A stretch of DNA of 64,000 nucleotides. It comes from an uncultured Gammaproteobacteria bacterium. Its GTDB lineage: Bacteria > Patescibacteriota > Patescibacteriia > Patescibacteriales > UBA12465. The DNA is taken from positions 481 through 64,480 of the forward strand of contig CAZDYJ010000002.1 of assembly GCA_964509735.1 (NCBI GenBank). The letters are read 5' to 3'. Positions 1 to 64,000 of this stretch are shown here, in pieces. The notes beneath the pieces are model-generated. The model saw nothing but the letters and a program-made list of their open reading frames with translations, ran no database searches and was not told where the DNA came from. The position numbers and the translations under genes are program-made. Numbering within the stretch: position 1 is the first letter of the stretch; the number at the start of each line of letters is the position of its first letter.

Positions 1-602
1 TAAATTGCTACTCGAATAGCATTATAAACTACTAATAAACTAGTTAAAGCAAAAATAAGAATAATGAAAAAACCAACTTCTTTAATGCGGCGAGTAATGT
101 TGCTAATTTTTTCTAAAACAGTTGAGTTATCAGAAAAGTCACGCGACTCTATAATTGGGCTATCTAAAACTCTTAACTCATTAATGAGTAAATTAGATTC
201 CTCTAAATTACTCGGCGCAATAATTAAACTCGGAGACAAAGGATTTTTACCTAATTCTTTAAGAGCTGTTAAAACTTCTTGATTGTTTTGATATTTCAAA
301 CGAAAATCTTCCAAAGCTTGGGCGCGGGAAATATATGAAACTTCTTTAATTCTTGAATTTGCCTCTAAACTTTCTTTTAAGGCAATGATATCTCTGTCCG
401 GTGTTTCCGCTTTAATGTATAAGCTGATATCAATTTTTTCTCTGATGGCAGAAATTGCACTATCACTTATAACTTGAACTGTGATTAAGGTATTGATAGA
501 AAAAAGAGCTAAAAGCAAAATCGTAATCGTGACTATGCTCAGCCAAGCATTGCGAAAAATATCCTGTAAGCTAAATTTTATAATGCGATATAATGAAAGC
601 AT
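1..602 (-). CDS. ftsX: FtsX-like permease, N-terminal part (gene runs off the left edge of the window)
   Basis: Reverse-complement translation from an ATG at 602 gives MLSLYRIIKFSLQDIFRNAWLSIVTITILLLALF..., with no stop before position 1. It lies immediately downstream of the FtsE-like ABC ATPase gene, in the classic ftsE-ftsX order. It is absent from the ORF track because it is truncated. Confidence 0.6.
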   Translation of the reverse strand, partial: MLSLYRIIKFSLQDIFRNAWLSIVTITILLLALFSINTLITVQVISDSAISAIREKIDISLYIKAETPDRDIIALKESLEANSRIKEVSYISRAQALEDFRLKYQNNQEVLTALKELGKNPLSPSLIIAPSNLEESNLLINELRVLDSPIIESRDFSDNSTVLEKISNITRRIKEVGFFIILIFALTSLLVVYNAIRVAI

Positions 603-626
603 ATCTTAATGATTATATTTAAAAAA

Positions 627-1304
627 TTAAAGAAGATATTTTCCCTTTTCCTTATCACTAACAACTCTTCCTCCGTCCATGGTAACCACTCGACGATTTA
701 AGCGATTAACAATTTCCTTGTTATGAGTAACAAGAACAACAGTTGTGCCGAAACGATTAATTCTTAAAAGTAATTCGATAATTTCATCAGCATTAATAGC
801 GTCTAAATTTCCAGTCGGCTCATCGGCTAAAAGAATTTTTGGCTGATGAACTAAAGCACGAGCTATAGCCGCTCTTTGTCTTTCACCGCCAGATACTTCA
901 TTTGGATAACGACCGCCTTTTCCCTCAAGACCAACAATTTTTAAAACACTAGGTACTATTTTTCTAATTTTTTCTCTTGAACCACCAGAAACTTCTAAAG
1001 CAAAGGAAATATTTTCCTCTAAAGTCTTTTTTGGTAAAAGTTTAAAGTCTTGAAAAATAACGCCAATTTGACGACGCAAAAAAGGCACCTCGCGACGAGA
1101 TAATTTGGTTATATCCCAGTCACCAACTATAACCTTTCCTTCGCCAACTCTTTCCTCGCCAATAAGTAAGCGAACTAAAGTAGTTTTTCCAGCTCCTGAT
1201 TGTCCGACAATAGAAACAAATTCTCCAGCCCGAATAGATAAATTAACTTCATCTAAAATTTTATTCTTGCCGTAAAATTTTGAAGCATTTTGAATGGAAA
1301 TCAT
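627..1304 (-). CDS. ftsE: Cell-division ABC transporter ATP-binding protein FtsE
   Basis: Walker A GQSGAGKTT; ABC signature LSGGERQR; Walker B ILLADEPTGNLD. It sits directly upstream of the ftsX-like ORF. Confidence 0.85.
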   Translation of the reverse strand: MISIQNASKFYGKNKILDEVNLSIRAGEFVSIVGQSGAGKTTLVRLLIGEERVGEGKVIVGDWDITKLSRREVPFLRRQIGVIFQDFKLLPKKTLEENISFALEVSGGSREKIRKIVPSVLKIVGLEGKGGRYPNEVSGGERQRAAIARALVHQPKILLADEPTGNLDAINADEIIELLLRINRFGTTVVLVTHNKEIVNRLNRRVVTMDGGRVVSDKEKGKYLL

Positions 1305-1318
1305 ATAATAAAATTAAC

Positions 1319-3106
1319 TTAGAGATTTAAAAATTTTAATCCGTATCTAACTAATTTTTCATTTTCCGCGTCTCGATCAGCTTTAGTTTTTGAATTTAAA
1401 TTAACAACAATTAAATTTCCCTGTGGGCTTTCTACTTTTGTCATCAAACAATAACCCGCCTCATGCAGATAGCCAGTTTTTGAACCGGTTATTTTATAAG
1501 TATCTTTAACTAATAAATTATTAGTGTTTTTTAAATTATGAACTGACTGAGCGTTAATTGTTGTAAAAGAATAACTTGGTGTCGCACTTACTTTCATAAG
1601 TAAATCATCTTTTAATATTTCTCTGGCTATTATAGCATAGTCAGCCGGAGAACTCACATTATCAGGAGACAAACCAGTTGGCTCAACGAAGCGAGTATTT
1701 TTAGCTCCTAATTTAGTCGCATATTCATTCATGCGTTTAATAAACTCATCACGACTTAAGCCACTATTTCTCACTAAAGTTTCAACAGCATTATTAGCAG
1801 AGGCCATAACCGCGCTATAAAATAAATCACCAATTGTCATTGTGTCCCCTTCTTTAACTCTTAGCCTGGCTGATTCCCATGGTTCGCAATGTTCGTAATT
1901 ATAAGCCTCGTCTTGGTATTTATAAGTCACCACTTTTTTAAAATCTGGTTTTAAATCTAAAAAAACTTTAGCAAAAACTATCTTTGATAAACTAGCAATC
2001 GGCAAAACCTTTTCCGCCTCTTTAGAGAAAACTACACTACCATCTTTTTCGTTAATAATTATAGCGGCGCTAGCAGTTATTTCTGGTTTTAATTCTAAGT
2101 TAACTGCTTGAGCTGGCGCTTGACTTAAAGTATTTAAAGCTTCAACTCGAACATTTATAATTCCCGCCGAAGGAGAAGCTAGTTTTTCAAAAGCAACATA
2201 GTCTAAATCTATTACTCTGTCTGGATGAATTTTTCTATCTGGTCCATAATCATTTACAACCACATCAACAGACTTCCCGTTTGCTAAATTATAGACACGC
2301 AAAGTTGTTCCTTTAGGATAATCCGGTGAAGCCGCAAATAAACCATTTTTATATTTATACCAACTAGCTTTACCGGTACTCATTTTTCCCGGCTCGCTTA
2401 ACAAAATTAATTTTCCAGAAACAGAATTACTTTTAAAAGATAAATATCCTTCTTTAGCATTTTGAGTAGTATCTACCTGTGTCCAGGTTTTAGACGAAGC
2501 GTTAAAAGAAAAAACTTTTTTTAAATCATGATTATCACTTGGATAATAAACTCTTAACTCAAGAGGAAAGGCTGGATCATATAAACCATTCGTTGCAAAA
2601 GAATAACTAAAAACCGGACTTAAAGCTTCTAATTGCCAAGGTAAATTCTCAGCCTTATCTTCTAAATCAATATTTAAAATAGCATTAGCTGTAAATGCTC
2701 TGCTATCTCTTTCTATTTTTAAAGACGACTTATTAACTAAATTATTTAAATTTTTAAGTTCCCCGCTTTTTTCTTCTGACTTAGTATTTTTTTCTAAGCT
2801 AACAGTCGGAGCAGAAGAAATTCTAATTCCGTATAAAGAGCCACCTTCTTTTTTTACAACCCGAAAATATTTTATCTGATCCGGAGAGGGAATTTTTTCT
2901 ATTTTTTGTTCTACTTTAGGGGCTTGAGCAATTCTAATTCCATATAAAGTTCCACCCTCTTGTTTTACAACCCTGAAATATTTTATCTGATCAGCTGAGG
3001 GAATTTTTTCTATTGTCGCGGCTTTAACGGGAAGTGTTTGAAAAAATAAAAAGCCTACTAAGATCAGGCTAAATAATAATTTTTTGTTTAATTTATGTTT
3101 TTGCAT
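1319..3106 (-). CDS. Secreted fusion protein: RlpA-like double-psi beta-barrel domain plus D-Ala-D-Ala carboxypeptidase (peptidase S11/PBP) domain, preceded by two N-terminal tandem repeats
   Basis: Signal peptide MQKHKLNKKLLFSLILVGFLFFQTLPVKA. Two ~38-aa repeats (IEKIPS[AP]DQIKYFRVVK.EGG.LYGIRI). RlpA/DPBB-like stretch GKASWYKYKNGLFAASPDYPKGTTLRVYNLANGKSVDVVVNDYGPD...IDLDYVAFEKL. Penicillin-binding motifs SLSK (SxxK), SAN (SxN) and KTG. Confidence 0.65.
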   Translation of the reverse strand: MQKHKLNKKLLFSLILVGFLFFQTLPVKAATIEKIPSADQIKYFRVVKQEGGTLYGIRIAQAPKVEQKIEKIPSPDQIKYFRVVKKEGGSLYGIRISSAPTVSLEKNTKSEEKSGELKNLNNLVNKSSLKIERDSRAFTANAILNIDLEDKAENLPWQLEALSPVFSYSFATNGLYDPAFPLELRVYYPSDNHDLKKVFSFNASSKTWTQVDTTQNAKEGYLSFKSNSVSGKLILLSEPGKMSTGKASWYKYKNGLFAASPDYPKGTTLRVYNLANGKSVDVVVNDYGPDRKIHPDRVIDLDYVAFEKLASPSAGIINVRVEALNTLSQAPAQAVNLELKPEITASAAIIINEKDGSVVFSKEAEKVLPIASLSKIVFAKVFLDLKPDFKKVVTYKYQDEAYNYEHCEPWESARLRVKEGDTMTIGDLFYSAVMASANNAVETLVRNSGLSRDEFIKRMNEYATKLGAKNTRFVEPTGLSPDNVSSPADYAIIAREILKDDLLMKVSATPSYSFTTINAQSVHNLKNTNNLLVKDTYKITGSKTGYLHEAGYCLMTKVESPQGNLIVVNLNSKTKADRDAENEKLVRYGLKFLNL

Positions 3107-3152
3107 TTTAATTGACTTTATTTTTGTATTGGTTTTATAATTTAAGGGAAAG

Positions 3153-3225
3153 GCCCTCTTAGCTCAATTGGTAGAGCAACGGTATCGTAAATCGTAGGTT
3201 GCCGGTTCAATTCCGGCAGAGGGCT
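3153..3225 (+). tRNA. tRNA-Thr (anticodon CGU)
   Basis: Manual cloverleaf. Acceptor stem GCCCTCT/AGAGGGC. D-arm GCTC-AATTGGTA-GAGC. Anticodon stem ACGGT/ATCGT (one G-U pair) with loop ATCGTAA, giving anticodon CGT. Variable loop AGGTT. T-arm GCCGG-TTCAATT-CCGGC. Discriminator T. CCA is not encoded. Confidence 0.8.
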
Positions 3226-3330
3226 CATATTTTTAAAACTAAACTTATATTTTTAAAACTAAACTCGTATTTTAAACTGGAATCATGTTTTAAGTTAAGC
3301 TCATATTTTAAGATCATTAATCTTCTTAAA
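3226..3330. repeat. Degenerate tandem AT-rich repeats (unit approximately tcatattttaaaactaaac) abutting the tRNA 3' end
   Basis: ctcatatttttaaaactaaac / ttatatttttaaaactaaac / tcgtattttaaactgg / tcatgttttaagttaagc / tcatattttaagatc. The first copy overlaps the last bases of the tRNA. Confidence 0.4.
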
Positions 3331-3397
3331 TTCGCCAGCTTATATTTCAAACATCACTGAGTTAACATTTTAAAAAAACTTCCATTTCTCCATCTTT

Positions 3398-3868
3398 CTA
3401 ATTAAAAAAATAGTTCAACCATTTTTTAATATTCTTTTCATTTTTTAAATCAGTGTTTTTGCTTTCTAAGTCGCTAGTTTTATTAATCGTTTCAATAACA
3501 ACTACGCCCTCGCCTGGTTTTTTCATATTTAAACTTAAACGAGCTTGCTCCTCGGCTGCCTCAGGAGAAGAAAGATAATTTAAAAAGTCCTGAAGCTCAT
3601 TGCTTTCTTTTTCATATTCGGCAATTTTATTTTTCATTTCCGCAATTTCTTTTTCCACCACTAAACGTCGGCTATAAGATTTAGCCAAAGGAAAAAATAA
3701 TAAAATCAAAATACCCAAAGCGATAAGCGCGATGAATTTTTGATTTGAAAAAAGGCGGATAAAAAAATTTTCCGACTCATCTACACCCAAAGGCAAAGAA
3801 CGGGTGCCATGTAGGACATCTTTCTTTTTCATTTTTTTATTATAGCACAATTTTAAAAGACTATTCAA
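3398..3868 (-). CDS. Septum-formation initiator family protein (FtsB/DivIC-like)
   Basis: A single TM helix (FIALIALGILILLFFPL) is followed by a coiled coil (EKEIAEMKNKIAEYEKESNELQD) and the FtsB-like motif ARLSLNMKKPGEGVVVIE. The true start may be an internal Met (MKKKD). Confidence 0.5.
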   Translation of the reverse strand: MNSLLKLCYNKKMKKKDVLHGTRSLPLGVDESENFFIRLFSNQKFIALIALGILILLFFPLAKSYSRRLVVEKEIAEMKNKIAEYEKESNELQDFLNYLSSPEAAEEQARLSLNMKKPGEGVVVIETINKTSDLESKNTDLKNEKNIKKWLNYFFN

Positions 3869-3908
3869 TTTATCTTTGTCTTAAAAAATAATTAAAATGC
3901 TAGATTTT

Positions 3909-5498
3909 TTAGCGCGATTTTGGAGTTACCCAGAACCCCATATATTTTCCAAACATTAAACGAATTTGTGCTTCTAAACAAGGAATAGAACCAAAAACAA
4001 CAATCGTTATTGGAATAGCTACCCAGGAAAGAGTAAGCCATAGCTTTTTAAATGGTTTGTTCTTCGGTTTTCTTGGCATTAGAAAATAAGAGATAACGGC
4101 TGACAAAACTAAACCAATCATGGCGATACTCATCAATCTTTGAGTAATAAAAGGTAAATTACCTGATAAAACAGTAGCATTAAAACGATCACCACCTAAA
4201 AGCATGGGCAGCCAACCAATCACACCAATAATCAAAGCATTTGTCGCCCAAGCATGAAAACCATAAACTTGAATAAAAATGTGTTCTAATATTTTTCCCT
4301 TAGCTAAATTTTTATTTTTCCAGCGCTTACTAGCGTTAAAAATTAAATAAGGAATATTTTCTCCGCCCCAAGCCCAGCGTCTTTGTTGTTTATAAAGATT
4401 TAAAGCTGTTCTCCAAAAACCTTTATCACTGGTTACATCCATAGACACCTTAAAATAAATCGGTTCAACGCGGTAATGACCATCATAATGCATAAAGCAA
4501 TGCCAAAAAATTCTCGAATCTTCAGACACATTTTTTGTCCCCCAAAAACCAATCTCATTTAGAGCTTTAAAAGTCATAGAATGAGAAGAATAGGTAACTA
4601 AACTCTCATGACGAGTCTGCATAATCATTTGCCAGAAAGTATTAGAAGAAGCGGCAATAACTGCAAAAAAAGGTGAGTCCCAGATGTTGTTATGATAAAC
4701 CGGCACCGGCTGATAACTACAGCGATAAGGGTCTTCGACTGTTAAAAATTTATAAGTTAAGGCCCAAAAATAACCAGGATCAACTACTGTATCAATATCA
4801 AAAACGCTAACTAATATTTTATCATAATCTAAATTATGAGCATCAATAACTTCTTTTTTTATTTGAGCGGCACACCAAGCCTGATTAGCTCCCTTGCCTT
4901 TTAATTCACCAGAAATACCATCCGGATGGAAAGTGCTAAAAAAATAACCAAAACGATGAGCGTATCTTTGAGAAATTACTTCCGCCTTTCTTCTTACCTC
5001 AGCTAAGCCCGCTCTTTCCTCATAAGCTAAGCCGATAATCATTTTCTCTGGCGGAAAACCGTCCTTTAAAATAGATTCTAAACATTCAGAAATTATCTCT
5101 TCACTCTCTTGATAATTCGGTAAAATAATTAAATGATAAAGATCTGAGTGTTTAAGATTTTGACGACATAAAGCGGTTTCAGGCATTTTCTTATCAAATG
5201 AAGCTTTTTCTAAATTAAAACACTCTTCCTGCCAGTTAATTCTTGAGCCTTGCTTAAGGCGAAAAAAAGAATTTATTAAAAAAATAGCCAAATAAATAAC
5301 TAAAAGAAGCCAATAAACACTAAAAGCAATGATAATATAAGCTACTAAAGTCGGCTTAAAATATGACCAAACAACTAATAAAACTAGAGTTAAAATAGAA
5401 AAAGCACCTGGTAAAACCTCTAAGAAACGATAAAAACGCCGATCTTTGCCCTCTAAATCGGTCGCTTTGCCTATTTTTAAGTAATTTAATTCACTCAT
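3909..5498 (-). CDS. Membrane-embedded family 2 glycosyltransferase (processive, cellulose/chitin-synthase-like, QxxRW motif)
   Basis: TM helices at both N- and C-termini. DxD-like FDIDTV. QQRRWAWG (Q/RxxRW) processivity motif. Cytoplasmic GT-A-like core. Confidence 0.55.
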   Translation of the reverse strand: MSELNYLKIGKATDLEGKDRRFYRFLEVLPGAFSILTLVLLVVWSYFKPTLVAYIIIAFSVYWLLLVIYLAIFLINSFFRLKQGSRINWQEECFNLEKASFDKKMPETALCRQNLKHSDLYHLIILPNYQESEEIISECLESILKDGFPPEKMIIGLAYEERAGLAEVRRKAEVISQRYAHRFGYFFSTFHPDGISGELKGKGANQAWCAAQIKKEVIDAHNLDYDKILVSVFDIDTVVDPGYFWALTYKFLTVEDPYRCSYQPVPVYHNNIWDSPFFAVIAASSNTFWQMIMQTRHESLVTYSSHSMTFKALNEIGFWGTKNVSEDSRIFWHCFMHYDGHYRVEPIYFKVSMDVTSDKGFWRTALNLYKQQRRWAWGGENIPYLIFNASKRWKNKNLAKGKILEHIFIQVYGFHAWATNALIIGVIGWLPMLLGGDRFNATVLSGNLPFITQRLMSIAMIGLVLSAVISYFLMPRKPKNKPFKKLWLTLSWVAIPITIVVFGSIPCLEAQIRLMFGKYMGFWVTPKSR

Positions 5499-5513
5499 AA
5501 AAGAAATAGTTAT

Positions 5514-6095
5514 CTATATCACGTTCTTTCTTTTTAAAGCAAAAAAGCATTTAGCGCAAGCCTTTACATCAACTAAGGCATCATGGGCATCTTCAAAGTC
5601 AATTGCAAAAAGACATTTATGAAGCTCTGATAAATTAGGCCATTTATAAGTTCCTCGGGCATTTCTTATTTTACAAAAATTAGCCGAGCTTTTCATGGTG
5701 CAAATTTTTTCCATATTCTGCATTTCTTCTAAATCATTTTTAAGTCCTAATCTTAAAAATTCTGAACCAATAATTTTTTCATCGAAATTTATATTATGAG
5801 CCACTAAAGTAGCGGAAGTTTTTAGGTCTTCAGAAAATTTAGCCAAAGCCTCTTCTAAAGGAATGCCTTCAGCCTCGGCTCTTTCCTGGCTAACACGATG
5901 GATTTTAGCGACTTCCTCGGGAATAGTAAAACCATTTGGTTTAATTATAAACGTTTTTGAACCCCAGTGATTTCCCTCAGCGTCAAATAATGACCAAGCA
6001 ATTTGAACTAAACGCGGCCAATTTAAAAAATCATCAAGTGGTGCTTGATAATTTTTTGGCAAGCCAGTAGTTTCTGTGTCAAAAAATAAATACAT
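5514..6095 (-). CDS. DnaQ-like 3'-5' exonuclease (DEDDh family)
   Basis: Exo I FFDTETTGLP; Exo II LVAHNINFDEKII; Exo III HDALVDVKAC. Confidence 0.7.
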   Translation of the reverse strand: MYLFFDTETTGLPKNYQAPLDDFLNWPRLVQIAWSLFDAEGNHWGSKTFIIKPNGFTIPEEVAKIHRVSQERAEAEGIPLEEALAKFSEDLKTSATLVAHNINFDEKIIGSEFLRLGLKNDLEEMQNMEKICTMKSSANFCKIRNARGTYKWPNLSELHKCLFAIDFEDAHDALVDVKACAKCFFALKRKNVI

Positions 6096-6101
6096 AATAA
6101 T

Positions 6102-8189
6102 TTAATTATCAAAAGAAACTTCCTCACCTTCAGACAGCTTTTTTTCTCCTGCTCCAGAAGAAGAATTGCTAAACTGATTATTGCTTTGGTTATCTTTAGG
6201 GTTATTAAAAGTTTTTGTATTACTCGGACGCCCCTTAAAATCAACCGGTGATAAATTTTTTAAATCTGACAGAGATATCCAAGGACCTTCATCATTTTTT
6301 TCCAAACTAGCATCATTTCCGCCAAGATATTCTTTTTCTTTAATAATCGTGTTTAATTCCTGTTGTTTCTGAGTTTTTCTTTGCTCTTGTTCTAAACGTT
6401 TTTCCTCTCTTTTTTTACTTAAACAATCTTTGCAGAAAACCGGCCTAATACCATCTGGCACAAAAACAGTTCGCGTTATTTGTCCGCAAGAAGAGCACTG
6501 TGTTTCGTGTCCAGATTTTTCTTCAGAAAAAGATGGGGTTTTTATTTTAGGAGCCGGACTTTCTTGTCTTATCTGACTTTCTTGTCTTACCTGTCTTTTT
6601 TGTCTTAGCGGGTTTTCTTGTCTTACCTGTCTTTCTTGACCTCCTTGACTTTCTTTTTCTGTCCGATTTACTTGGTTTACTTGGCTTCCTTGGCTTATCT
6701 GGTTATCTGCGGAAAAACTATTTACAGGTTTCTGGTTATATTCTTCTTTAGAAAAATTATTAGGCTGCCTTTCTTGATATTCTTCTTTTTTGGTAAAAGA
6801 ATTTACTTTATTATAAGGAGCTGTCGGCCTAAAACCCTCTTGTTTATAATTTTTAGTAGAAACATTATTAGCAATAAAAGTTGTTTCTCTTTGTGTTAGA
6901 ACTTCATCATCGTCTGCATTTTCATGCCATTTCATAATTCTTTCTTCAACTGAATTTTTTTCACTAGCATACTGCTCTCTAGAATAATCAACTACCTGAC
7001 TAACATTATCAGTTTTTTCGTCTTCACGTAAAGGTGCCAAACCTTTAGCGGAAAATGGAGCAGAAGAAATACCGTCAATCATTAACTTTAAATACATTTC
7101 GTACTTAGGTAAATTAACAATATCTTCTTCGGTAAAAGTCGGAGTAAATTCTTTAACTAATTCCTCTGCGTCAGCAGCCCCAACGCGAAACACAACCATA
7201 GTGCCAACGTTACCAAAAACAGCTGGCTTAACTTTTTCGCTAAGCTGCTCTATGTATTGATGAGCTAGAATTAAATTTAATCGGTACTTTCTGGCTTCTG
7301 ATAAAATATTAGCAAAGGAGTCGGTCGAGAAATTTTGAAACTCATCGATATATAAATAAAAATCTTTTCTATCTTTTTCTAAAATATCAACTCGACTCAT
7401 AGCCGCTAACTGAATTTTAGTAATCATCATCGCTCCTAACAATGCCGAATTATCCTCACCAATTCTACCCTTAGAAAGATTCATGATTAAAATTTTACCA
7501 CTATCCATTACTTCGCGAAGGTCAATCGAAGATTTAACTTGACCAATAATATTACGCATTAAGGAACTTGATAAAAATTGTCCTACCTTATTTTGAATCG
7601 GTGAAACAGCCTCAGAAGCAAATTTATCAGCATAACCAGCAAACTCTTTCTCCCAAAAAGCTTTAACAACTGGGTCTTTAATATTAGCTACCACTCTTTT
7701 GCGATAATTTTTATCAGACAACATTCTAACCACGCCTAAAATAGTTGATCCGGGAAAATCAAGAATAGCTAAAATAGCATTACGTAAAATATATTCCAAA
7801 CGAGGCCCCCAAGAATCAGCCCAAAGTTTTTGAAAAACCCCAATTAAACCAGAAGCGACTAAATGTCTTAAATGTGGTTCAACTTGTTCAACAATATTAA
7901 AAGCAATCGGATAGTCCATATCCGAAGGATTAAAATAAATAACATCTTTTATTCTCTCGGTAGGAACGTATTCAATAATTTTCTCAGCTAAGTCGCCATG
8001 AGGGTCAACAACGGCCACGCCATAACCAGCTCTAATATCGTTTACAATCATGTTTTCTAAAACCGTGGACTTACCCATACCGGTTTTTCCAATCAGATAC
8101 ATATGACGACGTCTATCGTCGGTTTTTATGCCGAAACGACGAGCTTCATTACGAAAAGTTGTTTGTGCAAAGACAGCAATCTCTCCCAT
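6102..8189 (-). CDS. P-loop NTPase of the TraD/VirD4/HerA-FtsK (AAA_10-like) superfamily, with a long low-complexity C-terminal tail containing a CxxC...CxxC zinc ribbon
   Basis: Walker A LIGKTGMGKST followed by VVDPHGDL. Walker B-like YLYIDEFQNF. The C-terminal ~260 aa are Q/E/K/S/N-rich with RQVRQE-type repeats. Zinc ribbon CSSCGQITRTVFVPDGIRPVFCKDC. Confidence 0.45.
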   Translation of the reverse strand: MGEIAVFAQTTFRNEARRFGIKTDDRRRHMYLIGKTGMGKSTVLENMIVNDIRAGYGVAVVDPHGDLAEKIIEYVPTERIKDVIYFNPSDMDYPIAFNIVEQVEPHLRHLVASGLIGVFQKLWADSWGPRLEYILRNAILAILDFPGSTILGVVRMLSDKNYRKRVVANIKDPVVKAFWEKEFAGYADKFASEAVSPIQNKVGQFLSSSLMRNIIGQVKSSIDLREVMDSGKILIMNLSKGRIGEDNSALLGAMMITKIQLAAMSRVDILEKDRKDFYLYIDEFQNFSTDSFANILSEARKYRLNLILAHQYIEQLSEKVKPAVFGNVGTMVVFRVGAADAEELVKEFTPTFTEEDIVNLPKYEMYLKLMIDGISSAPFSAKGLAPLREDEKTDNVSQVVDYSREQYASEKNSVEERIMKWHENADDDEVLTQRETTFIANNVSTKNYKQEGFRPTAPYNKVNSFTKKEEYQERQPNNFSKEEYNQKPVNSFSADNQISQGSQVNQVNRTEKESQGGQERQVRQENPLRQKRQVRQESQIRQESPAPKIKTPSFSEEKSGHETQCSSCGQITRTVFVPDGIRPVFCKDCLSKKREEKRLEQEQRKTQKQQELNTIIKEKEYLGGNDASLEKNDEGPWISLSDLKNLSPVDFKGRPSNTKTFNNPKDNQSNNQFSNSSSGAGEKKLSEGEEVSFDN
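6560..6700. repeat. In-frame tandem nucleotide repeats (unit ~ttcttgtcttacctgtct) inside the ATPase tail
   Basis: Repeated cttgtcttatctgactttcttgtcttacctgtcttttttgtcttagc...ttcttgtcttacctgtctttcttgacc, encoding QERQVRQENPLRQKRQVRQESQIRQE. Confidence 0.5.
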
Positions 8190-8209
8190 GTTTTTAAAAA
8201 TTAATAAGC

Positions 8210-8617
8210 TTATCTAAAATTATTTCTCTGCTCGACTATTTGATTAACTTGGTCCTGATAAACGCTAATCGTATCTTGCAGATAATCAAAAACAAAGTTA
8301 AAAGATAAAAAGCCAAGAATAACTATTAAAATAAAAAATGTCCATTTAATAGCCGCAAAAATTCGACGCATTTTTACATACCTTTGAACGTAAGAGCTTA
8401 GTTTTTTTATTTCCAGGCTTAATTCTAAATTCTGTTTTTGTAAATTCAAAATCTCCCGAGATATAGCTAATATTTTTTCAGGATTTTTCTTTTCTTCATC
8501 GTTCCTTTTTTGAGAAGAATTTTCTATCGAAGATAATAAAAAATCCGCTGAAGATGTTTTTGTTTTTTTCAAATCTTCTTTTTTTTGAAAAATTTCAGCC
8601 TCTTTTTTATCTTTCAT
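8210..8617 (-). CDS. Hypothetical coiled-coil protein with a C-terminal TM anchor
   Basis: ORF with a Lys/Glu-rich coiled-coil N-terminal half and the hydrophobic segment IFAAIKWTFFILIVILGFLSF. No recognisable catalytic motif. Confidence 0.35.
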   Translation of the reverse strand: MKDKKEAEIFQKKEDLKKTKTSSADFLLSSIENSSQKRNDEEKKNPEKILAISREILNLQKQNLELSLEIKKLSSYVQRYVKMRRIFAAIKWTFFILIVILGFLSFNFVFDYLQDTISVYQDQVNQIVEQRNNFR

Positions 8618-8638
8618 ATTCTTAAAATTATAAAACCA

Positions 8639-9358
8639 TTAATCACCTCTTAATTCGCATAAATCAACATAAGCCGAGGCAATTTTTACAAACTCCTGCA
8701 TTTCCTCTCTGGTAAAAGCTTTTTTACCGCCAAATTTAGGGTCGACTAAATTAGTATCCGACTTAAAAAATTGCAAATACCATTTACTTGCTCCTTTTAT
8801 AAATTCTCCCATGGCTTTAAAATCGGACTTTTCTAGTAAACCTGGTACAACTGTAGTTCTAAACTCATAAGGGAGTCCACTTGATTTTATAATTTTAACA
8901 CTTTTCTTTAAATTATTAAAGCTTGTCTTTACTCCGACCACCTCTTCGTATTTTTCTAAAGAGGCTTTTATATCCATAGCAATATAATCGATTAATTTTT
9001 CATCGATTAATTCTTGAAGCATTTTTGGATTTGTTCCATTAGAATCTAACTTTACCTTATAACCAATTTTTTTTATCTGCCTAATAAAGTCAGGTAAGTC
9101 GGCGTGCAAAGTTGGTTCTCCACCAGTTATAACCACTCCTTCTAATTTGCCGAAACGTTCTTTTAAGAATAAAAGAAGGTCTTCGTCTTTAAGACCAAGA
9201 CCTTCTTTATTTTCCACGCCCGCACCCTGATTGGGCCAGACAAGCAAAGGGTTATAGCAAAAGTGGCAACGAAAATTACAACCGGAAGTAAATATAATTG
9301 CTGCCAAATGGTCGGGATAATCAATTAAGCTAAGTTTTTCTAAGCCACCAATAATCAT
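8639..9358 (-). CDS. nrdG: Anaerobic ribonucleoside-triphosphate reductase activating protein (radical SAM activase)
   Basis: N-terminal radical SAM cluster motif SGCNFRCHFCYNP (CxxxCxxC). It sits immediately downstream of nrdD in an nrdR-nrdD-nrdG arrangement. Confidence 0.65.
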   Translation of the reverse strand: MIIGGLEKLSLIDYPDHLAAIIFTSGCNFRCHFCYNPLLVWPNQGAGVENKEGLGLKDEDLLLFLKERFGKLEGVVITGGEPTLHADLPDFIRQIKKIGYKVKLDSNGTNPKMLQELIDEKLIDYIAMDIKASLEKYEEVVGVKTSFNNLKKSVKIIKSSGLPYEFRTTVVPGLLEKSDFKAMGEFIKGASKWYLQFFKSDTNLVDPKFGGKKAFTREEMQEFVKIASAYVDLCELRGD

Positions 9359-9394
9359 AAATATCTGCCGCTAAACGACCACTATTTCAAACTA

Positions 9395-9532
9395 ACAATT
9401 TTTAATTTCAAAAGTTTTTCTGTCCTGATATTCTGAAGCCTTGCCAGGATTATAATTTTTTACTGGAGTTAACCAGCCAACAACGCGGCTGTAAACAATG
9501 CATTCCTGTCTTTGAATTTTTACTGGGCTCAT
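9395..9532 (-). CDS. Stand-alone 45-aa ORF carrying the NrdD C-terminal glycyl-radical motif (split nrdD C-terminal fragment)
   Basis: Not in the ORF track because it is under 60 aa. Reverse-complement translation: MSPVKIQRQECIVYSRVVGWLTPVKNYNPGKASEYQDRKTFEIKNC*. The RVVG[W/Y]L.PV.N.N.GK..E...R..F pattern matches the class III RNR glycyl-radical loop. It lies between nrdD and nrdG. Confidence 0.4.
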
Positions 9533-9655
9533 ATATTTTTTGTAAATAAATAGATTTTTAATTGATATAAAAATTATTTTTTAAGTCAAATTAAAGTCTA
9601 TCTAAATTAATTATAAAACAAAATTATTTAAAATACAAACAAGGCAAAAATACCT

Positions 9656-11740
9656 TTATTCCCCTTGGTTAGCCTCTCTTATTTCAGTAACATCAGAATA
9701 ACCAATCTCCTCATCACATTTCGGACAGAACTTATGCTCTCCTGATAAATAGCCGTGCTTAGGGCAAATTGAGAAAGTTGGGGTTATGGTAAAATAAGGC
9801 AAACGATAATTATTAACAATTTTTTGCACTAATTTTTTAGCAGTTTCTCCGTTAGGTAATTTTTCACCGATATAACCGTGTAAAACTGTGCCGCCGGTAT
9901 ATTTTGTTTGCAAGTCGTCTTGTAAATCAAGGGCACTAAAAATATCGTTAGTGTGACTGACGTGAAGATGAGTTGAGTTTGTGTAATATGGGTTTGCTCC
10001 AGCAGTTTTTACCGCTTCAGTATTAGCACAAATAATTCCTGGGTATAGTTGTTGATCTTTCTTAGCAAAACGATAGGTACAACCTTCTCCTGGAGTAGCT
10101 TCTAAGTTATAAAGATTATTGGTTTCATTTTGAAAGTCCATCAATTTCTCACGCATGAAATCAAGAATTTCACCAGCAAAAGCTTTTCCTTCCGGACTAG
10201 CAATATCTTTGCCCATTAAATTTAAAGCTGCCTCATTCATTCCGTTTATCCCAATGGTTGAAAAATGATTTTGCCAATAAGTGCCGAATCTTTCACGTAT
10301 ATCACTCAAATAATACATCGAATAAGGGTAAAGTCTGTCTTCGGTAAACTTTTCTACTATTTTTCTTTTAATTTCTAAACTGTCTTTAGCTAAGTCCATT
10401 AACTCAACTAATTTTTCTTTAAATTCTTCTTTTGATTTTGAAAGATAACCTAGACGAGGTAGGTTAATTGTTACCACGCCAAGTGAACCAGTTAAAGGAT
10501 TAGCACCAAATAAACCGCCACCACGCTTTCTAAGTTCACGATTATCAAGTCTTAAACGACAACACATAGAACGAGCATCATCGCGATTCATGTCAGAGTT
10601 AACAAAATTAGAAAAGTAAGGAATACCATATTTAGCGGTCATCTCCCAGGCTGGTTTTAAACATTCTCTGTCCCAGTCAAAATCTTTATCAACATTATAG
10701 GTTGGGATAGGAAAGCCAAAAACACGACCAGTTGAATCTCCTTCAAGCATAACTTCCGCAAAAGCCTGATTAAACATATCCATTTCTGCCTGAAAGTCTT
10801 TATATTTTTCAGTTTTTAAATCTCCGCCAATAATAACATTTTCCTCGCCAATCATAGGTGATGGTACAACGTCTAAAGTAATATTAGTAAATGGTGTTTG
10901 AAAGCCAACACGAGTAGGAACATTAATATTAAACATAAACTCCTGCAAACCTTGTTTAACATCTTTATAGCTTAATTTATCATAACGAATAAATGGGGCT
11001 AAATAAGTATCGAAATTAGCAAAAGCTTGGGCCCCAGCGGCTTCGCCTTGCATAGTGTAGAAAAAATTAACAATTTGACCCAAAGCACTGCGAAAATGTT
11101 TTGGTGGTTTACTTTGAACTTTCTCGCTAACACCAGAAAAACCTTTAATAAGTAAGTCTTTTAAGTCCCAGCCACAACAATAAGGAGCTAGTAAGCCTAA
11201 ATCATGGATATGAAAATCGCCATTTACATGAGCATTTCTAATATTTTCTGGGTATAATTTATTTAACCAATAACGAGCTGAGATAGCAGAGGCGATATAG
11301 TTATTTAAACCTTGAACTGAGAAGCTCATGTTACTGTTTTCGTTAAGACGCCAGTCAGCTCTACCTAAATAATCTTCCATTAATTTTTCTTCAACTGTAT
11401 TCTGGTTTATGTCGCGTAGCTGACGGTGCTGGTCGCGATAAATAATAAAATTTTTAGCAATTTTAATTAATTTATTTTCAATTAAAACTTCTTCAACAAT
11501 ATCTTGAATTTCTTCAACAGCAGGAATACTATTTTTATGAAATTTAGCGTTAATTTTTAAAACAACCTGAGCGGTTAATTTGTCGGCTAAAACCTTATCA
11601 TCTAAATCAACCGATAAAGCGGACTTATAAATAGCATTAGAGATTTTTTCCGGATTAAAATCAACGATTTCTCCCGATCTCTTTCTTAATTTAGAAATAG
11701 TTTCAACACTTCCTGTGTTTGACTGGTTTTTTTCAGGCAT
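9656..11740 (-). CDS. nrdD: Anaerobic (class III) ribonucleoside-triphosphate reductase, large ORF ending after the Zn ribbon
   Basis: N-terminal ATP-cone-like segment. Conserved SMCCRLRL block. Gly-rich RKRGGGLFGANPLTGSLGVVTINLPR. C-terminal Zn ribbon CPKHG...CPKC. It is flanked by nrdR upstream and nrdG downstream. The large ORF stops 14 aa after the ribbon, without the RVxGY glycyl-radical loop. Confidence 0.8.
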   Translation of the reverse strand: MPEKNQSNTGSVETISKLRKRSGEIVDFNPEKISNAIYKSALSVDLDDKVLADKLTAQVVLKINAKFHKNSIPAVEEIQDIVEEVLIENKLIKIAKNFIIYRDQHRQLRDINQNTVEEKLMEDYLGRADWRLNENSNMSFSVQGLNNYIASAISARYWLNKLYPENIRNAHVNGDFHIHDLGLLAPYCCGWDLKDLLIKGFSGVSEKVQSKPPKHFRSALGQIVNFFYTMQGEAAGAQAFANFDTYLAPFIRYDKLSYKDVKQGLQEFMFNINVPTRVGFQTPFTNITLDVVPSPMIGEENVIIGGDLKTEKYKDFQAEMDMFNQAFAEVMLEGDSTGRVFGFPIPTYNVDKDFDWDRECLKPAWEMTAKYGIPYFSNFVNSDMNRDDARSMCCRLRLDNRELRKRGGGLFGANPLTGSLGVVTINLPRLGYLSKSKEEFKEKLVELMDLAKDSLEIKRKIVEKFTEDRLYPYSMYYLSDIRERFGTYWQNHFSTIGINGMNEAALNLMGKDIASPEGKAFAGEILDFMREKLMDFQNETNNLYNLEATPGEGCTYRFAKKDQQLYPGIICANTEAVKTAGANPYYTNSTHLHVSHTNDIFSALDLQDDLQTKYTGGTVLHGYIGEKLPNGETAKKLVQKIVNNYRLPYFTITPTFSICPKHGYLSGEHKFCPKCDEEIGYSDVTEIREANQGE

Positions 11741-11744
11741 AGTT

Positions 11745-12212
11745 TTAATTCTTATCTTTCTTATCTTTTATAAGTTTATTTAATTCTTTTTTAAATTCAC
11801 TAGCGTCTTTAAATGATTCGTAAACTGAGGCGTATCTGATATAGGCTATTTGATCTATTTTCTTTAAATTCTTCATGACCGCTAAGCCGATTTGTTTTGA
11901 AGTTATTTCATTTTTCTTTAATCTCTGCAAATCTCTTTCAATGGCGTGAATTAGGCGTTTAAATCTATCTTCGGTAATTGGTCTTTTTTCACAAGATTTT
12001 TTTAAACCACCAACTAACTTTTCCCGGCTATAAGCCTCTCTTCGTCCATCTCTTTTTACAATAATTAACTCAAGTAGTTCAATTTCCTCATAAGTCGAGA
12101 AACGAAAACTGCATTTTAAACATTCACGACGCCTGCGAATAGATAAGCCATCAGAAGCAACACGCGAGTCAACGACTTTTGTGTCGTCAAAATAGCAAAT
12201 CGGGCATTTCAT
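11745..12212 (-). CDS. nrdR: Transcriptional repressor NrdR
   Basis: MKCPICYFDDTKVVDSR...CLKC zinc ribbon followed by an ATP-cone; the N-terminal signature is typical of NrdR. It is immediately upstream of nrdD. Confidence 0.85.
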   Translation of the reverse strand: MKCPICYFDDTKVVDSRVASDGLSIRRRRECLKCSFRFSTYEEIELLELIIVKRDGRREAYSREKLVGGLKKSCEKRPITEDRFKRLIHAIERDLQRLKKNEITSKQIGLAVMKNLKKIDQIAYIRYASVYESFKDASEFKKELNKLIKDKKDKN

Positions 12213-12273
12213 AGTTTTTAAAATTAGAAAAATAAGGGAAAAACCTACATTTTGTGGACTTTTTATACTTTAA

Positions 12274-12289
12274 CCACTAAATATTGTGT
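12274..12289. promoter_or_regulatory. Candidate NrdR box (operator) upstream of nrdR
   Basis: cCACtAaATATTGTGT matches the published palindromic NrdR-box consensus acaCwAtATaTwGtgt at 14 of 16 positions. It lies about 60 bp upstream of the nrdR start. Confidence 0.35.
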
Positions 12290-12485
12290 CCTAATGATAT
12301 TTTAGCAAATTTTAAAAGCTTGGTCAATTCAGCTAATTTTAATGAAAATTTGCTAAAGAGTTGAAGTTATCCACAGTTAAATTTTATTTATTGTGAAATT
12401 GTATTAAAAACCTACCTCCTAATCTCGCACTCCCACTTCGCGATTTACCAAGAAATATTCATACGGGGCTTCTTGGTTATATAAA

Positions 12486-12517
12486 AAAGAAGTGCTGATT
12501 CCGTAGCACTTCTTTTT
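12486..12517 (-). terminator. Rho-independent terminator downstream of the AAA-ATPase gene (palindromic, possibly bidirectional)
   Basis: aaagaagtgct-gattccgt-agcacttcttt hairpin (11-bp stem) flanked by A/T runs on both sides. Confidence 0.55.
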
Positions 12518-12597
12518 ATAATTTCTCAATGTCTAACGTAGTCTGAATTATTTTATAATTATAGCTTTTTATTTAATTAAGGGCAAGTGGTTTATTA

Positions 12598-13872
12598 TCA
12601 AATACTTTGTTTATCACTATTTAAATTAACAAAAGCTAAAAGAGCTGCCGGAATAAAATAAATGCCTTTTTCGTGTTTTAAAACATTCTTAGTAATAATA
12701 ATTTTTTGATTAACATTACTATATCGCTCAACAAAATTTTTCATAATAACTGGCACACTTATTTTGTTACGATACTTTACCTCGCACAACATTAACTGAT
12801 TATTTTTAGATTCAATAACAAAATCAATCTCCGCCCCGCCATTAGTGCGATAAAAATGAATATATTCTTTATCGTATTGTCTAAGCAAGGTATTATAAAT
12901 AAAATTTTCCATGATAGCACCCTGCTCATTTTCCCCTATATTAAAAGAGCGTAAAAGATAGTTGCGTATTCCGATATCTAAAATATAAATCTTTGGCATT
13001 TTAGAAATTTCTGAGCGAATATTTTTAAAGTATGGCGTCACTAGATCAATGATATATGTTCCGCTTAATATTTCTAAATATTTTTTTAAAGTATTGATTG
13101 AAATATTGGCAGTACTAGAAAGTTCTTGATTGTTTACTAGTTGTCCAACTTGCCCAGCTAAAATTTTAATTAAACTATTAAAACCTGTGACATTTTCTAC
13201 ATTTAATTGGTTAATAATATCTTTGTTAATATAGGTCTTGATAATAGATTTTAAAACTTCTTCTTTTTCTGTGATGCCCTGAGTAGTTAAAACCTCTGGA
13301 TAAGCACCATAAGATAAATAGCTGTTTAAACTTAAATCTAACTTTGCTTTAAATGTTTGGAAAAATAATTCAAGCTCTTTGAAATTTTTAAGCTCATAAT
13401 TTTTCGTCTTAATTCCTTCGCTAAAATCAAAATACTCTTTAAAGTTAATCCTGCTGACATTAAAATGGATGGCCCTGCCGGTTAAAAATTCTGAATTTTT
13501 ATTTATCTCAAGCGAACTTGAACCACTAACAATTAACTGAATTTTATCTTTATGTTTGTCAAAAATATTTTTTAATAATAAACCAGCCTCATCTAAAACC
13601 TGAAATTCATCAATCATTAGATAAATAAAATTATTTGGAAAATTAAAATACTGTTTTAAGTATAGTTCTAAGGTAGCTAAACTTTTAAGAATTGGCTTGT
13701 TATCAGCGTCGTCGGCAAATAAATAAACCACCTTCTTGCCGTCTAGTTCCAAATCCTTCTTAATTTCTTTAAGAAGATAGGTCTTCCCGACTTGTCTAGC
13801 ACCTTTAATAATTAATATTTTTTCTTTCCCGAGCCAGGGCTTAATTTTGTCTAATATTTCTCTTTTAATCAT
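12598..13872 (-). CDS. AAA-family ATPase (DUF4143-type, ATP-binding protein)
   Basis: Walker A GARQVGKTYLL; Walker B YLMIDEFQ. The C-terminal region is typical of the DUF4143 'ATPase' family that is widespread as isolated genes in small-genome bacteria and archaea. Confidence 0.6.
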   Translation of the reverse strand: MIKREILDKIKPWLGKEKILIIKGARQVGKTYLLKEIKKDLELDGKKVVYLFADDADNKPILKSLATLELYLKQYFNFPNNFIYLMIDEFQVLDEAGLLLKNIFDKHKDKIQLIVSGSSSLEINKNSEFLTGRAIHFNVSRINFKEYFDFSEGIKTKNYELKNFKELELFFQTFKAKLDLSLNSYLSYGAYPEVLTTQGITEKEEVLKSIIKTYINKDIINQLNVENVTGFNSLIKILAGQVGQLVNNQELSSTANISINTLKKYLEILSGTYIIDLVTPYFKNIRSEISKMPKIYILDIGIRNYLLRSFNIGENEQGAIMENFIYNTLLRQYDKEYIHFYRTNGGAEIDFVIESKNNQLMLCEVKYRNKISVPVIMKNFVERYSNVNQKIIITKNVLKHEKGIYFIPAALLAFVNLNSDKQSI

Positions 13873-13905
13873 ACATTTAAATTTATACTAGAATTATATC
13901 ACATC

Positions 13906-13975
13906 ATTGATAAAAAAACAATAGAAAACTATCAGAGCATTGATAGAAAAACAATAGAAAACTATCAATCATATA
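13906..13975. repeat. Two ~28-bp direct repeats (ttgata[a/g]aaaaacaatagaaaactatca) in the upstream region of the AAA-ATPase gene
   Basis: ttgataaaaaaacaatagaaaactatcag ... ttgatagaaaaacaatagaaaactatcaa, followed by two copies of tagattaaagtttga at 14020-14075. Confidence 0.45.
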
Positions 13976-14081
13976 GAAAATATGAGTCTTGCTAGCTAAA
14001 ATTCGACTAAAAACAAAGTCAACTTAGATTAAAGTTTGACCAAAAGCAAAATCTAATTTAGATTAAAGTTTGAACAAAACA

Positions 14082-14111
14082 AAAGTCTGACTTTCATTTT
14101 AGTCAGACTTT
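14082..14111 (-). terminator. Rho-independent terminator downstream of ftsZ
   Basis: Perfect 11-bp stem aaagtctgact / agtcagacttt with loop ttcatttt; a T-rich tract follows on the minus strand. Confidence 0.55.
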
Positions 14112-14163
14112 ATAAATTTATTCAAATTTTTTATTTAATATTAGACAATTTTCCTAACTAGCT

Positions 14164-15396
14164 CTAGCCCATCTTTTTCCTAAGAAAAGTTGGAATACTT
14201 AAATCGTCATCTTCGTCCTCTATAATTTGCGGTTTTTGCACATTCTCTGCCTTCTTTTCAATTACTGGTTTAAGAGGAGCGTTTTTAAATATCGAACCAA
14301 ATTTATTAGCATTCTTTGATTCTTCAAAATTCTTTAAATCATCTTTCTTCTCTTCTTTTTTTCTCTCCATTTCTGCCTCCTTCTCTAAAATAAAAGGATT
14401 TGGAGTATATGATTTAACTGGCTCTGATTGCTGGTTTCGTCCATTTCCGTCAAAACCGGTCGCTACAACAGTAATTTTTATCTGATCTTTCATCTTCTCA
14501 TCAATAACAGCGCCAAATATAATTTTCGCATCTTCGTCAGCTGCTGAAGTTATAACTTTAGCCGCCTCGCTAACTTCGGTCATAGATAGGTCTGGACCGC
14601 CTGTGATAGTAAATACAATGCCCCGAGCGCCATCTATAGACATGTCTAATAAATTTGAGTTAATAGCGTCCTTAGCCGCTTCTATAGCCTTATTTTCACC
14701 GCTAGCCATACCAATACCCATTAAAGCCGAGCCGGCGTTAGACATAACCGCTTTTACATCAGCAAAGTCGGCGTTGATAATACCTGGAACAGTAATAATT
14801 TCGGCAATTCCTTGAACACCTTGACGCAAAACATCGTCAGCGGTTTTAAAAGCTTCAAGTAAGGGTAGTTTTTTATCAATAACCTGAAGTAATTTGTCGT
14901 TAGAAATAGTGATTATTGTGTCAACTTTATCAGATAAGTCCGCAAAGGCTCGGTCAGCGATATTTTTTCTTTGTCCGCCTTCGAAAATAAATGGTTTAGT
15001 GACAACAGCTACTGTTAAAGCCCCGGATTCCTTAGCTAATTGAGCAACTATAGGAGATGCCCCTGAACCAGTTCCTCCGCCTAGTCCACAAGTAACAAAA
15101 ACCATATCACAGTCCTTTAAAGATTCTTTTATTTCGTTCTGTGATTCCTCGGCAGCTGCTTTTCCGAGTTCTGGATTCATTCCAGCACCAAGTCCTTTAG
15201 TAACCGTTTTGCCAATATGAATTTTTTCATTTGCCTTGTTGTAATGTAAAGCCTGAACATCGGTATTTATTGCTAAAAAGCTAACGCCTTTAATACCGCT
15301 AGCAATCATTCGGTTAATAGCGCTACCGCCACCGCCACCAACGCCGATAACTTTTATTTTTGCAAATGTTTCAATTTCTGGTTTTACTTCAGCCAT
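14164..15396 (-). CDS. ftsZ: Cell division GTPase FtsZ
   Basis: GVGGGGGSAINRM and the tubulin signature GLGGGTGSGASPIVAQ; acidic/basic C-terminal tail. Confidence 0.9.
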   Translation of the reverse strand: MAEVKPEIETFAKIKVIGVGGGGGSAINRMIASGIKGVSFLAINTDVQALHYNKANEKIHIGKTVTKGLGAGMNPELGKAAAEESQNEIKESLKDCDMVFVTCGLGGGTGSGASPIVAQLAKESGALTVAVVTKPFIFEGGQRKNIADRAFADLSDKVDTIITISNDKLLQVIDKKLPLLEAFKTADDVLRQGVQGIAEIITVPGIINADFADVKAVMSNAGSALMGIGMASGENKAIEAAKDAINSNLLDMSIDGARGIVFTITGGPDLSMTEVSEAAKVITSAADEDAKIIFGAVIDEKMKDQIKITVVATGFDGNGRNQQSEPVKSYTPNPFILEKEAEMERKKEEKKDDLKNFEESKNANKFGSIFKNAPLKPVIEKKAENVQKPQIIEDEDDDLSIPTFLRKKMG

Positions 15397-15425
15397 ATAT
15401 CAATTTATTTAAATTATTTAAAATC

Positions 15426-16706
15426 TTATTTTGGCATTATCTTATTAAACAAGCCTTTAGCCTTATCCATTAAGCCACTTAATTTCTGACCCAAGCCTGG
15501 ACCTGAATTATAATTTTCCGCATCTTCATTGCTTCCCCAAATAACTAAACCTAAAGCAGTTAAAAATTCAGGATTTTTAACCTTATCAATTACAACATTA
15601 ATATTTTTAGCCACGCCTAAAGCAGCAGGTAGTCGTAAATGCATTTTTGCAGCATCAACAACATCTTCTAAACAAGCACCACCGCCCACAAAAATAACTC
15701 CAGCTGGCAACATTCCTGAGCGGTCTATTTTTTTAAATTCATTATCAATTTTATCAAAAATTTCCTCTACACGAGCATTAATAATTTCCGCTAAGTATTT
15801 AGGGGATACGGTTGAGATATCATCATTTACTTCCTCTTCTTTAACTAAGCGACTAATATCTATTTCATCTTTTTCATTTAAATCACCAGGAATAGCTCGT
15901 CCATACTCGCATTTAATTCTTTCCGCTAAATTAATCGGAGCTCTTAAACCAATAGCGATATCTGAAGTAATGTGTTCAGCGCCAATAGGCAAAACGGCGG
16001 TGTGAATTAAATTTCTTTCCTCGTAAACAGCCAAAGAACTAGTCGATGACCCAAGGTTAACTAAAGCAACTCCTAATTCTTTTTGTTTCGGACTAAGAAC
16101 AGCTTCAGCTGCTGCTAAAGGAGAGATTACCAAATCCTCAATCTCTAAACCAGTTCGGTAAATTGCTTTGGTTAAATTTTTTATCTGAGTGCTTAAGCCT
16201 TGAACAATTAAAACTTCAACTTCTAATCTAATGCCGTTCATGCCAATCGGGTCTTTTATATCAGCCTGATTATCAACGGCAAATTTAATCGGGATAACAT
16301 GTAAAATTTCATAATTTACCGGCACAGCTAAAGCTCTCGCCGCTTCAATCGCTCGGTTAACATCATTTTCATTAATTTCTCCATCACTTCTACCAACAGC
16401 AACAACGCCTTTGGATTTTTCACATTTAATATGAGGGTCATTAATACTTACCCAAACACGGGAAATAGGTACGCCAACTAATCTCTCAGCCTTTTCCAAG
16501 ACTTCGGAGATAGAAGAAGTAGCCTCTTCAATACTATTTACTATTCCACGACTAACGCCGGCAGTTGGTCCAGAAACCGCGCCAATAATTTGCAGCTCTT
16601 CACCGGCAGGACCGGCAATTTTCTGAGCTACAACTAAACGAATGGCGGTTGAGCCAACATCTAAACCAGCAATAATGTTATCTTTCATAAAATTATGGAT
16701 AACCAA
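15426..16706 (-). CDS. ftsA: Cell division protein FtsA (actin-like ATPase)
   Basis: IAGLDVGSTAIRLVV phosphate-1 motif, actin-fold segments, and position immediately upstream of ftsZ. Confidence 0.85.
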   Translation of the reverse strand: MVIHNFMKDNIIAGLDVGSTAIRLVVAQKIAGPAGEELQIIGAVSGPTAGVSRGIVNSIEEATSSISEVLEKAERLVGVPISRVWVSINDPHIKCEKSKGVVAVGRSDGEINENDVNRAIEAARALAVPVNYEILHVIPIKFAVDNQADIKDPIGMNGIRLEVEVLIVQGLSTQIKNLTKAIYRTGLEIEDLVISPLAAAEAVLSPKQKELGVALVNLGSSTSSLAVYEERNLIHTAVLPIGAEHITSDIAIGLRAPINLAERIKCEYGRAIPGDLNEKDEIDISRLVKEEEVNDDISTVSPKYLAEIINARVEEIFDKIDNEFKKIDRSGMLPAGVIFVGGGACLEDVVDAAKMHLRLPAALGVAKNINVVIDKVKNPEFLTALGLVIWGSNEDAENYNSGPGLGQKLSGLMDKAKGLFNKIMPK

Positions 16707-16762
16707 AAAAAAGCAAAAATCAAAAAATGATTATATTTTTATTATACAAGATTTATAAACTT

Positions 16763-17584
16763 TTAACAATAAGCACCAAGACACAAATACCAACTCAAAA
16801 TAGTCTCTCCAAAAAATAAAGCAATAAGTGTTCCAATTACTAAAAAAGGGCCTAATGCTAAGCGAGATTTAAAGCCTTTTTTACGTCGCCAAATTAAAAA
16901 TAAAGCAAAAATAGAGCCTATTAAATAGGTAATAAATAATGCCAGAAGTAAAATTTGCCAGTTAGCTAAATATGTTCCGATAAATAAGGCTATCCAAATA
17001 TCTCCCTCTCCGACGCCTTTTTTTCTGGTAACGATATATTGAAATAAAAAGAAAAAAGAACCAATGGCCATGGCTATAATAAGGGGCCAAAAGCTTAAAC
17101 CTAAAAATAAACTAAGAATAAAAACTAAGATTGTCGCCGGCCAGAGAAGAAGCATGGGCACTTCTTGCCAGCGCGCATCGTAGACGAAGATAATTATCAA
17201 AGAGCAAATAAAAATCCAATCTCTTAAAACAAATAAAAAGTTATTAGTCGAAATACTTAAGCCAATATTAAAAATAAAATCTACAAAAGAATAATCTAAA
17301 GGAAGATTAAAGGCTTTAAAAAAGGAAAAACTTAGTAGAAGTCCGGTCGCCAACTCAACTGCTGGATATTGCCAAGAAATATTTTTTTTACAATATCGAC
17401 ATTTAGCTTTTAAAATTAAGTAGGAAAAAAGAGGAATATTATCATACCAATTTATTTGCTTCCGACAATTAGGACAATACGACCGTCCCCAAATATTTTC
17501 TCTTTGACGCAAGCGCCAAATAAGGCAATTTAAAAAACTGCCAAAAATTAAAGCTATTAAAAAAACCATTATAAATAGAGTCAT
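16763..17584 (-). CDS. Prepilin peptidase (type IV leader peptidase, A24 family)
   Basis: N-terminal tetracysteine CPNC...CRYC; polytopic membrane protein; second catalytic Asp in VGEGDIW (GxGD-like). Confidence 0.7.
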   Translation of the reverse strand: MTLFIMVFLIALIFGSFLNCLIWRLRQRENIWGRSYCPNCRKQINWYDNIPLFSYLILKAKCRYCKKNISWQYPAVELATGLLLSFSFFKAFNLPLDYSFVDFIFNIGLSISTNNFLFVLRDWIFICSLIIIFVYDARWQEVPMLLLWPATILVFILSLFLGLSFWPLIIAMAIGSFFFLFQYIVTRKKGVGEGDIWIALFIGTYLANWQILLLALFITYLIGSIFALFLIWRRKKGFKSRLALGPFLVIGTLIALFFGETILSWYLCLGAYC

Positions 17585-17596
17585 ATAAACGATTAA

Positions 17597-20062
17597 TTAT
17601 TCAGTCAATAAAGAATTATTATTTTCACCTTCCTCAACAAAGCCTAGTCGCAGAGCCTCATTTTTCCATTTTTCAGCCTCTTTATAATTTCCAAGCTCTT
17701 CGTATAAATAAGAATAAAGAAGCGGCCAAGTATAATCATTTGGACTTAAACGAAAACCGTTTCCAATTTCAATTAAAGCTTTTTCATAATCGCCTTGTAT
17801 ATAGTACAAATCGGAAATGCTCTTAAAAATTAAAAAATCCATTGGATTATAAGAATAAGCTGTTCGGTAATAATGTTCTGCTTTTTCAAAATCACCTATC
17901 ATAATATAAGTTTCTGCTAAATAAATGTTTATATCATGGTAAAAACTTCTGGCAATTTTTCTGTGTCCTTCGTTCATATTTTCATCAGCCAAATTAGGAA
18001 GACCAGACAAAGCATTCATAAAAAAGTCTATCGCTTTGTCATATTCTTTTTTTGATGAATAGAATTTTCCCATCTCAATATTTATTTTTGGCCAGTTTTT
18101 AACTTTTTCCAAAATTTCTAGAAAATATTTTTCTGCCACTTCTTTATTTCCAAAAGCATTTTCTATTTTAGCTTTTAATAAAATATTATTAAAACCCTTC
18201 TCTCTTAAATCTTGATTAGCAATTAACAAATTTTCCGCAATAAAAAATTCACTAACTTTTTCCGACTTATAAGGATGTAGAGGGATCAAAGCTTCGCTAT
18301 AAATTCTTGCTTGATCTGATCGCCAAACTGGATTAAGCGGCAATTCTCTTGAATAATCTAAAAGCACCGCCATTTTTGCATAATCATAACTATGAAAAGA
18401 CGTCATTGCTTCTGCTAAATAAAAATCAGAAAAAATTGGCGTTAAAGCACGATAAATTAAAAAAACTGACAATAAAATTGAAAAAATGATTAAAAAAATT
18501 CTTAAGAAAAATTTATTTGCAAAACTTTTTATTTTCTCACTGCTATTTTTAAAAATGTTTATTTTTTCAGAAGAGTTACCATTAATTAATTCGTAAAAAT
18601 TAATAGCTGCAAGTATTGCTAAAAAAGAGAAAAAATAAAATTCTCCGGAGGGAATAGAAAAGCCAAAAAGCAAAGAAAATAGATAAGCTATAACACCTAA
18701 AGAAAGGGCTGTTTTCAAATCTCGAGCAAAAAAATACTGCTTTTTATTTTTACTTAAACTGAAAAAATAAAAATATAAACAGAAAAAAGCAATAAAAGCT
18801 ACAATACCACCAGACATTAAAATATCTAAAAATAAATTATGAACTCTATCCGGTGATTGATTTACGTCACTATGAGTACCCCAGTCAGCTTGATAATGAC
18901 TTAAATATTCATCTTTTAAATTCTCTTGTCCATAACCAAAAATTGGTTTTTGAGATATTGACTTAACAGCTGAGCCATAAAAATCAACTCTAGCACTTGA
19001 GCTCCCACTACTAAAATTTAAAGCCTGACTAATTCTTCCTGGTAGTATTTTTTCCATAATTAATAAAGAAGAAAAAGAAAGCATCACTAAAAAAATTGCT
19101 AATAATATTTTTTTCTTTTTATTAATCTGACTATTAAACAAAATTTTAAGCAAAAAAATAAAAGCAATAAAAATAAAAGCCAACCAAGCGGCTCGACTAG
19201 CGCTTAAAAGTATGCCCAATAAAATAATCAAACTAGCCAGGGAATAAAAAATTCTAAATAATCCTGGAGAAGATTTGAAAATTAAAATAATTGCTAAAGG
19301 AAGCGATAAGAGAAGCCAGGAGGCAAAGAAATTCGGCTGACCGAGAGTTGAAAAAGCTCTTCCGGTTAAAGATGCTGGCTCAGACCAATAATAAAAATCT
19401 ATTCCTAAAAACTGACAAACCCCATAAAGAGCTGATAAAAAAGCCGAGAAAACAATAGCAAAAATATAAATCCTTAAATGTTTATAAAAATTATTTTTAT
19501 TATTAAAAAATAAAGATTTATCCTCTTGATTTAAATTATCTGAAACATCTTTATTATTTTCCAAAATAAAATGAAAAAGATTAAAGCTGAATAATAAAAA
19601 CCACAAAAAATATAATAAATAACTTTGATAACCCTGTTGCCTATCTATAGTTCCAAAAAAAGACAAGGAAATATTATCAGAAAACAAAACACTTAAACCA
19701 AAAAGAAAAATAAAAATAAAAGGAAATAAATAATATTTTCTAAAAATTATTTTAAAATTTTTCCAAAAGATTGACGGTTTTAATATTTCCCTCCAGACAG
19801 TAAAAAAGGTAATTAAAATAATTAAAACTCTTAAAATACTTATTTTATGAAGGTCAAAAATATGAACAGTTAGAAAAAAGGAGGCAAAAGATAGGGGAAT
19901 TATAAATAAAGAAAAGGCTAACAAAAAAATAATCAGCTTGTTTAAGACAATCTGATAAGAAAAATTATTTATCAAAACAGCCCCCTCGGACTTCTTTTTT
20001 AAGGGTTTTAATATGTTTATCATATTTAAATTATAGCAAAATTTTGAAAGCAAATAAAGCAA
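17597..20062 (-). CDS. Polytopic membrane protein with an O-antigen-ligase (Wzy_C)-like domain fused to C-terminal TPR repeats
   Basis: At least 10 predicted TM helices with a Wzy_C-like core (...SASRAAWLAFIFIAF...). The C-terminal ~280 aa are soluble with TPR-like repeats (YDKAIDFFMNAL, FEKAEHYYRTAY, YKEAEKWKNEAL). Confidence 0.5.
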   Translation of the reverse strand: MLYLLSKFCYNLNMINILKPLKKKSEGAVLINNFSYQIVLNKLIIFLLAFSLFIIPLSFASFFLTVHIFDLHKISILRVLIILITFFTVWREILKPSIFWKNFKIIFRKYYLFPFIFIFLFGLSVLFSDNISLSFFGTIDRQQGYQSYLLYFLWFLLFSFNLFHFILENNKDVSDNLNQEDKSLFFNNKNNFYKHLRIYIFAIVFSAFLSALYGVCQFLGIDFYYWSEPASLTGRAFSTLGQPNFFASWLLLSLPLAIILIFKSSPGLFRIFYSLASLIILLGILLSASRAAWLAFIFIAFIFLLKILFNSQINKKKKILLAIFLVMLSFSSLLIMEKILPGRISQALNFSSGSSSARVDFYGSAVKSISQKPIFGYGQENLKDEYLSHYQADWGTHSDVNQSPDRVHNLFLDILMSGGIVAFIAFFCLYFYFFSLSKNKKQYFFARDLKTALSLGVIAYLFSLLFGFSIPSGEFYFFSFLAILAAINFYELINGNSSEKINIFKNSSEKIKSFANKFFLRIFLIIFSILLSVFLIYRALTPIFSDFYLAEAMTSFHSYDYAKMAVLLDYSRELPLNPVWRSDQARIYSEALIPLHPYKSEKVSEFFIAENLLIANQDLREKGFNNILLKAKIENAFGNKEVAEKYFLEILEKVKNWPKINIEMGKFYSSKKEYDKAIDFFMNALSGLPNLADENMNEGHRKIARSFYHDINIYLAETYIMIGDFEKAEHYYRTAYSYNPMDFLIFKSISDLYYIQGDYEKALIEIGNGFRLSPNDYTWPLLYSYLYEELGNYKEAEKWKNEALRLGFVEEGENNNSLLTE

Positions 20063-20128
20063 ATTACAAATGCCAAATTTCTTTCAATATTTAATAATGG
20101 AAACATTTAAGATTATTTACCTTTAACA

Positions 20129-20153
20129 AAAAACCCTTTTTCAAGGGTTTTTT
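20129..20153 (-). terminator. Rho-independent terminator downstream of secF
   Basis: aaaaaccctt-tttc-aagggttttt hairpin, T-rich on the minus strand. Confidence 0.5.
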
Positions 20154-20178
20154 ATGAAGCGTAAAAAAATAAAAATTA

Positions 20179-21096
20179 CTATTCCTTTATTTGTCTTTTA
20201 GATCGAGAAATATTATCCCAGATAACTAAAGCTGAACTAGCTACAAAAATAGAGCTATAAGTTCCAATTGCTACACCAATAACTAAGGCCAAGGAAAAAT
20301 CTTTAATTGTTTCTCCGCCAAAGAAATAAATAGCTAAAAGGGCAAGTATTGTAGAAAAAGAAGTGCTTAAAGATCTGCCCAAAGTCTGATTTAAACTAGT
20401 ATTAACGGTATCCGCAAAAGTTTCTTTACTTTTTGGCAAATTATCCCTAACGCGATCGAACACAACGATTGTATCATTTATACTATAACCGAGAATTGTT
20501 AAAATTGCGGCAATAAAAGGGGTGTTTACCTCAACTCCATAAAAATAACCTAAAGCAGAAAAAACACCTAAAGTAATTAAAACATCGTGAACTAAAGCAA
20601 TAATCGAAGAAACGCCATATTTCCAAGAAGCAACCGGCAAGGAAACTTTTCTAAAAGAAAAGGATATAAAAATAATAATAACTACTAAAGCAATTAGAGA
20701 AGCATTAAAAGATTTACTTTTTAACTCTTTTCCAATTGAAGGCCCAACGGCGTCAAACTGAAGCTCTTTTAAAGAAGCTTCGTCATTATCAGACACCATT
20801 TCTCTTAAACCAGCTAAAACCGCTTCATGTGCCTCTTCGGAATTTTCTTTAAAACGTAGAATAAATGAATCTTCTGTTGGCTGAATGATTAAGTTATTAA
20901 GCTGGGCATCTTTTAAGCTTTCTTGAATTTCGATAATACTAGGATTATAGTTTTCAAACTGAACTTCTAATAAACTGCCACCTTTAAAATCGATACCGAA
21001 ATTTAAACCCCAAAAAGAAAGGGCAAAAATTGAAGCAGCAACTAATAAAGCGGAAAAGCTTAAATAAATTTTTCTATTTTTTATAATTTTTAGCAT
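20179..21096 (-). CDS. secF: Protein translocase subunit SecF
   Basis: N-terminal TM followed by GIDFKGGSLLEV, and a six-TM SecF architecture. It is immediately downstream of secD. Confidence 0.85.
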   Translation of the reverse strand: MLKIIKNRKIYLSFSALLVAASIFALSFWGLNFGIDFKGGSLLEVQFENYNPSIIEIQESLKDAQLNNLIIQPTEDSFILRFKENSEEAHEAVLAGLREMVSDNDEASLKELQFDAVGPSIGKELKSKSFNASLIALVVIIIFISFSFRKVSLPVASWKYGVSSIIALVHDVLITLGVFSALGYFYGVEVNTPFIAAILTILGYSINDTIVVFDRVRDNLPKSKETFADTVNTSLNQTLGRSLSTSFSTILALLAIYFFGGETIKDFSLALVIGVAIGTYSSIFVASSALVIWDNISRSKRQIKE

Positions 21097-21130
21097 ATGA
21101 TTGCTTGTGATTCTCGAATTAATAACTAAA

Positions 21131-22855
21131 TTATTCTTTTGATTTCTTATTAGCTACACCTAATAACCATTTATTATTATCTAAATAATTTCCCGAAGTT
21201 AGAGTCATTAAAACCCTTGTTATAACGATAGAACTAAATAAGGAAACGATTATACCGATAAATAAAGTTGTTCCAAAACCTTGAATAGTTGAGGTTCCAA
21301 AAAACATCAAAATTAAACAAGTTAAAATAGTAGAAAAATTTCCATCTCTAATTGATGGCCAGGCTTTTCTAAAACCATCATCAATTGACTGCTTAACGGT
21401 TTTTCCTTCTTTTAATTCTTCCTTAACACGAGAGAAAATTAAAATATTAGCATCAACGGCCATTCCTAAAGACAAAATAAATCCAGCAATACCTGCGACT
21501 GTTAGGGTTAAAGGTTGTAGAGCATAGAAAAATAATATTAAACCAGCTACTCCAAATAAAACCGCTAAAGAGGCGTTAAAAATCTTTAACTCGTTAAAGA
21601 TATAAAATATCAAAGCAATTATTAAGACAATTAAAATAAGGGCTAGCCAAACAGGCAGAGCTTTAAAAATAGCTAAAACAGTCAAACCATAAACGGCTAA
21701 AGAAAAGATTGATAATAAGCCTGGCAATCTATAAACTATTATAAGAAAAATGGAGATAAGAATTAAACCAATTAAGCCAGCTGATAAACTTTTTTGAATT
21801 GACTCTGTGCCTAAACTAGCCTCAACTGTTTTTTGAGCTATAAGAGAAATAGGCACCGGTAAAGCTCCAGAATTTAAACGTTTTACTAAAGTTTTTACTT
21901 CATCCAAACTAAAGCTTCCAGAAATAGAGGCCTGTCCACCAGTAATTTTTTCATTTACATTAGGAATGCTAATTGGATAACCATCTAAAAATATAGCCAA
22001 AGGACGTCCAATATTTCTAGCTGTTATTTCTTCAAACATTTTTGCCCCCTCATCATTAAATTCCAAAGAAACCTCAGGAGAGCCGTCATTAGGATTAAAT
22101 TGAACAGATGAACGTTTTAAATATTTACCAGTTAAACCAGTGCTAATCCATGAGTTCAGAAATTCTTCTTCGCTTAAAGAATCGTCTGTTATCATGTCAG
22201 AAGGAATTTCAAAATTACTCAAATCAATTTCTGCCTGACCTTCTTCTAAAACTATTTCATTTATATTTTCTTCAGAACTGGTTGTGGAGCTAGTTGTGGA
22301 GCTAGCTTGAGATTCAATTTGACGAGCTAATTCAGTTTCTATCTGCTTTTTAAAAGCTTCTTCGTCAAAAGAAGTGTTGGCATTAGGATTTTGTTCTTTA
22401 AATTCCAAAATAGGAGTTTCACCTATCATATCGATTGCCTCCTGAACATCTTTTACTCCAGCTAGTTCGGCGATTACTCTATATTCTCCGGATGCTGTTT
22501 TATTAGCTTGCACAAGCGGCTCGCTAACGCCAAACATATTAACTCGACGTTCAACAACGTCACGAACGGATTCTAAAGCATTACTTCTGTCAGCTTCGTC
22601 GATACCGCTCATATCAGCTTCATAAACTAAGTGAGCTCCACCTTGCAAATCAAGACCTAGAGTAAAATCTAAAGCCTTAGTTGTTGGCAATATAATAATA
22701 TCATTTGTTTTTGTCGCCAAAAAACGAGAAAAATTATTATAAGACTCACCGGCTACAACAATTCCGACAGTTAAAAACAAAAAGATAACGGCCGAAAAAA
22801 CCCACCAATTACGGCCTCTGGCCGACAATTTCGAAAACTTTTGATTCAAAGACAT
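21131..22855 (-). CDS. secD: Protein translocase subunit SecD
   Basis: LGLDLQGGAHLVYEAD motif, large periplasmic domain, C-terminal six-TM bundle. Confidence 0.85.
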   Translation of the reverse strand: MSLNQKFSKLSARGRNWWVFSAVIFLFLTVGIVVAGESYNNFSRFLATKTNDIIILPTTKALDFTLGLDLQGGAHLVYEADMSGIDEADRSNALESVRDVVERRVNMFGVSEPLVQANKTASGEYRVIAELAGVKDVQEAIDMIGETPILEFKEQNPNANTSFDEEAFKKQIETELARQIESQASSTTSSTTSSEENINEIVLEEGQAEIDLSNFEIPSDMITDDSLSEEEFLNSWISTGLTGKYLKRSSVQFNPNDGSPEVSLEFNDEGAKMFEEITARNIGRPLAIFLDGYPISIPNVNEKITGGQASISGSFSLDEVKTLVKRLNSGALPVPISLIAQKTVEASLGTESIQKSLSAGLIGLILISIFLIIVYRLPGLLSIFSLAVYGLTVLAIFKALPVWLALILIVLIIALIFYIFNELKIFNASLAVLFGVAGLILFFYALQPLTLTVAGIAGFILSLGMAVDANILIFSRVKEELKEGKTVKQSIDDGFRKAWPSIRDGNFSTILTCLILMFFGTSTIQGFGTTLFIGIIVSLFSSIVITRVLMTLTSGNYLDNNKWLLGVANKKSKE

Positions 22856-22961
22856 ATAAATTTTTATTCTTTATTTTCAAGCTTTAACTATCTTAGAATA
22901 AATAGACTTAAAAATCAAGTCTTAATAAAAATTCTCAAAATAATTAAAACTATTTTTTAAT

Positions 22962-22990
22962 TTATTCAAACTTTACAAAAACTAATATTT
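22962..22990 (+). promoter_or_regulatory. Candidate sigma70-type promoter for clpP
   Basis: TTTACA - 17 nt - TATATT, about 45 bp upstream of the clpP ATG, in the divergent secD/clpP intergenic region. Confidence 0.35.
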
Positions 22991-23034
22991 GTTTTATATT
23001 TAAAGCAAATAATAAATTTAAATCAACAAAATAT

Positions 23035-23613
23035 ATGCCTTTAATACCAACGGTTATAGAAAAAGATGGTCAATCGGAAAGAGCTTATGATATTTATTCT
23101 CGTCTTTTAAAAGATAGAATAATTTTCTTAGGTGAAGCTATAAACGATCATGTTGCCAATATAATTATTGCTCAACTTCTCTTTTTAGATGCTGAAAACA
23201 AAGATCAAGATATTAAATTCTATATAAATTCCCCTGGCGGCTCTGTTAGCGCTGGACTGGCAATATATGACACTATGCGTTATATAAAATCTAATGTTTC
23301 AACTATTTGTGTCGGCATGGCTGCCTCAATGGCTTCAGTTTTATTAGCCGCTGGTGAACCAGGAAAAAGATTTATATTACCAAATAGCGAAGTAATGATT
23401 CATCAGGTTATGGGCGGAGCAGAGGGGCAAGCCTCAGATATTAAAATTCATGCTGAGCATATTTTAAAAACCAAAGAAAAATTAAACAAAATACTAGCTC
23501 TTCATACCGGGAAAAAAGTTGCTGAAGTTGAAAAAGACAGTGATAGAGATAATTACATGGACGCAGAAAAAGCTAAAGCTTATGGACTAGTTGATAAAGT
23601 AATAGGCAAATAA
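23035..23613 (+). CDS. clpP: ATP-dependent Clp protease proteolytic subunit
   Basis: Catalytic Ser in GMAASMAS, His in MIHQ, Asp in DRD; full-length ClpP-like sequence. Confidence 0.9.
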
Positions 23614-23642
23614 TTTAGTCACAGGACCTCACATAACAAAAA

Positions 23643-23672
23643 AAACATCGCTATTTAAACGATGTTTTTTTA
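23643..23672 (+). terminator. Rho-independent terminator after clpP (palindromic; may also terminate the converging minus-strand surface-protein array)
   Basis: aacatcg-ctatttaaa-cgatgtt hairpin followed by a T7 run. Confidence 0.55.
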
Positions 23673-23688
23673 TTTTTCCCTAGTGTTT

Positions 23689-24696
23689 TTATTTTTTAAA
23701 AGTAAAAGAATTTAACATTAAATTGAATATATTTTTATAAGCAAGTCTTTCGGAATTAATTGGTATATAAGATAGAGCATAAATATTTTCCCGACTTTCT
23801 TCTGTAATATAGAAATTTAAACCATCGGCACTTTTTATCGCCTCAAAATCACTTTTTACAATCAAACGATCAAGGCTGACGCTCTCATCTTTAAACATGT
23901 TTTCGTACCAAGAAACGATTCCTGATTTATTGTCATTTTTCATAACCGAAACCTGAAAATAAGATGAATCTGCCGCTTCTAAAACAAAGGTATTATCATT
24001 TAACTGATTAGTTAACCAGGCCACAGGATATAAAAAATTGAAAGAATAGGCCTGATTACGATAAAAAACAAGATTTGAATTGTCTTCTATTCTACCGACT
24101 CCGGCTGGATTATAAGAATTTAAAATTTCCTGCAAATCATTATACCCATCCCCATCGCTATCTTGATTATCTTTGGATGTGCCAAGAATAATCTCCTCTT
24201 CGTCGTATAAACCGTCTCCATCACTATCTAAAAGAGGTGCGTCGTCTACCTCGTCTACCTCGGGCCCACTTACCTCAACTGCTTCAATTAAAACAGTGTC
24301 ATTGTTGTCATTTAAATCAAGAACTGGAGCAGGTTCGGTAGATGAGGCTTGTAATTCCGCTTCCGATTTTTTTATTTCATTTTCAGGTTTTATTTCAATC
24401 TTATTTTTATTGGCTACTGGAGAAATAGTGTATATATAAGCAAAATAAACAATAGCCGCTATAACAATAAAACCAAAGAACATAATTAAAACTCCCACTA
24501 TTTTAAATTTCTTTTTTTCCGCAACATGGCTCTGCAAGCTAACTTTTCCAGCTGCTAAAGGATTAGAAACTGTGCCTAATATTTTTTCTTGATTAGGCAT
24601 ATTATGAACTATCAAATCACGTTCAATTTGATCAGAAATATCTTTCTCATTTATTTTTTCCTCTTTTTCTGTTTTTTTGTTCTTGGAAGAAAACAT
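23689..24696 (-). CDS. Single-pass membrane protein with extracellular thrombospondin-type-3-like Asp-rich calcium-binding repeats
   Basis: TM helix VGVLIMFFGFIVIAAIVYFAYIY. DSDGDGLYDEEEI...DSDGDGYNDLQEI (DxDxDGxxDxxE). Ends with the SYNPAGVGR motif shared with the 251-aa paralog. Confidence 0.5.
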   Translation of the reverse strand: MFSSKNKKTEKEEKINEKDISDQIERDLIVHNMPNQEKILGTVSNPLAAGKVSLQSHVAEKKKFKIVGVLIMFFGFIVIAAIVYFAYIYTISPVANKNKIEIKPENEIKKSEAELQASSTEPAPVLDLNDNNDTVLIEAVEVSGPEVDEVDDAPLLDSDGDGLYDEEEIILGTSKDNQDSDGDGYNDLQEILNSYNPAGVGRIEDNSNLVFYRNQAYSFNFLYPVAWLTNQLNDNTFVLEAADSSYFQVSVMKNDNKSGIVSWYENMFKDESVSLDRLIVKSDFEAIKSADGLNFYITEESRENIYALSYIPINSERLAYKNIFNLMLNSFTFKK

Positions 24697-24705
24697 ATTT
24701 TTACT

Positions 24706-24897
24706 TTAAATAAAAAATAAAACGGCTATAATAATTAAAACAAAAATTAAAAATCCTAAAACCAGCCATTTTTGAAAATGGCCGGTTTCTGTTTTTGGCA
24801 TAGTATGTAAATCTAAAGACAGTTTTGCCGTTTCTTTTTTTTCAAAAAGATTTATACGGTGACGTGAGCTCTCTTTTTGTCCATCCTTTTCAGTCAT
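24706..24897 (-). CDS. Small membrane protein (63 aa), hypothetical
   Basis: C-terminal TM WLVLGFLIFVLIIIAVLFFI; sits between the two TSP3-repeat paralogs in the same orientation. Confidence 0.3.
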   Translation of the reverse strand: MTEKDGQKESSRHRINLFEKKETAKLSLDLHTMPKTETGHFQKWLVLGFLIFVLIIIAVLFFI

Positions 24898-24919
24898 ATT
24901 TTATATTGTCTAAAAAATT

Positions 24920-25675
24920 TTAGATTTCTAAACGACCTTCGCCGACAGGATTATAACCGTTTTTAACTTCCTCCCCGTCACTATATCCATCGCCGTCGGT
25001 ATCAGTAATAAGAGGATCGCTTTTATAAATCATCACTTCTTCATAATCACTTAAGCCGTCTCCATCAGTGTCTACTTTTAAAGGATCGGTTTTATAAGTC
25101 ATTATTTCTTCATAGTCTGTTAAGCCGTCTCCGTCTGAGTCTGAATTATAAGGATCTGTGCCGTATCTATAAATTTCATCATAATCCGATAAACCATCTT
25201 TATCTGAGTCTAATTGACTTAAGTCAACGCTTGGCACCTCCTCTTTTTCTTCTTCCTTTTCCTCTACCGTTGGCGTAACAAAAGAATCATCTTTTTCCTC
25301 AACAACAGGCACGTTTTGATTGTTTTCTGGAATTTGATTAATTATAGGTTCATTATTTTCTGGTTTTGGAGCAAGAAATTTACTATAAGCTAAATAAGCA
25401 CCTAAAATCAAAATAGCACCAACGACAGCAAAAATAGCAATTTTTAACCATTTTCCGCCACCTCTGCCTTCTTCCGGTTCTTCGTAAATAACTTTTTGTC
25501 CTGCTTGCAGAGAATTTGTTTCTAAACTTGAATTAGAAGGGTTAGAAGTTAAGCCAACTCTTCTTGTTTCAATTTGTGAAGATTGTTGTCCTCCAGTCGC
25601 ATTATCAGTGTCGGCAAAAATATCGTCGACTTTAGCGTTTTGAGGATTTTGTGCTCCAGTTAAATCATTAAACAT
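24920..25675 (-). CDS. Single-pass membrane protein with three tandem thrombospondin-type-3-like calcium-binding repeats (paralog of 23689-24696)
   Basis: [21 protein letters not shown]. Three ~22-aa repeats [11 protein letters not shown][IV]M.YK[TS]DPL, encoded by ~66-nt tandem DNA repeats at about 24960-25210. Ends with GYNPVGEGR. Confidence 0.5.
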
Positions 25676-25766
25676 ATTTTTATTTTCTTTTAAACTTAAG
25701 AAAAAATCTCAAGCCTTGTTAACTTATCTATATTATAAATCATTTGAAGTATTTTTCCAAATGTAT

Positions 25767-26057
25767 TTATTTTCTTGCTTCCATTAAATTCTCAGCTACT
25801 GGATCCAAAACTATTTCCGAATCGTTGTTTATTATTTTATAAATCAAATTACCATCTGAATCGCGAAAAGCTTGAGCTTTAATTTCTTGATCTAAACCAA
25901 GCTCATTTTTTTGTTCAGCGCTTAAAAACTCCACCTTAAAATCATTTTTTTCTTGAGTCTCGATGTCTTTATTGCGATTAAAGAATAACAAAAAAACCAA
26001 TAAAGCAATTAATAAAGCGACCAAGCTGCCGAGAATGATTATTTTTTTTCTATCCAT
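25767..26057 (-). CDS. Small N-terminally anchored protein (96 aa), hypothetical
   Basis: TM IIILGSLVALLIALLVFLLFF followed by a short soluble domain; in the same operon-like array. Confidence 0.3.
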   Translation of the reverse strand: MDRKKIIILGSLVALLIALLVFLLFFNRNKDIETQEKNDFKVEFLSAEQKNELGLDQEIKAQAFRDSDGNLIYKIINNDSEIVLDPVAENLMEARK

Positions 26058-26126
26058 ATACTTGTTTTAAATTTATTATCTTTAACAAAAAAATGATAAT
26101 TTTTTATAAATAAATATTTAACAAAA

Positions 26127-29100
26127 TTATTCCAAACGCTGCATAAGATCTTCGCCACCACCACCTCCACTGTTTCCCTCAATCTCTTTAACAACAGAAC
26201 CCCCACCTCCGCCGCCGCCACTACTAGAAGGACTGCTGCTTACAACACACACACCATTATAATTCATTGTTCCGTTTATAACTTTGCTGCCAATAGTTTT
26301 ACAAGAATCTCCAAAATATCTAACTATAAAATCAGTTCCCACACATTCATATCTATAACGATCACACCAATTAGTTGTTAGCCAGTTGTCTGTGCAATTA
26401 CCAGGAATTCTTGATGATCTTAAATCATCTTTGTCTCGACAACTATCCCCTGTGGCCACACCAATTCTTTTTAAATCTTTAAACCCAATTGGGCATTTTA
26501 TTTGATTTGTTTTGTGAGTATTATCACTTGATGTATATTTCGTGTTGTCTACGCAAATAGGATTATCTATTTGAATAAATGTACAGTTAGCTAAAGGGTT
26601 TGTTGGGTTAGAAAAAGAATCTGATAAACATATTTTTTTAGGATAGGTGTTGTTTATTTGACTACTTGTAAACCGATAGCTTTTTGTAGATACACCCTTG
26701 TAATACTCGTATGTTACTCCGGCTAAAGTTGCATCTCCTTCAAGAAATTGTATGTCTTTAACAATTTCCTCAACTACCCAACTTTTCTTTTCACATTTAT
26801 TGCTAGTGCATTTATAACCTAAGTCGCATTGTCCATCGGCTGTGCAATAACTTGGGTCAGCCTTACAGTCTCTGATAGCAAAATCACAAATAAAGCCTAT
26901 ATCACAGTCTCTGTCAGAAAAACAGGCTGTGTCATCTCCTTCGCCAGCATTAATACCACAGTCAACAGGACAAGTAGCTCTTCTTTCTTTAGCTGTCTGA
27001 CAAAAACCATCTCCACAAAAACCGCCACCATCAAGAGGATATTTAAAGACACAATAATTTCCAGAGGATATTTCAAATGGAGTCTTATCCCCTACGTTTG
27101 TATTACAAGCATACTGACGGTTAATAGAGCTGTTGTCTAAAGCATGGGCCGCCACACCATCTAATCCGTCACAATCTTCATAGCCATCATTATATAAACC
27201 CCCGCGTCCTTCAGAGTTAGGCGCCTGCTTAATGCCATCACCACAATAACTATTTATTCTCAAGCTAAATTCTTTCTGTGACTTTGCTCCAAAAGGAGAG
27301 GTAGCTGACACCTTAACATTAAAATATGATCCAGCCTGATTGCCAGGAAAAGATTTTGGATATCCGCTTATATAAAAACTATTTTGAGAAAGTTCAGCAC
27401 TGCCTAAATCTAAGCTAAAATCAGAGCTCGGCAAACCTTCTAAACGATAAGTAGTTTTTTGATCTAAATAAGAATCTGGGCCGACCAAACAATTATAAAA
27501 ATACTTATAACTACCCGACGAATTAATTCTCGCTGATAAAGGACAGGAAAAATTTAAAGGTGGTTTAGGTGATAAAAAATCCACATAAAATACTTTATTA
27601 AACCATTTATTATTTCTGTCTCTAACTCTTATATCAAAGCCAATTCTAACATCGTTAGAGAACTCTCCATTAGGATAATTTGCGGGATTAATAGTTCCGG
27701 TATAACTAACTTTATAGCGATTATTACCGGATGGAACTGGTTTTCCATCCCCTTCTCTTACAAAAAATGATCCAACTTCTGGTCCGGAAATTTTTTGTAC
27801 TACATAGTCGGAAGCACTGGGATTAGGGGATAAATTTTCTCCTGAAAAATAAAAACTATAATAAAAAGGAGTTCCTTCTTTAAGGGTGTGAATAGAATTT
27901 TCTGCTTCAATAAAAACGCCAGGCTCCTCTATTTTAATACTAAATGTTTCTTCAATGGCGCCACCGCGACCATCACTGACAATTAAATTAAAGTTATAGT
28001 TATTATTTGAGGGAGTTATTGGAGTTGAGGCGGCATAAACTTTTTTTTCAAATTTATTACTAGTATCAATTAAAACTGGTGCAGCACTCCAGCCAAGCCA
28101 TTTAGAAGCATCACCAGTTGATATTTCCCATTCTAAAGGATCGTTGTTTTCATCAAAAACCCTAATATAGCCATTTAAAGCTCTCCCAGCTTGAGCACTT
28201 AAATAATAGTCGACTACAATAGGGGAAATATTAGCACCGCTTCCACCTCCGGTTGTAAAATTAGTTAAACAAGCCGAACCACTATAATCACCGGGATTAA
28301 ATTCATATCCAAAATCATAACTTTCTAAAGAGGAGCATAAATTGTAACTCGAACCCTCTGAATTAGAAGCATAAACCATAACATAGCTGTTATCTGGTAA
28401 TGGCAAAGATTGTGGACCTGGATCATTTACAAAGCGTCGACTAATTTCATCCCAGCAAGTAATTTTATCAAAACCTGGGCAATAACCAAGTCTATTTATA
28501 GGATCAACATAATTTGGAGAAACGGCCAATTCACTTAAAAAATTCTGAGACCAACTAGGCCAGACAGACACGCTTTTGTTTGCCAAATAAGTTCCAGCTG
28601 TTAAACGAGGATAGTAACCAGTTTTCTGGCGATAATTAGCTAAAGCTTCTTTCATTTCCTCTAAACGTCCGATTCTTTTAGTATCTCTTATAATCATTGC
28701 TTTATGACTGTCACAAAAAAATCCACTCGGACAATCACTGTCAATTAGACAATTTTTTTTATTTAATAAAACACATGATCCCGTGCTGTTTCCTGAGGTT
28801 GAACAAATTTGATCATTAGAACAATCACTATCGTTTTGACAAGAAAAAGATGACACAGAGCAGGAATAAGAAGCATCCGAAAACTCTCCTTTACTTAAAT
28901 TATCATTAAACTTCCAACGAGAAATTATTTGTCCTAAAATATCAACTGTTTTTTCTGATGGCTCCTGGCTATAAGAAATAACATATATATTTGTAAACAC
29001 ATCTTTGCTGTCACTGACATTAGCAGCATTTACATAAACAGTTCGTCCATCTCTTATCGCTTCATAGCCATCAACCGTTAGAGCTTGTGGTGATCCAGCA

Positions 29101-29300
29101 AAGCCCTGACTTCTGTACCAAGAGGCGATGCTGTAATGATTGGGATTAGGAACAACTCGAACCGCAATAGCATCAGCTGAATCAGAAAAAGGATTTGAGT
29201 TTTCTTGAGCCTCGGCTGGATAAAAAACCAAAGCGGCTAAAAAAACAAAAGCAGATACTAAAATAAAACGACGAATGTTCATATTTTTTTCATTTTTCAT
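26127..29300 (-). CDS. Giant secreted Cys-rich protein (1057 aa) with Ig-like domains and a C-terminal poly-Gly tail
   Basis: Signal peptide MKNEKNMNIRRFILVSAFVFLAALVFYPAEA. Numerous Cys clusters (CSVSSFSCQNDSDCSNDQICS...; CGDGFCQTAKERRATCPVDCG). Cadherin/Ig-like segment LNGYIRVFDENNDPLEWEISTGD. C-terminus SSGGGGGGGSVVKEIEGNSGGGGGEDLMQRLE. Confidence 0.55.
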   Translation of the reverse strand: MKNEKNMNIRRFILVSAFVFLAALVFYPAEAQENSNPFSDSADAIAVRVVPNPNHYSIASWYRSQGFAGSPQALTVDGYEAIRDGRTVYVNAANVSDSKDVFTNIYVISYSQEPSEKTVDILGQIISRWKFNDNLSKGEFSDASYSCSVSSFSCQNDSDCSNDQICSTSGNSTGSCVLLNKKNCLIDSDCPSGFFCDSHKAMIIRDTKRIGRLEEMKEALANYRQKTGYYPRLTAGTYLANKSVSVWPSWSQNFLSELAVSPNYVDPINRLGYCPGFDKITCWDEISRRFVNDPGPQSLPLPDNSYVMVYASNSEGSSYNLCSSLESYDFGYEFNPGDYSGSACLTNFTTGGGSGANISPIVVDYYLSAQAGRALNGYIRVFDENNDPLEWEISTGDASKWLGWSAAPVLIDTSNKFEKKVYAASTPITPSNNNYNFNLIVSDGRGGAIEETFSIKIEEPGVFIEAENSIHTLKEGTPFYYSFYFSGENLSPNPSASDYVVQKISGPEVGSFFVREGDGKPVPSGNNRYKVSYTGTINPANYPNGEFSNDVRIGFDIRVRDRNNKWFNKVFYVDFLSPKPPLNFSCPLSARINSSGSYKYFYNCLVGPDSYLDQKTTYRLEGLPSSDFSLDLGSAELSQNSFYISGYPKSFPGNQAGSYFNVKVSATSPFGAKSQKEFSLRINSYCGDGIKQAPNSEGRGGLYNDGYEDCDGLDGVAAHALDNSSINRQYACNTNVGDKTPFEISSGNYCVFKYPLDGGGFCGDGFCQTAKERRATCPVDCGINAGEGDDTACFSDRDCDIGFICDFAIRDCKADPSYCTADGQCDLGYKCTSNKCEKKSWVVEEIVKDIQFLEGDATLAGVTYEYYKGVSTKSYRFTSSQINNTYPKKICLSDSFSNPTNPLANCTFIQIDNPICVDNTKYTSSDNTHKTNQIKCPIGFKDLKRIGVATGDSCRDKDDLRSSRIPGNCTDNWLTTNWCDRYRYECVGTDFIVRYFGDSCKTIGSKVINGTMNYNGVCVVSSSPSSSGGGGGGGSVVKEIEGNSGGGGGEDLMQRLE

Positions 29301-29328
29301 AAAATCAAAGCTATGGAAAATATATTTT

Positions 29329-32300
29329 TTAATCTCCTAAGGGAATAAAAAGCAATTCTTCTGACTTAGAACTTTCATTACCAGAACCATCAATTGCTGA
29401 TATGGCTATATAATTACCAGAAAAAGAAAACTCAGAAGCAGAAAATACAAGATTATTTAAAGCTTCACCACTTTTTTTAACTGGAGAGTCAAAAGATTTT
29501 CCATAAAGACCCGGTCTTAATCCGATGTAAATTCGGTAAAAAGAAGTGTCGTCATTATTTTCTTGCCAGCTAATACGAACTGAGTTTTCTCCAACAGGAT
29601 TAGCCTCTAAATTTTGTGGAACACTTGGAGCTGTTTTGTCAGTAGGCATGGCTATTTTTTCGTTAGCAGCTGGACTTTCGGCTTTGTTAACTGAAACAAC
29701 GCCAATTCTAAAAGCATAATTAAAGCCATTATCTAAACCAGATACAATAGCCGAACAGCTATAGATATTATTATTTAAACTACATATATCAGTATTGTTG
29801 GCCTTAATTTCTCTAAAAGATATTTCACTTTTGCCCGCACGAATATAATATATTTTGTAAGCATCAACTTGATCAGCATTTGACTCCCAAGAAATTTTCA
29901 CCTGACCACTGGTTTTTAAATCCAAGGCTTCAATTATCCTTCCTGAAGATGGTAATTTTTCTCTAAAGAAATATGATTCTTTTAAAACATTCCAAATACA
30001 TATTCCATCAGGCACACCATCACCATTTCTATCATCTCCACAACGATCATTTACATTATTGCAAGAAGCGGGGCGATCAGAGCTGCAAATCAAGTTATTA
30101 TTCCTACCAATAATCACCGGTTCATTTAAAACAGCTGGTAAATCATCGTATGTTCCGCTGGTTCCAGCATCGCGACAATAATAAAAGCTATAATTAAAAT
30201 TACCGCAATCACTTTCTCCAATTGTACAATTATTTACACTATCGTACCAAGGAGACCATAGGCCATCACGACTAATCGCTGGCCAAGGATTGTTACATAT
30301 AAATACAAAAATGTCAGCGTTTTTATTAAAGTTATTGCCAGCCGAATAGTAATTACAACAATTTTCTTCACAAATATCATTAGAACAAGAACAGGTCGCG
30401 TCGCTATTACAAGTTGACCCTGGAGTGTTAGCGATAAAACGAGACATATCTATAGAAGCGTTTATTTTTGTTTTACCATCAGTTATACCTTTTTGAGCTG
30501 AAACAAAATATTGATTTAAAGGTAAGCCGTTTAATCTTTCTCCTTTGGCGATTGTTTCATCAGCAATAGTAAACTTATAATCCCAAAAATAGCCACCAAC
30601 TGGACGCAAGGATTGTCCGTCACTGCTTAAAGCAAAGGCGCTCCAGACTTTATCCTTATCAGCTTTTGAATCAAAACTACCTGAACCAGGAATATCTTTT
30701 TCTTCAGACTCCAAGGCGTTGTCAGTAGTTTTAAATAAATAGGAAATAGGCTTAACATCGATATTCGAAATAGCACATATGCCAGACATGGCACTTTGAG
30801 AAGAAAGGGTTGAAAATTTAATTATTTCAGAATTTTTAAAACTCTTTTCATTAAATTTAATATTCTCAGCTTCTAAAAATCCGCTTGGGATAGAAGCATC
30901 GGGATAACCACGACCATTAAAACCAACTCCTTTAAGACTTAGTATACCTGTTTGACTATTTAAATTTTCATCACCTAAAACTAATAAATAGTAATTAGTA
31001 GATGGTGATAAAATAGTATTTGATAAAAAATTAACAGTACTGGCTTCGGCCGTATTTTCTAAAAATGCTTTACCAGGAATCATACAATAAAGTTTGTCCT
31101 CACTTGGTTTTTCAGCTAATGCCCTATTACTTAGAGATGGTGAGAATAAAGAGGCAATTTTTCTAACTGAAACTCTAAAGAAATTTTCTATTCTGGCAAA
31201 GAAATTATTATTATAAGCTATAGCGTCTTTTAAAGACTCAGCTGAAGCTACAAAAGAGCCGTTTGGACAAATCCCATCCCCAAAAGATCTTTCCTCAATT
31301 AGAACAATATTATTGTCTAAGGACGATTGATCCATTAACTGATTAAAGCTAAATTTTAAAATAGCATTACGACAAACATTATCTGATAAATGGGCTGGAA
31401 AACTCGAAACGATTGTTGGTCTTGTTTCACAACAAGTATCATTACCACAACCAACTAGTTCTGGTGAGCCACATTGCTCATCGGTTTCACAACCACAACA
31501 TAAACCTCTTTCTGCTCCAGCACAATTTCCGCGATCAGCGATACAAGATAAATTCGGATTAATATTTTGACATGAATCAAAAGCTCCCGGAGTAGTTACC
31601 GGCTGACAACAACAAGTTCCACAATCACCTGAAGTAGCTGAGCCAAGAACCCCTCCCTCTGCCATACAAGAAAATCCTGGAGCACTACACAAAGAAGTGT
31701 CACAAACATAGGGGTCTTTAATGCCAAAATAACCACTTACAGAACAAGATAATCCAACGCCACTTATAGGATTAGCACAGGCTGATTCACATTCCTTAAT
31801 ACCTTTATAGTTTCCTGTTTTTAGTTTAGTTTCAGAAGCACAAAGCTTTTCTTCTTCCTTACAATCATAATAAGCACAGTAACCTTGGTTTTCTGGATTG
31901 CCATCATTTATAACTTCTCCTAAGGTACACTTTGACTCCTTGGCATCAAAGCAGCAACGACCACTGGCTTCAGCTGAACAAGCGTCAAACCCTTCTAAGG
32001 CTGAGCATGGATCACTTAAAGCACATTCGGTTTCACATTTTTCTAAACTTAAATAACTACCTGTTTTAACAGGATAACTAGAAGCACAAACATTTGATTC
32101 AGTAGCGGAACAATTATAATAAGCGCAATAACCAAAGTCCTCACTTAAAGGATTATCGCTTATTAAATTGCCTTTTCCACCTCGACAAATCCCTGAGGCA
32201 GAGTCTAAACAACAAACATTAGCATGTTCAAGACAAGCCTCTGGGCTCAAACTAGCACAATCAGTACAATATCCATTTGGAAAACTAGAATCATTAACTT

Positions 32301-35196
32301 CACAAAATTGACCACTGGTTCCTGAACAATTACAAGCAGCATCTCTTTCAAGGGCAGTATCTCCAGCAGCCGCACAACCACTACAACGACCTAAACCACT
32401 ATCATCGTTTGTAGTATCACTACCACAAGTTCCTCCGCATTGTAATTGAACAACTTCGCCGTCTTTGTTTTGAAAAGAGCAGCAATCCCGAGCACTCTGC
32501 CCAACGGTACAACAACAATCACAGCTAGCGCTTTTTGTGGAAACACAACGGCCTACCGAAGAATCACTCTCAGACTCACAAATGGACCCACTAGGACATA
32601 ATTTATTTGAAATACAGCGACCAAAACCATTTATATTTTCACATTTCAAACCGTAGTCGCAGCTAGAACAAGTTGAAGTTGGATTATAGCATTTATCTCC
32701 CACACCTCTTATAAATCCTTCTGGGCAAGATGATGTTAAATTTATTTCCAAACGTCCATTTTCATTACAATATAATTTAGTAGATAAAGCCTGTCCATTT
32801 AACTCATATTCGAAAGATTGATCTAAATCACAATTTTGCTCTTGTTCGTTTTCTAAGTTTTGTAAACATTTATCAAGGTTTGTGTTATAAGTACAATTAT
32901 TTTCTCCAATTCTACAACCAGCTACACTTGAACAATCATAACTACAATTGACACCAAATATTTTATCTCCACCAGCATAAGGAGAACATATACCAGAAGC
33001 ATTTGGACAGGCACCAACATTACAAAATCCGTAATATTTAGATAATCCGGCACAGCTATCTGCTTCTGTCTCTGGATTAGAAAAAGCGGTACTAAAACTC
33101 CATTCATAAACAGAGCTCGGTACGTCAACATAACATTTATCAAGTGTATTAACACACATTCCTTTTTTAAAAGTGCCAGCCGGACAACAAACCTGAGACC
33201 CACAATCAGAATTAGAAATACAAGCCCCAACTGAGAAATTTAAATCATTACCATAAACACCGTTTTTAAATATTCTAACAGGACCAGTAATTGAATTTTC
33301 CGGCACAGAAGTTTCCACCTTATCAGCCCGACCATCTTTCTTAACTATAGCTGACACATTATCAGAACCATTGAATTTAATTGAGACCTCGCTAGAAGGG
33401 GCACCAAAATATTCACCCCAAATAGCAACCTTAGTTAAGGTTGGTCCGCGAATAGGATCTATTTTACACAAACTTGTTTTTAAATCTATATTTTGATCAA
33501 AAGTAAAGGCTTTGGGATTTAAATTATCAGTGCTAACAGTTTTATCTCCTAATTCAATTTTTATAACATAGTCGGAAGGATTTAAATCTTTAGGAACTTT
33601 AACCATTATCTGATTATCTTTCCAAACAGAATTTAAACAAACTTCTGGAAAATCATAAGAAGCTTCAATGTCTCCAAAAAAAACTTTTCTATTACCCTTT
33701 GCTCCTCCAAAACCAGATCCATAAATAGTTACGTATTGACCAGTGTTTCCAGAGCTTGGAGAAAACGAAGAAATAAAAGCCCCTTCATTAGGTTCTTTTT
33801 CTTTTACAAATGTTAAAAAATTACTTTTCTCCAAACTACCATTTAAGGTTGCCTGGACAAAACTTCCTGACTCACCAGCTCGAATATTTGGAGTAGCTGA
33901 CAAACCTTGTAAGCCTTTGGGGTCACTAAAATCAGAAACAAGGCCTCTAACATTAGTTTGATAATTTCCAAAATAAGCCTCGCCTGAGAAAAGATTAACA
34001 CCGGAATAAGAAACCTCCGAACTTAACTGTCCTCTTATTGGATCAATTTCGCATAAACCAGGACGAACAATACTATTGGAACGAAAATCTGGAATAATTG
34101 GGCCATAGTCATTATTGGTTGTGTCAAAAAGAGAATCGGCGGCAACAACTTTTATAGGACCAGTCGCTGCGCCAGCTGGAATAGCGATAATTATCTGATC
34201 ACTTCTCCAGAAACTAATACAGTCTGGATTTATAATGTTTGGCCTATCAGCTTCTTTTTCAGTGCCACTTCCTAAAAAAATAACCTTACTCTTATCAGCA
34301 TCATAAGATCCAAAATTTCGTCCAGTAATAGTTAGAAAATTTCCCGTCGCTCCATTGGGAGCACTTAAGTTGCAAGTATCACTACAATCTGCGTCCGTTT
34401 TACAACTTTTATTCTGTTCATTCTGACAAAAACCGCCCGCTGGACTAATATCAATTATAACGGGAGACCCTATACAGGTACAAGAATCGGGACTACAAGT
34501 TAAATAGGCGCCACATAAAGCATCATCAGCCTGACAAGTAGAGCCGCTTGAAGATCTATTACAAGAATCACCAGCCTGACCCAAGGGGCGACATAAACAG
34601 CTGTTGTCACAGTAATTTCCCTCGCCACAAATTTGATCAGTAGCTTGGCAACCAGGCAAAGCACTACCATCACAACTAACAGGGCCACAACCAGCTCCAT
34701 AACAACCACTACAATCAGAGCCTATACAAGCGCCAAAAGATCCATTGTTCCAAACCATGTATCCTCCACAACCACAAGCTTGAGTATCTCCGCTATTGTA
34801 TCCCCAATTATCACCGCTTATTACGCCGCTAATTCTATTAATTAAAAAGCTGGCAATTCCCCAAGAGGCTAAAATTATAACTAAGCCAATAACTCCAGCA
34901 ACTAGTATTTTTTTAGCTTCGGAAACTTTTTCTTCATTTCCGCCTGAGGTCATCCATTTAAAACCGCCATAAAGAATTATGCCCACCGCTAATATACCTA
35001 AAAACCCTAAGGCAAAATTTATTATTCTTCCCGCCGTTTCCCTTGGGTCGCTATTTGTTTCGCCAAGTGATCCGTCTAAACCACTGGCCACCTGGTCAAT
35101 CCCGTAGTCTTGAGCAAAGGCTATGCGAAAAAATAAAATACCTCCCAATAAAAGCAGGAAAGAAGTTATCTTAAAAAATTTTTTTCTGTTTATCAT
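29329..35196 (-). CDS. Giant surface protein (1955 aa): TrbC/VirB2-pilin-like N-terminal double-TM module + IPT/TIG-like domains + extensive Cys-rich region + C-terminal fibronectin-III-like domains
   Basis: N-terminal signal (…AFAQD) then two hydrophobic helices separated by KWMTSGGNEEK (IINFALGFLGILAVGIILYGGF / VAGVIGLVIILASWGIASFLINRI). Three IPT/TIG-like segments (LTITGRNFGS; VTIYGSGFGG; VAIWGEYFGA). Over 150 Cys in patterned clusters. C-terminal FN3-like SVPQNLEANPVGENSVRISWQENNDDTSFYRIYIG. Confidence 0.6.
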   Translation of the reverse strand: MINRKKFFKITSFLLLLGGILFFRIAFAQDYGIDQVASGLDGSLGETNSDPRETAGRIINFALGFLGILAVGIILYGGFKWMTSGGNEEKVSEAKKILVAGVIGLVIILASWGIASFLINRISGVISGDNWGYNSGDTQACGCGGYMVWNNGSFGACIGSDCSGCYGAGCGPVSCDGSALPGCQATDQICGEGNYCDNSCLCRPLGQAGDSCNRSSSGSTCQADDALCGAYLTCSPDSCTCIGSPVIIDISPAGGFCQNEQNKSCKTDADCSDTCNLSAPNGATGNFLTITGRNFGSYDADKSKVIFLGSGTEKEADRPNIINPDCISFWRSDQIIIAIPAGAATGPIKVVAADSLFDTTNNDYGPIIPDFRSNSIVRPGLCEIDPIRGQLSSEVSYSGVNLFSGEAYFGNYQTNVRGLVSDFSDPKGLQGLSATPNIRAGESGSFVQATLNGSLEKSNFLTFVKEKEPNEGAFISSFSPSSGNTGQYVTIYGSGFGGAKGNRKVFFGDIEASYDFPEVCLNSVWKDNQIMVKVPKDLNPSDYVIKIELGDKTVSTDNLNPKAFTFDQNIDLKTSLCKIDPIRGPTLTKVAIWGEYFGAPSSEVSIKFNGSDNVSAIVKKDGRADKVETSVPENSITGPVRIFKNGVYGNDLNFSVGACISNSDCGSQVCCPAGTFKKGMCVNTLDKCYVDVPSSVYEWSFSTAFSNPETEADSCAGLSKYYGFCNVGACPNASGICSPYAGGDKIFGVNCSYDCSSVAGCRIGENNCTYNTNLDKCLQNLENEQEQNCDLDQSFEYELNGQALSTKLYCNENGRLEINLTSSCPEGFIRGVGDKCYNPTSTCSSCDYGLKCENINGFGRCISNKLCPSGSICESESDSSVGRCVSTKSASCDCCCTVGQSARDCCSFQNKDGEVVQLQCGGTCGSDTTNDDSGLGRCSGCAAAGDTALERDAACNCSGTSGQFCEVNDSSFPNGYCTDCASLSPEACLEHANVCCLDSASGICRGGKGNLISDNPLSEDFGYCAYYNCSATESNVCASSYPVKTGSYLSLEKCETECALSDPCSALEGFDACSAEASGRCCFDAKESKCTLGEVINDGNPENQGYCAYYDCKEEEKLCASETKLKTGNYKGIKECESACANPISGVGLSCSVSGYFGIKDPYVCDTSLCSAPGFSCMAEGGVLGSATSGDCGTCCCQPVTTPGAFDSCQNINPNLSCIADRGNCAGAERGLCCGCETDEQCGSPELVGCGNDTCCETRPTIVSSFPAHLSDNVCRNAILKFSFNQLMDQSSLDNNIVLIEERSFGDGICPNGSFVASAESLKDAIAYNNNFFARIENFFRVSVRKIASLFSPSLSNRALAEKPSEDKLYCMIPGKAFLENTAEASTVNFLSNTILSPSTNYYLLVLGDENLNSQTGILSLKGVGFNGRGYPDASIPSGFLEAENIKFNEKSFKNSEIIKFSTLSSQSAMSGICAISNIDVKPISYLFKTTDNALESEEKDIPGSGSFDSKADKDKVWSAFALSSDGQSLRPVGGYFWDYKFTIADETIAKGERLNGLPLNQYFVSAQKGITDGKTKINASIDMSRFIANTPGSTCNSDATCSCSNDICEENCCNYYSAGNNFNKNADIFVFICNNPWPAISRDGLWSPWYDSVNNCTIGESDCGNFNYSFYYCRDAGTSGTYDDLPAVLNEPVIIGRNNNLICSSDRPASCNNVNDRCGDDRNGDGVPDGICIWNVLKESYFFREKLPSSGRIIEALDLKTSGQVKISWESNADQVDAYKIYYIRAGKSEISFREIKANNTDICSLNNNIYSCSAIVSGLDNGFNYAFRIGVVSVNKAESPAANEKIAMPTDKTAPSVPQNLEANPVGENSVRISWQENNDDTSFYRIYIGLRPGLYGKSFDSPVKKSGEALNNLVFSASEFSFSGNYIAISAIDGSGNESSKSEELLFIPLGD

Positions 35197-35235
35197 TTTT
35201 TTAAACCTATATTTCGGTTTTAATTTTATATAAAA

Positions 35236-37938
35236 TTATAAACGACAATTACCCGATGAGTCTAATTCTGTTGTCGATTCTCCAAAACAACAAGAGCCGT
35301 CAACTTCAGAACAGCCAGGACCGATGCTTGGTTTGAAACAATTTTGATAAATATCTCTAACCCCGGAGCCTACTTGAGCATAAAAAGTCATTGATTCAGG
35401 AAGTGGAGTATGTCCAATAGTTGCAATTGTCATATCTGGTTCTCCGTCAAAAGGTTCAATATCTTTATTTTCGCTATTTATCCAATAACCAAAAGCGGCC
35501 GGAGCAGAACTTCTTAAGTTAATAAATTTATGATTATAAACATTACTACCCGCCCTTATATCGGTACTGCCGCTAATTAATGTGCTGTTTAGCATTAAAG
35601 TATTAAAATAAACATCAATTGGACTAGCTGGCTCTACCTCACTTGAGCCTTGTCCTGGTCCAATGTATGTTATTCTTGGTGGGTCTAAATTTATTTTATC
35701 GCTAACAAAAAATGACCATGAATAATTATCACCGTTTTCTATTGAAGGGTTATTTTCATTATAAAAACTAAGTGGACCTTGGGAACTGGTATTTCTATTT
35801 CCATCAAGAGAATTAGTTGCGGCGTCTATTATACCATCAAGATTAGCTATATTAGCTGACGGATAATTTTTTCCCTCTAAATTTTGACAAACATTATAAC
35901 CTAAAGGTACTGACGAGCATGAATTAAAGGGACTTAAAGCTGCACAGTCATTATTATTTGAGCAAGTTTTTAAATTTGCTGCCTGTAGCTCAACTTTTAA
36001 ATTACTGTTAGCCGGCAAACAATAAATTTTATCCCCACAAGCATTAACTCCACATTCCTCGTTAGATAAAAATTCTACAGTGCGATAACGATTAGAAACC
36101 ATGAAACGACCATTTACATAATCTCCCACGCAAATAGAATTATCACACTTAAAAGATTTACAATCGGAATTAGCGGAACATGATGATCCAGAAGGCAAGG
36201 AATCACTTCTAAAATTAACAACTCTTATAAAATTAGAGACTTCGTCAGCACTACCAGAAACGGTTAAAGGATTAATTGGTTCGTTAAAATTTATTTGAAT
36301 CGCAGAATTTCGAGGACGATCTGGTTTGTCTTTTACTTCACTTAAGTCTATTTTATTAAGCCCACCAGTAAATGGTTTTATGGATAAAGAGCTTGGATTA
36401 CTAGCACTTAAAACAATACTATTACCAGAAATTCCTGCCACTCTTGATTTTAATTTTATTAATGAGCCGTTAGAATTTTCCAATTCAATATCAGGATGAC
36501 CACTTAAAACTGCCTTGATATTAAAAGCTTGGCTTTCTAGGTTTGAAGGAGAAAGAGAATTACAGTTTTCCAAAACAGCAATATTATTATTCCCTGAAAC
36601 AGAAGAAAAAGTATAAACCATTGAGTTAACTCTTAAGGTATCGGCTAAACGCTCTGGTTTAATTTTTATTTCCCAAATATTTCCTGATTCACGAGTTTCA
36701 GTTTTAAATTTTAATTTATAATCGGCAAAGAACACTTCATTATTAGAATTGAAATCAGCAATTCCTAAGAGACTATTATTTAAACCATTAAATAGCTGAG
36801 CCTTGTTGGTATTGTCAGATGGAATAGATATTTTAAAAATGCTTATTTGCCCCGTATAATTATCAAAAGAAACTTCTGGGCCAGAAGGACTAATTGATAA
36901 AACTTCTGCTTTAGAATAAATTTCTGGGCAAGCATTTACTTTTATCTCAGCAATAGCTGAAACGGGAGAAACTGATTCTCCATAAAGATCTTTCTCGTTG
37001 TCCTGTCTAGGAACTATTTTATCTTGCAAAACAATTGGTGGTTCAAGATCTAAAACATTGCTAATTGTAAAAGTTACTTCTAAATAATTACTACTACAAG
37101 AACTAAACATTGAAACGCCGCCAGTTTTTTTTATTCTGTCAGTAAACCGAACGGAATAAGGGGTGTGCCCCGTGCTTGAACCCAAATAACTAAGTGGTGA
37201 TAGTACTAAAGTTTTTTTATCATTAGGAACAGAAACAAGCACATCACTGACATTAGAATTAACTGCTGGGCAAGAGCCGCCAGCACAAGCATCACCTAAA
37301 TCATTTTTAAATATTCTAATATTTTCTGGGTTTAACTTATTACAAGTATTGTTATCACAAGCACATGACAAACCAGCATCACTTATACAAACAGAGCTTA
37401 AATCAATTTCCTCTTTAAAAGTTATCATTATTGAAGTGTTTCGAGGAACGTCTTTTTGTCCGTCTTCAGGATAAATACTTTCAACCGAACAAGCTCCTAA
37501 GGCGCCAATCCCAGGATTATAAAAACCACTTGGAGTACTTTGCCATTGACTTGTTCCACCAGCGCCAGTTAAAGTATCTCTTACTCGATTGATGATAAAA
37601 GTTGTTATCCCCCAAGAAGCTAAAATAATTATTAAACCAATAACAGCATTTTTTAATATTTTCTTAGCTACTGATATTTTTTCTTCATTACCCCCTGAAG
37701 TCATCCATAAAAATCCAGCATAGATAACCAAAAGAACAGCTATAACGCCTAGGAAGCTTAGGGCTAATTGAATAAAGCGTCCAGCTACAACTCTTATGTC
37801 ATCAGTTGCAACTAGCGATCCATCGAGTCCCGACTCAACTTCAGTTAAACCAAAGTCTTGAGCAAAAGCAAAATTAACCAAGAAAAACAAGGTTAAAAAA
37901 CTAAAAGCCAAGACAAAGAATCTTATTTTTTTATTCAT
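35236..37938 (-). CDS. Giant surface protein (900 aa) sharing the same pilin-like N-terminal double-TM module, followed by Ig-like and Cys-rich domains
   Basis: The first ~125 aa are ~65% identical to the 1955-aa protein (MTSGGNEEK loop, two TM helices, AFAQDFGL signal-peptidase site). Bacterial Ig-like segments (SIYPEDGQKDVPRNTSIMITF; ITYIGPGQGSSEVEPASPIDVYF). Cys-rich C-terminal region. Confidence 0.6.
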   Translation of the reverse strand: MNKKIRFFVLAFSFLTLFFLVNFAFAQDFGLTEVESGLDGSLVATDDIRVVAGRFIQLALSFLGVIAVLLVIYAGFLWMTSGGNEEKISVAKKILKNAVIGLIIILASWGITTFIINRVRDTLTGAGGTSQWQSTPSGFYNPGIGALGACSVESIYPEDGQKDVPRNTSIMITFKEEIDLSSVCISDAGLSCACDNNTCNKLNPENIRIFKNDLGDACAGGSCPAVNSNVSDVLVSVPNDKKTLVLSPLSYLGSSTGHTPYSVRFTDRIKKTGGVSMFSSCSSNYLEVTFTISNVLDLEPPIVLQDKIVPRQDNEKDLYGESVSPVSAIAEIKVNACPEIYSKAEVLSISPSGPEVSFDNYTGQISIFKISIPSDNTNKAQLFNGLNNSLLGIADFNSNNEVFFADYKLKFKTETRESGNIWEIKIKPERLADTLRVNSMVYTFSSVSGNNNIAVLENCNSLSPSNLESQAFNIKAVLSGHPDIELENSNGSLIKLKSRVAGISGNSIVLSASNPSSLSIKPFTGGLNKIDLSEVKDKPDRPRNSAIQINFNEPINPLTVSGSADEVSNFIRVVNFRSDSLPSGSSCSANSDCKSFKCDNSICVGDYVNGRFMVSNRYRTVEFLSNEECGVNACGDKIYCLPANSNLKVELQAANLKTCSNNNDCAALSPFNSCSSVPLGYNVCQNLEGKNYPSANIANLDGIIDAATNSLDGNRNTSSQGPLSFYNENNPSIENGDNYSWSFFVSDKINLDPPRITYIGPGQGSSEVEPASPIDVYFNTLMLNSTLISGSTDIRAGSNVYNHKFINLRSSAPAAFGYWINSENKDIEPFDGEPDMTIATIGHTPLPESMTFYAQVGSGVRDIYQNCFKPSIGPGCSEVDGSCCFGESTTELDSSGNCRL

Positions 37939-38043
37939 CCAAGTAAAATTAAAAATTTTTAAATTTACACCTTACGTGATATAATTTAACTACCTAAATA
38001 ATAACACAAATAAGAAAAAAATAAAAATAATATTTCCCTAAAA

Positions 38044-39513
38044 ATGACTATTGAGAGAATCATAAAAAAATTTCTAGAAAATCACCCCGAAGCTGACACA
38101 TCTGTTTTACAGAAAGCCTTTGAATATGCCAGAGACGCCCATAAAGAACAAGTTCGAAAAAGTGGCGAACCCTACATAACTCATCCTCTGCACACAGCTT
38201 ATTTATTAACAGAAATTAAAGCTGACTTATCAACCGTTGCTGCCGGACTTCTTCATGATGTGCCAGAGGACACTGAAAAAACAATCGAAGACGTTGAAAA
38301 AGAATTTGGTTCAGAAATAGCTGGTTTAGTAAAAGGCATTACTAAATTAGGAAAAATCAAATACCGCGGTATTGAAAGGTACAAAGAAAATCTAAAAAAA
38401 ATGTTTCTAGCCATGACTAGTGACTTGAGAGTTATTTTTATAAAATTTTGTGATCGCCTTAATAATTTAAGAACCATAGAAAGCTTGCCCGAGGAAAAGC
38501 AAAAACGCATTGCTCAAGAAACTTTAGAAATATTTGTGCCAGTTGCCGGTCTTTTAGGTATTAGTCGTCTTAAGTGGCAAATGGAAGATATTTGTTTTAA
38601 AATTCTTTATCCAGAAAAATTTCACGAGCTTGAATATGAGTACGAAGTTGAAAAAAAAGTTGAAAGAAATCAATTCTTTAGAAAGGTAAAAAGCATCTTA
38701 ACTCCTAAACTTGAGGAAGCAGAAATAGAATATGAGGTTGAAATGCGTTTTAAGCATTTATATAGTATTTATAAAAAAATGCAAGAAAAAAATCGTAAAT
38801 TCGATGAGATTTATGATGTTTTTGCTATGCGTATTATTGTGCCAAATGTTAATGATTGTTATAAAACTTTAGGAATAATCCACACTCTTTGGAAGCCAAA
38901 CCCAAGTAGATTTAAGGATTATATTGCTGTTCCAAAACCAAACGGCTACAAATCTCTTCATACCACAATTTACGGACCAGAAGGAAAAGCTACTGAATTT
39001 CAAATTAGAACCAAAGAAATGCATGAAGAAAGTATTTATGGCTTAGCTGCTCATTGGTACTACAAACACATGGACCATGGCGGTGAATATAATGCACCGG
39101 CCTGGGTAAAGGAAATAGTTGAAGTTCAAAAAGAAGTAACAAGCACCGATGAGTTGGTAAAAAAAGTAAAGCTTGATATTTTTCAAGACAGAATTTTTGT
39201 TTTTTCACCAAAAGGAGATGTTTTTGAATTGCCAGAAAAATCGACACCAATAGATTTCGCTTATGCGGTTCACTCAAATATTGGCAATAAAGCAGCTAGT
39301 GTTTTAATAAACGATAAATTAGGAAAACTTGACCAAGAACTTCGAAATGGTGACATGGTAAAAATAATAACCGAAAAAAATCGCGAACACCCCAATTCCG
39401 ATTGGTTAAAATTTGTAAAAACAAGAAGAGCTAAAGAAAGAATTAAACAATTCTCTAAAAAATCATCCCTTCTTAACATAAAAAGATTTATTCCAGGAAT
39501 GAAAGATAAATAA
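38044..39513 (+). CDS. Short bifunctional RelA/SpoT-homologue (HD hydrolase + (p)ppGpp synthetase + TGS; no ACT/RRM domain)
   Basis: HD motif HDVPED. Synthetase motifs YKSLHTTIYGPEGKATEFQIRT and AAHWYYK. TGS-like stretch FSPKGDVFELPEKSTPIDFAYAVHSNIG...GDMVKIIT. The protein ends about 30 aa later. Confidence 0.8.
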   Translation: MTIERIIKKFLENHPEADTSVLQKAFEYARDAHKEQVRKSGEPYITHPLHTAYLLTEIKADLSTVAAGLLHDVPEDTEKTIEDVEKEFGSEIAGLVKGITKLGKIKYRGIERYKENLKKMFLAMTSDLRVIFIKFCDRLNNLRTIESLPEEKQKRIAQETLEIFVPVAGLLGISRLKWQMEDICFKILYPEKFHELEYEYEVEKKVERNQFFRKVKSILTPKLEEAEIEYEVEMRFKHLYSIYKKMQEKNRKFDEIYDVFAMRIIVPNVNDCYKTLGIIHTLWKPNPSRFKDYIAVPKPNGYKSLHTTIYGPEGKATEFQIRTKEMHEESIYGLAAHWYYKHMDHGGEYNAPAWVKEIVEVQKEVTSTDELVKKVKLDIFQDRIFVFSPKGDVFELPEKSTPIDFAYAVHSNIGNKAASVLINDKLGKLDQELRNGDMVKIITEKNREHPNSDWLKFVKTRRAKERIKQFSKKSSLLNIKRFIPGMKDK

Positions 39514-39550
39514 TAATTAGCCAAAAGTTTTTTATCTATTTAAAACACAA

Positions 39551-39580
39551 AAACACCTTGTTTTAAAACAAGGTGTTTTT
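39551..39580. terminator. Bidirectional rho-independent terminator between the RSH gene (+) and rpsU (-)
   Basis: Perfect 14-bp palindrome aaacaccttgtttt/aaaacaaggtgttt with T-runs on both strands. Confidence 0.6.
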
Positions 39581-39591
39581 AAGTAAAAATA

Positions 39592-39831
39592 CTATCTTCC
39601 AGCTCTCATAGTACCTTCAGGCAATTTACCAATTTTACGCAAAAATTCATTCTTCTTTTGAAGATCTAAGCCGATTAAAGCTTTTTTCTTCTGCGCTTGC
39701 TTGGTGGTTTTTGATTGAAGATGCTTTTTGGAGCGAGCTTTCTCGAGTCTCTTGCTATTTTTCAAACCACGTTTAAACTTACGCAAAAAACCTTCAAAAC
39801 TTTCTCCTGGTTTTCTTTTAAAATCCGCCAT
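39592..39831 (-). CDS. rpsU: 30S ribosomal protein S21 (bS21)-like
   Basis: Small basic protein with a FEGFLRKFKRGLKNSKRLEKARSKKHLQSKTTKQAQKKKAL pattern resembling bS21 (E.FE.ALRRFKR....G.L.E.R.R..Y.KPT..RK). Confidence 0.5.
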   Translation of the reverse strand: MADFKRKPGESFEGFLRKFKRGLKNSKRLEKARSKKHLQSKTTKQAQKKKALIGLDLQKKNEFLRKIGKLPEGTMRAGR

Positions 39832-41233
39832 ATAATCCCGCCTCCTTTCTAATATTAATTTTTTTCTCTACTATTTTATTCATTTTTAACAACCTTTCTT
39901 TTATTTTTTTATAAATTATCGTTTCTTGAGCACCAGAATCCATATCTCTTAACAAAACTGTACCGTCCATTATCTCTTTTTTACCTAATATTAAACTTGT
40001 TCTAGCTCTCATAGCTAAAGCGTCATCAAGTTGAATTTTTAAACTATCGGAAGTTAAAGACTGTCTAACCTTAAAACCAGCCTCTCGTAATTCTTCAAAA
40101 AGTTTAATTGATTTAATCTTAGCTTGATCGCCTAACTGAGCGATAAATATAATATCATCTTCTAATTTATTAATCAAGGCGTTTTTATCCTTTATTTTTG
40201 ATAGAATTCTTTCAAGTCCCAAGGCTAAGCCGATGGCCGGAGTTTCTGGACCACCAAAACCTTCAATAAATTTATCATAACGACCACCAGCCGCTAATGA
40301 ATTCTTGCCAGAAACATTCCCTTCTTCGTTAATTGGCCAAAACTCAAATACAGTATCATTGTAATAACTTAAACCACGGACTAAATATGGATTAAAGTTA
40401 TAATTAACCCCTATTTCATCTAATGTTTCTAATATTTTAGTAAAATATTCCCTGCTTTCAGAAGAAAGAAAATCGGCTATTTGAGGAGCTTCTTCTCTTA
40501 GTTTAACACATTCTTCTTCTTTGCAGTCTAACATTGCTAAACAATTTTTACTTAAAGCATTTTTACAACAAGTACAAAGCTTGGTTTTCTTGCCTCTTTC
40601 TTTAAAAAAAGCAGCTAATTTAGAAGCATATTCCTTACGACAGAGTTGATCTCCTAAGCTATTAATTTGAATTTGAACATTAATTCCTAAATCTTTTAAA
40701 AAATTAACAATTGAAGTTAGAAATAAAGCTTCAGAAATAGCCTTCTTTTCTCCAATTATTTCAAAATTGGCTTGTGTAAATTCTCGATAATGACCTGATT
40801 GAAGTTTTTCTTTTCTAAAAACTGGTCCCATGGAAAAAAGTCTTTGTGGTAGACCACTTTCAATTAAATTATTTTCTATAAAAGCCCTAACTATTCCTTG
40901 GGTCATTTCTGGTCTTAAAACCTGTTTTTCACCTTTATCACCATCTACGAAAAAAAAGTCTTTATCATTATTGCTTCTATTTGATTTTTTAAATAAGTCA
41001 AAATTTTCAATCACAGGAACCTTTATCTCTTTAAAGCTGTATAAATTAGCAAATTCACTTATTTTAGCGGATATTAAGCCAAAAATAAGACCCTCTTGTC
41101 CACAAAAATCTTTTACCCCCATCACGCGAGATGGAATTTTTTCTGACTTTGAACTTCTTTTTTCTGCTTTCTTTTCGGGCTTAGAAGTTTGTTTATTTAT
41201 TTTAGCAATTTTTTCTTTTTTTTGTTTAGGCAT
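39818..41233 (-). CDS. hisS: Histidine--tRNA ligase with a Lys-rich N-terminal extension
   Basis: Class II motif 2 FRKEKLQSGHYREFTQANFEIIG. HisRS-specific AAGGRYDKFIEGFGG. C-terminal anticodon-binding domain. The first ~45 aa are a K-rich low-complexity extension. Confidence 0.85.
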   Translation of the reverse strand: MPKQKKEKIAKINKQTSKPEKKAEKRSSKSEKIPSRVMGVKDFCGQEGLIFGLISAKISEFANLYSFKEIKVPVIENFDLFKKSNRSNNDKDFFFVDGDKGEKQVLRPEMTQGIVRAFIENNLIESGLPQRLFSMGPVFRKEKLQSGHYREFTQANFEIIGEKKAISEALFLTSIVNFLKDLGINVQIQINSLGDQLCRKEYASKLAAFFKERGKKTKLCTCCKNALSKNCLAMLDCKEEECVKLREEAPQIADFLSSESREYFTKILETLDEIGVNYNFNPYLVRGLSYYNDTVFEFWPINEEGNVSGKNSLAAGGRYDKFIEGFGGPETPAIGLALGLERILSKIKDKNALINKLEDDIIFIAQLGDQAKIKSIKLFEELREAGFKVRQSLTSDSLKIQLDDALAMRARTSLILGKKEIMDGTVLLRDMDSGAQETIIYKKIKERLLKMNKIVEKKINIRKEAGLYGGF

Positions 41234-41241
41234 ATTTTTTA

Positions 41242-41808
41242 TTATTCATAAATTGGCCAATAATTGTTATCAAAAAAAGTTACTCGAGACAAAGGCCAAC
41301 CTCGAAAAAGTACCTTTCCGGTTATAAAATTTTTATTTACAGAACCAAAGCTTCTTGAATCCTTAGACGCACCCCTATTATCCCCTAAAACAAAATATTC
41401 ATCCGGTCCAACTATTATTCTCTCAGTATTATCATTATAATTTCTTAAAGATTCATCTAAATAATCTTCAGATAAAATCATACCATCAGGATTTTCGCTG
41501 TTAAATATAGTAATTTTTCCATCTCTAATTTGCAATTCTTCTCCGGGAAGAGCAATAACTCTTTTAATAAAGTATTCTTGAGGATTTCTGGGATAACGGA
41601 AAACTATAACCTGACCTCTTACAGGAGGATTGAAGCGAAAAGACAATTCATCTATTATTAAATATTCATTATCATGAAAATTAGGCTCCATGGATGCCCC
41701 TTTTACATAAAAAGGTTGAATAAGGTAATAGCGAACCGGAATAATAATGGCTGCTGAAATAGCCGCCACCTTAACTATCTCCCAAACAAAAAGTAAAAAC
41801 TTTTTCAT
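41242..41808 (-). CDS. lepB: Signal peptidase I
   Basis: N-terminal TM. Catalytic Ser in GASMEPN. Box D/E VIALPGEEL and GDNRGASKDSRSFG. Confidence 0.8.
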   Translation of the reverse strand: MKKFLLFVWEIVKVAAISAAIIIPVRYYLIQPFYVKGASMEPNFHDNEYLIIDELSFRFNPPVRGQVIVFRYPRNPQEYFIKRVIALPGEELQIRDGKITIFNSENPDGMILSEDYLDESLRNYNDNTERIIVGPDEYFVLGDNRGASKDSRSFGSVNKNFITGKVLFRGWPLSRVTFFDNNYWPIYE

Positions 41809-41913
41809 ATTTTATGAAAAATTAATGAAAAATTAATAAAATTTTATTAAAAATTCAATTCAAAGTATAACAGAAAAATTAAATAAAATCAAATCGCCTT
41901 TATTGGCTTATAT

Positions 41914-43005
41914 TTAACAAATAAACATAGCATCGCCATAACTAAAAAACCTATACCTCTCTTTTATTGCCTCCTGATAGGCTTTTTTTATCTTTTTTTC
42001 GCCCGCTAAAGCACTAACTAAAAGAAGAAGGGTTGATTTAGGCAAATGAAAATTAGTAATTAAAGCTTCTGTAAAAGTAAATTTAAAACCAGGATAAATA
42101 AAAATATCCGTCCAAAAAGAAAAATCTTTATTGTTTTTTAAATCGAGATGATTATTTTTTATTTTTTGAGCCAGAGACTCAATTGCCCGACAAGCTGTTG
42201 TGCCAACAGCTATAATACGTTTATTTTCTTTTTTTGCTTGTAAAATTTTATCTAAATTATTTTTTTCGATACTTACAAATTCTTTATGCATTTTATGACT
42301 TAGCATATTTTCCTCTCGAACAGGGGCAAATGTTCCCAGTCCAACATGCAAAGTAACATAAGAAATATTAATTCCTTTTTTTTCAATTTTTTTAAGCAAA
42401 TCTTTACTAAAATGGAGACCAGCCGTGGGAGCGGCAACCGATCCACTCTTTTTTCTTGAAGCAAAAACTGTTTGATAATTTTTTTTATCAGACATATTCA
42501 TTTCGCGACCTCTCTTAATATAAGGTGGCAAAGGAACCTGACCTATTTCATCAATAATTTTTAACAATTCCTTTCCTTTCTTATTAAATTCCACAAAATA
42601 AAGACCATCCTCTTTCTTTTCTAAAATTTCTGCCTCTAAACCGCTAGAAAAATCGATTTTTAAGCCAATTTTAACCCGACCACGAATCATCACTTCCCAT
42701 ATTTCCCCTTTTTTATTCTGATTATTTTTGATTTGATGTAAAAAAACATCTAGTAGTCCGCCGCTTAATTTCTTTTGACCAATTAATTTAGCCGGGATAA
42801 CGTAAGAGTTGTTTAAAACCAAAAGATCTCCTGGTTTTAAGTAATTTATTATATCAGAAAAATTAAGATGATTAATTAATGAATTATTTTTTTGCAAAAT
42901 TAACAGTCGGCAGGTCTCCCTTTTGGCAACAGGATTTTGAGCAATTAATTCTTTCGGCAAATCATAATCAAAATCGGAAGACAATATACTTTTAACTTTT
43001 TTCAT
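41914..43005 (-). CDS. queA: tRNA preQ1(34) S-adenosylmethionine ribosyltransferase-isomerase
   Basis: FDYDLPKELIAQNPVAKRETCRLLIL N-terminal signature and conserved QueA blocks throughout (...VAAPTAGLHF...). Confidence 0.85.
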   Translation of the reverse strand: MKKVKSILSSDFDYDLPKELIAQNPVAKRETCRLLILQKNNSLINHLNFSDIINYLKPGDLLVLNNSYVIPAKLIGQKKLSGGLLDVFLHQIKNNQNKKGEIWEVMIRGRVKIGLKIDFSSGLEAEILEKKEDGLYFVEFNKKGKELLKIIDEIGQVPLPPYIKRGREMNMSDKKNYQTVFASRKKSGSVAAPTAGLHFSKDLLKKIEKKGINISYVTLHVGLGTFAPVREENMLSHKMHKEFVSIEKNNLDKILQAKKENKRIIAVGTTACRAIESLAQKIKNNHLDLKNNKDFSFWTDIFIYPGFKFTFTEALITNFHLPKSTLLLLVSALAGEKKIKKAYQEAIKERYRFFSYGDAMFIC

Positions 43006-43011
43006 AAAAAA

Positions 43012-45120
43012 CTAAAGAGGTAGGGAAAGATAAAAAATAGAACCACTATTTTTTCCTCTTTCAAACCACAAAACCCCGTTATGAGCTTCGATTATTTTTC
43101 TCGCAATAAAAAGATTTAAACCAAAACCTTCAGGGGATAAAGAAAAAGCCTGCTTACCTCTAAAAAATTTCTTAGCAATATTATTAAGACTTTCATCTTC
43201 TATGCCCATACCCTTATCTTTGACTGAAAAAACTAAATTTTCCTTACCTGATAAATATTTTTTTTCAATATTTAATTCTATTTCTCCTTCTTCAAAAGAG
43301 TACTTAACAGCGTTTGAAAAAATTATATGCAAAGCTTTTATTATTTTTTCTTTATCAACTTCAAATATAAAATTTTCATCAAAAATATCTTTTTTAATTT
43401 TTAATTTTTTATCTCTAATATTTTTTTCTTCTAATAAAAATACTGGCTCGGTTATTTCGTCAAAAAAGACTTTACTTTTTTTTAAAGAAAATCCAGTATT
43501 TTCCATTTCTAAAACCAGTAAAAGTTGATCTAAATAACTATCAATAGTTAAAACTCCCTGATAAGCTTCTTTAAGAGAATTGTCTTTATCTTTTTTATTT
43601 AAACTGTTATCACGGCAAAGTTCTAAATTAAAACGAATAGATGAAAGAGGGGTTCTGAATTGATGAGAAATTACAGAAATTAAACGAGACTTTTCTTTGT
43701 CTACTTTTTTTAAAGACTCATAAATAGAGTTATTATTAATAAGTAAGCTAATTTGCCAAATAACATGTTTAATTAAAGTAAAATCTTCTTGTTTAAAATA
43801 ATCATTGGAAAGCTTATTGGTAAAAGCATAAAATCCCAACAAACGATCTTCAAACATTATAGGTGATAACAAAGATATCCCAGATTTTTCCATTTCTAAA
43901 ATAATTTTTTCTCGAGAAATCATTTTTTCATCAATAGTTCCAAAATCGGCCAAAAGTTCGTCTTTATCTAAAATCTCCTTAGGATAATGTTCAAAATATT
44001 GAACAAATAAAGACTTTTTATCAATCTTATTAATTAAAACACCCTCTCCACCAAAATGATATTTAAGAAATTCTCCTTGATCGCTTATAATAAATACGGC
44101 ACTTCCAGACACTTTTAACATATCCGAAACAATAGATTCAATGGCGGTTAAAGATTTTTTCAAATCAAGACCAGATGATCTTATTTCGTGATTAATATCT
44201 GAGGCAATTTCAGAAAAGCGGTATTTTTTTTGAAACAATATTTTATCACTTAAGTCAGCAATCGCTTCTTTTATTCTTTCAAAGGCGATTACAATCATAA
44301 TTGAAGGAATTATGTAAAGCCATGGCTCTCTCATTCCTAATAAATGTGACATTAGATAACTAAGTGAAGCGTAGACACCAATAACAACAACTAATAGAAA
44401 TGAAAATACGGCACTCAAACGCAAAACATAACGAACGTCTAATAATCTATATTTTATAATAGCGTAAAAAATACAAACAAAAAGAATAACCGGGCTAAAA
44501 TTCATTAAACGAAAAATAAAAAGAGGAACCTGGTTTTGCATGGATAAATTAAAAACCGCTAATAAAGAAAAAGTTAAAAATCCAATTAAAACATATTTTA
44601 TTTGCATTCTCCCAACACCGCTTTCCTTTTTATATTGAATAAACTGATTAATAATTCCACTAAAAACATTAGCAATTAAAATAAAAGAATAAATTGGAAA
44701 AATTACCCCTTCCGAGAAAAAAACTCCACTTTTTCCTATACCCACATTATAAATAAGTAAATCACTGAAAGAAAAAAATGAGACAATAAAAGTTGGCAAA
44801 AAAAACAAAGGAATAAGCTTATTGAATTTCTTATTTTCTTTAGGAAAGTTAAAAAGAAAAACAAAAGACAAAAAGACAACAAAAGCTCCAATCAAGAAAT
44901 CCAGTCTTAAAAGGACATTGGCAAGTAATATTGAGGAAACTAAATTTTCCAAAAAACTAATCATTATCCAAACCGCTCCCGAAGTAGAAAAAAGAAAAAA
45001 AGAAACATTGGTTATATTTTTCTTTTTCTTTAAAACCAAATAACCCAACAAGATAAGCAAAATTGAAATCGTTGAAGCTATAATAATAAACAAATTTATC
45101 ATATTTTTATTTTTTTTCAT
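43012..45120 (-). CDS. Sensor histidine kinase with an N-terminal multi-TM sensor domain (orphan; no adjacent response regulator)
   Basis: About 7 N-terminal TM helices. H-box VISHQFRTPLSSI. N-box NAVKYS. G1 DKGMGI, G2 GFGLNLF. Confidence 0.7.
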   Translation of the reverse strand: MKKNKNMINLFIIIASTISILLILLGYLVLKKKKNITNVSFFLFSTSGAVWIMISFLENLVSSILLANVLLRLDFLIGAFVVFLSFVFLFNFPKENKKFNKLIPLFFLPTFIVSFFSFSDLLIYNVGIGKSGVFFSEGVIFPIYSFILIANVFSGIINQFIQYKKESGVGRMQIKYVLIGFLTFSLLAVFNLSMQNQVPLFIFRLMNFSPVILFVCIFYAIIKYRLLDVRYVLRLSAVFSFLLVVVIGVYASLSYLMSHLLGMREPWLYIIPSIMIVIAFERIKEAIADLSDKILFQKKYRFSEIASDINHEIRSSGLDLKKSLTAIESIVSDMLKVSGSAVFIISDQGEFLKYHFGGEGVLINKIDKKSLFVQYFEHYPKEILDKDELLADFGTIDEKMISREKIILEMEKSGISLLSPIMFEDRLLGFYAFTNKLSNDYFKQEDFTLIKHVIWQISLLINNNSIYESLKKVDKEKSRLISVISHQFRTPLSSIRFNLELCRDNSLNKKDKDNSLKEAYQGVLTIDSYLDQLLLVLEMENTGFSLKKSKVFFDEITEPVFLLEEKNIRDKKLKIKKDIFDENFIFEVDKEKIIKALHIIFSNAVKYSFEEGEIELNIEKKYLSGKENLVFSVKDKGMGIEDESLNNIAKKFFRGKQAFSLSPEGFGLNLFIARKIIEAHNGVLWFERGKNSGSIFYLSLPL

Positions 45121-45130
45121 TATAACATAA

Positions 45131-45158
45131 AAAAGCCCGCTTTTAAAACGGGCTTTTA
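45131..45158 (-). terminator. Rho-independent terminator downstream of the radical-SAM-like gene
   Basis: aaagcccg-cttttaaaa-cgggcttt hairpin; T-run on the minus strand. Confidence 0.5.
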
Positions 45159-45169
45159 GCTAAACAAAA

Positions 45170-46141
45170 TTAAATAAATTCTTTAAAAAATTCTTCCTGA
45201 CAAGAACATTTTATATTATTCAAAAATATTCTTGTTTGTCTAAACTTTTCAACGATTTCATAAGATTCCCGCGAACAAAGGTCGCAGTTTTTAGCAATAG
45301 CAATTGGTGGAGGTTCATCGCTGAAACCACCAACTGACAATGGCCAAGAGTTTTTAAGCACCTCTTCGATTATAAGCATAACTGTCCACAAATAAGGCGG
45401 TCTAAACTGTCCAGATAAATAATCTTTTTCCAGTTCCGTTCCTTCTTGGACAAAGGCGCTTGATAAGAAAATTTCTGAAACACCTTTAGACAAAACATAG
45501 TTTATGCTTTTTAAAACATCGAAATAAGCTTCTTTTTCAGATAAATTTTTCGGTTTTAAAAAAATATAAACGGCTGATTTTATCTCAAAATGAGAAAGTA
45601 ATAATAATGTCTTTTCAAAAACATCTTTTGATAAAGATTTTTTTATTACTTTATTGCGAATAAAATCATCTTGACTTTCAAGTCCGATAGCAACAAACAC
45701 CTTTAAATTAAAGGAGTTATTTTTAATCATTTCTAACTTTTCTTCATTTATATATTCACAGCGTGACTCTACAAGTAAAGTTTTTATCTCACTTATACCG
45801 TTTAAACGCTTGAGAACATATTCTTGAAATCTTAATGGTATTTCTTTATTATTTAAAAAGCTACCACCATTAAAAATAAACACTTCGCTAACTCCTTTTT
45901 TTAGAGCGTCTTTTAAAGAGCTATCAAAAAGAAACTTAAACAAGAAAAAGGGATAAAGAATTCCTAAGCTATATTTTTTTGTAGCTTTATGAAATCCACA
46001 CATAGCGCATCCGCCACTTTTTTTCTGATATTCGCAACCAGAGCCTGGCAAAGACAAGATTAAGCGTTTAATTGTTTTTCCTTGTGACAAAGAAAAAACA
46101 GTTCTAATTTCATAAAAATCAATTTTTGACACCAAACTCAT
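45170..46141 (-). CDS. Radical-SAM-like TIM-barrel protein with a non-canonical CX8CX2C cluster motif
   Basis: LPGSGCEYQKKSGGCAMCGF, in place of the canonical CX3CX2C. A second Cys cluster near the C-terminus (NCDLCSRE...CSCQEE). No confident family assignment possible from sequence alone. Confidence 0.35.
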   Translation of the reverse strand: MSLVSKIDFYEIRTVFSLSQGKTIKRLILSLPGSGCEYQKKSGGCAMCGFHKATKKYSLGILYPFFLFKFLFDSSLKDALKKGVSEVFIFNGGSFLNNKEIPLRFQEYVLKRLNGISEIKTLLVESRCEYINEEKLEMIKNNSFNLKVFVAIGLESQDDFIRNKVIKKSLSKDVFEKTLLLLSHFEIKSAVYIFLKPKNLSEKEAYFDVLKSINYVLSKGVSEIFLSSAFVQEGTELEKDYLSGQFRPPYLWTVMLIIEEVLKNSWPLSVGGFSDEPPPIAIAKNCDLCSRESYEIVEKFRQTRIFLNNIKCSCQEEFFKEFI

Positions 46142-46142
46142 T

Positions 46143-46865
46143 TCAACCTCCTTTTTTAATTTTCCAAAGCAAGTTAGCTATTATTTTACGTAAAGGCCAG
46201 CCATAAAATGGGTTTTTTAAAAAAATCAAAACTCCATAATTTAAACTAGCTGGGTCAGGGAAATAATTAGGCAAAACCCCTAATATTTCATAACCCTCGC
46301 TTTCATAAACGCTCAACTCATAATCTCTGCGACGACCATTACGCCTCAAATTAATATATTCTTCGGCAGATATTTCAGGATAACGCTTTTTATAAGCAGC
46401 AAACCCTGGCAATCTGGAGCCAATAAATCCCCCCTTTATATTATCTTCGATGGCAATTAATAAACCAAAGAAAATCATTCTATTACCAAGTTTTTTACCG
46501 TTCATAGAATTGTGCACCGAAAGGTTTACGCCATAAATATATTCCCCAGAATATTTGTGACTTTTTTTAATGAAACCATTGTCAGTTATCTCTGACCAAT
46601 TAAACTTTTCATTTTTTAAATCATCAATATATTCTATGGAAACATAGGCTGCTACGCAGCCGTCTATCAAGGCAATAACATTTCCCTTGGGAAAAGTATT
46701 AATCCTTGCCTCGATTTGTTCCTTTGAAGCCGCAGCACCCTCGCCCCAAACTTTTTTTTCCAGCTCAATTATTTGAGAAATATCACTTATCTCCGCGGAA
46801 CGGAAAATAAACCCTCCCCACTTTCGAACCGGAGCACGCCCGAGTTTCTTCTCTTTTTTTCTCAT
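46143..46865 (-). CDS. GNAT-like acetyltransferase-fold protein (hypothetical)
   Basis: Weak GNAT motif A-like IYGVNLSVHNSMNGKKLGNRMI; 1-bp spacing from the upstream radical-SAM-like gene suggests translational coupling. Confidence 0.3.
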   Translation of the reverse strand: MRKKEKKLGRAPVRKWGGFIFRSAEISDISQIIELEKKVWGEGAAASKEQIEARINTFPKGNVIALIDGCVAAYVSIEYIDDLKNEKFNWSEITDNGFIKKSHKYSGEYIYGVNLSVHNSMNGKKLGNRMIFFGLLIAIEDNIKGGFIGSRLPGFAAYKKRYPEISAEEYINLRRNGRRRDYELSVYESEGYEILGVLPNYFPDPASLNYGVLIFLKNPFYGWPLRKIIANLLWKIKKGG

Positions 46866-46897
46866 CTTTTTATTTTTTTAATTGTTAAAGAACTAAT

Positions 46898-46936
46898 TTA
46901 TTTCTATCTTTCTATTTTCATTTCTATCTTTCTATT
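46898..46936. repeat. Direct 19-bp repeat (atttctatctttctatttt x2) overlapping the ruvB stop
   Basis: Seen directly: tattttcatttctatctttctattttaatt. Confidence 0.4.
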
Positions 46937-47931
46937 TTAATTTTTAAGTGCTTAAATCCTTCTTCCGTTAAAATTCTGCCTCGTGGCGATCTATCTAAAA
47001 ATCCTAACTGCATTAAATATGGTTCGTAAACATTTAAAATGGTATCGAGCTCTTCACCACTAGCAGCTGCTAAAGTGTTTAAACCAACTGGACCACCTTT
47101 AAATTTATTAGCAATTATTTGCATAATATGACGATCAACTGCATCAAGTCCGATGGCATCAATTTCAAGCATGGAAAAAGCTTCTAAGCAAATTTGCTTA
47201 TTAATTTTACCATCTCCTTTAACCTCGCAATAATCTCGCACTCTCTTTAATAATCTGTTAGCCACTCGAGGTGTTTTGCGACTACGTTCGGAAATGGCTC
47301 TAGCTGATTCGCTATCAATTTCCACTTTAAGTATTTTAGCGCTCCTTAAAACTATTTTTTCTAAATCATCATTTTCGTAAAAATTTAAATGATGCATTAT
47401 GCCAAAACGATCTCTTAAAGGGGCTGATAATAAACTTGCTAAAGTTGTGGCACCAATAATCGTAAAGTGAGGCAAGTCGAGTCTTAAGGTTCTAGCAGTA
47501 GGGCCTTTGCCCATCACAATATCTAAAGCAAAATCTTCCATGGCTGGATAAAGTATTTCCTCAACTGTCTTGTTTAAACGATGAATTTCATCAATAAATA
47601 AAATATCCCCTTCTTCTAAATTACTTAAAATAGCAGCTAAATCACCGCTTTTTTCAATCGCTGGCCCAGAAGTAACTCTAATATTAGCCCCTATTTCATT
47701 GGCTATAACATGGGCTAAAGTAGTCTTCCCTAAACCCGGAGCGCCATAAAGTAAAACATGCTCAATCGATTCCTTTCTTTTTTTAGCCGCTTCAATACTA
47801 ATAGCTAAATTCTTTTTAACTCTTTCCTGTCCGACGTATTCTGTAAGACGTTTAGGCCTTAGAGAAACATCAAAAACCTCATCGTCATCATTTTCAACCG
47901 GACTAATTATTCTTTCCTTATCATTTATCAT
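46924..47931 (-). CDS. ruvB: Holliday junction branch-migration helicase RuvB
   Basis: [19 protein letters not shown]...[14 protein letters not shown], Walker [11 protein letters not shown], sensor and winged-helix regions. No ruvA adjacent. Confidence 0.9.
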
Positions 47932-47940
47932 ATTAATAGA

Positions 47941-50901
47941 TTAATTTTCTCTAAACTCACAAATTGAATTAAAGTCACAAAAAGCACAAAGTGGTGATGG
48001 TTTAGCTATAAAAAGACCTTTTTTTATTTCCGAAATTTCTTTAATAATTTCTTCTTTTAGCTTATCGATTTCTTTGTCCTTAGCTTGAAAAGAAATTTTT
48101 TCTCCGTTCTCTAAAAAATAATAACTAAGCTTGGAAACTTTTTCTTGCAAAAACTCCTCTAAAAAAAGTTGATATAAAATTAACTGTTTCTTATCTTTAA
48201 ACTCTATTTTGTCCTTTGGATTGCCTGTTTTATAGTCAATAACTTCCAAGCTTCCATCCTCTAAACGATCAACTCTATCAATAGCGCCTTTAATAATATC
48301 ACCTTTGATTTTAAACGAAAATCTTTTTTCTAAGAAAAGAATTTCTGGATTATTTGATTCATTATAATTGATAAAAAACTTTTCTAAAGCTTCTTGTCCT
48401 TTTTTTCTATAAGAAGCTCTTTCGTCCTTACTTTTATAGCCATCGTTTTGCCAAAACTCATCATATAAATCCATTAGTCTTTTTTGGCTAAAAATTTCAG
48501 TTGCTTCTTTTTTAGGAATAGGAAAAAGCTCTCCCTGGGCTCGTCTTTTCTCGCTTAAGGCAGGTAAAAGATAATTATACAAAACATTATGCATGACTCG
48601 ACCAAAAATCAAAGACGCTTTATCAGAAGAAGCAGGAATTTTTAATATAAAAGCAAATTTATACTGCAGGGGACAATTACTAAAAGCAGCTAATTGAGAA
48701 AAAGAAAATTTATCAGGTAAAGGATATTTAAAATCTTCTCTTGGTAAATCTAAGTTACCTAAATCTCGAGAATTATGAAAATGTAAATCTCTTAAAAACT
48801 CATTCTTTTCACTTAAAGCTATTTCTGGTTCAATAATATTTTTTAAACCCAGTTCGTTTATAAAGCGTGATGGTTTTTTTTCTCTAGCTCCACCATAATC
48901 TTTAGCGCCGGTAATAAATAGCTTATCTTTAGCTCTCGTAACAGCAACATAAAACAATCTTCTCTCTTCCTCAAGGTGAAAATCTCCACCTTCAGCTATT
49001 TTTTCTTTTACCAAATCATCAGGGATTGATATTTTTTCTCCTCTATTTATAGTAGGAAATTTTTTATCAACTAAATTTACTATAAAAACATATTTAAACT
49101 CCAAACCCTTGGAGCCATGGACGGTCATAATTTTTACACAATCATTATCAGCAAAATCAAGCTTTAGGGATCCGCTTTCTCCGGCTTCTAACTCTAAGTT
49201 AATAGCTAATAAAAAATCTTTTAATTTCAAATCAGCTTCACTTTCTTCTAATTTTTTTATTTTTTGATAAAACTGATTAAGATAAGAAAAAATTTCTAAA
49301 TCTTTATCAAAATCATAACTCTTAAGCAGTCCTGAATCATAAGCAAAACGTAAAAATATTCGACTGGGACTAGAAGATGAGACTAGGGCGGAATGCTCTT
49401 TTATAAGTTTCAATAAATTTTCAATATTCTTAACACTCTCACCACTTAAATCAGGAATTTTTTGATAATTCTCTAAAGCTTCGTATAAGGACCAAGCTTT
49501 ACGAGCAGCTATTTTATTAATAGTTATTAAATCGAGATGAGAAACCCTAAAAGTTTCCATGTTTAAAACTCTAAATAAAGCCGCTGATTCGTGATAATTA
49601 TCTAAAAGACGGAAATAAGCTAAAACATCTAAAATAATCGGTTTATAATAAAGACCGCGCCAAGACATGAACTGATTTGGTACTGATTGTCTGTTTAATT
49701 CTTTTACATAAGTCTCGGCAGTATCATTGGCTCTTACTAAAATAGCAAAGTCAGAATAAGAAACATTTCCCTCGCCTTCTAAAAAAAGTTGTTTTATTTT
49801 TTCAGAAACAAAAGAAAGTTCTTCTTCTTGATTTTTAAAATTATAAAAATTAATGGCTTCGACTGAAGGTTTTTTAAAATCCTTATTTAAAGCAGTAAGT
49901 CTTTTATTTATTTTAAGTTTATATTCTAAAGTATTAGGATTATTATATTGAATAAGTTCATAAGCTCTATCAAGAATTTCCTGGCGAGAACGGTAATTTT
50001 CGTTTAAAACAATTTCTTTAGCTTTAGGAAAGTCGTCTTTAAACTGTAAAATATTAGATAAACTGGCTCCGCGGAATTTATAAATAGCCTGATTATCATC
50101 GCCGACAACTGTTAAATTATTTTTTGGCTCAGTTAACAATTTAACTAATTCATATTGTGCTAAATTAGTATCCTGAAATTCATCAACCATGACATAAGAA
50201 AATTTATTTCGATAATACTTTAAAATATTTGGTCTTTCTTTTAAAAGCTTTAAAAGATAAACAATTAAATCACCAAAATCCAAAAAGTTATTTTCTAAAA
50301 GTAAACTATTATAAGTTTTAAAAGCTTTAGCAAGTTCTTCAATTCTATTTATTTCTTGCTCATCTATATCCTCGTTTTTGTCTTTTTTAATTTTATCAAC
50401 ATAATCAAGATATTCTGAGACAGAAATATTTTCGTCTTTCAGCCTCGAAAAATGTCTAATAAGCTCGGAAATAAACTTGCTAGGATTACCAAGTGGACGA
50501 TAGTAGTCAAGATCAAAAAAATCAAGATTTTTCTTAATTAAAACCCATTGCTCTGTTTGAGTTAAAAGTTTGAAAGAAGGATTAAGGCCTATTTCCAGTC
50601 CATAATCACGCAATATTTTTTCTCCAAAACTATGAAAGGTGCTTATCCAGTTATCAACATAGCCATAAGGCAGTATCGTATCCGCTCTTTCCTCTAATTC
50701 ACTGGCCGCCTTTTCAGTAAAAGTTAAAAGTAAAATAGATTCTGAAGAAATATTTTTTTCTAAAATTAAATAAGCTAACCTATTAATTAAAACTGTTGTT
50801 TTTCCAGTGCCTGCTCCAGCCACAATTAAAAGCGGCCCCTTGTCATGACAGACAGCGTTTTTTTGTTCTTTATTTAATTTTTTTAAAAAATCTACTGACA
50901 T
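47941..50901 (-). CDS. UvrD/PcrA-family helicase fused to a C-terminal Cas4/AddB-like PD-(D/E)XK nuclease domain with Fe-S cysteines
   Basis: Walker A AGAGTGKTTVL; motif II VMVDEFQDTN. C-terminal nuclease core DRVDRLEDGSLEVIDYKTG with Cys ligands SNCP ... CAFCDFNSIC. Confidence 0.75.
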   Translation of the reverse strand: MSVDFLKKLNKEQKNAVCHDKGPLLIVAGAGTGKTTVLINRLAYLILEKNISSESILLLTFTEKAASELEERADTILPYGYVDNWISTFHSFGEKILRDYGLEIGLNPSFKLLTQTEQWVLIKKNLDFFDLDYYRPLGNPSKFISELIRHFSRLKDENISVSEYLDYVDKIKKDKNEDIDEQEINRIEELAKAFKTYNSLLLENNFLDFGDLIVYLLKLLKERPNILKYYRNKFSYVMVDEFQDTNLAQYELVKLLTEPKNNLTVVGDDNQAIYKFRGASLSNILQFKDDFPKAKEIVLNENYRSRQEILDRAYELIQYNNPNTLEYKLKINKRLTALNKDFKKPSVEAINFYNFKNQEEELSFVSEKIKQLFLEGEGNVSYSDFAILVRANDTAETYVKELNRQSVPNQFMSWRGLYYKPIILDVLAYFRLLDNYHESAALFRVLNMETFRVSHLDLITINKIAARKAWSLYEALENYQKIPDLSGESVKNIENLLKLIKEHSALVSSSSPSRIFLRFAYDSGLLKSYDFDKDLEIFSYLNQFYQKIKKLEESEADLKLKDFLLAINLELEAGESGSLKLDFADNDCVKIMTVHGSKGLEFKYVFIVNLVDKKFPTINRGEKISIPDDLVKEKIAEGGDFHLEEERRLFYVAVTRAKDKLFITGAKDYGGAREKKPSRFINELGLKNIIEPEIALSEKNEFLRDLHFHNSRDLGNLDLPREDFKYPLPDKFSFSQLAAFSNCPLQYKFAFILKIPASSDKASLIFGRVMHNVLYNYLLPALSEKRRAQGELFPIPKKEATEIFSQKRLMDLYDEFWQNDGYKSKDERASYRKKGQEALEKFFINYNESNNPEILFLEKRFSFKIKGDIIKGAIDRVDRLEDGSLEVIDYKTGNPKDKIEFKDKKQLILYQLFLEEFLQEKVSKLSYYFLENGEKISFQAKDKEIDKLKEEIIKEISEIKKGLFIAKPSPLCAFCDFNSICEFREN

Positions 50902-50909
50902 GTTTAAAA

Positions 50910-52175
50910 TTAAAATTTTAAAATTTTTCTAAAATTATCTTCTTTTACTTTGCCAATTAAAGCTAAATTAAGAGCTTCATTAACAAATATTTTGGATGCT
51001 AAACGTTTTAAATCAACAGCTTTTATTTTATCGATTTCGGCTAAAAATTCTTTTGGACTAGTTAATTTTTCCTTAAAAATTGCCTGATGCCCATACCAGT
51101 TAGCAACATCGTCACTTGCTTCAAGTCTTAAGGCTAAGCGTCCGCGAAAAATATCTTTAGCTTTTTTAAGCTCCTCCTCTGAAACTAGATCTTCTCCAAG
51201 ATTTTTATATTCTTGTAAAATTATTGAAATAGCCTCGCTTACCTTATCTATTGGAACGCCAGCTTGAGTAGTTAAATAACCAGAATCACTATGAAATTCT
51301 GTTAAAGTTTTTACATAATAAGCTAAACCGCTTCTTTCTCTTAATTTAATAAATAAACGAGAGCTCATAGCCCCGCCTAAAATAATAGATAAAAGTTTTG
51401 TTTTTATCTCTAAAGGATGACCTGAGGGAAAAGTTCTTACCCCTAAAGATAGAGCTACTTGATCAACGTTTTTATAAACTGCTTTAATAGCTGGTTTTTT
51501 TTGATTTTCTACAACTTTTTCTTTATTTTTCCAGGAATTATTTTTAAACTTAAGCAATATACTCTCTGCTAATTTAATATCGCTATCGCTAAATTTTCCA
51601 GCTAAAACTAAAGACAAACTATTTAAACCATACTGGCTTTCAAAATAATTAATAAAATCTTCTCTTTTGAAAGATTTAATAGTTTCTTTTGTTCCAATAG
51701 TGTCCCAGCCAGCTGGCGTATCGCCATATAAACAACTTTCAAACACATCTTCAACATGCATCAAAGGATTATCTTCATACATATTTAACTCTTCAATAAT
51801 AACCCCTTTTTCTCTTTCAATTTCTTCTTCGCTAAAAATAGAATTAAGCAACATGTCGCCTAAAATCTTAAAAGCTGATTTAAACTTTAAGGAAGAAACT
51901 TTAACGTAGTAACCGGTATATTCTTTAGATGTAAAAGCGTTAAATTCACTACCTAGAGAATCGAGTTCTCCAGAGATAGTAGCTGTGTCTGGTCTATTTT
52001 TAGTCCCTTTAAAGAACATGTGTTCTAAAAAGTGAGAAATTCCGCTATTTTTTCTATTTTCATATCTAGAACCAGTTTTAAACATGAAAAGAATAGTGGC
52101 TGTTTTTGTTTCAGGCATTAAAATGGTATATAAAGGTGTTTTTTGGGAAATTTTTTTAATTTTATATTTATTCAT
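50910..52175 (-). CDS. M16-family zinc metallopeptidase (pitrilysin/insulinase-like)
   Basis: Inverted zincin motif HFLEH plus a downstream Glu; two-domain M16 architecture. Confidence 0.75.
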   Translation of the reverse strand: MNKYKIKKISQKTPLYTILMPETKTATILFMFKTGSRYENRKNSGISHFLEHMFFKGTKNRPDTATISGELDSLGSEFNAFTSKEYTGYYVKVSSLKFKSAFKILGDMLLNSIFSEEEIEREKGVIIEELNMYEDNPLMHVEDVFESCLYGDTPAGWDTIGTKETIKSFKREDFINYFESQYGLNSLSLVLAGKFSDSDIKLAESILLKFKNNSWKNKEKVVENQKKPAIKAVYKNVDQVALSLGVRTFPSGHPLEIKTKLLSIILGGAMSSRLFIKLRERSGLAYYVKTLTEFHSDSGYLTTQAGVPIDKVSEAISIILQEYKNLGEDLVSEEELKKAKDIFRGRLALRLEASDDVANWYGHQAIFKEKLTSPKEFLAEIDKIKAVDLKRLASKIFVNEALNLALIGKVKEDNFRKILKF

Positions 52176-52315
52176 AATATTGCTTAAATTTAATAATAAA
52201 ACCTGTTTTATTAAATATTAATAAAACTCTTTTTTTAATTTATCATAAATATGCTATAATTGAAAGCAAGAACAATAATTAATTCTATTTTTAAGCAAGT
52301 CTTAAAAGAAAAAAT

Positions 52316-53050
52316 ATGGCTTATAAAATAAAGGATAATAATATAATCCTAACTGACAATAAAATAATTGGTCGTGAAAAAAAATACGAAATAACTAGGG
52401 TCAAAGATTTGCCCGAAGAAGAGAAGCCTCGAGAAAAACTTCTAAAAGAAGGAGTAACTTCTTTAAGCTCGACTGAATTATTAGCCCTTATTTTAGGCGT
52501 AGGCACAAAAAAGGAGGAAGTTTTCTCTATGTCGAGTAGGATTTTAAGAGAATATGGAGAAAAAGGCATAGCTTATCAAAAAGACCCAAAAATAATAGAA
52601 AAAGATCTAAATGTGCCAATTGCTAAAGCCTGCCAATTGGTCGCTTGTTTTGAATTAGGTCGTCGTTTCTATCAAAAAAAGCCTGGAGCAAATATTAGCA
52701 TAAGAACTGCTAAACAAGCCTTTGAGCACTTAAAAGACATGGGCAAGTTAAACAAAGAACAATTTCGCGGTTTATACCTTAATACTCATTATCAACTGGT
52801 TCATGATGAAATAATTTCTATTGGCACACTTGACTCCTCTTTAGTTGCTCCTCGAGAAGTTTTTAGACCGGCTTTAGAATATTCAGCCGCAGCTATTATA
52901 ATTGCCCATAATCATCCATCTGGAGTTTTAAAAGCTACCAAAGCCGACGTAGAAGCAACAGAAAAATTAATTGAAGCAGGAAAAATATTGGGCATAGAGG
53001 TTTTAGATCACCTCTTAATTGGTCAGGATAAATTTATCAGTCTTATTTAA
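52316..53050 (+). CDS. radC: RadC-like JAB/MPN-domain protein
   Basis: N-terminal HhH-like LSSTELLALILGVG; JAMM motif AHNHPSG; conserved SxxD downstream (TKADVEAT). Confidence 0.75.
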   Translation: MAYKIKDNNIILTDNKIIGREKKYEITRVKDLPEEEKPREKLLKEGVTSLSSTELLALILGVGTKKEEVFSMSSRILREYGEKGIAYQKDPKIIEKDLNVPIAKACQLVACFELGRRFYQKKPGANISIRTAKQAFEHLKDMGKLNKEQFRGLYLNTHYQLVHDEIISIGTLDSSLVAPREVFRPALEYSAAAIIIAHNHPSGVLKATKADVEATEKLIEAGKILGIEVLDHLLIGQDKFISLI

Positions 53051-53056
53051 AAATTT

Positions 53057-53323
53057 GTGGCAATAAAAAAATACAAAATTAATAAAAAAACCCCACTACT
53101 TATAAAAGATGAGGCGAGTGTTATATTTCACGTGAAAAAAAAGGATTATTTTGGAACAATGGCGACGATATTAAGCTTAATCAAAGAAAGCCTAAAAAAA
53201 GACAATTATAAAAATATTTCTGAAATAGAAAAAACTCTTAAAAATTTGGAAAGGGATTTAGTTTTTTTACAAGAAAATTTTGAAATCAATAAAAAGCTAA
53301 ATAAGACCAAGGACAAAAAATAA
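53057..53323 (+). CDS. Small Lys-rich hypothetical protein (88 aa)
   Basis: ORF only; no motif recognised; overlaps the convergent O-antigen-ligase gene by 27 nt. Confidence 0.25.
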   Translation: MAIKKYKINKKTPLLIKDEASVIFHVKKKDYFGTMATILSLIKESLKKDNYKNISEIEKTLKNLERDLVFLQENFEINKKLNKTKDKK

Positions 53324-54607
53324 AAATATAAAACCAAATGGCAAGCTAATTATCCAATGATCAAAAAACATTATAAAAAACAGAGCAAGTATTAGTGGCC
53401 AAAAAAATTCTGAGCGCTCACTACTTCTAGCCAAGGGGATTAAAATCATAACTGAAAAAACTAAAACAAATATACCACCCTCCGCCCAAATTAATAAAAA
53501 AGAATTATGAACCGGTTGGTATTCCCAATCGGCTTTTTTTATTCCATTATTTCTTTCTTCATTTTTAAAATAGGAAATATAATTTCCCAAACCAGCCCCA
53601 AACAACCAATTATCTTTAAGAACTACACGAGCTTCATCTATTTGAGTTTGTCTTTCAATTAATGATTTTTCCTCCAACCTACCTTTAGCCGTTAGTCTTC
53701 CTGAAAAAATATCTTGAAAAGAAAAAAATATAACCGAAGATAATATTAATGAAAAAATAGATAAAATAAGCAATCTACTTAAAGCACTTTTATTTTTCTT
53801 AAAAATTATTGTAAAAAATAGAGCGACTAAAGAAACTCCGAAGGCCAGCCAGGCTGAACGGGAAAAAGTAAAAATCAAAGCCAGTAATCCGGAAAAATAA
53901 AAAATAAAAAGAAAAATTGATTCAAAAATTTCAAAACGAGTATTAATTATTTTTTTTCTTATTAAAAAATATAGGGATAAAATTAAAGCAATTGCTAAAA
54001 TACCACCAAAAATATTAGGATGGTCAAAGCCACCATAAGCTCTTAGCCAGCGCCCAGAAAATGTTTCAACAACTGAAGATCCTAAAACCTCGGCATTATG
54101 CTCAGCTAAACCTAGATATTTAAAAGCAAAAGTTTTTTGAGTTAAAAACTGATAAAGTCCTAGACAAACATGTAAAAAAATAGATGATAAAAAAATTATC
54201 ACTGTCTTGCTTTTAGAAATTATGGATTCTTTATAAGGCTGGGGTTTAAAAGATTCTTTTAAAAAATAAAGCAGGGCAACTCCAAAAAGAAAAATAATAA
54301 ATCGATAAAAGCTCAAGCTCTTATCAAGGGCAAAAAAGAAAGAAAGAAAAGAAAAGAGTCCAACACCGGAAATAAGTAGCCATAAAAATGGAACACGGTC
54401 ATTGCCTTCATTTTTTCTTATTTTATAAAACAAAAAAGACATCACTAAAACAAAAAGGGGTAAATGGCAAAGATAAAGACTTATTTCATTAAAATTATCA
54501 ACAGCCGGTCTTAAAATATATTTTATTTGCCAGGGAAGCAAAAAGACAAATAAATAAAAAGAGTAACCTATTATTTTATAAAACAATTGCTCGGATTTTT
54601 TCTTCAT
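53297..54607 (-). CDS. O-antigen ligase (Wzy_C)-family polytopic membrane protein
   Basis: At least 10 TM helices, a Wzy_C-like core (FSRSAWLAFGVSLVALF) and a periplasmic loop between late helices. Confidence 0.5.
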   Translation of the reverse strand: MKKKSEQLFYKIIGYSFYLFVFLLPWQIKYILRPAVDNFNEISLYLCHLPLFVLVMSFLFYKIRKNEGNDRVPFLWLLISGVGLFSFLSFFFALDKSLSFYRFIIFLFGVALLYFLKESFKPQPYKESIISKSKTVIIFLSSIFLHVCLGLYQFLTQKTFAFKYLGLAEHNAEVLGSSVVETFSGRWLRAYGGFDHPNIFGGILAIALILSLYFLIRKKIINTRFEIFESIFLFIFYFSGLLALIFTFSRSAWLAFGVSLVALFFTIIFKKNKSALSRLLILSIFSLILSSVIFFSFQDIFSGRLTAKGRLEEKSLIERQTQIDEARVVLKDNWLFGAGLGNYISYFKNEERNNGIKKADWEYQPVHNSFLLIWAEGGIFVLVFSVMILIPLARSSERSEFFWPLILALFFIMFFDHWIISLPFGFIFLFFVLGLI

Positions 54608-55463
54608 ATTTTTTTCTAATTTCTATTCTCTTATCACTAAGATAAAATTTTAATATATCGTCTCTTATTACTACACCATCTCTAAAATTATTACCTAAAG
54701 CCGCCTTCTTTAGTTCGGGGGGCATAATTTTCTTTTGCCAATTAGCTAAAAAGCTGTCTAAAAGATTTAATAATTTACTTTTTTTGTTTTTAAACAGGTT
54801 TGATGTGTTAGGCTTATTTAATTTTTCGCTAATATTATCTCTATCGAATATAATTTCTAAGCCTCTTTCCCAAAAATCAAAATAAGGGTCGCCTTCGGGT
54901 AGTTTTAATATTTCAAAATTTAAATTATTTTCACTTAAATAAAAACTTAAACAAATTTTATCTCTTTTATTTTTTTTATTAGGACGGCTATTTAGAATTT
55001 TAGCCAATCCAGTGCAAAAAAATCTACTTATCCACAATCTATTTGACGAAGAAACTATAAAAAAATCTATATCTCCGCCATCTTTTAAATTATACGAACC
55101 AATTGAGTTAACCAGGGCAATCATTTTCACAAAAGGCAGGATAGAAAAAAACTTCGCAAATCGACTAGCAATTTTTAATTTTCGCTGAGCATAATTATAA
55201 CGTTTTCTTCTAATTGATAAGATATTTTCTCGACCAAATAAAAAATAAAAACCATTTTTCTCTGAAATTAAATCCTTTTCAGTTAATTGATTTAAAATTT
55301 TCAGCAATTTCGAAAAAGAGATGTTTGTGTATTTTTTTAATTCGAAAAGACAAGGTGGGTAATCAAATAAATCTAAAAAAACTAAAATATTTAAAACAAT
55401 TTTATCGGAGGTGTCTTGAAAAATATCAAGCCTTATATCTTTTTGCGAAATATTTTCTGACAT
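54576..55463 (-). CDS. Hypothetical protein with a possible Pol-beta-type nucleotidyltransferase motif
   Basis: GSYNLKDGGDIDFFIV resembles GS-x(5-9)-DxD of minimal nucleotidyltransferases; the rest is unassigned. It overlaps the downstream ligase gene by 32 nt. Confidence 0.3.
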   Translation of the reverse strand: MSENISQKDIRLDIFQDTSDKIVLNILVFLDLFDYPPCLFELKKYTNISFSKLLKILNQLTEKDLISEKNGFYFLFGRENILSIRRKRYNYAQRKLKIASRFAKFFSILPFVKMIALVNSIGSYNLKDGGDIDFFIVSSSNRLWISRFFCTGLAKILNSRPNKKNKRDKICLSFYLSENNLNFEILKLPEGDPYFDFWERGLEIIFDRDNISEKLNKPNTSNLFKNKKSKLLNLLDSFLANWQKKIMPPELKKAALGNNFRDGVVIRDDILKFYLSDKRIEIRKKYEEKIRAIVL

Positions 55464-55474
55464 TTACTTAAAAA

Positions 55475-56608
55475 TTAATCATTTTTTGGTCTATCAATTT
55501 CTAAAACTTCAATCTCACTTTTACCGTCGGTAATTTTAGTTATATCTTTATCAATTTTTTTAAACTCTTTATAAGCACTATTATAATGATTAACTGTTGT
55601 TGACATTGACATGCCTAACTTTTTCATAAACTCATCATAACTAGCGATATGTTTGCCAAGCTTTTCAATATTTTGTCTTATTTCCTTGGCTTTTTCTTCA
55701 ATTTGCATGGCCTTTAAGCCTTGGAGAACTGTTTGTAAATATGCTAAAAATGAGGTTGGAGAAACAATAATAACTTTTTTATCTCTAAAAGCATACTCGA
55801 TTAAATCTCGAGTATTAACTTTTACAGCTCCCACTTTATTAATTAATAAATCATAATAAATAGCTTCGGAAGGAATAAACATAAAAGCAAATTCCATGGT
55901 TCCTCTATCTGGCAAAACATATTTAGCTGTTTCATCAATACGATTTTTTAAATCTTTTTTAAATTCTTGTTCAAATTTTTCTCTACTTTCCTGGTCGCTA
56001 GCGTTTAAAATTCTTTCATAATTTTCTAAAGAAAATTTAGCATCAACCGGAATAACTTTATCCTTTACAAAAACAACTGCGTCAACAATTAAATCTTTAC
56101 CAGTTTTTTCATCCTTGCCTAACTTATATTGCATTTCATAAGATTTCGGCGGTAAAACATTTTTTAAAGTTTCTTCCAAAAAATATTCTCCCAAAACACC
56201 ACGCTGTTTAGGGTTTTTCAAAATATCTTGTAGGTTTTGTAACTGGGAAGAAAAATTAACAACCTGTCGATTTGTCTCATCAAGCTTGGCAAGTTTTTCG
56301 GTCACATCAGAAATTAATTTAGCTGATTGACCGCTAATACTTTGGACCGTTTTAATAGTTTGACCAAATTGTTCTTGGTTGGAGCGGTGAGTTTCTGATA
56401 ATTTTCTATCTAATTCTTGTCGTAATTCATTATTCTGTGCAACTAATTGGTTTAATTTTTCTGATTGCTGAATTAAGCGCTCAGACATAGAATCAAATTT
56501 ATCACCAGAACCAGAATTAGACTGTTTTTGGCGCAATAAAATAAAAATTACAGCCGCGAGACCAATTAAAAGAAGAATGGCTAAAATTATTACTAAAAGA
56601 TTATCCAT
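55475..56608 (-). CDS. rmuC: DNA recombination protein RmuC
   Basis: N-terminal TM, long coiled coil, and the conserved RmuC core (VIPVDAKFSLENYER...FMFIPSEAIY). Confidence 0.75.
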   Translation of the reverse strand: MDNLLVIILAILLLIGLAAVIFILLRQKQSNSGSGDKFDSMSERLIQQSEKLNQLVAQNNELRQELDRKLSETHRSNQEQFGQTIKTVQSISGQSAKLISDVTEKLAKLDETNRQVVNFSSQLQNLQDILKNPKQRGVLGEYFLEETLKNVLPPKSYEMQYKLGKDEKTGKDLIVDAVVFVKDKVIPVDAKFSLENYERILNASDQESREKFEQEFKKDLKNRIDETAKYVLPDRGTMEFAFMFIPSEAIYYDLLINKVGAVKVNTRDLIEYAFRDKKVIIVSPTSFLAYLQTVLQGLKAMQIEEKAKEIRQNIEKLGKHIASYDEFMKKLGMSMSTTVNHYNSAYKEFKKIDKDITKITDGKSEIEVLEIDRPKND

Positions 56609-56612
56609 GTTA

Positions 56613-57056
56613 TTAGTTTTTATTCTTTAATAAATCTCGAATTTCCACTAAAAGCTCCTGGTCTTTAGTTAAAGGTTTTGGTTTTTCCTCGGCCTCTTTT
56701 TTTTCTTCTTCAATAATTAATTTATTCTTTAGTCTGGTCATCATTTTAATAGCCAAGAATATAGAAATAGCAATAACTAAGAAATCAAAAATGTTTTGCA
56801 GAAAAATACCGATATTCATCGTCACAGCTGCCTTTATAATTTCCCCTGCTTCATTAATTTTCTCTGGACGTAAAATCCATTTCCAAATAGTAAAATCGAC
56901 GCCACTGGAAATTGCTCCAATAAGCGGCATAACAATATCTGCTACTAAAGATGAAACTATTTTTCCAAAAGCACCGCCAATTATAACGGCCACTGCTAAA
57001 TCAATAACATTTCCTTTAACAGCAAAGTTACGAAATTCTTGCCAATATTTTTTCAT
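56613..57056 (-). CDS. mscL: Large-conductance mechanosensitive channel
   Basis: FRNFAVKGNVIDLAVAVIIGGAFGKIV signature; two TM helices; about 147 aa. Confidence 0.85.
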   Translation of the reverse strand: MKKYWQEFRNFAVKGNVIDLAVAVIIGGAFGKIVSSLVADIVMPLIGAISSGVDFTIWKWILRPEKINEAGEIIKAAVTMNIGIFLQNIFDFLVIAISIFLAIKMMTRLKNKLIIEEEKKEAEEKPKPLTKDQELLVEIRDLLKNKN

Positions 57057-57068
57057 ATAATTCGTAAA

Positions 57069-57092
57069 TAAAACCGACTTAAGTCGGTTTTA
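57069..57092 (-). terminator. Rho-independent terminator downstream of gyrA
   Basis: aaaaccgactt/aagtcggtttt palindrome followed by a T-run on the minus strand. Confidence 0.5.
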
Positions 57093-57096
57093 AAAA

Positions 57097-59646
57097 TTAA
57101 ACCCAAGTTACGCCGGCGACTCTATCGTCATCTGCCTTAAAGCGCATAATTCTTACGCCTTGAGTATCACGGCCTAAAACACTAACTGATTTAAAAGGAG
57201 TTCTAATGACTTGCCCCTTCTCTGAAATAATAATTATATCCCTGTCTTCCATTGATTCAGCATTAACTAAAAATGCATCGGTTATTTCTCCTGTTTTGTC
57301 AGTTACTTTAGCAGTTTTAATTCCGCTTCCACCGCGACCCTGAACTTTATAAGAATTAAAATCAGTTCTCTTGCCAAAACCTCTGGCCATAATAGTAAGT
57401 ATTTGATAATTTCTTTTTCTCTCTTTATCAGTTTTAGCAACACCCATACCAATTACTTCGTCTTTGCCGTGTAAACGAATACCAATAACACCAGCCGCTC
57501 CTCTGCCCATGTCACGAACATCTTCTTCTTTAAAGCGAATGGCTTGGCCCTTGGAACTTACAAGTTGAATATGATCACTGCCAGAAGTCGGCTTTACCCA
57601 AGCTAGCTTATCATTTTCTTTTATTTTAATCGCGATTAACCCGTTTCTTCTTACATTTTTAAAAGCTTCAAGTTCAACTTTTTTCACTAGTCCCTTAGCT
57701 GTTGCAAAAAATAAGTATTTACTAAAAATAGCTTTTTCAAGAGGTAAGACAGAGGAAATCTGTTCACCGCTAAGTAGTTGTAAAAAGTTAACTACCGGAG
57801 TGCCTTTAGCGATTCTGGAGCTTTGGGGAATTTCATAAACTTTTAACTGAAAAGCACGTCCTTTAGTAGTAAAGAATAAAACATCATTATGAGTCTGAGA
57901 GCTAAACATAAACTCAACCATATCCTCTTCTTTGGTGGTTAAGCCAACTACACCTTTGCCACCTCTGGCCTGAACTTTAAAAGTATCTGGCTCAAGACGT
58001 TTTATATAACCATCTCTTGTCATCATAACAACAGTTTCTTCGTTTGGCACCAAGTCTTCAAAGTTAAAATCTTTAATACCATGAGGAACAACATCGGTTC
58101 GGCGCTCATCGCCATATTTATCAACTAAAACTTGTAGCTCATCTTTAACAATTGATCTAATTTTAGTAACTGATTTCAAAATAGCTTCAAGTTCTTTTAT
58201 AAGTTGTAATTTTTCTTTTAATTCGTCATCTATTTTTTTCTGCTCTAAGTTAGCTAAGCTTTGTAAACGCATTTCCAAAATAGCGACTGCTTGTTTTTCG
58301 GAAAGTTTAAACTTTTTAATTAAATTAACTTTAGCTATTTCTTTGTCTTTTGAAGCTTTAATGGTTTTTATAACTTCATCAATATTCTTTAAAGCAATCA
58401 TTAAGCCTTCTAAAATATGAGCTCTATCTTTAGCTTTGTTTAAATCAAATTGAGTGCGACGTTTAATAACTTCTTCTCGGTGTTTAATGTACTCCTCTAA
58501 AATCATTTTCAAAGTTAAAACGCGAGGTTGAATTCCATCAACCAGTGCTAACATATTAAAATGAAAAGTAGTTTGGAGATTTGTATTTTTATACAAACTA
58601 TTTAAAATCTTTTTTGGATAAGAATCTTTTTTAAGTTCAATAACTACACGAACACCGTCTTTATCAGACTCGTCACGCAAGGCTTTTATGCCTTCAATCT
58701 TCTTTTCTTTTACTAAGTCGGCGATTTTTTCCACTAAATCAGCTTTATTAACTTGGTATGGAATTTCTCTAATTATAATTCTAAAGCTGCCATTTTTTTC
58801 TTCTTCTATATCAGCTTTACCACGTAAAACAACCCCGCCACGACCAGTTGCATAAGCAGTTAAAATATCTTTTTTATCATAAATTATGCCGCCAGTTGGA
58901 AAATCAGGACCTTTAACAAATTCTGCCAAATCTTCAACGCTGGCCTCAGGATTTTCGATTAAATGATTTATAGCAGAAGCTAATTCTCTTAGATTATGAG
59001 GCGGAATATTTGTTGCCATACCAACCGCTATACCCATCGTGCCGTTTAATAATAAATTAGGGAGTTTAGCTGGTAAAACGCGAGGTTCTTTGTGGCTGCC
59101 GTCAAAGTTAGGAATAAAATCAACCGTATTCTTTTCAATATCATAAAGCATCTCCTCAGAAATAGCTGCTAATTTTGCTTCGGTATAACGCATCGCCGCC
59201 GCATTATCTCCGTCCATAGAACCAAAGTTTCCCTGTCCGCGAACAAGCGGATAACGCATAGAGAAATCCTGGGCCATACGAACCATGGAGTTATAAACAG
59301 CACTATCGCCATGTGGATGATATTTACCTAAAACTTCACCGACAACAGTGGCGGATTTACGAAATTTTACATTAGCTCTTAAACCAATACTCCACATCGC
59401 GTATAAAATACGACGATGAACAGGTTTTAAACCATCTCGAACATCAGGTAAAGCACGAGAAACAATAACACTCATCGCATAGTCTAAATATGATTTAGAC
59501 ATTTCGTCGACTATTGGCTGTTCTTCAATTAAACCATATTCTGTTCGAACGCGAACATTTCCAGAAGCAGAAATTAACTCTTCTTTTTCTTTAATGGTTT
59601 CATCTTTCTCCTTGTTCTCCTCGACAGGATTTTCTTTTTTAGACAT
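57097..59646 (-). CDS. gyrA: DNA gyrase subunit A
   Basis: Signature block starting at [28 protein letters not shown]. Active-site Tyr in [11 protein letters not shown]. GyrA-box QARGGKGV in the C-terminal beta-pinwheel, which favours GyrA over ParC. Confidence 0.9.
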
Positions 59647-59683
59647 AAAACTTTTATTTTCTTTTCTTGACTCTGATTAAAAA

Positions 59684-60133
59684 TTAATAAACTGGAACAG
59701 TTATGCCCTCGCAGTTAGGAGGAATAACACAGGGCCTCGCTTCGCCTATCGTCGGCATACAATTTATATAAGGCGGACAATTGGAATTATTTTGAGCTGG
59801 TAAGACATTACTTTCTTCTTCAGGTAAAGAGCTTTCTTCTTTAGCTGGCTGATTTATATTTTCATTTTCAGGTAAAGCAGTTTCTTTATTTTTTTCTATC
59901 TCATTTTCAGCGATAGTTTCTATTTTTTTTGCCTCCGAATTAACTTTGTCAAAAAAATCGGAAAAATCCTGTTTAAGATTGTCTATTTCTTCTGTTTCTC
60001 GTAAAGACGCTTCTTCTTGAATTCTTTGCAACTCACTTTTCATGTTAAAAACCCAAACAAGCAATACAAGCAAAGCAACACTTAGAACTAAAACCCAGAG
60101 AAGGAAAAGTTTTTTACGATTTTCAGCTTCCAT
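59684..60133 (-). CDS. Hypothetical signal-anchored protein with a Cys/Pro-rich C-terminus
   Basis: TM LFLLWVLVLSVALLVLLVWVF; coiled coil; C-terminal CPPYINCMPTIGEARPCVIPPNCEG. Confidence 0.3.
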   Translation of the reverse strand: MEAENRKKLFLLWVLVLSVALLVLLVWVFNMKSELQRIQEEASLRETEEIDNLKQDFSDFFDKVNSEAKKIETIAENEIEKNKETALPENENINQPAKEESSLPEEESNVLPAQNNSNCPPYINCMPTIGEARPCVIPPNCEGITVPVY

Positions 60134-60143
60134 ATTTTTATGT

Positions 60144-60746
60144 TTATTCTTTTATTGAATCTAAATTAACGTCATATAGAATCTGCTCAGCAATTAGACG
60201 ATAAGAAATAAGTTCTTCAGGGCTAAACCAAATAGGAATTTCTCGCTCAGCATCTTCTACTGGGTCAGAACAATGGATAAGATTTCTAACCGCTCGGCCG
60301 TCGAGATTAGCTAATTCATAAGAGTCTAAAGTATAATCCCCGCGTATAGTGCCAGCTTCAGAACTTAAAGGTTCAGTTGAGCCAACAATTTTTTTAACAA
60401 TTCCAACCGCCTGATTACCTTCAAAAATCATAGGCACAATCGGCCCACAAGTCATAAAACTAACTAAAGCACGAATAATATCTTTTCCGTATTCTATAGC
60501 CTCTTTTTCTATTGGCATACCAAGATTTTCTCTTTCTTTTATGGTCTGTTCGCCTTTTTTGATAAACCAAGCATCATCTTTAGAATAATGACTCCAAAGC
60601 TGTTCTTCTGTGGCCATAGTAAACTTTAAAGCTACTAATTTTAAACCGGTTTTTTCTAAACGTTTAATACTTTCACCAATAAGTCCGCGTTGGACAGCGT
60701 CTGGCTTTAAAATAACAAGAGTTCTTTCTTTCTTCGGATTTAACAT
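60144..60746 (-). CDS. ndk: Nucleoside diphosphate kinase (long form with a ~40-aa insertion)
   Basis: ERTLVILKPDAVQRGLIGE; active-site His in NLIHCSDPVEDAEREIPIWF; about 200 aa versus a typical ~140. Confidence 0.8.
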   Translation of the reverse strand: MLNPKKERTLVILKPDAVQRGLIGESIKRLEKTGLKLVALKFTMATEEQLWSHYSKDDAWFIKKGEQTIKERENLGMPIEKEAIEYGKDIIRALVSFMTCGPIVPMIFEGNQAVGIVKKIVGSTEPLSSEAGTIRGDYTLDSYELANLDGRAVRNLIHCSDPVEDAEREIPIWFSPEELISYRLIAEQILYDVNLDSIKE

Positions 60747-60767
60747 AAATTTTATAATCTTATAATA

Positions 60768-61412
60768 TTAATAACTTAAAATAACTAACTCCATATCTTC
60801 TTGAGGTAAATCTTTTTTAGAGATTTTTAATTTTTCCTCATAAGTAGGCTTTATACCAATTTCTTTTATAAATTTTTCTAGAGGCTCTAAATCAAATTTT
60901 AAACCCTCCACTTGATAGTGCATAGGGATAACTATTCTCGGTTCAATTTGAGAAATGACTTCAACCGCTTTTTTAGCATCAAGGGTATATTTTCCGCCCA
61001 CTGGAACAATTAAAATATCAGTGCCGGATAATTTTTCTAACTGATCGTTATCGAGAGAGTGAGCTAAATCACCTAAATGACTAATAGAGATATCATCTAT
61101 TTCAATTCTATAAATAGTATTATGCCCTCTATCAGCTCCTTTATTCTCATCATGAAAAGAATCAATTCCTTGAATTAAAACATCTTTACAATCATATTCT
61201 CCAGGAGAGTTTATAATAAAAGGAGTGCCTCTTAAAGCGCCAGTATTATTATGGTCGTGATGGTTATGAGAAACGGTAATTATATCAGCTTCAAAATTAG
61301 GAACTTTTAAACCAGTTTCTTTATCAAAAGGATCAGTTACTAAAGTAATTCCGTCCGTTCCCTGCTTGTCCTGAATTTTAAAACAGGAATGTCCTTGCCA
61401 AGTAATAATCAT
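60768..61412 (-). CDS. Metallo-beta-lactamase-fold metal-dependent hydrolase
   Basis: HxHxDH motif SHNHHDH, plus downstream His/Asp ligands (HLGD..., MHY). Confidence 0.65.
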   Translation of the reverse strand: MIITWQGHSCFKIQDKQGTDGITLVTDPFDKETGLKVPNFEADIITVSHNHHDHNNTGALRGTPFIINSPGEYDCKDVLIQGIDSFHDENKGADRGHNTIYRIEIDDISISHLGDLAHSLDNDQLEKLSGTDILIVPVGGKYTLDAKKAVEVISQIEPRIVIPMHYQVEGLKFDLEPLEKFIKEIGIKPTYEEKLKISKKDLPQEDMELVILSY

Positions 61413-61625
61413 AAAATTTTACAAAAAAACAATAAAAATAGGCCTTAAAACCTATCCTAATTATAGCAAAGCCAAGTTCAAAGGTCAACCAGAAAAATAT
61501 AAGCAAAATAAGATAAATACTTCTTGAAAAAGAAAAAAGAGCGAATAAAAAAAGTTCACTCTTTTAATGATTAAAAGAAAAAAGAGCGGCCCTAAAGCAC
61601 GCTCTTGTAAAAAATTGTCAGTTAT

Positions 61626-62591
61626 TTACCTGCCGAATAAAATTAAATTATCCGGCTCAATGGAAACCGTATTTTCACCATTTTTTTTGTCGGCAAAAAT
61701 CGGCTTCCTTTTTTGGTCATTAATCATAAGCAGTAGCACGGCTTGGACTGGCATGTTTTTCTCGTTCAAATATTGAACAGGAATAACATTCCAACCCACT
61801 CGTAAATCAAGTTTCATCATTCCATTTGCCGGAATAACTTTGCCTTGATTTTCATAAGCGACGATTAAAAAGTCGATAGGAAGATAATTTCTAACAACTT
61901 TCTGAATCTGCACTCCTGAAGAAACTTCCCTTAAGTCATTATCAGTGATCCGTAAGGTGTCTTGACCTTCAACCACAATCTTACTTATAACCGACCACTT
62001 ATGAAGGCGACCGGTTGATAAGGAGTCTGGTTCTGGATCGTAATATACTGGAAATGTGTATACTCCAGTCCCTAATGTAATAGACTTGGCGGAAGCTTGT
62101 TCCGCCTCAAGTGCCATACCTTTAAAAGGATAGGCTAAAGCTAAAACCCTTACAGATGACTCGTTTTTTGCAACGAGTGTTGTTTCGCTCCAAAAGTCCT
62201 GATCACCCTTTGACTGATTTGAATAATCGGTTTGAGCGGGAGAAAAACTCTCCTTAACTTTCTCGGGCTCTTTCTCGGCCTTTTGAAGTTTGGCGGGTGT
62301 GTTGTCTTCAAGCTCAAAATTTCTAAGAGCCATGCGACCTTTTGAAGTTTGGCGTTTTGCTATTCCCAAGGGAACATGCTTAAAGCCATCATAGCGACCG
62401 AGTTTAAACTCAGCCAAGCCATCAGCTGGCAAAAAATGAACATAAGCCGAACTTTTTGGGTTTATCACGACTTCCTCATGTCCATTTAAGGACATAATAG
62501 TTGCCTTGCTGTCGGTTGAGTTTAAAACTCTAACTTGAGCAAAGGAAACCACGGTAAGTGTTGTTAAAAAAATTAATAGCAGGTTTTTCAT
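61626..62591 (-). CDS. Secreted hypothetical protein
   Basis: Signal peptide MKNLLLIFLTTLTVVSFAQ; no recognisable domain; start overlaps the stop of the upstream acidic-repeat gene (co-transcription likely). Confidence 0.35.
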   Translation of the reverse strand: MKNLLLIFLTTLTVVSFAQVRVLNSTDSKATIMSLNGHEEVVINPKSSAYVHFLPADGLAEFKLGRYDGFKHVPLGIAKRQTSKGRMALRNFELEDNTPAKLQKAEKEPEKVKESFSPAQTDYSNQSKGDQDFWSETTLVAKNESSVRVLALAYPFKGMALEAEQASAKSITLGTGVYTFPVYYDPEPDSLSTGRLHKWSVISKIVVEGQDTLRITDNDLREVSSGVQIQKVVRNYLPIDFLIVAYENQGKVIPANGMMKLDLRVGWNVIPVQYLNEKNMPVQAVLLLMINDQKRKPIFADKKNGENTVSIEPDNLILFGR

Positions 62592-63094
62592 TTCTGTTTC
62601 CTCCTATTTTTTTTAACATCGACACCAACAGCCTTTTGGTCGGCGTAATACTTTTTCTCATAGCCTTTTTGGTTTTTTGGCCTTTTAGTTGCAGCTTTTG
62701 CCTGACTATAGTTCGATTCTTTCATGGCTTTTTTAGCTTTAAGTTTATAATAAAGCCTGGTCCTTTGAAACCAATTGAAGTTCGAGTCGTTTCGATTAGG
62801 TTGATTATTTTTCCAGTTCCTTTGAGCCTTCTTCGTTAAAGAAGTTGGCTGCCAAGGTGAATGAAAACGGTCGTTTCCGACTCTGTCTTTTCGGCCATCT
62901 TTATCGACTTCGGCTTCAAAATTGAAGTCGCCTTCGAGGTCAAAATCAACTTCAAAATCTTCTTCAAAATCGAAGTCGTCTTCGAAGTCAAATTCGCTTG
63001 TAAGCTCAGCTTCAACCTCAGTCTCAACCGCCAAGGCGGGAAACTTTAGGCTAAAAATAGCTAAAAATAGCAAAAAAATTAGCAAATTTTTCAT
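62588..63094 (-). CDS. Secreted protein with acidic (D/E)F(D/E) repeats and a basic C-terminal tail
   Basis: Signal peptide MKNLLIFLLFLAIFSLKFPALA. FDFEDDFDFEEDFEVDFDLEGDFNFEAE encoded by tandem ~12-nt DNA repeats at about 62880-63010. Lys/Arg-rich C-terminus. Confidence 0.35.
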   Translation of the reverse strand: MKNLLIFLLFLAIFSLKFPALAVETEVEAELTSEFDFEDDFDFEEDFEVDFDLEGDFNFEAEVDKDGRKDRVGNDRFHSPWQPTSLTKKAQRNWKNNQPNRNDSNFNWFQRTRLYYKLKAKKAMKESNYSQAKAATKRPKNQKGYEKKYYADQKAVGVDVKKNRRKQK

Positions 63095-63256
63095 GATATA
63101 GGGCCTCCTTCGCCCTTTCTTTTTATTATTTATTTATTAATGTTCTGGTTATTATGATAACTGACTCTGTATTATATCATAGAATGATAAAAAAGTCAAC
63201 CTTTTTAAAGAAAAAATACCTAGACCTAAGCTTTTCAAATTTTCTACCAAAATAGT

Positions 63257-64000
63257 TTAAAAATAGAAAAATATATCACCGCTAATATCAGTTCTTAGAG
63301 TTTCTATGTTCATATATTCTAAGAGCTCGAGAGTCTCCTGGCTGGGATGATTAAAGCGATTATTTTCACCTACTAAAATAACACAAGTTTTAGGTGAAAC
63401 CATTTTTAAAAAATCTTCTGAATTAGAAGTTTTAGAACCGTGATGCGAAGCTTTAAAAACATCAGCTCGTAAATTAAAATTAGTCTTAAGTAAAGCGTTC
63501 TCCACTTCAAGCTCATTATCTCCAGAAAATAAAAATGTTTGCCCCTTGCAGCTAAGCTTTTGAATTAAAGAATTGTTTCCGCAATCAGAAACACCTAAAG
63601 AATTTGGATCAAGGATGAATAAAGAACAATCTTTTTCAAAATTTAAATTAGTTTCCCCAGAAAAAGGATAAATATTTTTTGCCCCTACAGAAAATTTTGA
63701 TTTAGCAAAATAATTAGCCGCTGTTTCTAAAAACAAAGAAATAGTTATTCTCTTAGGACTATCTTTAGAATAAAAAATATTGGCAACGGAGTAACGTTTT
63801 ACAAGCTCAACTAAACCAACCGAGTGATCATCATGATAATGACTTAAAAAAATAAAATCTAGTTGCCGAGAAAAATAAGGAAGCTCTTTTCCGAGTTTTT
63901 GTAAAACATAATTATCTGGACCACCATCAATTAAAATATTTTCTCCGCTAGGCAGACGAATTAAAATCGCATCACCTTGGCCAACATCAAAAAATATGAC
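63257..64000 (-). CDS. ComEC/Rec2-like metallo-beta-lactamase domain protein (gene continues beyond the right edge)
   Basis: The track ORF starts at a TTG, but the frame stays open upstream to position 64000. Translation: ...FDVGQGDAILIRLPSGENILIDGGP...LSHYHDDHSVGLVELV...ASHHGSKTS...HPSQETLELL, the ComEC C-terminal MBL signature. Confidence 0.55.
   Translation of the reverse strand, partial: VIFFDVGQGDAILIRLPSGENILIDGGPDNYVLQKLGKELPYFSRQLDFIFLSHYHDDHSVGLVELVKRYSVANIFYSKDSPKRITISLFLETAANYFAKSKFSVGAKNIYPFSGETNLNFEKDCSLFILDPNSLGVSDCGNNSLIQKLSCKGQTFLFSGDNELEVENALLKTNFNLRADVFKASHHGSKTSNSEDFLKMVSPKTCVILVGENNRFNHPSQETLELLEYMNIETLRTDISGDIFFYF

Follow-up and report, generated by a model that had tools for sequence, protein, structure and literature searches.

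Cultivated Patescibacteria lead an epibiotic lifestyle. Saccharibacteria cannot grow epibiotically without surface adhesins and a type IV secretion system (T4SS) that has VirB2-like pilins (PMC10633639). The VirB2/TrbC-type T4SS pilins of Patescibacteria (PF18895; PMC12102498, PMC10633639) have a signal peptide and two hydrophobic helices with a short charged loop, and they are small, stand-alone proteins, often arrayed beside virB4. Modular type IV pilins, such as Streptococcus sanguinis PilB, join a small N-terminal carrier and a linker to bulky adhesion modules, which include vWA, lectin, FN3 and He_PIG (PMC8179133). Giant multi-domain adhesins, known in both monoderms and diderms, include the serine-rich repeat proteins SraP/GspB, RTX/BIg proteins and cadherin-like proteins. 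Myxococcus has Ca2+-dependent surface adhesion complexes with TSP3 repeats, for which we take the cases of CglD, in the gliding adhesion complex, and MtsC/MtsD, in cell cohesion. The Pam pili of CPR bacteria are described (bioRxiv 10.64898/2026.03.03.709456) as a CPR-specific surface structure of Ig-like proteins that a conserved operon encodes and that is linked to host contact; Pam pilins are reported to occur mainly in Saccharimonadia and Microgenomatia and to assemble by donor-strand exchange with chaperone-usher-like factors.

Here we describe an array of seven genes in a window of 64,000 nts (the whole stretch of DNA analysed), for which we found no published description in the literature. 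We give a probability of about one half to the reading that the array is one operon for a surface complex of the Falkowbacteria lineage (ABY1), in Ca2+-dependent adhesion to, or contact with, another cell or surface.

Gene order and neighbourhood

An ORF listing of the window recovers seven consecutive, co-oriented minus-strand ORFs spanning 23689-37938 (Table 1), the same seven, with the same lengths (335, 63, 251, 96, 1057, 1955 and 900 aa), that a first-pass annotation of the sequence had reported. The intergenic gaps are 9, 22, 91, 69, 28 and 39 bp in order of position, that is 9-91 bp where 10-90 bp had been given, and the ORFs amount to 4657 codons or 22% of the window, close to the earlier figures of about 4,600 codons and 20%. 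All seven products are predicted from hydropathy and sequence to be Sec-exported or membrane-inserted. Their adhesion-type domain content in Pfam consists of TIG, FN3, Big_5 and TSP3; IPT/TIG and FN3, both anticipated by the first-pass annotation, are found in p1955, the product of gene 2. No catalytic domain is detected in the array, in line with the earlier observation, and we found no enzyme fold in its proteins. A C-terminal LPXTG is absent from the array proteins, the sole LPxxG match being an internal LPSSG at residue 1748 of p1955, so that none of them shows the LPXTG, TM segment and positive tail of a sortase-anchored adhesin. Nor does the array show the hallmark of type IV pilins, a class III leader for prepilin peptidase with a hydrophobic alpha1N helix after it.

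Table 1. Features of the array, with positions in the window.
Feature	Position	Strand	Description
Intrinsic-terminator-like hairpin	23639..23671	-	14-bp stem and T run, 18 bp past the gene 7 stop
Gene 7, 335 aa	23689..24696	-	TM segment, linker, 2 TSP3 repeats, C-terminal domain of ~135 aa
Gene 6, 63 aa	24706..24897	-	Tail-anchored membrane protein with cytoplasmic LHTMP motif
Gene 5, 251 aa	24920..25675	-	Cytoplasmic N-terminus, TM segment, acidic linker, 4 TSP3 (predicted Ca-binding) repeats
Gene 4, 96 aa	25767..26057	-	N-terminal TM segment and short outside domain
Gene 3, 1057 aa	26127..29300	-	Signal peptide, with neither a membrane anchor nor an LPXTG motif
Gene 3, variable C-terminal region, aa 800-1057	26130..26903	-	Cys-rich, with Gly-rich acidic tail
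Gene 3, tandem cadherin/Ig-like (He_PIG/PKD-like) domains, aa 360-685	27246..28223	-	
Gene 3, conserved N-module, aa 43-345	28266..29174	-	Many invariant residues
Gene 2, 1955 aa	29329..35196	-	From ORF listing, Pfam domains and Cys count
Gene 2, pilin-like anchor domain, aa 26-128	34813..35121	-	
Gene 1, 900 aa	35236..37938	-	Signal peptide, VirB2/TrbC-like helical hairpin, beta-rich ectodomain of ~760 aa
Gene 1, pilin-like anchor domain, aa 24-125	37564..37869	-	
Presumed promoter region	37939..38043	.	105-bp AT-rich divergent gap between gene 1 and relA/spoT

One flank holds clpP, secD, secF, Wzy_C/TPR, a prepilin peptidase (A24) and ftsA/ftsZ, and the other relA/spoT, hisS, lepB and queA; secDF, clpP, the prepilin peptidase and the Wzy/TPR protein had already been named as neighbours. 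The strong hairpin terminator sits between the end of the array and the convergent clpP. At the other end, a promoter scan of the gene 1/relA intergenic region does not rise above shuffle expectation, so the assignment of the promoter region is positional only.

A pattern scan identifies 176 GTDB species representatives that encode a relative of p1057 (gene 3), and these are Candidatus Falkowbacteria and relatives in class ABY1; the lineage boundary is approximate, since the NCBI organism labels are generic or wrong for many MAGs. The reduced genome attributed to the organism follows from its being a Patescibacterium. Gene order could be judged in over 70 fetched loci, those with sufficient flanking sequence, from related ultra-small Patescibacteria/Falkowbacteria species. 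The order relA / 900-1955-1057-(96)-251-(63)-335 / clpP-secDF-Wzy/TPR is that of L001-L007 and of nearly all loci in L008-L087, and this synteny in nearly every locus examined disposes of the objection that homologs might be scattered in related genomes. The median gap across fetched loci is 25 bp between genes 1 and 2 and 18 bp between genes 2 and 3. Insertions of 1.5-4.6 kb fall mainly in the flanks (7/54 loci have one between p335 and secD), and a gap of more than 1.5 kb inside the array is seen in only 2/61 loci, between genes 3 and 5. In locus L030, where the giants are absent, the p1057 homolog retains an adjacent TSP3 membrane protein, which suggests a coupling of gene 3 to the TSP3 proteins. 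The proximity of secDF, clpP and pilD is also conserved in relatives, as is the rest of the neighbourhood, and it is thus weak evidence for a functional link; in a lineage with such a collinear neighbourhood, synteny alone overstates functional coupling.

Two giant proteins with pilin-like anchors

The most distinctive feature of the array is in fact a pair of paralogous VirB2/TrbC-type pilin hairpins, with which both membrane-anchored giants, p900 (gene 1) and p1955, start. The first-pass annotation had proposed a profile search for T4SS-pilin modules, and Pfam T4SS_pilin (PF18895, cut-off 26.6 bits) scores 37.2 bits in p900 and 42.6 bits in p1955; a TrbC match is also found among the giants. 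Against the NCBIfam family of the Mbov_0395 pilin-like conjugal transfer protein, whose cut-off is 40, the p900 anchor reaches only 36 bits. The two anchors are 62% identical, and the ectodomains are unrelated. By hydropathy, all three giants have a signal peptide (cleavage between AFA and QD or between AEA and QE), and p900 has further TM segments at about 50-83 and 97-119, p1955 at 55-81 and 91-123. In the AF2 model of p900 (pLDDT 79) the helices are at 48-79 and 85-123, and the beta ectodomain is confident. Both giants thus present the Sec signal peptide, the two hydrophobic helices with a short polar loop and the profile score of a T4SS pilin. Neither is a small stand-alone pilin, as the hairpin makes up 11% of p900 and 5% of p1955. 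The p900 ectodomain includes Big_5 Ig-like domains (Pfam) and 26 conserved Cys. In p1955, the signal peptide and hairpin are followed by a Cys-rich region, at least two IPT/TIG domains, another Cys-rich region of ~600 aa, Big_5, and then two FN3 domains.

There are more than 120 full-length homologs of p900, with 48-61% identity, and an exhaustive search returns 303 clusters at E<=1e-30; among the full-length matches (best 150 of the 303 clusters) the p900 ectodomain begins somewhere around aa 115-220, in most cases 135-160. Orthologs of p1955 are found in 58 loci, with a median length of 1948 aa. Across loci, identity is 42-61% for p900 and 37-61% for p1955, compared with 55% for QueA, 48-69% for SecD and 25-49% for Wzy/TPR. 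Conservation is uniform over the whole length of both giants, with the pilin module among the best-conserved segments in each, a pattern that suggests purifying selection on p900 and p1955. We reject the idea that these two giants are variable adhesins, since over their full length they are about as well conserved as QueA and SecD.

The anchorless giant and cysteine content

The third giant, p1057, has 509 homologs and an AF2 model with pLDDT 78.6. No 50-residue block of the array is better conserved than its residues 51-100, which have a mean identity of 75%. The N-module has no sequence match in the PDB, and it may have a cryptic enzymatic or wall-binding function. The central region consists of tandem beta-sandwich domains with cadherin/Ig topology, structurally like a cadherin-like tandem fold and the Ig domains of streptococcal and staphylococcal adhesins. 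The C-terminal region has a mean identity of 10-18% and a gap fraction of 31-75% (67 orthologs), and in orthologs it is swapped for Beta_helix, He_PIG, Golvesin_C, CarboxypepD_reg-like and other modules. The suggestion that the array might vary among relatives therefore holds only for p1057 beyond residue ~800, and not for p900 and p1955, which are conserved full-length.

The description of the three giants as Cys-rich is borne out by counts of 26 Cys in p900 (2.9%), 124 in p1955 (6.3%) and 40 in p1057 (3.8%), compared with 0.55% for ten proteins that flank the array in the window; no Cys occurs in the four small array proteins. Most p900 Cys are invariant or near-invariant (62 sequences). The sole basis for the label "Cys-knots", used earlier for these proteins, is the presence of Cys-rich stretches in which the mini-motif Cxx(D/N)xDC recurs. 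MdbA-like oxidoreductases and VKOR are enriched in CPR genomes (bioRxiv 10.1101/335083).

Small membrane proteins

The four small proteins are bitopic; two have TSP3 repeats, and three have conserved cytoplasmic motifs. Hydropathy places one TM segment in each of the 96-, 251- and 335-aa proteins and a C-terminal one in the 63-aa protein. In 58/61 loci a positional equivalent of gene 4 carries an N-terminal TM segment. Gene 5 has a conserved cytoplasmic N-terminus, MFNxL...VDDIFAeTD, with the motif in 58/59 orthologs. Gene 6 is found in 39/58 loci (about two-thirds), all 39 of them with HxMP. The cytoplasmic motif of gene 7, (I/V)VHNMP, occurs in 55/63 orthologs. The TSP3 family (PF18884) has a cut-off of 25 bits, and both the 251-aa protein (TSP3_bac, E 1e-25, 89.4 bits over 4 stretches, DxDxDG at 4 positions) and the 335-aa protein (25.8 bits, DxDxDG at 2 positions) have DxDxDG runs scoring above it; the repeats of both are predicted to bind Ca. 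The C-terminal domain of gene 7 may be PsbP/Mog1-like, a weak similarity with E 0.033 (profile) and E 0.023 to 2xb3.

A proposed surface complex and its alternatives

Close packing, a terminator after the last gene and synteny in relatives all uphold the first-pass view that the genes are a co-oriented unit, resembling an operon and dedicated to exported proteins of adhesion type. Our best reading of the sequence evidence is a lineage-wide, Ca2+- and disulfide-stabilised surface complex that would present a variable binding module. We propose that p900 and p1955 would be cleaved by signal peptidase I and held in the cytoplasmic membrane by their hairpins, whose high sequence conservation suggests mutual association or oligomerisation and not a passive anchoring role. 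The ectodomains (Ig-like, TIG, FN3 and Cys-rich) would point outward as a conserved disulfide-stabilised scaffold. The anchorless p1057 would dock through its conserved N-module on the scaffold, on the TSP3 proteins, or on both, and extend its chain of cadherin-like domains, tipped at the far end by the lineage-variable C-terminal binding module. The membrane base would consist of the four small bitopic proteins, the extracellular TSP3 repeats binding Ca2+ to tether or rigidify the assembly, and the motifs VDDIFAeTD, HTMP and HNMP coupling it to a cytoplasmic partner. All protein-protein contacts in this model are inferred. A host-attachment role for the complex is plausible and would suit the epibiotic lifestyle of cultivated Patescibacteria, but we know of no host for Falkowbacteria.

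The full-length conservation of the giants fits a core envelope structure equally well as an attachment organelle, and it would also suit a housekeeping envelope scaffold, a coat that resembles an S-layer or organises the wall, would be needed by every cell for its integrity or shape and would have no particular part in host contact. The array is near-universal and strictly syntenic in the lineage, beside relA, clpP, secDF, hisS, lepB and ftsAZ, as such a coat would be. We nevertheless regard this scaffold as unlikely, although it deserves serious weight. The Pfam search finds no SLH or other wall-binding domain in the array proteins; S-layer proteins are usually Cys-poor, and 3-6% Cys is atypical for them; the domain-swapping C-terminus of p1057 is more what one expects of a ligand-recognising protein than of a lattice; and the similarity to SbsC is generic Ig-like, with the same Z as CopC.

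It is rather improbable that the giants are modular VirB2-type pilins, whose pilin modules a T4SS encoded elsewhere would extract into a conjugative-type pilus, with the ectodomains and partners displayed as adhesins and the giants probably at its tip or base. The PF18895 matches in both giants are genuine, and together with the TrbC match, the similarity to a Mycoplasma ICE pilin-like protein and the strong conservation of the pilin module they point this way. So do the T4SSs with VirB2-like pilins of Patescibacteria, essential in Saccharibacteria (PMC10633639; PMC12102498; PMC12857230), the VirB4, TrsD and T4CP listed for Falkowbacteria assemblies (Table S3, PMC12102498), a T4CP-like ATPase at 6102-8189 in the window, 27 kb away, and the precedent in type IV pili of a carrier pilin fused to an effector module (PMC8179133). 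Yet the 64-kb window has no VirB4, VirB6, VirB3/prgI or TrsD gene, and the fetched loci (+-10 kb) show the same housekeeping flanks. Within +-10 kb in 80 fetched loci there is no small stand-alone pilin, except one of 124 aa in L030. A helical VirB2 polymer would hardly have room for ectodomains of 760 and 1830 aa on each of its subunits, and TSP3 and small TM partners are not known as T4SS components.

That the seven are functionally unrelated surface proteins, together only through the highly collinear genome of the lineage, has in its favour that the housekeeping flanks are collinear too, but it is very improbable given the 18-25 bp gaps kept across ~55 loci with insertions mainly in the flanks, the paralogous anchors of two giants, the p1057-TSP3 pairing that survives in a different context in L030, and the single terminator at the array end.

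Comparison with known systems

Taking the array as one surface complex, the giant adhesins (SraP/GspB, RTX/BIg) differ from it in several respects, as the array lacks an LPXTG/sortase signal, serine-rich repeats, an RTX/T1SS signal and any expansion of internal repeats, and it is very Cys-rich and conserved rather than strain-variable. With Myxococcus CglD and MtsC/MtsD, the 251- and 335-aa proteins have in common a run of TSP3 repeats of the Ca-binding type. The likeness is limited to the repeats: the 251-aa protein scores 66 and 34 bits against the Myxococcus TSP3 families, with NCBIfam cut-offs of 400 and 800, and the two array proteins are short and bitopic and belong to the inner membrane of a monoderm. 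Pam pili, compared with the array by description only, are likewise a CPR-specific Ig-like surface structure from a conserved operon. Modular type IV pilins have a like design of small carrier, linker and bulky modules, but the putative carrier here is of an unrelated class, a VirB2-like hairpin with a Sec/SPase I signal in place of a class III signal peptide for the prepilin peptidase. The VirB2/TrbC-type T4SS pilins of Patescibacteria, from the same phylum, have the same signal peptide and pair of hydrophobic helices with a short charged loop; in the array, the module is instead fused to ectodomains of 760 and 1830 aa, far from T4SS genes, in a fixed seven-gene operon with non-T4SS partners.

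Layout of the array and its neighbourhood

The first-pass annotation had described seven consecutive minus-strand ORFs, and the ORF listing reproduces their coordinates and lengths exactly. We name the products by their length in amino acids, from p900 (gene 1) to p335 (gene 7), and we refer to p900, p1955 and p1057 as the giants. The seven genes amount to 4657 codons, or 22% of the window, and the gaps that separate them, read from the p335 side, are 9, 22, 91, 69, 28 and 39 bp. A hairpin with a 14-bp stem and a T run lies 18 bp past the final stop codon of the array, facing the convergent clpP, and a 105-bp AT-rich region keeps gene 1 apart from the divergent relA/spoT. A promoter scan of the array gives no signal above the shuffle expectation. 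The array has no phase-variation or tandem-repeat signals except for a DNA-level trace of the TSP3 repeats, and its GC content (0.33-0.38, compared to 0.27-0.36 elsewhere in the window) gives no signal of recent horizontal transfer. The trace is a 69-bp tandem repeat within the p251 gene (2.1 copies, 80% match) that corresponds to the TSP3 repeats, so that slippage or recombination could alter the number of repeats; p251 orthologs range from 221 to 327 aa.

Coordinates of features in the window, and identity of window proteins to their orthologs
Feature	Coordinates	Strand	Length	Identity
p335	23689-24696	-	335 aa	25-45% (full-length matches)
p63	24706-24897	-	63 aa	
p251	24920-25675	-	251 aa	32-53% (full-length matches)
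p96	25767-26057	-	96 aa	
p1057	26127-29300	-	1057 aa	34-52%
p1955	29329-35196	-	1955 aa	37-61%
p900	35236-37938	-	900 aa	42-61%
69-bp tandem repeat	25008-25156			
T4SS coupling-protein-like ATPase	6102-8189	-	695 aa	
Coiled-coil protein	8210-8617	-	135 aa	
NrdD, activase, NrdR	8639-12212	-		
Basic protein	39592-39831	-	79 aa	
HisKA_7TM histidine kinase	43012-45120	-		
Two secreted proteins	61626-63094	-	321 aa, 168 aa	
ClpP				76-90%
RelA				62-89%
HisS				59-73%
SecD				48-72%
QueA				55%
Wzy/TPR				25-49%

On one flank we find clpP, secD, secF, a Wzy_C/TPR membrane protein, a prepilin peptidase, ftsA and ftsZ. The other flank starts with relA/spoT, a 79-aa basic protein, hisS, lepB and queA, and continues with a 7TM histidine kinase, ruvB, a UvrD/PD-(D/E)XK helicase-nuclease and an M16 peptidase. 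The remaining genes in the window are chromosomal housekeeping genes, gyrA and an anaerobic ribonucleotide reductase included. The reductase gene (NrdD) is grouped with those of its radical-SAM activase and NrdR, which is consistent with an anaerobic lifestyle. The 79-aa protein between hisS and relA is very basic (33% K+R) and 70-86% identical across loci; it is presumably a small ribosomal protein, S21-like. No response regulator directly adjoins the gene of the HisKA_7TM kinase, which is missing at the equivalent position in two related loci (L001 and L003). The T4SS coupling-protein-like ATPase (TrwB_AAD_bind, TraG-D_C) ends in a treble-clef zinc finger, adjoins a coiled-coil protein with a C-terminal TM segment, and may belong to a Patescibacterial T4SS encoded elsewhere. 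Two adjoining secreted proteins have no Pfam match, and in the shorter one a striking acidic repeat (FDFEDDFDFEEDFEVDFDLEGDFNFE) leads into a tail that is very basic.

Distribution and synteny

Homologs of the array carry the labels Patescibacteria, Parcubacteria or Candidatus Falkowbacteria, and Falkowbacteria are placed in the GTDB class ABY1 (supplementary genome table of PMC12102498). Many MAG records with the array (L008, L010-L012 and others) have the title "uncultured Gammaproteobacteria bacterium", seemingly a placeholder or a mislabel. For p900, full-length homologs (870-920 aa, 48-61% identity) number more than 120. An exhaustive HMMER search with its ectodomain alone returns 818 clusters at E<=1e-3, of which 303 reach E<=1e-30. 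Among the best 150 listed, full-length matches have an ectodomain that starts at about residue 115-220, mostly 135-160, and therefore an anchor-sized N-terminal segment precedes it. For p1057 we find 509 homologs, and a pattern scan taking one genome per GTDB species finds its relatives in 176 species.

The array had been proposed to act as a unit, and its homologs are indeed not scattered in related genomes: the order is kept across loci. Five individually checked contigs have the full order relA, 900, ~1940, third giant, ~100, ~250 (TSP3), ~65, ~340, clpP, secD, secF, Wzy/TPR. A tblastn search with the window proteins against 80 homologous loci fetched from related genomes recovers the array order in essentially all loci whose flanks are long enough, but not in L030 and L086. 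Across the fetched loci, the median gap is 25 bp between genes 1 and 2, and 18 bp between genes 2 and 3. Gaps above 1.5 kb separate p335 from secD in 7/54 loci, and they occur within the array in two of 61, both between genes 3 and 5. Of 61 loci, 58 have a p96-like ORF whose N-terminus carries a TM segment; a p63-like tail-anchored ORF occurs in 39/58. Lineage-specific insertions of 1.5-5 kb are found in the flank between clpP and secD (L023, L026, L031, L033, L042), and others of that size between the p335 homolog and clpP (L041, L072) and between secF and Wzy (L007, carrying IMPDH and adenylosuccinate synthase). In L032, the assembly common to Table S3 of PMC12102498 and the fetched loci, gene 1 is absent and gene 2 ends at the contig edge.

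In locus L030, the p1057 homolog adjoins a TSP3 membrane protein although the other two giants are not adjacent. The persistence of this pairing suggests that p1057 and the TSP3 component work together, and the arrangement could represent an ancestral or minimal form of the system. The p1057 homolog in that locus (1009 aa, 9881-12910) is directly followed by the 325-aa TSP3 protein (12920-13897); a stand-alone 124-aa T4SS_pilin gene (1384-1758) lies 8 kb upstream.

Protein features

Each giant has a classical signal peptide with an AXA site and is rich in cysteine: p900 has 26 residues, p1955 124 and p1057 40 (2.9-6.3%, versus 0.55% for ten flanking proteins). Cysteine is missing from the four small proteins, which are predicted from sequence to be bitopic with the N-terminus inside, p63 being tail-anchored. 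The adhesion-type modules named by the first-pass annotation are largely right, and the profile searches it had called for find several of them in Pfam: IPT/TIG (two stretches), two fn3 and a Big_5 in p1955, a Big_5 in p900, and TSP3_bac in p251 (four repeats, E 1e-25) and, barely over the cut-off, in p335. "Cys-knot" is here a label for Cys-rich stretches that share a Cxx(D/N)xDC mini-motif. At the N-termini of p900 and p1955, T4SS_pilin (PF18895) matches with 37 and 43 bits (cut-off 26.6), accompanied by a weaker match to TrbC/VirB2; the segment is also near threshold to the Mycoplasma ICE "Mbov_0395 pilin-like conjugal transfer protein" of NCBIfam. The two pilin modules are 62% identical, and the remainder of both proteins is unrelated. 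We considered paralogy of the ectodomains of the three giants and rejected it, the sole match being that of the p900 and p1955 anchors.

The AF2 model of p1057, built from 71 sequences (pLDDT 78.6), includes an N-terminal module (N-module, residues 43-345), a conserved CGDG-type Cys-rich stretch, and a C-terminal Cys-rich region with a Gly-rich acidic tail at its end. As had been claimed from sequence inspection, the array proteins have no detected catalytic family or fold by any method (Pfam, NCBIfam, PDB and fold comparisons). PDB profile searches with p900, p1057, p1057 195-350 and the p335 C-terminal domain give nothing beyond marginal PKD matches and one PsbP match (E 0.023), the p335 domain having marginal similarity to PsbP (E 0.02-0.03).

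Conservation pattern

Both p900 and p1955 are evenly conserved from end to end, with the pilin hairpin among their best-conserved parts, and the majority of p900 cysteines are invariant or nearly invariant. Within the array, conservation peaks in the p1057 N-module, with dozens of invariant residues and a mean identity of 75% at residues 51-100. Past residue ~800, p1057 is variable or replaced in orthologs, which are between 693 and 1679 aa long; among the modules that they carry are Beta_helix, He_PIG, Golvesin_C and a CarboxypepD_reg-like one. Three of the small proteins have short, strongly conserved cytoplasmic motifs: MFNxL...VDDIFAeTD in p251 (58/59 orthologs), (I/V)VHNMP in p335 (55/63), and LHTMP, of the form HxMP, in p63 (39/39). 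These motifs precede the TM segments, and in the window they are confined to the array.

A candidate contact structure and its alternatives

Judged from sequence, the array is an operon-like set of Sec-dependent membrane or surface proteins that is fixed in a large lineage of Patescibacteria and subject to purifying selection, and the C-terminus of gene 3 is its one freely evolving module. We consider it highly probable that the set forms a co-functional surface unit. In the mechanism that we propose, p900 and p1955 would be rooted in the membrane through their VirB2-like hairpins, which may associate specifically rather than anchor passively, because they are conserved and similar to each other. 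The disulfide-rich ectodomains of both would form a conserved scaffold; p1057, which has no anchor, would dock via its conserved N-module, and its cadherin-like stalk would project a variable binding tip. The base in the membrane would be made of the TSP3 proteins (p251 and p335) together with p63 and p96; it would bind Ca2+ and connect to the cytoplasm.

The combination of a conserved scaffold and a distal module that varies usually marks a device for recognition or adhesion. In cultivated Patescibacteria, epibiotic growth depends on surface adhesins, T4P, and T4SS with VirB2-like pilins (PMC10633639; PMC12857230). For these two reasons adhesion or cell contact is our preferred function, and we give the whole statement a probability of about one half. 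An S-layer-like coat or a housekeeping scaffold of the envelope is, in our judgement, unlikely; in its favour, the array is near-universal in the lineage and p900 and p1955 are conserved like housekeeping proteins, but we found no wall-anchoring domains, and the high Cys content of the giants and the variable p1057 tip also speak against it. More doubtful still is that p900 and p1955 are modular VirB2 pilins displayed on a T4SS pilus: their pilin modules are genuine, and VirB4, TrsD and T4CP are listed elsewhere in Falkowbacteria assemblies, but the window has no T4SS genes apart from the coupling-protein-like ATPase 27 kb off, no small pilins are close to the array in the fetched loci except L030, and the ectodomain sizes make regular polymerisation unlikely. 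That the seven genes are coincidental neighbours is very improbable, contradicted by the order and short gaps kept across related loci.

The variable p1057 tip is a candidate determinant of partner specificity, and the short cytoplasmic motifs may connect surface structures with the cell interior. The conserved ectodomains are good antibody or probe targets to visualise, sort or enrich Falkowbacteria. A more far-reaching proposal, which we advance as a speculation with the odds against it, is that the array encodes an envelope organelle which has so far gone unrecognised and which defines the Falkowbacteria lineage, in which VirB2-type modules were co-opted independently of T4SS as oligomerising membrane roots of giant disulfide-rich ectodomains, with an exchangeable tip on a docked cadherin-like protein and a Ca2+-binding TSP3 base wired to the cytoplasm via VDDIFAeTD and H(T/N)MP. 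Such an organelle, if real, would represent a new class of modular surface machine built on VirB2-type pilins, and it might be the structure for host contact that has long been sought in a major uncultivated CPR group.

Comparison with known systems

Patescibacteria account for a large part of bacterial diversity, and cultivated members live attached to other microbes; to our knowledge, attachment factors are known for only a few Saccharibacteria. The array is a concrete, testable candidate surface or contact complex for a whole uncultivated lineage, and we rate its interest for CPR biology as moderate to high. Giant Ig/cadherin-like adhesins and TSP3 proteins are well known, and a surface adhesion complex on modular pilins, as we infer here, would be nothing mechanistically unprecedented. 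Small VirB2-like pilins and arrays of them have been published for Patescibacteria (PMC12102498), as have modular type IV pilins in which a pilin carrier is fused to an adhesion module, CPR examples included (PMC8179133). The p900 and p1955 proteins agree with VirB2-like T4SS pilins in sequence and fold but differ from them in size and gene context, and because of these two differences we do not file them as T4SS pilins. Our literature search found no description of a lineage-wide seven-gene operon of fixed order in which VirB2-type modules carry giant ectodomains and are accompanied by cadherin-like and TSP3 partners. With the array, the "carrier pilin plus effector module" design of type IV pilins now extends to the unrelated VirB2/TrbC class.

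Follow-up and report, generated by a model that had tools for sequence, protein, structure and literature searches.

A VirB2-like pilin module heads a giant cysteine-rich protein conserved in Patescibacteria

Patescibacteria hold a large share of bacterial diversity and live mostly attached to other cells. In the one genetically tractable species of the group, a T4SS and VirB2-like pilin arrays are essential (PMC10633639, PMC12857230). Short VirB2-like pilin arrays are found across Patescibacteria and are essential in Southlakia; a VirB2-like pilus is suspected in the group, and none has yet been seen (PMC12102498, PMC10633639, PMC12857230). The VirB2/TrbC-type pilins of family PF18895 occur in tandem arrays (PMC12102498, PMC10633639), are about 70-140 aa long and contain no other domain. 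In conjugative pili, the loop between the two helices faces the lumen and both termini lie together (PMC11722321).

Pilins that carry a bulky extra module are known from an unrelated superfamily. In the type IV pilins PilB and PilC of Streptococcus sanguinis, a functional module is displayed on the filament and mediates adhesion (PMC8179133, PMC9934059). Type IV pilins have one N-terminal helix, and PilD cleaves their class III signal peptide. The giant Ig-like adhesins (SiiE, LapA, Embp, Bap-like) are large, are built from strings of beta-sandwich domains and have calcium-binding partners; they are highly repetitive and are either secreted by T1SS or anchored by sortase. Exported surface and pilus proteins that need oxidative folding are known from the likewise monoderm Actinobacteria, in the MdbA/VKOR pathway (the FimA pilin of Actinomyces oris), where the substrates carry only a few disulfides each. 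EGF, TNFR, Dickkopf and keratin-associated repeats form small extracellular modules with conserved, evenly numbered cysteines at high density. The protein described here shares some traits with each of these systems.

The window, that is, the whole stretch of DNA that was analysed, is 64 kb long (64,000 nucleotides) and comes from an uncultured ultra-small bacterium of the Candidatus Falkowbacteria group. Its only RNA gene in Rfam and tRNA scans is a tRNA-Thr. Gene B (29329..35196, minus strand) is an uninterrupted ORF with an ATG start that encodes 1955 aa, as the initial annotation had reported. All seven peptides quoted there are present in the translation: the TIG-like LTITGRNFGS (aa 288), VTIYGSGFGG (aa 489) and VAIWGEYFGA (aa 590), the FN3-like SVPQNLEANPVGENSVRISWQ (aa 1858) and FYRIYIG (aa 1886), and the cysteine-rich CGCGG... 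(aa 141) and CDCCCTVGQSARDCCSF (aa 892). That annotation included neither the N-terminal signal peptide and T4SS_pilin domain nor a Big_5 domain at aa 1257. The pilin module that was overlooked changes what kind of object gene B is. The domain anatomy is a signal peptide and pilin module followed by about 1,830 aa of predicted ectodomain, which runs from a Cys-rich block through four TIG units, a 600-aa Cys-rich block, a Big_5/Ig-like region and a third Cys-rich block to two FN3 domains.

The first 28 residues form a Sec signal peptide (35113..35196, minus strand) that ends in AFA|QD; aa 7-29 are hydrophobic, the segment aligns with the signal peptides of free-standing pilins, and the cleavage site is placed at the A-x-A motif. 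A class III signal peptide (G|F/M-T-L-x-E), as in type IV pilins, is absent; the N-terminus, MINRKKFFKITSFLLLLGGILFFRIAFA|QDYG, is a Sec type I signal. Residues 29-128 (34813..35112, minus strand) are a complete VirB2-like pilin module by their PF18895 match and by end-to-end alignment. Two hydrophobic helices (about aa 55-80 and 91-123) are separated by the polar loop FKWMTSGGNEEK. The T4SS_pilin profile PF18895 scored 42.6 bits (cut-off 26.6), with aa 53-118 covering profile positions 7-71 of 71, and the NCBIfam model for the Mbov_0395 pilin-like conjugal transfer protein gave a sub-threshold match (32.7 bits against 40). The N-terminal ~130 aa of gene B are, over about 90% of their length, 55-70% identical to stand-alone pilins of the same lineage, which are 124-137 aa long and have PF18895 as their only domain. 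In the end-to-end alignment these short pilins end where the ectodomain of gene B starts. Judged by sequence, aa 1-128 of gene B are thus a complete conjugation-type (T4SS) VirB2-like pilin and a full member of the VirB2/TrbC group, with the Sec signal peptide, two hydrophobic helices and short polar loop that mark the family.

Gene B departs from the known PF18895 pilins in two respects. These are small single-domain proteins, whereas in gene B the pilin part makes up 6.5% of 1955 aa and the remainder is a 1,830-aa C-terminal ectodomain. A pilin of this family would be expected beside T4SS core genes; the conserved flanks of gene B in 80 related loci are housekeeping genes. None of the 46 ORFs of 90 aa or more that were scanned in the 64-kb window matched a Pfam family for VirB4, VirB6 or VirB3. 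The only T4SS-like gene there encodes a TrwB/TraD-like coupling-protein-like ATPase (6102..8189), 21 kb from gene B.

A second pilin module was found in the adjacent gene A (35236..37938, minus strand), a 900-aa paralogous modular pilin with Pfam T4SS_pilin and Big_5 matches and 26 cysteines. Over its first 125 aa it shares 56% identity with gene B. We compared both modules to the six-gene pilin array of OW818634.1. The B and A modules are 61% and 55% identical, respectively, to the first pilin of this array and 30-43% identical to its other members.

This grouping with one array pilin bears on a possible, though doubtful, explanation in which a VirB2-type pilus, made mainly of the short pilin of the same subfamily, would include A and B as genuine subunits, either at its tip or here and there along the shaft, so that the ectodomain would be carried outward on the fibre. 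Such proteins would be to the T4SS what modular minor pilins are to type IV pili. In keeping with this explanation, nothing of the pilin has been lost: the mature N-terminal segment and the lumen-type loop are both still there. Within gene B, the module is also the best-conserved region (65% mean identity, against 38-60% elsewhere), which argues for constraint beyond the needs of a simple anchor. PilB of S. sanguinis gives a precedent for the design in type IV pili (PMC8179133). Since the loop of conjugative pili faces the lumen and the termini lie together (PMC11722321), the termini would be expected at the outer surface, and a C-terminal fusion would be compatible with display on a pilus. 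However, imaging has yet to reveal a VirB2-type pilus in any Patescibacterium (PMC12857230), the surroundings of gene B in the window lack T4SS core genes, and 195 kDa of appendage on each subunit is hard to accommodate, except at low stoichiometry, in a fibre whose rise is about 12 angstroms for every five subunits (PMC11722321). A bolder claim goes further: in these monoderm, ultra-small bacteria the short array pilin would form a conjugative-type pilus, and A and B, through an identical polymerisation module, would mount a 100-200-kDa disulfide-knotted binding device on it, which would make them the first modular pilins of such a VirB2-type (T4SS) filament. We consider this rather improbable.

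The similarity of gene B to PilB and PilC, a pilin joined to a bulky module, is an analogy and not a homology: gene B has a Sec-type signal and the two-helix VirB2 fold. Its appended module is, by our estimate, presumably about an order of magnitude larger than those of PilB and PilC. We found nothing in the literature on giant, Cys-rich or pilin-fusion proteins in Patescibacteria that describes the gene B family, and fusions go unmentioned in a T4SS survey based on PF18895. The pilin-ectodomain design has not been described previously for VirB2-type pilins.

The ectodomain contains several beta-sandwich modules. Four IPT/TIG-like units (33229..34371, minus strand; approximately aa 246-378, 379-470, 471-572 and 573-656) were delimited by Pfam, hhalign and profile searches, and the second of these is degenerate. 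Pfam TIG (PF01833) matches two stretches with E-values of 5e-15 to 6e-18 (55.7-65 bits, cut-off 20.9). In profile-profile comparisons with hhalign, the first unit matches the third with a probability of 97% and the fourth with 89%, so that units 1, 3 and 4 are mutually related, while the second matches only the start of the fourth. Residues 1257-1590 (30427..31428, minus strand) comprise, according to Pfam and AF2, an SbsA-type Big_5 Ig-like domain and a further beta-sandwich. The Big_5 match (PF13205) scored 25.1 bits in the whole protein and 30.1 bits in the isolated segment (E 8e-7, cut-off 23.6), and covers only the first half of the profile. The AF2 model of this region is mostly beta, with pLDDT >85 outside a low-confidence helical insert. 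Two FN3 domains, also related to each other by profile-profile comparison, occupy aa 1746-1955 (29332..29961, minus strand); Pfam fn3 (PF00041) matches two stretches (E 4e-9 to 1e-11, 37-45 bits, cut-off 25), and for aa 1255-1955, Foldseek with the AF2 model ranks tandem FN3 structures highest (E 1e-9 to 1e-13). Among PDB sequences, neither the protein by itself nor the profile of its family matched anything but FN3 and TIG domains. The TIG-like and FN3-like segments proposed in the initial annotation are thus both borne out.

Their description there as eukaryote-type adhesion modules did not hold: these are ordinary bacterial beta-sandwich domains. The best solved TIG relatives in the family-profile search of PDB sequences are bacterial cyclodextrin glycosyltransferases (CGTases). 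The top FN3 matches by E-value, in structure and in sequence, are animal receptors, as would be expected if the TIG, FN3 and Cys-rich modules had been acquired from a eukaryote, but this is mainly because the PDB holds many such structures. Homologues of gene B occur in Patescibacteria MAGs only, apart from a few records whose organism names seem to be wrong. The central Cys-rich module matched 151 clusters among 1.84 billion representatives; nearly all of these are giants of similar architecture with the module at the same relative position. The composition of gene B is native (G+C 35-38% in 2-kb bins, against 27-38% across the window), as is its synteny. An acquisition from eukaryotes is exceedingly improbable, and we rejected it; the searches brought up no eukaryotic protein with the Cys-rich module or with the whole architecture.

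Gene B encodes 124 cysteines (6.3%), fewer than the more than 150 given in the initial annotation. The other 43 ORFs of the window contain 110 cysteines in 15,800 aa (0.70%), a rate that predicts about 14 for a protein of this size. There are only 2 histidines. The cysteines are concentrated in three blocks on the minus strand: an N-terminal block (aa 139-275, 34372..34782) with 22 cysteines (16%), a central block (aa 657-1256, 31429..33228) with 78 (13%), and a C-terminal block (aa 1591-1745, 29962..30426) with 14. The central block is thus 600 aa long rather than the approximately 900 aa proposed earlier. Nor is CxxC dominant: counted as overlapping matches, there are 7 CxxC, 11 CC and 13 CxxxxC in gene B, and the spacings are broadly spread.

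Self-BLAST detected no internal repeats in gene B at E <= 0.01. The relationships among TIG units, between FN3 units and between two tandem copies of a Cys-rich unit are seen by profile-profile comparison only. The first copy, D1 (aa 1011-1062, 32011..32166, minus strand), has the pattern GYCAYYNC...C...C...C and matches the second, D2 (aa 1094-1144, 31765..31917, minus strand), with an hhalign probability of 99.5% and E 5e-23.

The central block was modeled by AF2 with a mean pLDDT of 82 as small beta-rich modules. In the C-terminal block the AF2 confidence is low in part, and the motifs NPWP, YYCRD and DDLP are invariant. We scanned the protein as nine separate segments and found no Pfam family at E <= 1 in aa 121-285, 655-1260 or 1590-1750; these Cys-rich regions have no NCBIfam matches, and with the family profile no PDB sequence matched in them. 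In Foldseek searches with the model of the central block nothing fell below E = 0.1, the best E-values being 0.3 (PDB) and 0.12 (BFVD). A likeness to EGF, TNFR or keratin-associated repeats, which had been raised for the cysteine arrays, was not recovered in these searches. EGF, TNFR, Dickkopf and the Myxococcus Cys-rich repeat gave no profile or fold match in the Cys-rich segments of gene B. Despite the shared density and even number of cysteines, no sequence or fold relation of gene B to these repeats was detected, and the neighboring gene C has only a sub-threshold match to Dickkopf_N. The central Cys-rich block is a fold private to the gene B family.

The behavior of the cysteines across the family was analyzed next to their number. 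Cysteines are conserved at 97%, compared to 46% for other residues, and 118 of the 124 are conserved in at least 90% of orthologues (n=41). The cysteine count is even in 111 of 118 homologues (binomial p = 3e-25). Where cysteine columns vary, the residues are gained and lost in pairs (Jaccard 0.8-1.0). The N-terminal block shows a paired swap, in which 86% of homologues have two cysteines where gene B has Y133 and W149, and the C165/C170 pair is lineage-specific; in the C-terminal block, C1602/C1613 (Jaccard 1.0) and C1596/C1614 (0.82) are lost as pairs. Next to gene B, gene A with 26 cysteines and gene C with 40 likewise have even numbers. Among orthologues, the count is even in 64 of 68 for gene A and in 38 for gene C, with 19 odd; the gene C figures come from stop-to-stop ORFs, which can add stray residues, and are given no weight. 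Even counts and pairwise gain and loss are what disulfides predict. The cysteines of gene B are best explained as very dense structural disulfides in a protein predicted to be exported, and the ectodomain seems to be held together by about 62 such bonds.

A cluster of cysteines could in principle hold zinc, iron or another metal instead, in a metallothionein-like, zinc-ribbon-like or Fe-S arrangement. The very high density and some CC, CxC and CxxC motifs would fit such sites, and in an organism that is probably anaerobic, reduced thiols would persist. A metal site takes three or four ligands at a time, and the even counts and pairwise changes fit disulfides better. With only 2 histidines, a location that is extracellular by topology, confident beta-rich AF2 modules modeled without metal and no Pfam zinc or Fe-S family, metal binding is very unlikely. 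We rejected it on the cysteine parity, the pairwise gain and loss, the scarcity of histidine and the topology.

The proposal of dense disulfides in an extracellular protein is supported by topology, conservation, parity and pairing. As to the machinery, no Dsb, MdbA or VKOR gene was found in the 64-kb window. Compared to the actinobacterial substrates, gene B has far more probable disulfides (about 62), and no oxidizing-enzyme gene accompanies it within the window. In support of disulfides, an MdbA-like oxidoreductase, often adjoining VKOR, is reported as a CPR-enriched family of disulfide-forming enzymes (bioRxiv 10.1101/335083). The window encodes an anaerobic ribonucleotide reductase (NrdD), and the source organism is probably anaerobic. 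To our knowledge, the phylum is without quinone synthesis. Patescibacteria also have no respiratory chain (PMC10633639, PMC12102498). Given NrdD and a phylum without a respiratory chain, the oxidant for 62 disulfides is unaccounted for, and we count this, together with the lack of Dsb, MdbA and VKOR genes in the window, against the explanation that we consider best.

Gene B lies in a conserved gene cluster on the minus strand. Gene A is directly upstream in almost every locus that extends that far. Downstream follow gene C (26127..29300), which encodes a predicted secreted Cys-rich protein of 1057 aa with 40 cysteines, a poly-Gly C-terminal tail and only sub-threshold Pfam matches (Dickkopf_N and He_PIG); gene D (25767..26057), a 96-aa protein with a single transmembrane segment, found by tblastn in about a third of loci; gene E (24920..25675), a 251-aa membrane protein with four bacterial TSP3 calcium-binding repeats (TSP3_bac 1e-25); and gene F (23689..24696), a 335-aa membrane protein with a TSP3 repeat (TSP3_bac 1e-5) and a C-terminal domain without assignment. 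No similarity was detected between genes B and C. The positions of C, E and F are conserved. The intergenic gaps are 9-91 nt. A terminator-like hairpin with a 14-bp stem and a T run (23639..23671, minus strand), 18 nt after gene F, is the probable end of the operon; in the region, the consensus scan finds no more terminator-like sites than expected from shuffled sequence. We claim no promoters over the operon (57 sites, compared to 50.8 +/- 6.8 in shuffled sequence).

At least 120 full-length orthologues of gene B, with 43-61% identity, are present in genomes of Ca. Falkowbacteria and other Patescibacteria, and the family is present in 78 GTDB species loci. In the 80 loci that reach far enough, RelA on one side and ClpP/SecDF on the other enclose genes in the order A-B-C-(D)-E-F, essentially without exception.

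For an adhesin specific to a host, such high conservation and a single copy would be unusual; a structural role fits both equally well. The operon might form an S-layer-like layer or a cell-wall spacer, in which the hairpin would only be an anchor and a disulfide rod would give mechanical stability. One copy per genome, a strictly kept synteny and an identity of 43-61% among many species are housekeeping-like rather than typical of a fast-evolving adhesin, and the immediate neighbors include housekeeping secretion genes (signal peptidase I and SecDF). Big_5, which we take to be the Ig-like domain type of the S-layer protein SbsA, would suit such a layer, as would the calcium-binding TSP3 repeats of E and F. 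However, a subunit of 1955 aa with 62 disulfides would make an expensive building block for a lattice, Pfam and NCBIfam showed no lattice-forming or SLH-type domain, and the 55-70% identity of the anchor to a functional pilin would be left unaccounted for. A purely structural role of this kind is unlikely.

The explanation that we favor, and hold to be reasonably probable, is that gene B encodes a modular VirB2-like pilin with a disulfide-stapled surface ectodomain, part of a conserved apparatus with a likely role in contact. Hydropathy places three hydrophobic segments in the protein, all N-terminal, and none in the remaining ~1,830 aa. We infer that the protein is exported by Sec and its signal peptide cleaved by signal peptidase I. 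The helical hairpin would then sit in the cytoplasmic membrane with both ends outside, placing the whole ectodomain on the cell surface. There the 124 cysteines would be oxidized, and the resulting disulfides, about 62 in number, would staple the modules specific to the family. With A, C and the TSP3 membrane proteins E and F, gene B may form a surface apparatus that is conserved in single copy among Ca. Falkowbacteria and related Patescibacteria; the most likely role of this apparatus would be contact with a partner cell or surface. Against this explanation we also count that VirB4 and VirB6 genes are missing from the 64-kb window, and that C-terminal trimming accompanies the maturation of some VirB2-type pilins (PMC11722321), so that the ectodomain could be severed from the pilin module.

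Such a protein would resemble the giant Ig-like adhesins in size, in its beta-sandwich strings and in its calcium-binding partners. In contrast to them, it has few repeats, is predicted to be anchored by a pilin hairpin, and consists for half its mass of non-repetitive, probably disulfide-rich modules. No LPXTG, hydrophobic tail or RTX nonapeptides were found at its C-terminus (...SKSEELLFIPLGD), and there is no Pfam match of this kind.

The Cys-rich modules, with good AF2 confidence and no known match, would be new disulfide-rich folds and may interest structural biologists. With some 62 probable disulfides in one chain, in a seemingly anaerobic organism, gene B would also be a case of extreme oxidative folding. 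The modular pilin idea, taken from type IV pili, now extends to the conjugative pilin fold, which is unrelated to them; there the pilin module also appears to serve as the base of two very large conserved proteins, A and B, predicted to be at the surface. These two are concrete, testable candidates for the contact end of the T4SS/pilin system of Patescibacteria. Were they indeed a pilus-borne device, it would be the physical host link through which the essential T4SS works. Gene B may show how these ultra-small bacteria contact other cells.

The 1955-aa reading frame of gene B, located at 29329..35196 on the minus strand, starts with ATG and is uninterrupted. The encoded protein consists of a signal peptide, a complete VirB2-like pilin, a cysteine-rich block, four TIG units, a second cysteine-rich block, a Big_5/Ig region, a third cysteine-rich block, and two FN3 domains. 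Pfam agreed with the initial annotation on the IPT/TIG and FN3 domains, and all the peptides it had quoted were found in place in the protein. That annotation was largely right; however, its numbers were overstated, and it had missed both the pilin (T4SS_pilin, PF18895, aa 53-118, above the cut-off) and the Big_5 Ig-like domain at aa 1257. A 102-aa, TTG-started ORF in another frame inside the gene (32922-33230, minus strand) is an unsupported by-product of ORF listing.

The protein contains 124 cysteines (6.3%) rather than the more than 150 initially reported. The other 43 ORFs in the window average 0.70% cysteine, so the enrichment is about nine-fold. The cysteines are concentrated in three dense blocks, at aa 139-275 (22 cysteines), 657-1256 (78), and 1591-1745 (14), and only 10 fall outside them. 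The CxxC motif occurs only rarely (7 overlapping matches), and the distances between cysteines vary broadly.

In an alignment of 41 sequences, 118 of the 124 cysteines are conserved in at least 90% of the sequences, and the mean conservation of cysteine is 0.97 versus 0.46 for all other residues. The number of cysteines is even in 111 of 118 full-length homologues (binomial p = 3e-25). The few variable cysteine columns are gained and lost pairwise. Positions 133 and 149 are cysteines together in 86% of the homologues (Jaccard 1.0); both are other residues in the gene B protein, which has its own pair at 165/170 in their place. Joint loss was also seen for 1602/1613 (Jaccard 1.0) and 1596/1614 (0.82). 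The totals for the neighboring genes A (26) and C (40) are even as well, as are the totals of 64 of 68 gene A orthologues. No hydrophobic segment follows residue 123, which, together with the Sec signal and the two-helix hairpin, would place the ectodomain outside the cell. Judged from these sequence patterns, the data fit about 62 structural disulfides, in keeping with the proposal of a disulfide-dense, very stable extracellular structure. The possibility that the cysteines form metal sites is argued against by their conservation, even counts, and paired changes, by the presence of only two histidines, and by the outside location.

No disulfide-forming enzymes were found within the window; an MdbA-like oxidoreductase, often located beside VKOR, has been described as a CPR-enriched family (10.1101/335083). 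The window does encode NrdD, an anaerobic ribonucleotide reductase of class III, with its radical-SAM activase and NrdR (8639-12212, minus strand). These genes imply life with little oxygen, an odd setting for a protein needing about 62 disulfides.

The cysteine-rich segments matched no Pfam family even at E <= 1, and kinship to EGF, TNFR, or keratin-associated repeats was not supported. Against PDB sequences, both the single-protein query and the family-profile query returned only FN3 and TIG matches. The TIG matches were to bacterial cyclodextrin glycosyltransferases, which does not support the characterization of these modules as eukaryote-type. When aa 655-1260 were used for an exhaustive HMMER search of 1.84 billion cluster representatives, only 151 relatives were recovered; nearly all are 1,600-3,800 aa long, and the module occupies the same relative place in them. 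AlphaFold2, given the 41-sequence alignment, predicted aa 650-1262 as a chain of small beta-rich modules (mean pLDDT 82, pTM 0.43), but Foldseek found nothing similar to this model in the PDB (best E 0.3) or BFVD. The cysteine-rich modules are new. One unit of about 50 aa (GYCAYYNC...) is clearly duplicated within the protein. The C-terminal 700 aa gave a good model (pLDDT 81) of Ig-like sandwiches and two FN3 domains.

A search using only aa 1-130 matched hundreds of proteins. Nearly all of the best 120 are 124-137 aa long (six are 143-212 aa), have PF18895 as essentially their only domain, and share 53-71% identity with most of the query; the set includes several Falkowbacteria proteins named 'pilin'. 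The alignment with these short pilins spans the initiator methionine, the signal peptide, the mature N-terminal segment, helix 1, the loop FKWMTSGGNEEK, and helix 2, and the short pilins stop exactly where the ectodomain starts. By homology, the N-terminus is a whole pilin. It is also the most conserved part of the protein (mean identity 65%), and the pilin module of gene A is 56% identical to it over 125 aa.

We inspected two genomes with the giant gene, and each has six short pilin genes arrayed in tandem at another chromosomal location. In OW818634.1, the first array pilin shares 61% identity with the module of B and 55% with that of A, but the other array members share only 30-43% with them. 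In genomes related to the source (e.g., OW818634.1, 625-646 kb), the arrays of six T4SS_pilin genes have a seventh nearby and are flanked by housekeeping genes, not VirB4. Short-pilin arrays are widespread in Patescibacteria (PMC12102498) and essential in Southlakia (PMC10633639), and one review offers the speculation that a monoderm uses them to build a pilus (PMC12857230). The texts consulted on these arrays do not mention pilins fused to large domains.

At least 120 full-length relatives of the gene B protein are encoded in metagenome-assembled genomes (1,800-2,300 aa, 43-61% identity, approximately 100% coverage). They are labelled Patescibacteria group, Candidatus Falkowbacteria, or Parcubacteria, and carry the uninformative database name 'IPT/TIG domain-containing protein'. 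The DNA of the window accordingly comes from a CPR bacterium, most probably a Falkowbacterium. Scanning a single genome for each GTDB species identified 78 loci. The order signal peptidase, HisRS, RelA (opposite strand), A, B, C, D, E, F, ClpP (opposite strand), SecDF, with A-F as in the window (37938..23689), is kept in essentially every locus that is long enough to show it. Gaps within the operon are 9-91 nt, and a terminator-like hairpin lies 3' of gene F. A-F is a conserved, essentially single-copy surface-protein operon and not a variable island.

Gene A (35236-37938, minus strand) encodes a second modular pilin of 900 aa, in which the VirB2-like module is followed by Big_5 and unknown domains. 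Gene C (26127-29300, minus strand) encodes a secreted protein of 1057 aa with a poly-Gly C-terminal tail; its relatives are about 1,050 aa long across loci, and the number of cysteines in orthologues varies widely (23-133). By eye, aa ~210-275 of this protein resemble a GspG/pseudopilin-type motif, which Pfam did not call. Gene D, of about 100 aa, was detected in some loci but not all. Genes E and F (23689-25675, minus strand), conserved members of the operon, encode membrane proteins with bacterial TSP3 (thrombospondin-type-3) calcium-binding repeats; a 63-aa transmembrane peptide between them is also conserved. Dozens of MAG records titled 'uncultured Gammaproteobacteria bacterium ... binchicken/SRP...' (L004, L009-L011, and many other loci) carry the operon with full synteny. 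Given that the operon is specific to Patescibacteria, these names are almost certainly wrong.

The window is part of a bacterial chromosome with a G+C content of about 32%. The minus strand encodes 43 of the 46 scanned genes, and every 2-kb bin has a negative GC skew; the window as a whole falls within one replichore, with its genes co-oriented. Housekeeping genes include those for FtsZ/FtsA, SecDF, GyrA, RuvB, HisRS, ClpP, and signal peptidase I. A prepilin peptidase (A24) adjoins FtsA/FtsZ and a TPR-containing Wzy_C (O-antigen-ligase-like) protein of 821 aa (16763-20062, minus strand); a second Wzy_C protein is encoded at 53297-54607. A T4SS coupling-protein-like ATPase of the TrwB/TraD type (6102-8189, minus strand) ends in a CxxC-x17-CxxC treble-clef zinc finger. 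Two adjacent secreted proteins at 61626-63094 (minus strand) have no family match, and the second contains an unusual acidic D/E-F repeat (EFDFEDDFDFEEDFEVDFDLEGDF).

Beyond the observed architecture, conservation, operon, and pairwise use of cysteines, the gene B protein would be exported by Sec and probably cleaved after AFA. The hairpin would then insert into the membrane with both ends outside, the ectodomain would fold oxidatively, and at the cell surface the protein would work together with the products of A, C, E, and F. The pilin module might serve only as an anchor. Alternatively, it might be extracted and polymerised with a short pilin of its own subfamily; the strict retention of the full pilin sequence favors some interaction with pilins or their assembly machinery. 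The loop between the helices lines the lumen in conjugative pili, and the two termini are located together (PMC11722321), which suggests that the termini face the outer surface and that a domain fused to the C-terminus would be directed outward. Type IV pili are decorated by modular minor pilins in this way (PMC8179133). However, no T4SS core genes are nearby (neither VirB4 nor VirB6 is encoded anywhere in the 64-kb window), and such a pilus has never been seen. We consider it rather unlikely that A and B are true modular subunits of a T4SS-type pilus. Some VirB2-type pilins undergo C-terminal trimming during maturation (PMC11722321), so the ectodomain may be cleaved from the pilin module.

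No description of the gene B family was found in the searchable literature. Giant Ig-domain surface proteins, VirB2-like pilins, and modular pilins are already known, and this is not a new kind of system. The combination is new: a VirB2-type pilin forms the base of giant, probably disulfide-knotted proteins whose folds are private to the family, and it occurs in a lineage in which the role of pilins is under active study.

Follow-up and report, generated by a model that had tools for sequence, protein, structure and literature searches.

The window analysed here, a 64,000-nucleotide stretch of DNA from the Falkowbacteria (Patescibacteria, class ABY1), carries two adjacent genes, ORF B and ORF A, whose products begin with similar N-terminal modules. 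This B-A pair lies inside a seven-gene cluster that is located between relA and clpP in about 60-63 Falkowbacteria species-level genomes. The preliminary description of this DNA placed the modules at the right coordinates, leaving the minus strand of both genes unmentioned. The features of the locus are as follows.

35236..37938, minus strand: ORF B, 900 aa, putative modular VirB2-like pilin (module, disordered linker, beta-rich Ig-like ectodomain)
37564..37938, minus strand: ORF B aa 1-125, second copy of the pilin module (PF18895, 40.6 bits; TrbC, 26.9 bits)
29329..35196, minus strand: ORF A, 1955 aa, putative modular VirB2-like pilin (ORF, translation, Pfam PF18895, TIG, fn3 and Big_5)
35113..35196, minus strand: ORF A aa 1-28, Sec-type signal peptide with basic n-region, ending in AFA before QD (direct reading and hydropathy)
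35029..35112, minus strand: ORF A aa 29-56, acidic, predicted extracellular N-segment with conserved DPR motif (charge count)
34960..35028, minus strand: ORF A aa 57-79, hydrophobic helix TM1 (hydropathy, AF2, conservation)
34906..34959, minus strand: ORF A aa 80-97 (18 aa), short basic loop KWMTSGGNEEKVSEAKKI, predicted cytoplasmic (4 K/R)
34837..34905, minus strand: ORF A aa 98-120, hydrophobic helix TM2 (hydropathy, AF2, conservation)
34777..34836, minus strand: ORF A aa 121-140, Gly/Ser/Asn-rich linker, poorly conserved (35.8% identity)
26127..29300, minus strand: ORF C, 1057 aa, third gene, secreted Cys-rich protein (signal peptide by direct reading; 63 loci)
25767..26057, minus strand: ORF D, 96 aa, N-terminal TM helix (57 loci)
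24920..25675, minus strand: ORF E, 251 aa, bitopic membrane protein with TSP3 calcium-binding repeats (PF18884, 89 bits; 64 loci)
24706..24897, minus strand: ORF F, 63 aa, C-terminal TM helix (47 loci)
23689..24696, minus strand: ORF G, 335 aa, bitopic, Ca-binding repeats and a weakly PsbP-like C-terminal domain (63 loci)
23639..23671, minus strand: terminator-like hairpin with a 14-bp stem and T-run, directly after the G stop codon

The N-terminus of ORF A reads MINRKKFFKITSFLLLLGGILFFRIAFA followed by QD, 28 mostly acidic residues, TM1, KWMTSGGNEEKVSEAKKI and TM2, after which the linker leads into a Cys-rich ectodomain containing TIG, Big_5 and fn3 domains. Kyte-Doolittle analysis gives exactly three hydrophobic segments in the N-terminus of each protein (residues 7-29, 55-81 and 91-123 in ORF A) and, with the 28-residue N-segment, agrees with the preliminary description of a signal peptide ending AFAQD, a polar stretch, and two helices separated by a short loop. 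The ORF A signal peptide would be cut by signal peptidase I between AFA and QD, and its 31% identity in the 36 genomes that form our conservation sample for segments of A, B and their neighbours is that expected of a cleaved signal peptide. Six acidic residues and one basic residue are present in the N-segment, and four basic and three acidic residues in the loop. Residues D50, P51 and R52 are invariant in 14 A orthologues, as are the loop residues W81, T83, G86, E88 and A94. AF2 places helices at residues 51-82 (pLDDT 89-95) and 88-126 of ORF A, and predicts for ORF B a hairpin at 48-123, a linker at 122-140 with pLDDT below 50, and beta domains with pLDDT of 84-94; all Foldseek matches to the ORF B model are weak and involve chains of Ig/cadherin/FN3 domains. 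The module has no Cys, and the remainder of the protein has 124 in ORF A and 26 in ORF B. Given the topology predicted from hydropathy and charge counts, the large Cys-rich part of ORF A would lie outside the cell, as had been proposed. When A and B are compared by BLASTP, the N-module is the only part that aligns (129 aa, 56% identity, E=7e-38), the next best match having E=0.75, and so the two proteins are otherwise unrelated, as was also claimed earlier. Identity over the mature modules, from AQ to the end of TM2, is 63.8% (60/94), close to the first estimate of about 65%.

Both modules pass the 26.6-bit gathering score of PF18895 (T4SS_pilin), with 48.0 bits (E=1.4e-12) for A and 40.6 bits (E=2.6e-10) for B, and the full-length proteins score 42.6 and 37.2 bits, respectively. 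Scores against PF04956 (TrbC/VirB2) are 22.1 bits (E=1.8e-4) for A and 26.9 bits (E=5.6e-6) for B, both below the gathering score of 27.9 bits, with alignments that span positions 1-97 of the 98-position model; 29 of 34 relatives match TrbC at E≤0.01. These comparisons point to remote but significant homology of the modules to TrbC/VirB2, not to membership by the Pfam rule. Near misses are also obtained with NF045849, the Mbov_0395 family, for which the curated cut-off is 40 bits (A, 38.6 bits, E=6e-10; B, 36.1 bits, E=4e-9). The modules are 53-71% identical to stand-alone Patescibacteria pilins of 124-155 aa (120 pilins, query coverage mostly 72-98%), and the majority residue is kept by ORF A at 43, and by ORF B at 37, of the 53 positions that are at least 80% conserved among stand-alone pilins (70-81%). 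In a related genome with a six-gene pilin array, the fused modules match the first gene at 48-63% and the other members at 25-52%. A profile search of PDB sequences with the module retrieved no solved pilin. Neither a class III signal peptide nor an N_methyl motif is present in the first 60 residues of A and B, which give no N_methyl Pfam match, and there is no C-terminal LPXTG sorting signal, the C-termini being ...EELLFIPLGD in A and ...DSSGNCRL in B. The sequence comparisons support the assignment of the module as a T4SS-type (VirB2-like) pilin module. The likeness to T4SS pilins put forward in the preliminary description is therefore confirmed by PF18895 and narrowly missed with PF04956, and the outcome named there as fatal to the idea, no pilin HMM match together with a single stop-transfer helix, is contradicted on both counts by the PF18895 match and the presence of two helices.

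At 1955 and 900 aa, A and B depart from the small size of the PF18895 family (about 120-155 aa). Among the best-scoring 150 representative family clusters, however, 25 are extended at the C-terminus by 196-4285 aa and 44 consist of pilins in tandem (poly-pilins). With 25 of 150 clusters extended, small size does not appear to be a rule across the pilin family as sampled, and fusion is not exceptional in it, in contrast to the earlier picture of pilins as normally stand-alone proteins of 70-120 aa. G/N/S-rich junctions equivalent to the A linker are found in 25 other fused members, and TM2 is followed in many fused members by a semi-conserved 'RLxxA(T/x)G' junction. The cargo domains of other fused members include TIG, Big_5, fn3, ConA-like lectin (joined to a VirB2-like module in P0385), Fib_succ_major and BNR repeats; at one locus, L083, Fib_succ_major is carried by one VirB2-like module and by two type IV pilin (N_methyl) proteins. 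As to other carriers of the N-module, a question raised at the outset, searching the window with an HMM built from the module reveals no third copy, and fused relatives are present among family clusters elsewhere.

The B-A fusions are full length and in unchanged tandem order in about 63 loci, and B-A-like pairs occur in other contigs too, with A-like proteins of up to 4410 aa. We identified at least 120 full-length orthologue clusters of ORF A (43-61% identity) and at least 120 orthologue clusters of ORF B (48-61% identity); PF18895 and Big_5 are present in all but one of the latter, the sole exception being a 747-aa match on a 2.4-kb contig, and some ORF B orthologues are labelled 'pilin' or 'TrbC/VirB2 family protein' by NCBI. 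This distribution indicates that the fusion is old and conserved across the lineage, not a local or recent shuffle. The proposal of domain shuffling onto a common anchor thus survives in so far as unrelated proteins share the module, and fails as a local or recent event given about 63 genomes with both fusions. Successive genes from B to G are separated by 9-91 nt, and the hairpin at 23639..23671 is probably the end of a B-G operon; its other products, a secreted Cys-rich protein and bitopic proteins with Ca-binding repeats, are probably part of one surface assembly with A and B. Family searches with ORF C yield only weak matches, PDB profile matches of ORF G are to lanmodulin (E=4e-4) and PsbP (E=0.022), and an ORF E-type gene adjoins A-like genes in L082, L083 and L084. 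Genes for VirB3, VirB4, VirB6 and stand-alone pilins are absent from the window and from the cluster flanks in more than 60 related loci, where the neighbours are housekeeping genes. The search for VirB4, VirB6 and VirD4 suggested in the preliminary description, conducted within the window, hence finds neither of the first two and a single T4SS-like gene, that of a soluble VirD4/TraD-like ATPase 27 kb away. The three Falkowbacteria (ABY1) genomes consulted in Table S1 of a 2025 survey (PMC12102498) are listed as VirB4-positive, and VirB4 is thus encoded elsewhere in the lineage.

In the 36 genomes, the hairpin (TM1, loop and TM2) is 64-68% identical, with 63.6% for ORF A TM1, 67.0% for the loop, which is the highest segment of the protein, and 63.6% for TM2. 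The corresponding values are 31-33% for the signal peptides, 24-36% for the linkers, 47-51% for the ectodomains, 41-47% for the ordinary single-pass TM anchors of neighbours E and G, 61.6% for SecD, and 68.2% for LepB. The hairpin is conserved on a par with SecD and LepB and is the most conserved part of A and B. Moreover, the A and B modules are 66.6% identical within the same genome and 57.3% identical between different genomes, and they co-vary in a permutation test on double-centred distances (p<5e-5), with d(Ai,Bj) and d(Ai,Aj) correlated at r=0.76. Recent gene conversion was considered as the cause of this co-variation and rejected, because synonymous differences are scattered through the module DNA and no long identical tract is present. 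A comparison of the fused modules with the stand-alone pilin of their own genome, limited to four genomes, is mixed, the ranks being 8, 0, 3 and 41 of 124 for ORF A and 76, 3, 0 and 41 of 124 for ORF B. Of the 'common anchor' in the preliminary description, the membrane hairpin is retained, but its high conservation and the A-B co-variation argue against a generic anchor.

With confidence that is about evenly balanced, we interpret A and B as modular VirB2-like pilins, in which a complete patescibacterial T4SS-pilin module is joined by a flexible linker of ~20 aa to an extracellular, disulfide-rich, adhesin-type ectodomain of Ig-like, TIG and fn3 domains that would be presented via a T4SS filament. 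The Sec signal peptide would take both proteins to the membrane, where signal peptidase I would cut after AFA. Topology signals suggest that the acidic N-segment is outside, that TM1 and TM2 form a helical hairpin, and that the basic WMTSGGNEEK loop is cytoplasmic, with TM2 presumably starting export of the ectodomain. Because residues of the stand-alone lead pilin are kept and conservation equals that of SecD and LepB, the hairpin is likely to be more than a passive anchor and would have to retain a specific interaction, for which the stand-alone pilins and VirB4-type T4SS of the lineage are the likeliest partners. The adhesin might then be shown on a VirB2-like filament, or at its tip or base, and bind the host cell. 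Since a filament cannot accommodate a cargo of 800-1800 aa on each of its subunits, A and B could only be minor, tip or base components. That the fused proteins are true T4SS-filament subunits, their hairpins being extracted from the membrane and polymerised with stand-alone pilins, most probably at the tip, which would be assembled first, is a possibility that we advance tentatively and with more doubt than belief.

Among known systems, the stand-alone Patescibacteria pilins, from the same phylum, share the signal peptide, DPR motif, TM1, WMTxGGNEEK loop and TM2; they are, however, 120-155 aa long and end about 10 residues past TM2, whereas the chain continues for 1830 residues in A or 775 in B, and the A and B genes lie outside a pilin array or T4SS locus. 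Arrays of 2-11 VirB2-like pilin genes are reported for Patescibacteria in the 2025 survey (Quinonero-Coronel 2025, PMC12102498); fused pilin forms do not appear in the passages of it that were searched, and it states that adhesins such as PrgB were not detected. TrbC/VirB2/TraA proteins (PF04956) have a leader cut by signal peptidase I (LepB), two helices, a short basic loop and outside termini, and the leader, two hydrophobic helices and short basic loop are all seen in A and B (hydropathy, charges, AF2); A and B differ from them in the sub-threshold Pfam score, the monoderm organism, the lack of adjacent VirB3/VirB4, and the huge C-terminal cargo. F pili have the very C-terminal end of the pilin exposed at their surface, with the loop between the helices lining the lumen (PMC10939261), so that a C-terminal cargo would point outwards. 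The hairpin match to the Mbov_0395 pilin-like proteins of Mycoplasma ICEs offers a second, independent link to monoderm conjugation systems, although that family (NF045849) consists of small proteins, judging by its 80-position model. Modular type IV pilins, such as PilB and PilC of S. sanguinis, likewise have a bulky adhesive module attached through a short linker to a small pilin module at the N-terminus; they are widespread, with cargo such as vWA and ConA-like lectin domains, and a filament-tip location has been proposed (Raynaud 2021, PMC8179133). Their fold is nevertheless unrelated and their machine a different one: a prepilin peptidase removes their class III signal peptide, and they have one N-terminal helix, whereas A and B combine a hairpin of two helices with a signal peptidase I site. 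The relationship is best regarded as one of analogy, not membership. Extended VirB6 proteins offer a precedent for a core T4SS membrane part with large added hydrophilic domains (PMC12857230), but they are a different subunit, polytopic, with at least five helices and central or C-proximal added domains, and have no homology to the module. Unlike sortase-anchored Gram-positive adhesins, A and B have no LPXTG, hydrophobic stretch or basic tail.

The interpretation as filament-presented pilins is weakened by the lack of T4SS genes adjoining the cluster, by TrbC and NF045849 scores short of their cut-offs, by the mixed outcome of the four-genome comparison, and by the fact that A-B co-variation fits mutual pairing of the hairpins equally well. 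A self-contained surface complex without a pilus, in which the A and B hairpins pair with each other or with D-G and the module is an oligomerising membrane foot independent of a T4SS, is the first alternative to be weighed, and we regard it as unlikely. Direct A-B contact would yield the co-variation, the seven-gene unit is conserved away from T4SS genes with its 9-91-nt gaps and single terminator, and genes for a TSP3-repeat protein and a ~340-aa partner stand beside A-like genes in other lineages. Such a complex, however, leaves unexplained both the retention of 70-81% of the conserved stand-alone-pilin positions, cytoplasmic loop included, and the specific likeness to the lead gene of the pilin array. 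It is quite improbable that the pilin-derived hairpin is a plain tether, standing in for a lipoprotein or sortase anchor and lacking any specific partner. The topology signals would suit a stable hairpin anchor, as would the absence of a C-terminal LPXTG and the housekeeping neighbourhood, but a hairpin and loop more conserved than the E and G anchors, co-variation of the two modules within genomes, and the use of one specific paralogue type by both proteins all speak against it. RP4 TrbC undergoes C-terminal trimming, and by analogy the fusion could be a precursor from which the ectodomain is cut after export to give a normal pilin and a free secreted protein. The similarity to stand-alone pilins does stop exactly at their ends, where the poorly conserved linker begins, and many fused members have the 'RLxxA(T/x)G' junction after TM2. 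Yet the cluster has no conserved protease gene and no conserved, recognisable cleavage motif, the linker is highly variable, and several stand-alone pilins are already encoded in the same genomes, making the fused genes unnecessary as a pilin source; we give this cleavage scheme very little credence. Finally, an artefact, whether a chance likeness between hydrophobic segments or a small pilin gene wrongly joined to the ORF downstream of it during gene calling or assembly, would agree with the a priori length expectation of 70-120 aa for TrbC/VirB2 pilins and is refuted, to the point of a negligible chance, by E=1e-12 to a curated model, an uninterrupted ORF in at least 120 clusters each for A and B (NCBI, JGI, ENA and Logan assemblies), and about 63 species-level genomes with the fusion.

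A large part of bacterial diversity belongs to the Patescibacteria, whose way of life seems to be attachment to host cells. In S. epibionticum, the only system tested, the unusual T4SS of these bacteria and its array of VirB2-like pilins are essential (Wang 2023, PMC10633639), and a pilus of the VirB2-like family has so far only been raised as a possibility, not seen, in any Patescibacteria (PMC12857230). We found no paper describing a VirB2-like pilin fused to a giant ectodomain. Conserved and widespread proteins in which the adhesin-type part joined to a pilin module reaches ~4300 residues are candidates for host contact, and the fusion may be how these ultra-small bacteria display adhesins. 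If the proteins are indeed filament subunits, the T4SS pilus would bear giant, exchangeable adhesin heads, and the proteins would supply the 'missing' host-attachment adhesins of the patescibacterial T4SS and be the first VirB2-type pilins with a cargo, the modular-pilin strategy of type IV pili having been reinvented independently. Interpreting A and B as pilins predicts that the T4SS is needed for their surface display. As regards annotation, 'pilin' for the 900-aa proteins and 'IPT/TIG domain-containing protein' for the 1900-aa proteins each lose half of the architecture.

Two large, co-directional open reading frames, separated by a gap of 39 nt, begin with the same N-terminal module.

ORF A, 29329..35196 (-), 1955 aa
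ORF B, 35236..37938 (-), 900 aa

Direct reading of both N-termini gives a signal peptide that is first basic and then hydrophobic and ends AFA/QD, followed by about 27 mostly acidic residues with a DPR motif inside, and then by two hydrophobic helices, TM1 and TM2, on either side of a basic, 18-residue loop ((K/L)WMTSGGNEEK...AKKI). By Kyte-Doolittle hydropathy, the signal peptide, TM1, and TM2 are the only hydrophobic segments of each N-terminus. In A, the N-segment carries six acidic residues and one basic residue, and the loop has four K/R; the module is free of cysteine, and the remainders of A and B contain 124 and 26 cysteines, respectively. Given this pattern of charge and hydropathy, with a Cys-rich remainder following a Cys-free module, a predicted N-out, loop-in, C-out hairpin bearing a disulfide-rich extracellular body fits both proteins. 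AlphaFold2 models the A module as a helical hairpin (helices 51-82 and 88-126) with pLDDT of about 90. BLASTP aligns A and B over the module only (56% identity over 129 aa, E=7e-38), and together with the shared layout this confirms the preliminary description of one pilin-like module fused to two otherwise unrelated proteins; the identity of ~65% proposed there agrees with the 63.8% measured for the mature module. No third copy was found with the module HMM among all ORFs of the window.

Both modules pass the gathering score of the Pfam T4SS_pilin family PF18895 (48.0 bits for A and 40.6 bits for B, against 26.6), which upholds the proposed assignment to T4SS pilins. The suggested kinship with TrbC/VirB2 stands as remote homology but not as formal membership, because A and B match almost the whole PF04956 model with 22.1 bits (E=1.8e-4) and 26.9 bits (E=5.6e-6), both just below the threshold of 27.9. 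Across 34 module relatives, PF18895 is matched by all 34 and TrbC by 29 at E<=0.01. An independent NCBIfam model, NF045849 (pilin-like conjugal transfer protein, Mycoplasma ICEs), gives 38.6 (A) and 36.1 (B) bits for a cut-off of 40. When used alone as query, the module retrieves 616 proteins, the best 120 of which are all short PF18895 proteins with 53-71% identity. Of these, 119 consist of a single pilin module (124-155 aa), and the remaining one, of 212 aa, has two modules in tandem; where named, the sources of these 120 are Patescibacteria or Falkowbacteria. A profile of the 34 modules matched no solved pilin among PDB sequences. On the basis of the PF18895 scores, the sub-threshold TrbC and NF045849 matches, the stand-alone relatives, and the modeled hairpin, we place the module in the VirB2-like pilin family of Patescibacteria; with classical TrbC/VirB2 it shares a remote relationship, short of membership under the Pfam rule.

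Fusion is a general feature of this pilin family. When 1.84 billion representatives were searched exhaustively with the HMM, 49,506 clusters matched at E<=1e-3, and the best 150 of these, which we classified, comprise 80 stand-alone pilins, 44 single ORFs made of 2-16 modules in tandem ("poly-pilins", up to 1775 aa), 25 proteins in which an N-terminal module precedes an extension of 196-4285 aa, and one other. The extensions sampled include TIG, Big_5, fn3, a ConA-like lectin domain, Fib_succ_major, and BNR repeats, and the junction is typically a Gly/Asn/Ser-rich linker. Consecutive hairpins, as in the database poly-pilins P0241, P0264, P0295, and P0073, are topologically compatible. In the metagenomic locus L083, the same Fib_succ_major cargo is carried by two unrelated pilin types, being found on the VirB2-like module protein P0376 (2758 aa) and on two type IV pilin (N_methyl) N-termini, encoded at the following positions.

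L083:121-1248, Fib_succ_major fusion
L083:4964-6127, Fib_succ_major fusion
L083:9774-18050, Fib_succ_major fusion

Full-length A retrieves at least 120 clusters of 1638-2318 aa (40-61% identity, query coverage mostly 96-100%), nearly all with PF18895 and TIG, and full-length B retrieves at least 120 clusters, mostly of 870-921 aa (48-61% identity), in which PF18895 and Big_5 occur in all but one, a 747-aa match on a 2.4-kb contig. Some B orthologues bear the NCBI names "pilin", "TrbC/VirB2 family protein", or "Ig-like domain-containing protein". An ORF and HMM scan places B then A in tandem, with the module at both N-termini, in about 63 loci, and almost everywhere that contigs reach, the genes B-A-C-D-E-F-G lie between relA and clpP, both of opposite orientation.

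C, 26127-29300 (-), secreted, Cys-rich, ~1050 aa across loci
D, ~100 aa across loci, with a TM helix
E, 24920-25675 (-), bitopic, ~250 aa across loci, TSP3 Ca-binding repeats
F, ~65 aa across loci
G, 23689-24696 (-), bitopic, ~340 aa across loci

In the window, 9-91 nt separate adjacent genes from B to G, and a strong hairpin of terminator type lies directly downstream of G; a promoter scan showed no excess over shuffled sequence (57 sites vs 50.8±6.8). In more distant contigs, related pairs lie downstream of hisS, with 595-714 aa for the B-like and 3528-4410 aa for the A-like member; each pair is followed by a TSP3 gene and, in locus L082, also by a ~340-aa gene. The fusion is thus ancient and lies within a conserved operon.

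Several features of this neighborhood are recorded separately. Genes lepB and hisS lie just upstream of the pair in the window (39818-41808 (-)), in the Falkowbacteria loci L001 and L002, and in the more distant L084, where lepB directly precedes hisS; in L082 hisS is upstream and the contig ends before lepB. LepB (signal peptidase I) is the processing enzyme of classical VirB2/TraA propilins, and the linkage may be conserved housekeeping synteny. Bitopic E and G carry thrombospondin type 3/EF-like Ca-binding repeats, and genes with TSP3 repeats likewise come after A-like genes in L082, L083, and L084. ORF G was considered as a VirB8-like bitopic link to a T4SS and rejected, a PDB profile search giving instead weak lanmodulin/EF-hand and PsbP matches, the latter to the C-terminal domain (E=0.022). 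ORF C has weak Cys-rich repeat matches only in Pfam and NCBIfam; its stretch ...LEEMKEALANYRQKTGYYP...VDPINRLGY... resembles by eye a GspG/type IV pilin head motif, without the N-terminal hydrophobic helix.

The ectodomains are adhesin-like. In the AlphaFold2 model of B (pLDDT 76.9), the hairpin is followed by a linker without order (122-140) and then by many confidently modeled beta-sandwich domains in a row. The model has only weak structural neighbors, all of them Ig/FN3/cadherin domain chains or bacterial adhesins (best E=4.6e-4). We give roughly even odds to A and B being modular pilins linked to a T4SS. The signal peptide would be cleaved, the module would insert in the membrane as a hairpin with the ectodomain outside, the hairpin would be recognized by the same partners as stand-alone pilins, and a VirB2-like filament would display the ectodomain, either on the filament or at its tip or base. 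An outward-facing ectodomain is geometrically plausible, since F pili have stacked helices, a loop that faces the lumen, and an extreme C-terminus exposed at the surface (PMC10939261). The closest functional analogy is to modular type IV pilins, in which a bulky adhesive module is grafted on a pilin, probably at the tip (PMC8179133); because pilin type and processing differ, the likeness is one of analogy only. Against a T4SS link stands the finding of no T4SS genes near the A/B cluster, and no pilus of the VirB2-like patescibacterial family has been demonstrated (PMC12857230).

The modules of A and B vary together. Their mean identity is 66.6% within a genome vs 57.3% between genomes, in 21 of 63 genomes none of 64 B modules is closer to A than the B of the same genome, and the double-centered excess of 9 percentage points (permutation p<5e-5) holds without near-duplicate genomes; d(Ai,Bj) correlates with d(Ai,Aj) at r=0.76. 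Between the two module DNAs of the window, synonymous differences are scattered and no extended stretch is identical, so recent gene conversion in this genome is ruled out as the source. Ranks of the fused modules against the stand-alone lead pilin of the same genome are mixed in an underpowered comparison, with only 4 genomes having all three genes. The A-B co-variation points to a partner common to both hairpins, or to the hairpins touching each other directly. A self-contained membrane complex formed by the B-G operon would account for it equally well, and we regard this as a clear second choice at perhaps one chance in several.

Mean pairwise identity across 36 genomes puts the hairpin on a par with SecD and LepB.

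Conservation of A, B, and reference proteins
A hairpin, TM1 / loop / TM2: 63.6 / 67.0 / 63.6%
B hairpin, TM1 / loop / TM2: 67.2 / 67.9 / 65.8%
A/B signal peptides: 31-33%
A/B linkers: 24-36%
A/B ectodomains: 47-51%
Single-pass anchors of neighbors E and G: 41-47%
SecD: 61.6%
LepB: 68.2%

The most conserved piece of both proteins is the loop, predicted to be cytoplasmic, and the constraint on the hairpin is far beyond the needs of an anchor. That the module is a plain membrane anchor is accordingly improbable in our estimation, a carrier from which the ectodomain is cleaved is more doubtful still, and an artefact can be dismissed as having a negligible chance.

In a related genome with a six-gene pilin array, the fused modules are 48-63% identical to the first array gene and 25-52% to the others. 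Among 53 positions conserved at >=80% in stand-alone pilins, A keeps the majority residue at 43 and B at 37. A few substitutions relative to stand-alone pilins are derived and common to A and B (e.g. GGFKW to YAGFLW), which suggests that the fusion arose once in an ancestor, with a later duplication or transfer of the module. In the A module of the window (34837-35028 (-)), the positions that read YAGFLWMTS.G.E in most A orthologues carry residues of the stand-alone type (YGGFKWMTSGGNEEK). Within the set compared, this module is nearer to stand-alone pilins (71-73%) than to other A modules (up to 70%), the stand-alone pilins having been chosen by similarity to this same sequence.

VirB2-like pilins and pilin arrays of Patescibacteria are already published (PMC10633639, PMC12102498, PMC12857230), the Pfam family exists, and database pipelines already label some B orthologues as pilins. 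A search of open-access papers and preprints turned up no account of VirB2-type modules joined to large ectodomains; the passages searched in a 2025 survey (PMC12102498) do not mention such fusions, and the survey treats VirB2 as a small protein and reports that adhesins such as PrgB were not detected. Fusions of the A/B type offer concrete candidates, and a testable prediction, for contact between patescibacterial T4SS and host cells.

The window is chromosomal and low-GC (~0.33), with nearly all genes on one strand; its housekeeping genes encode FtsA/FtsZ, SecDF, ClpP, RelA, HisRS, LepB, QueA, RuvB, GyrA, and NrdD. A scan of GTDB species representatives finds A orthologues in 75 loci, two on chromosome-scale records; where a lineage is named, Candidatus Falkowbacteria and "Patescibacteria group" predominate, and other titles (e.g. 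Gammaproteobacteria, Bacillota) are taken to be mislabels. Falkowbacteria belong to class ABY1, and the three Falkowbacteria genomes in the displayed part of Table S1 of PMC12102498, from which VirB4 status was taken, are all VirB4-positive. Within the window there is no VirB4, VirB6, or stand-alone pilin gene, and the only T4SS-like gene is the following.

6102..8189 (-), soluble VirD4/TraD-like ATPase, 695 aa, TrwB_AAD_bind 44 bits

This ATPase lacks an N-terminal TM helix and carries a CxxC-x17-CxxC zinc finger in its C-terminal part; its neighbors are an RNase T-like gene and a 135-aa ORF without family match, and not T4SS genes. A prepilin peptidase (A24) gene (16763-17584 (-)) between ftsA and a Wzy_C/TPR gene indicates that the organism also has type IV pilin processing. 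Finally, a 323-aa ORF at 45170-46141 (-), two genes from queA and without Pfam match, resembles the archaeosine-biosynthesis radical SAM protein RaSEA (TIGR01210, 158 bits for a cut-off of 212), here in a bacterial genome.
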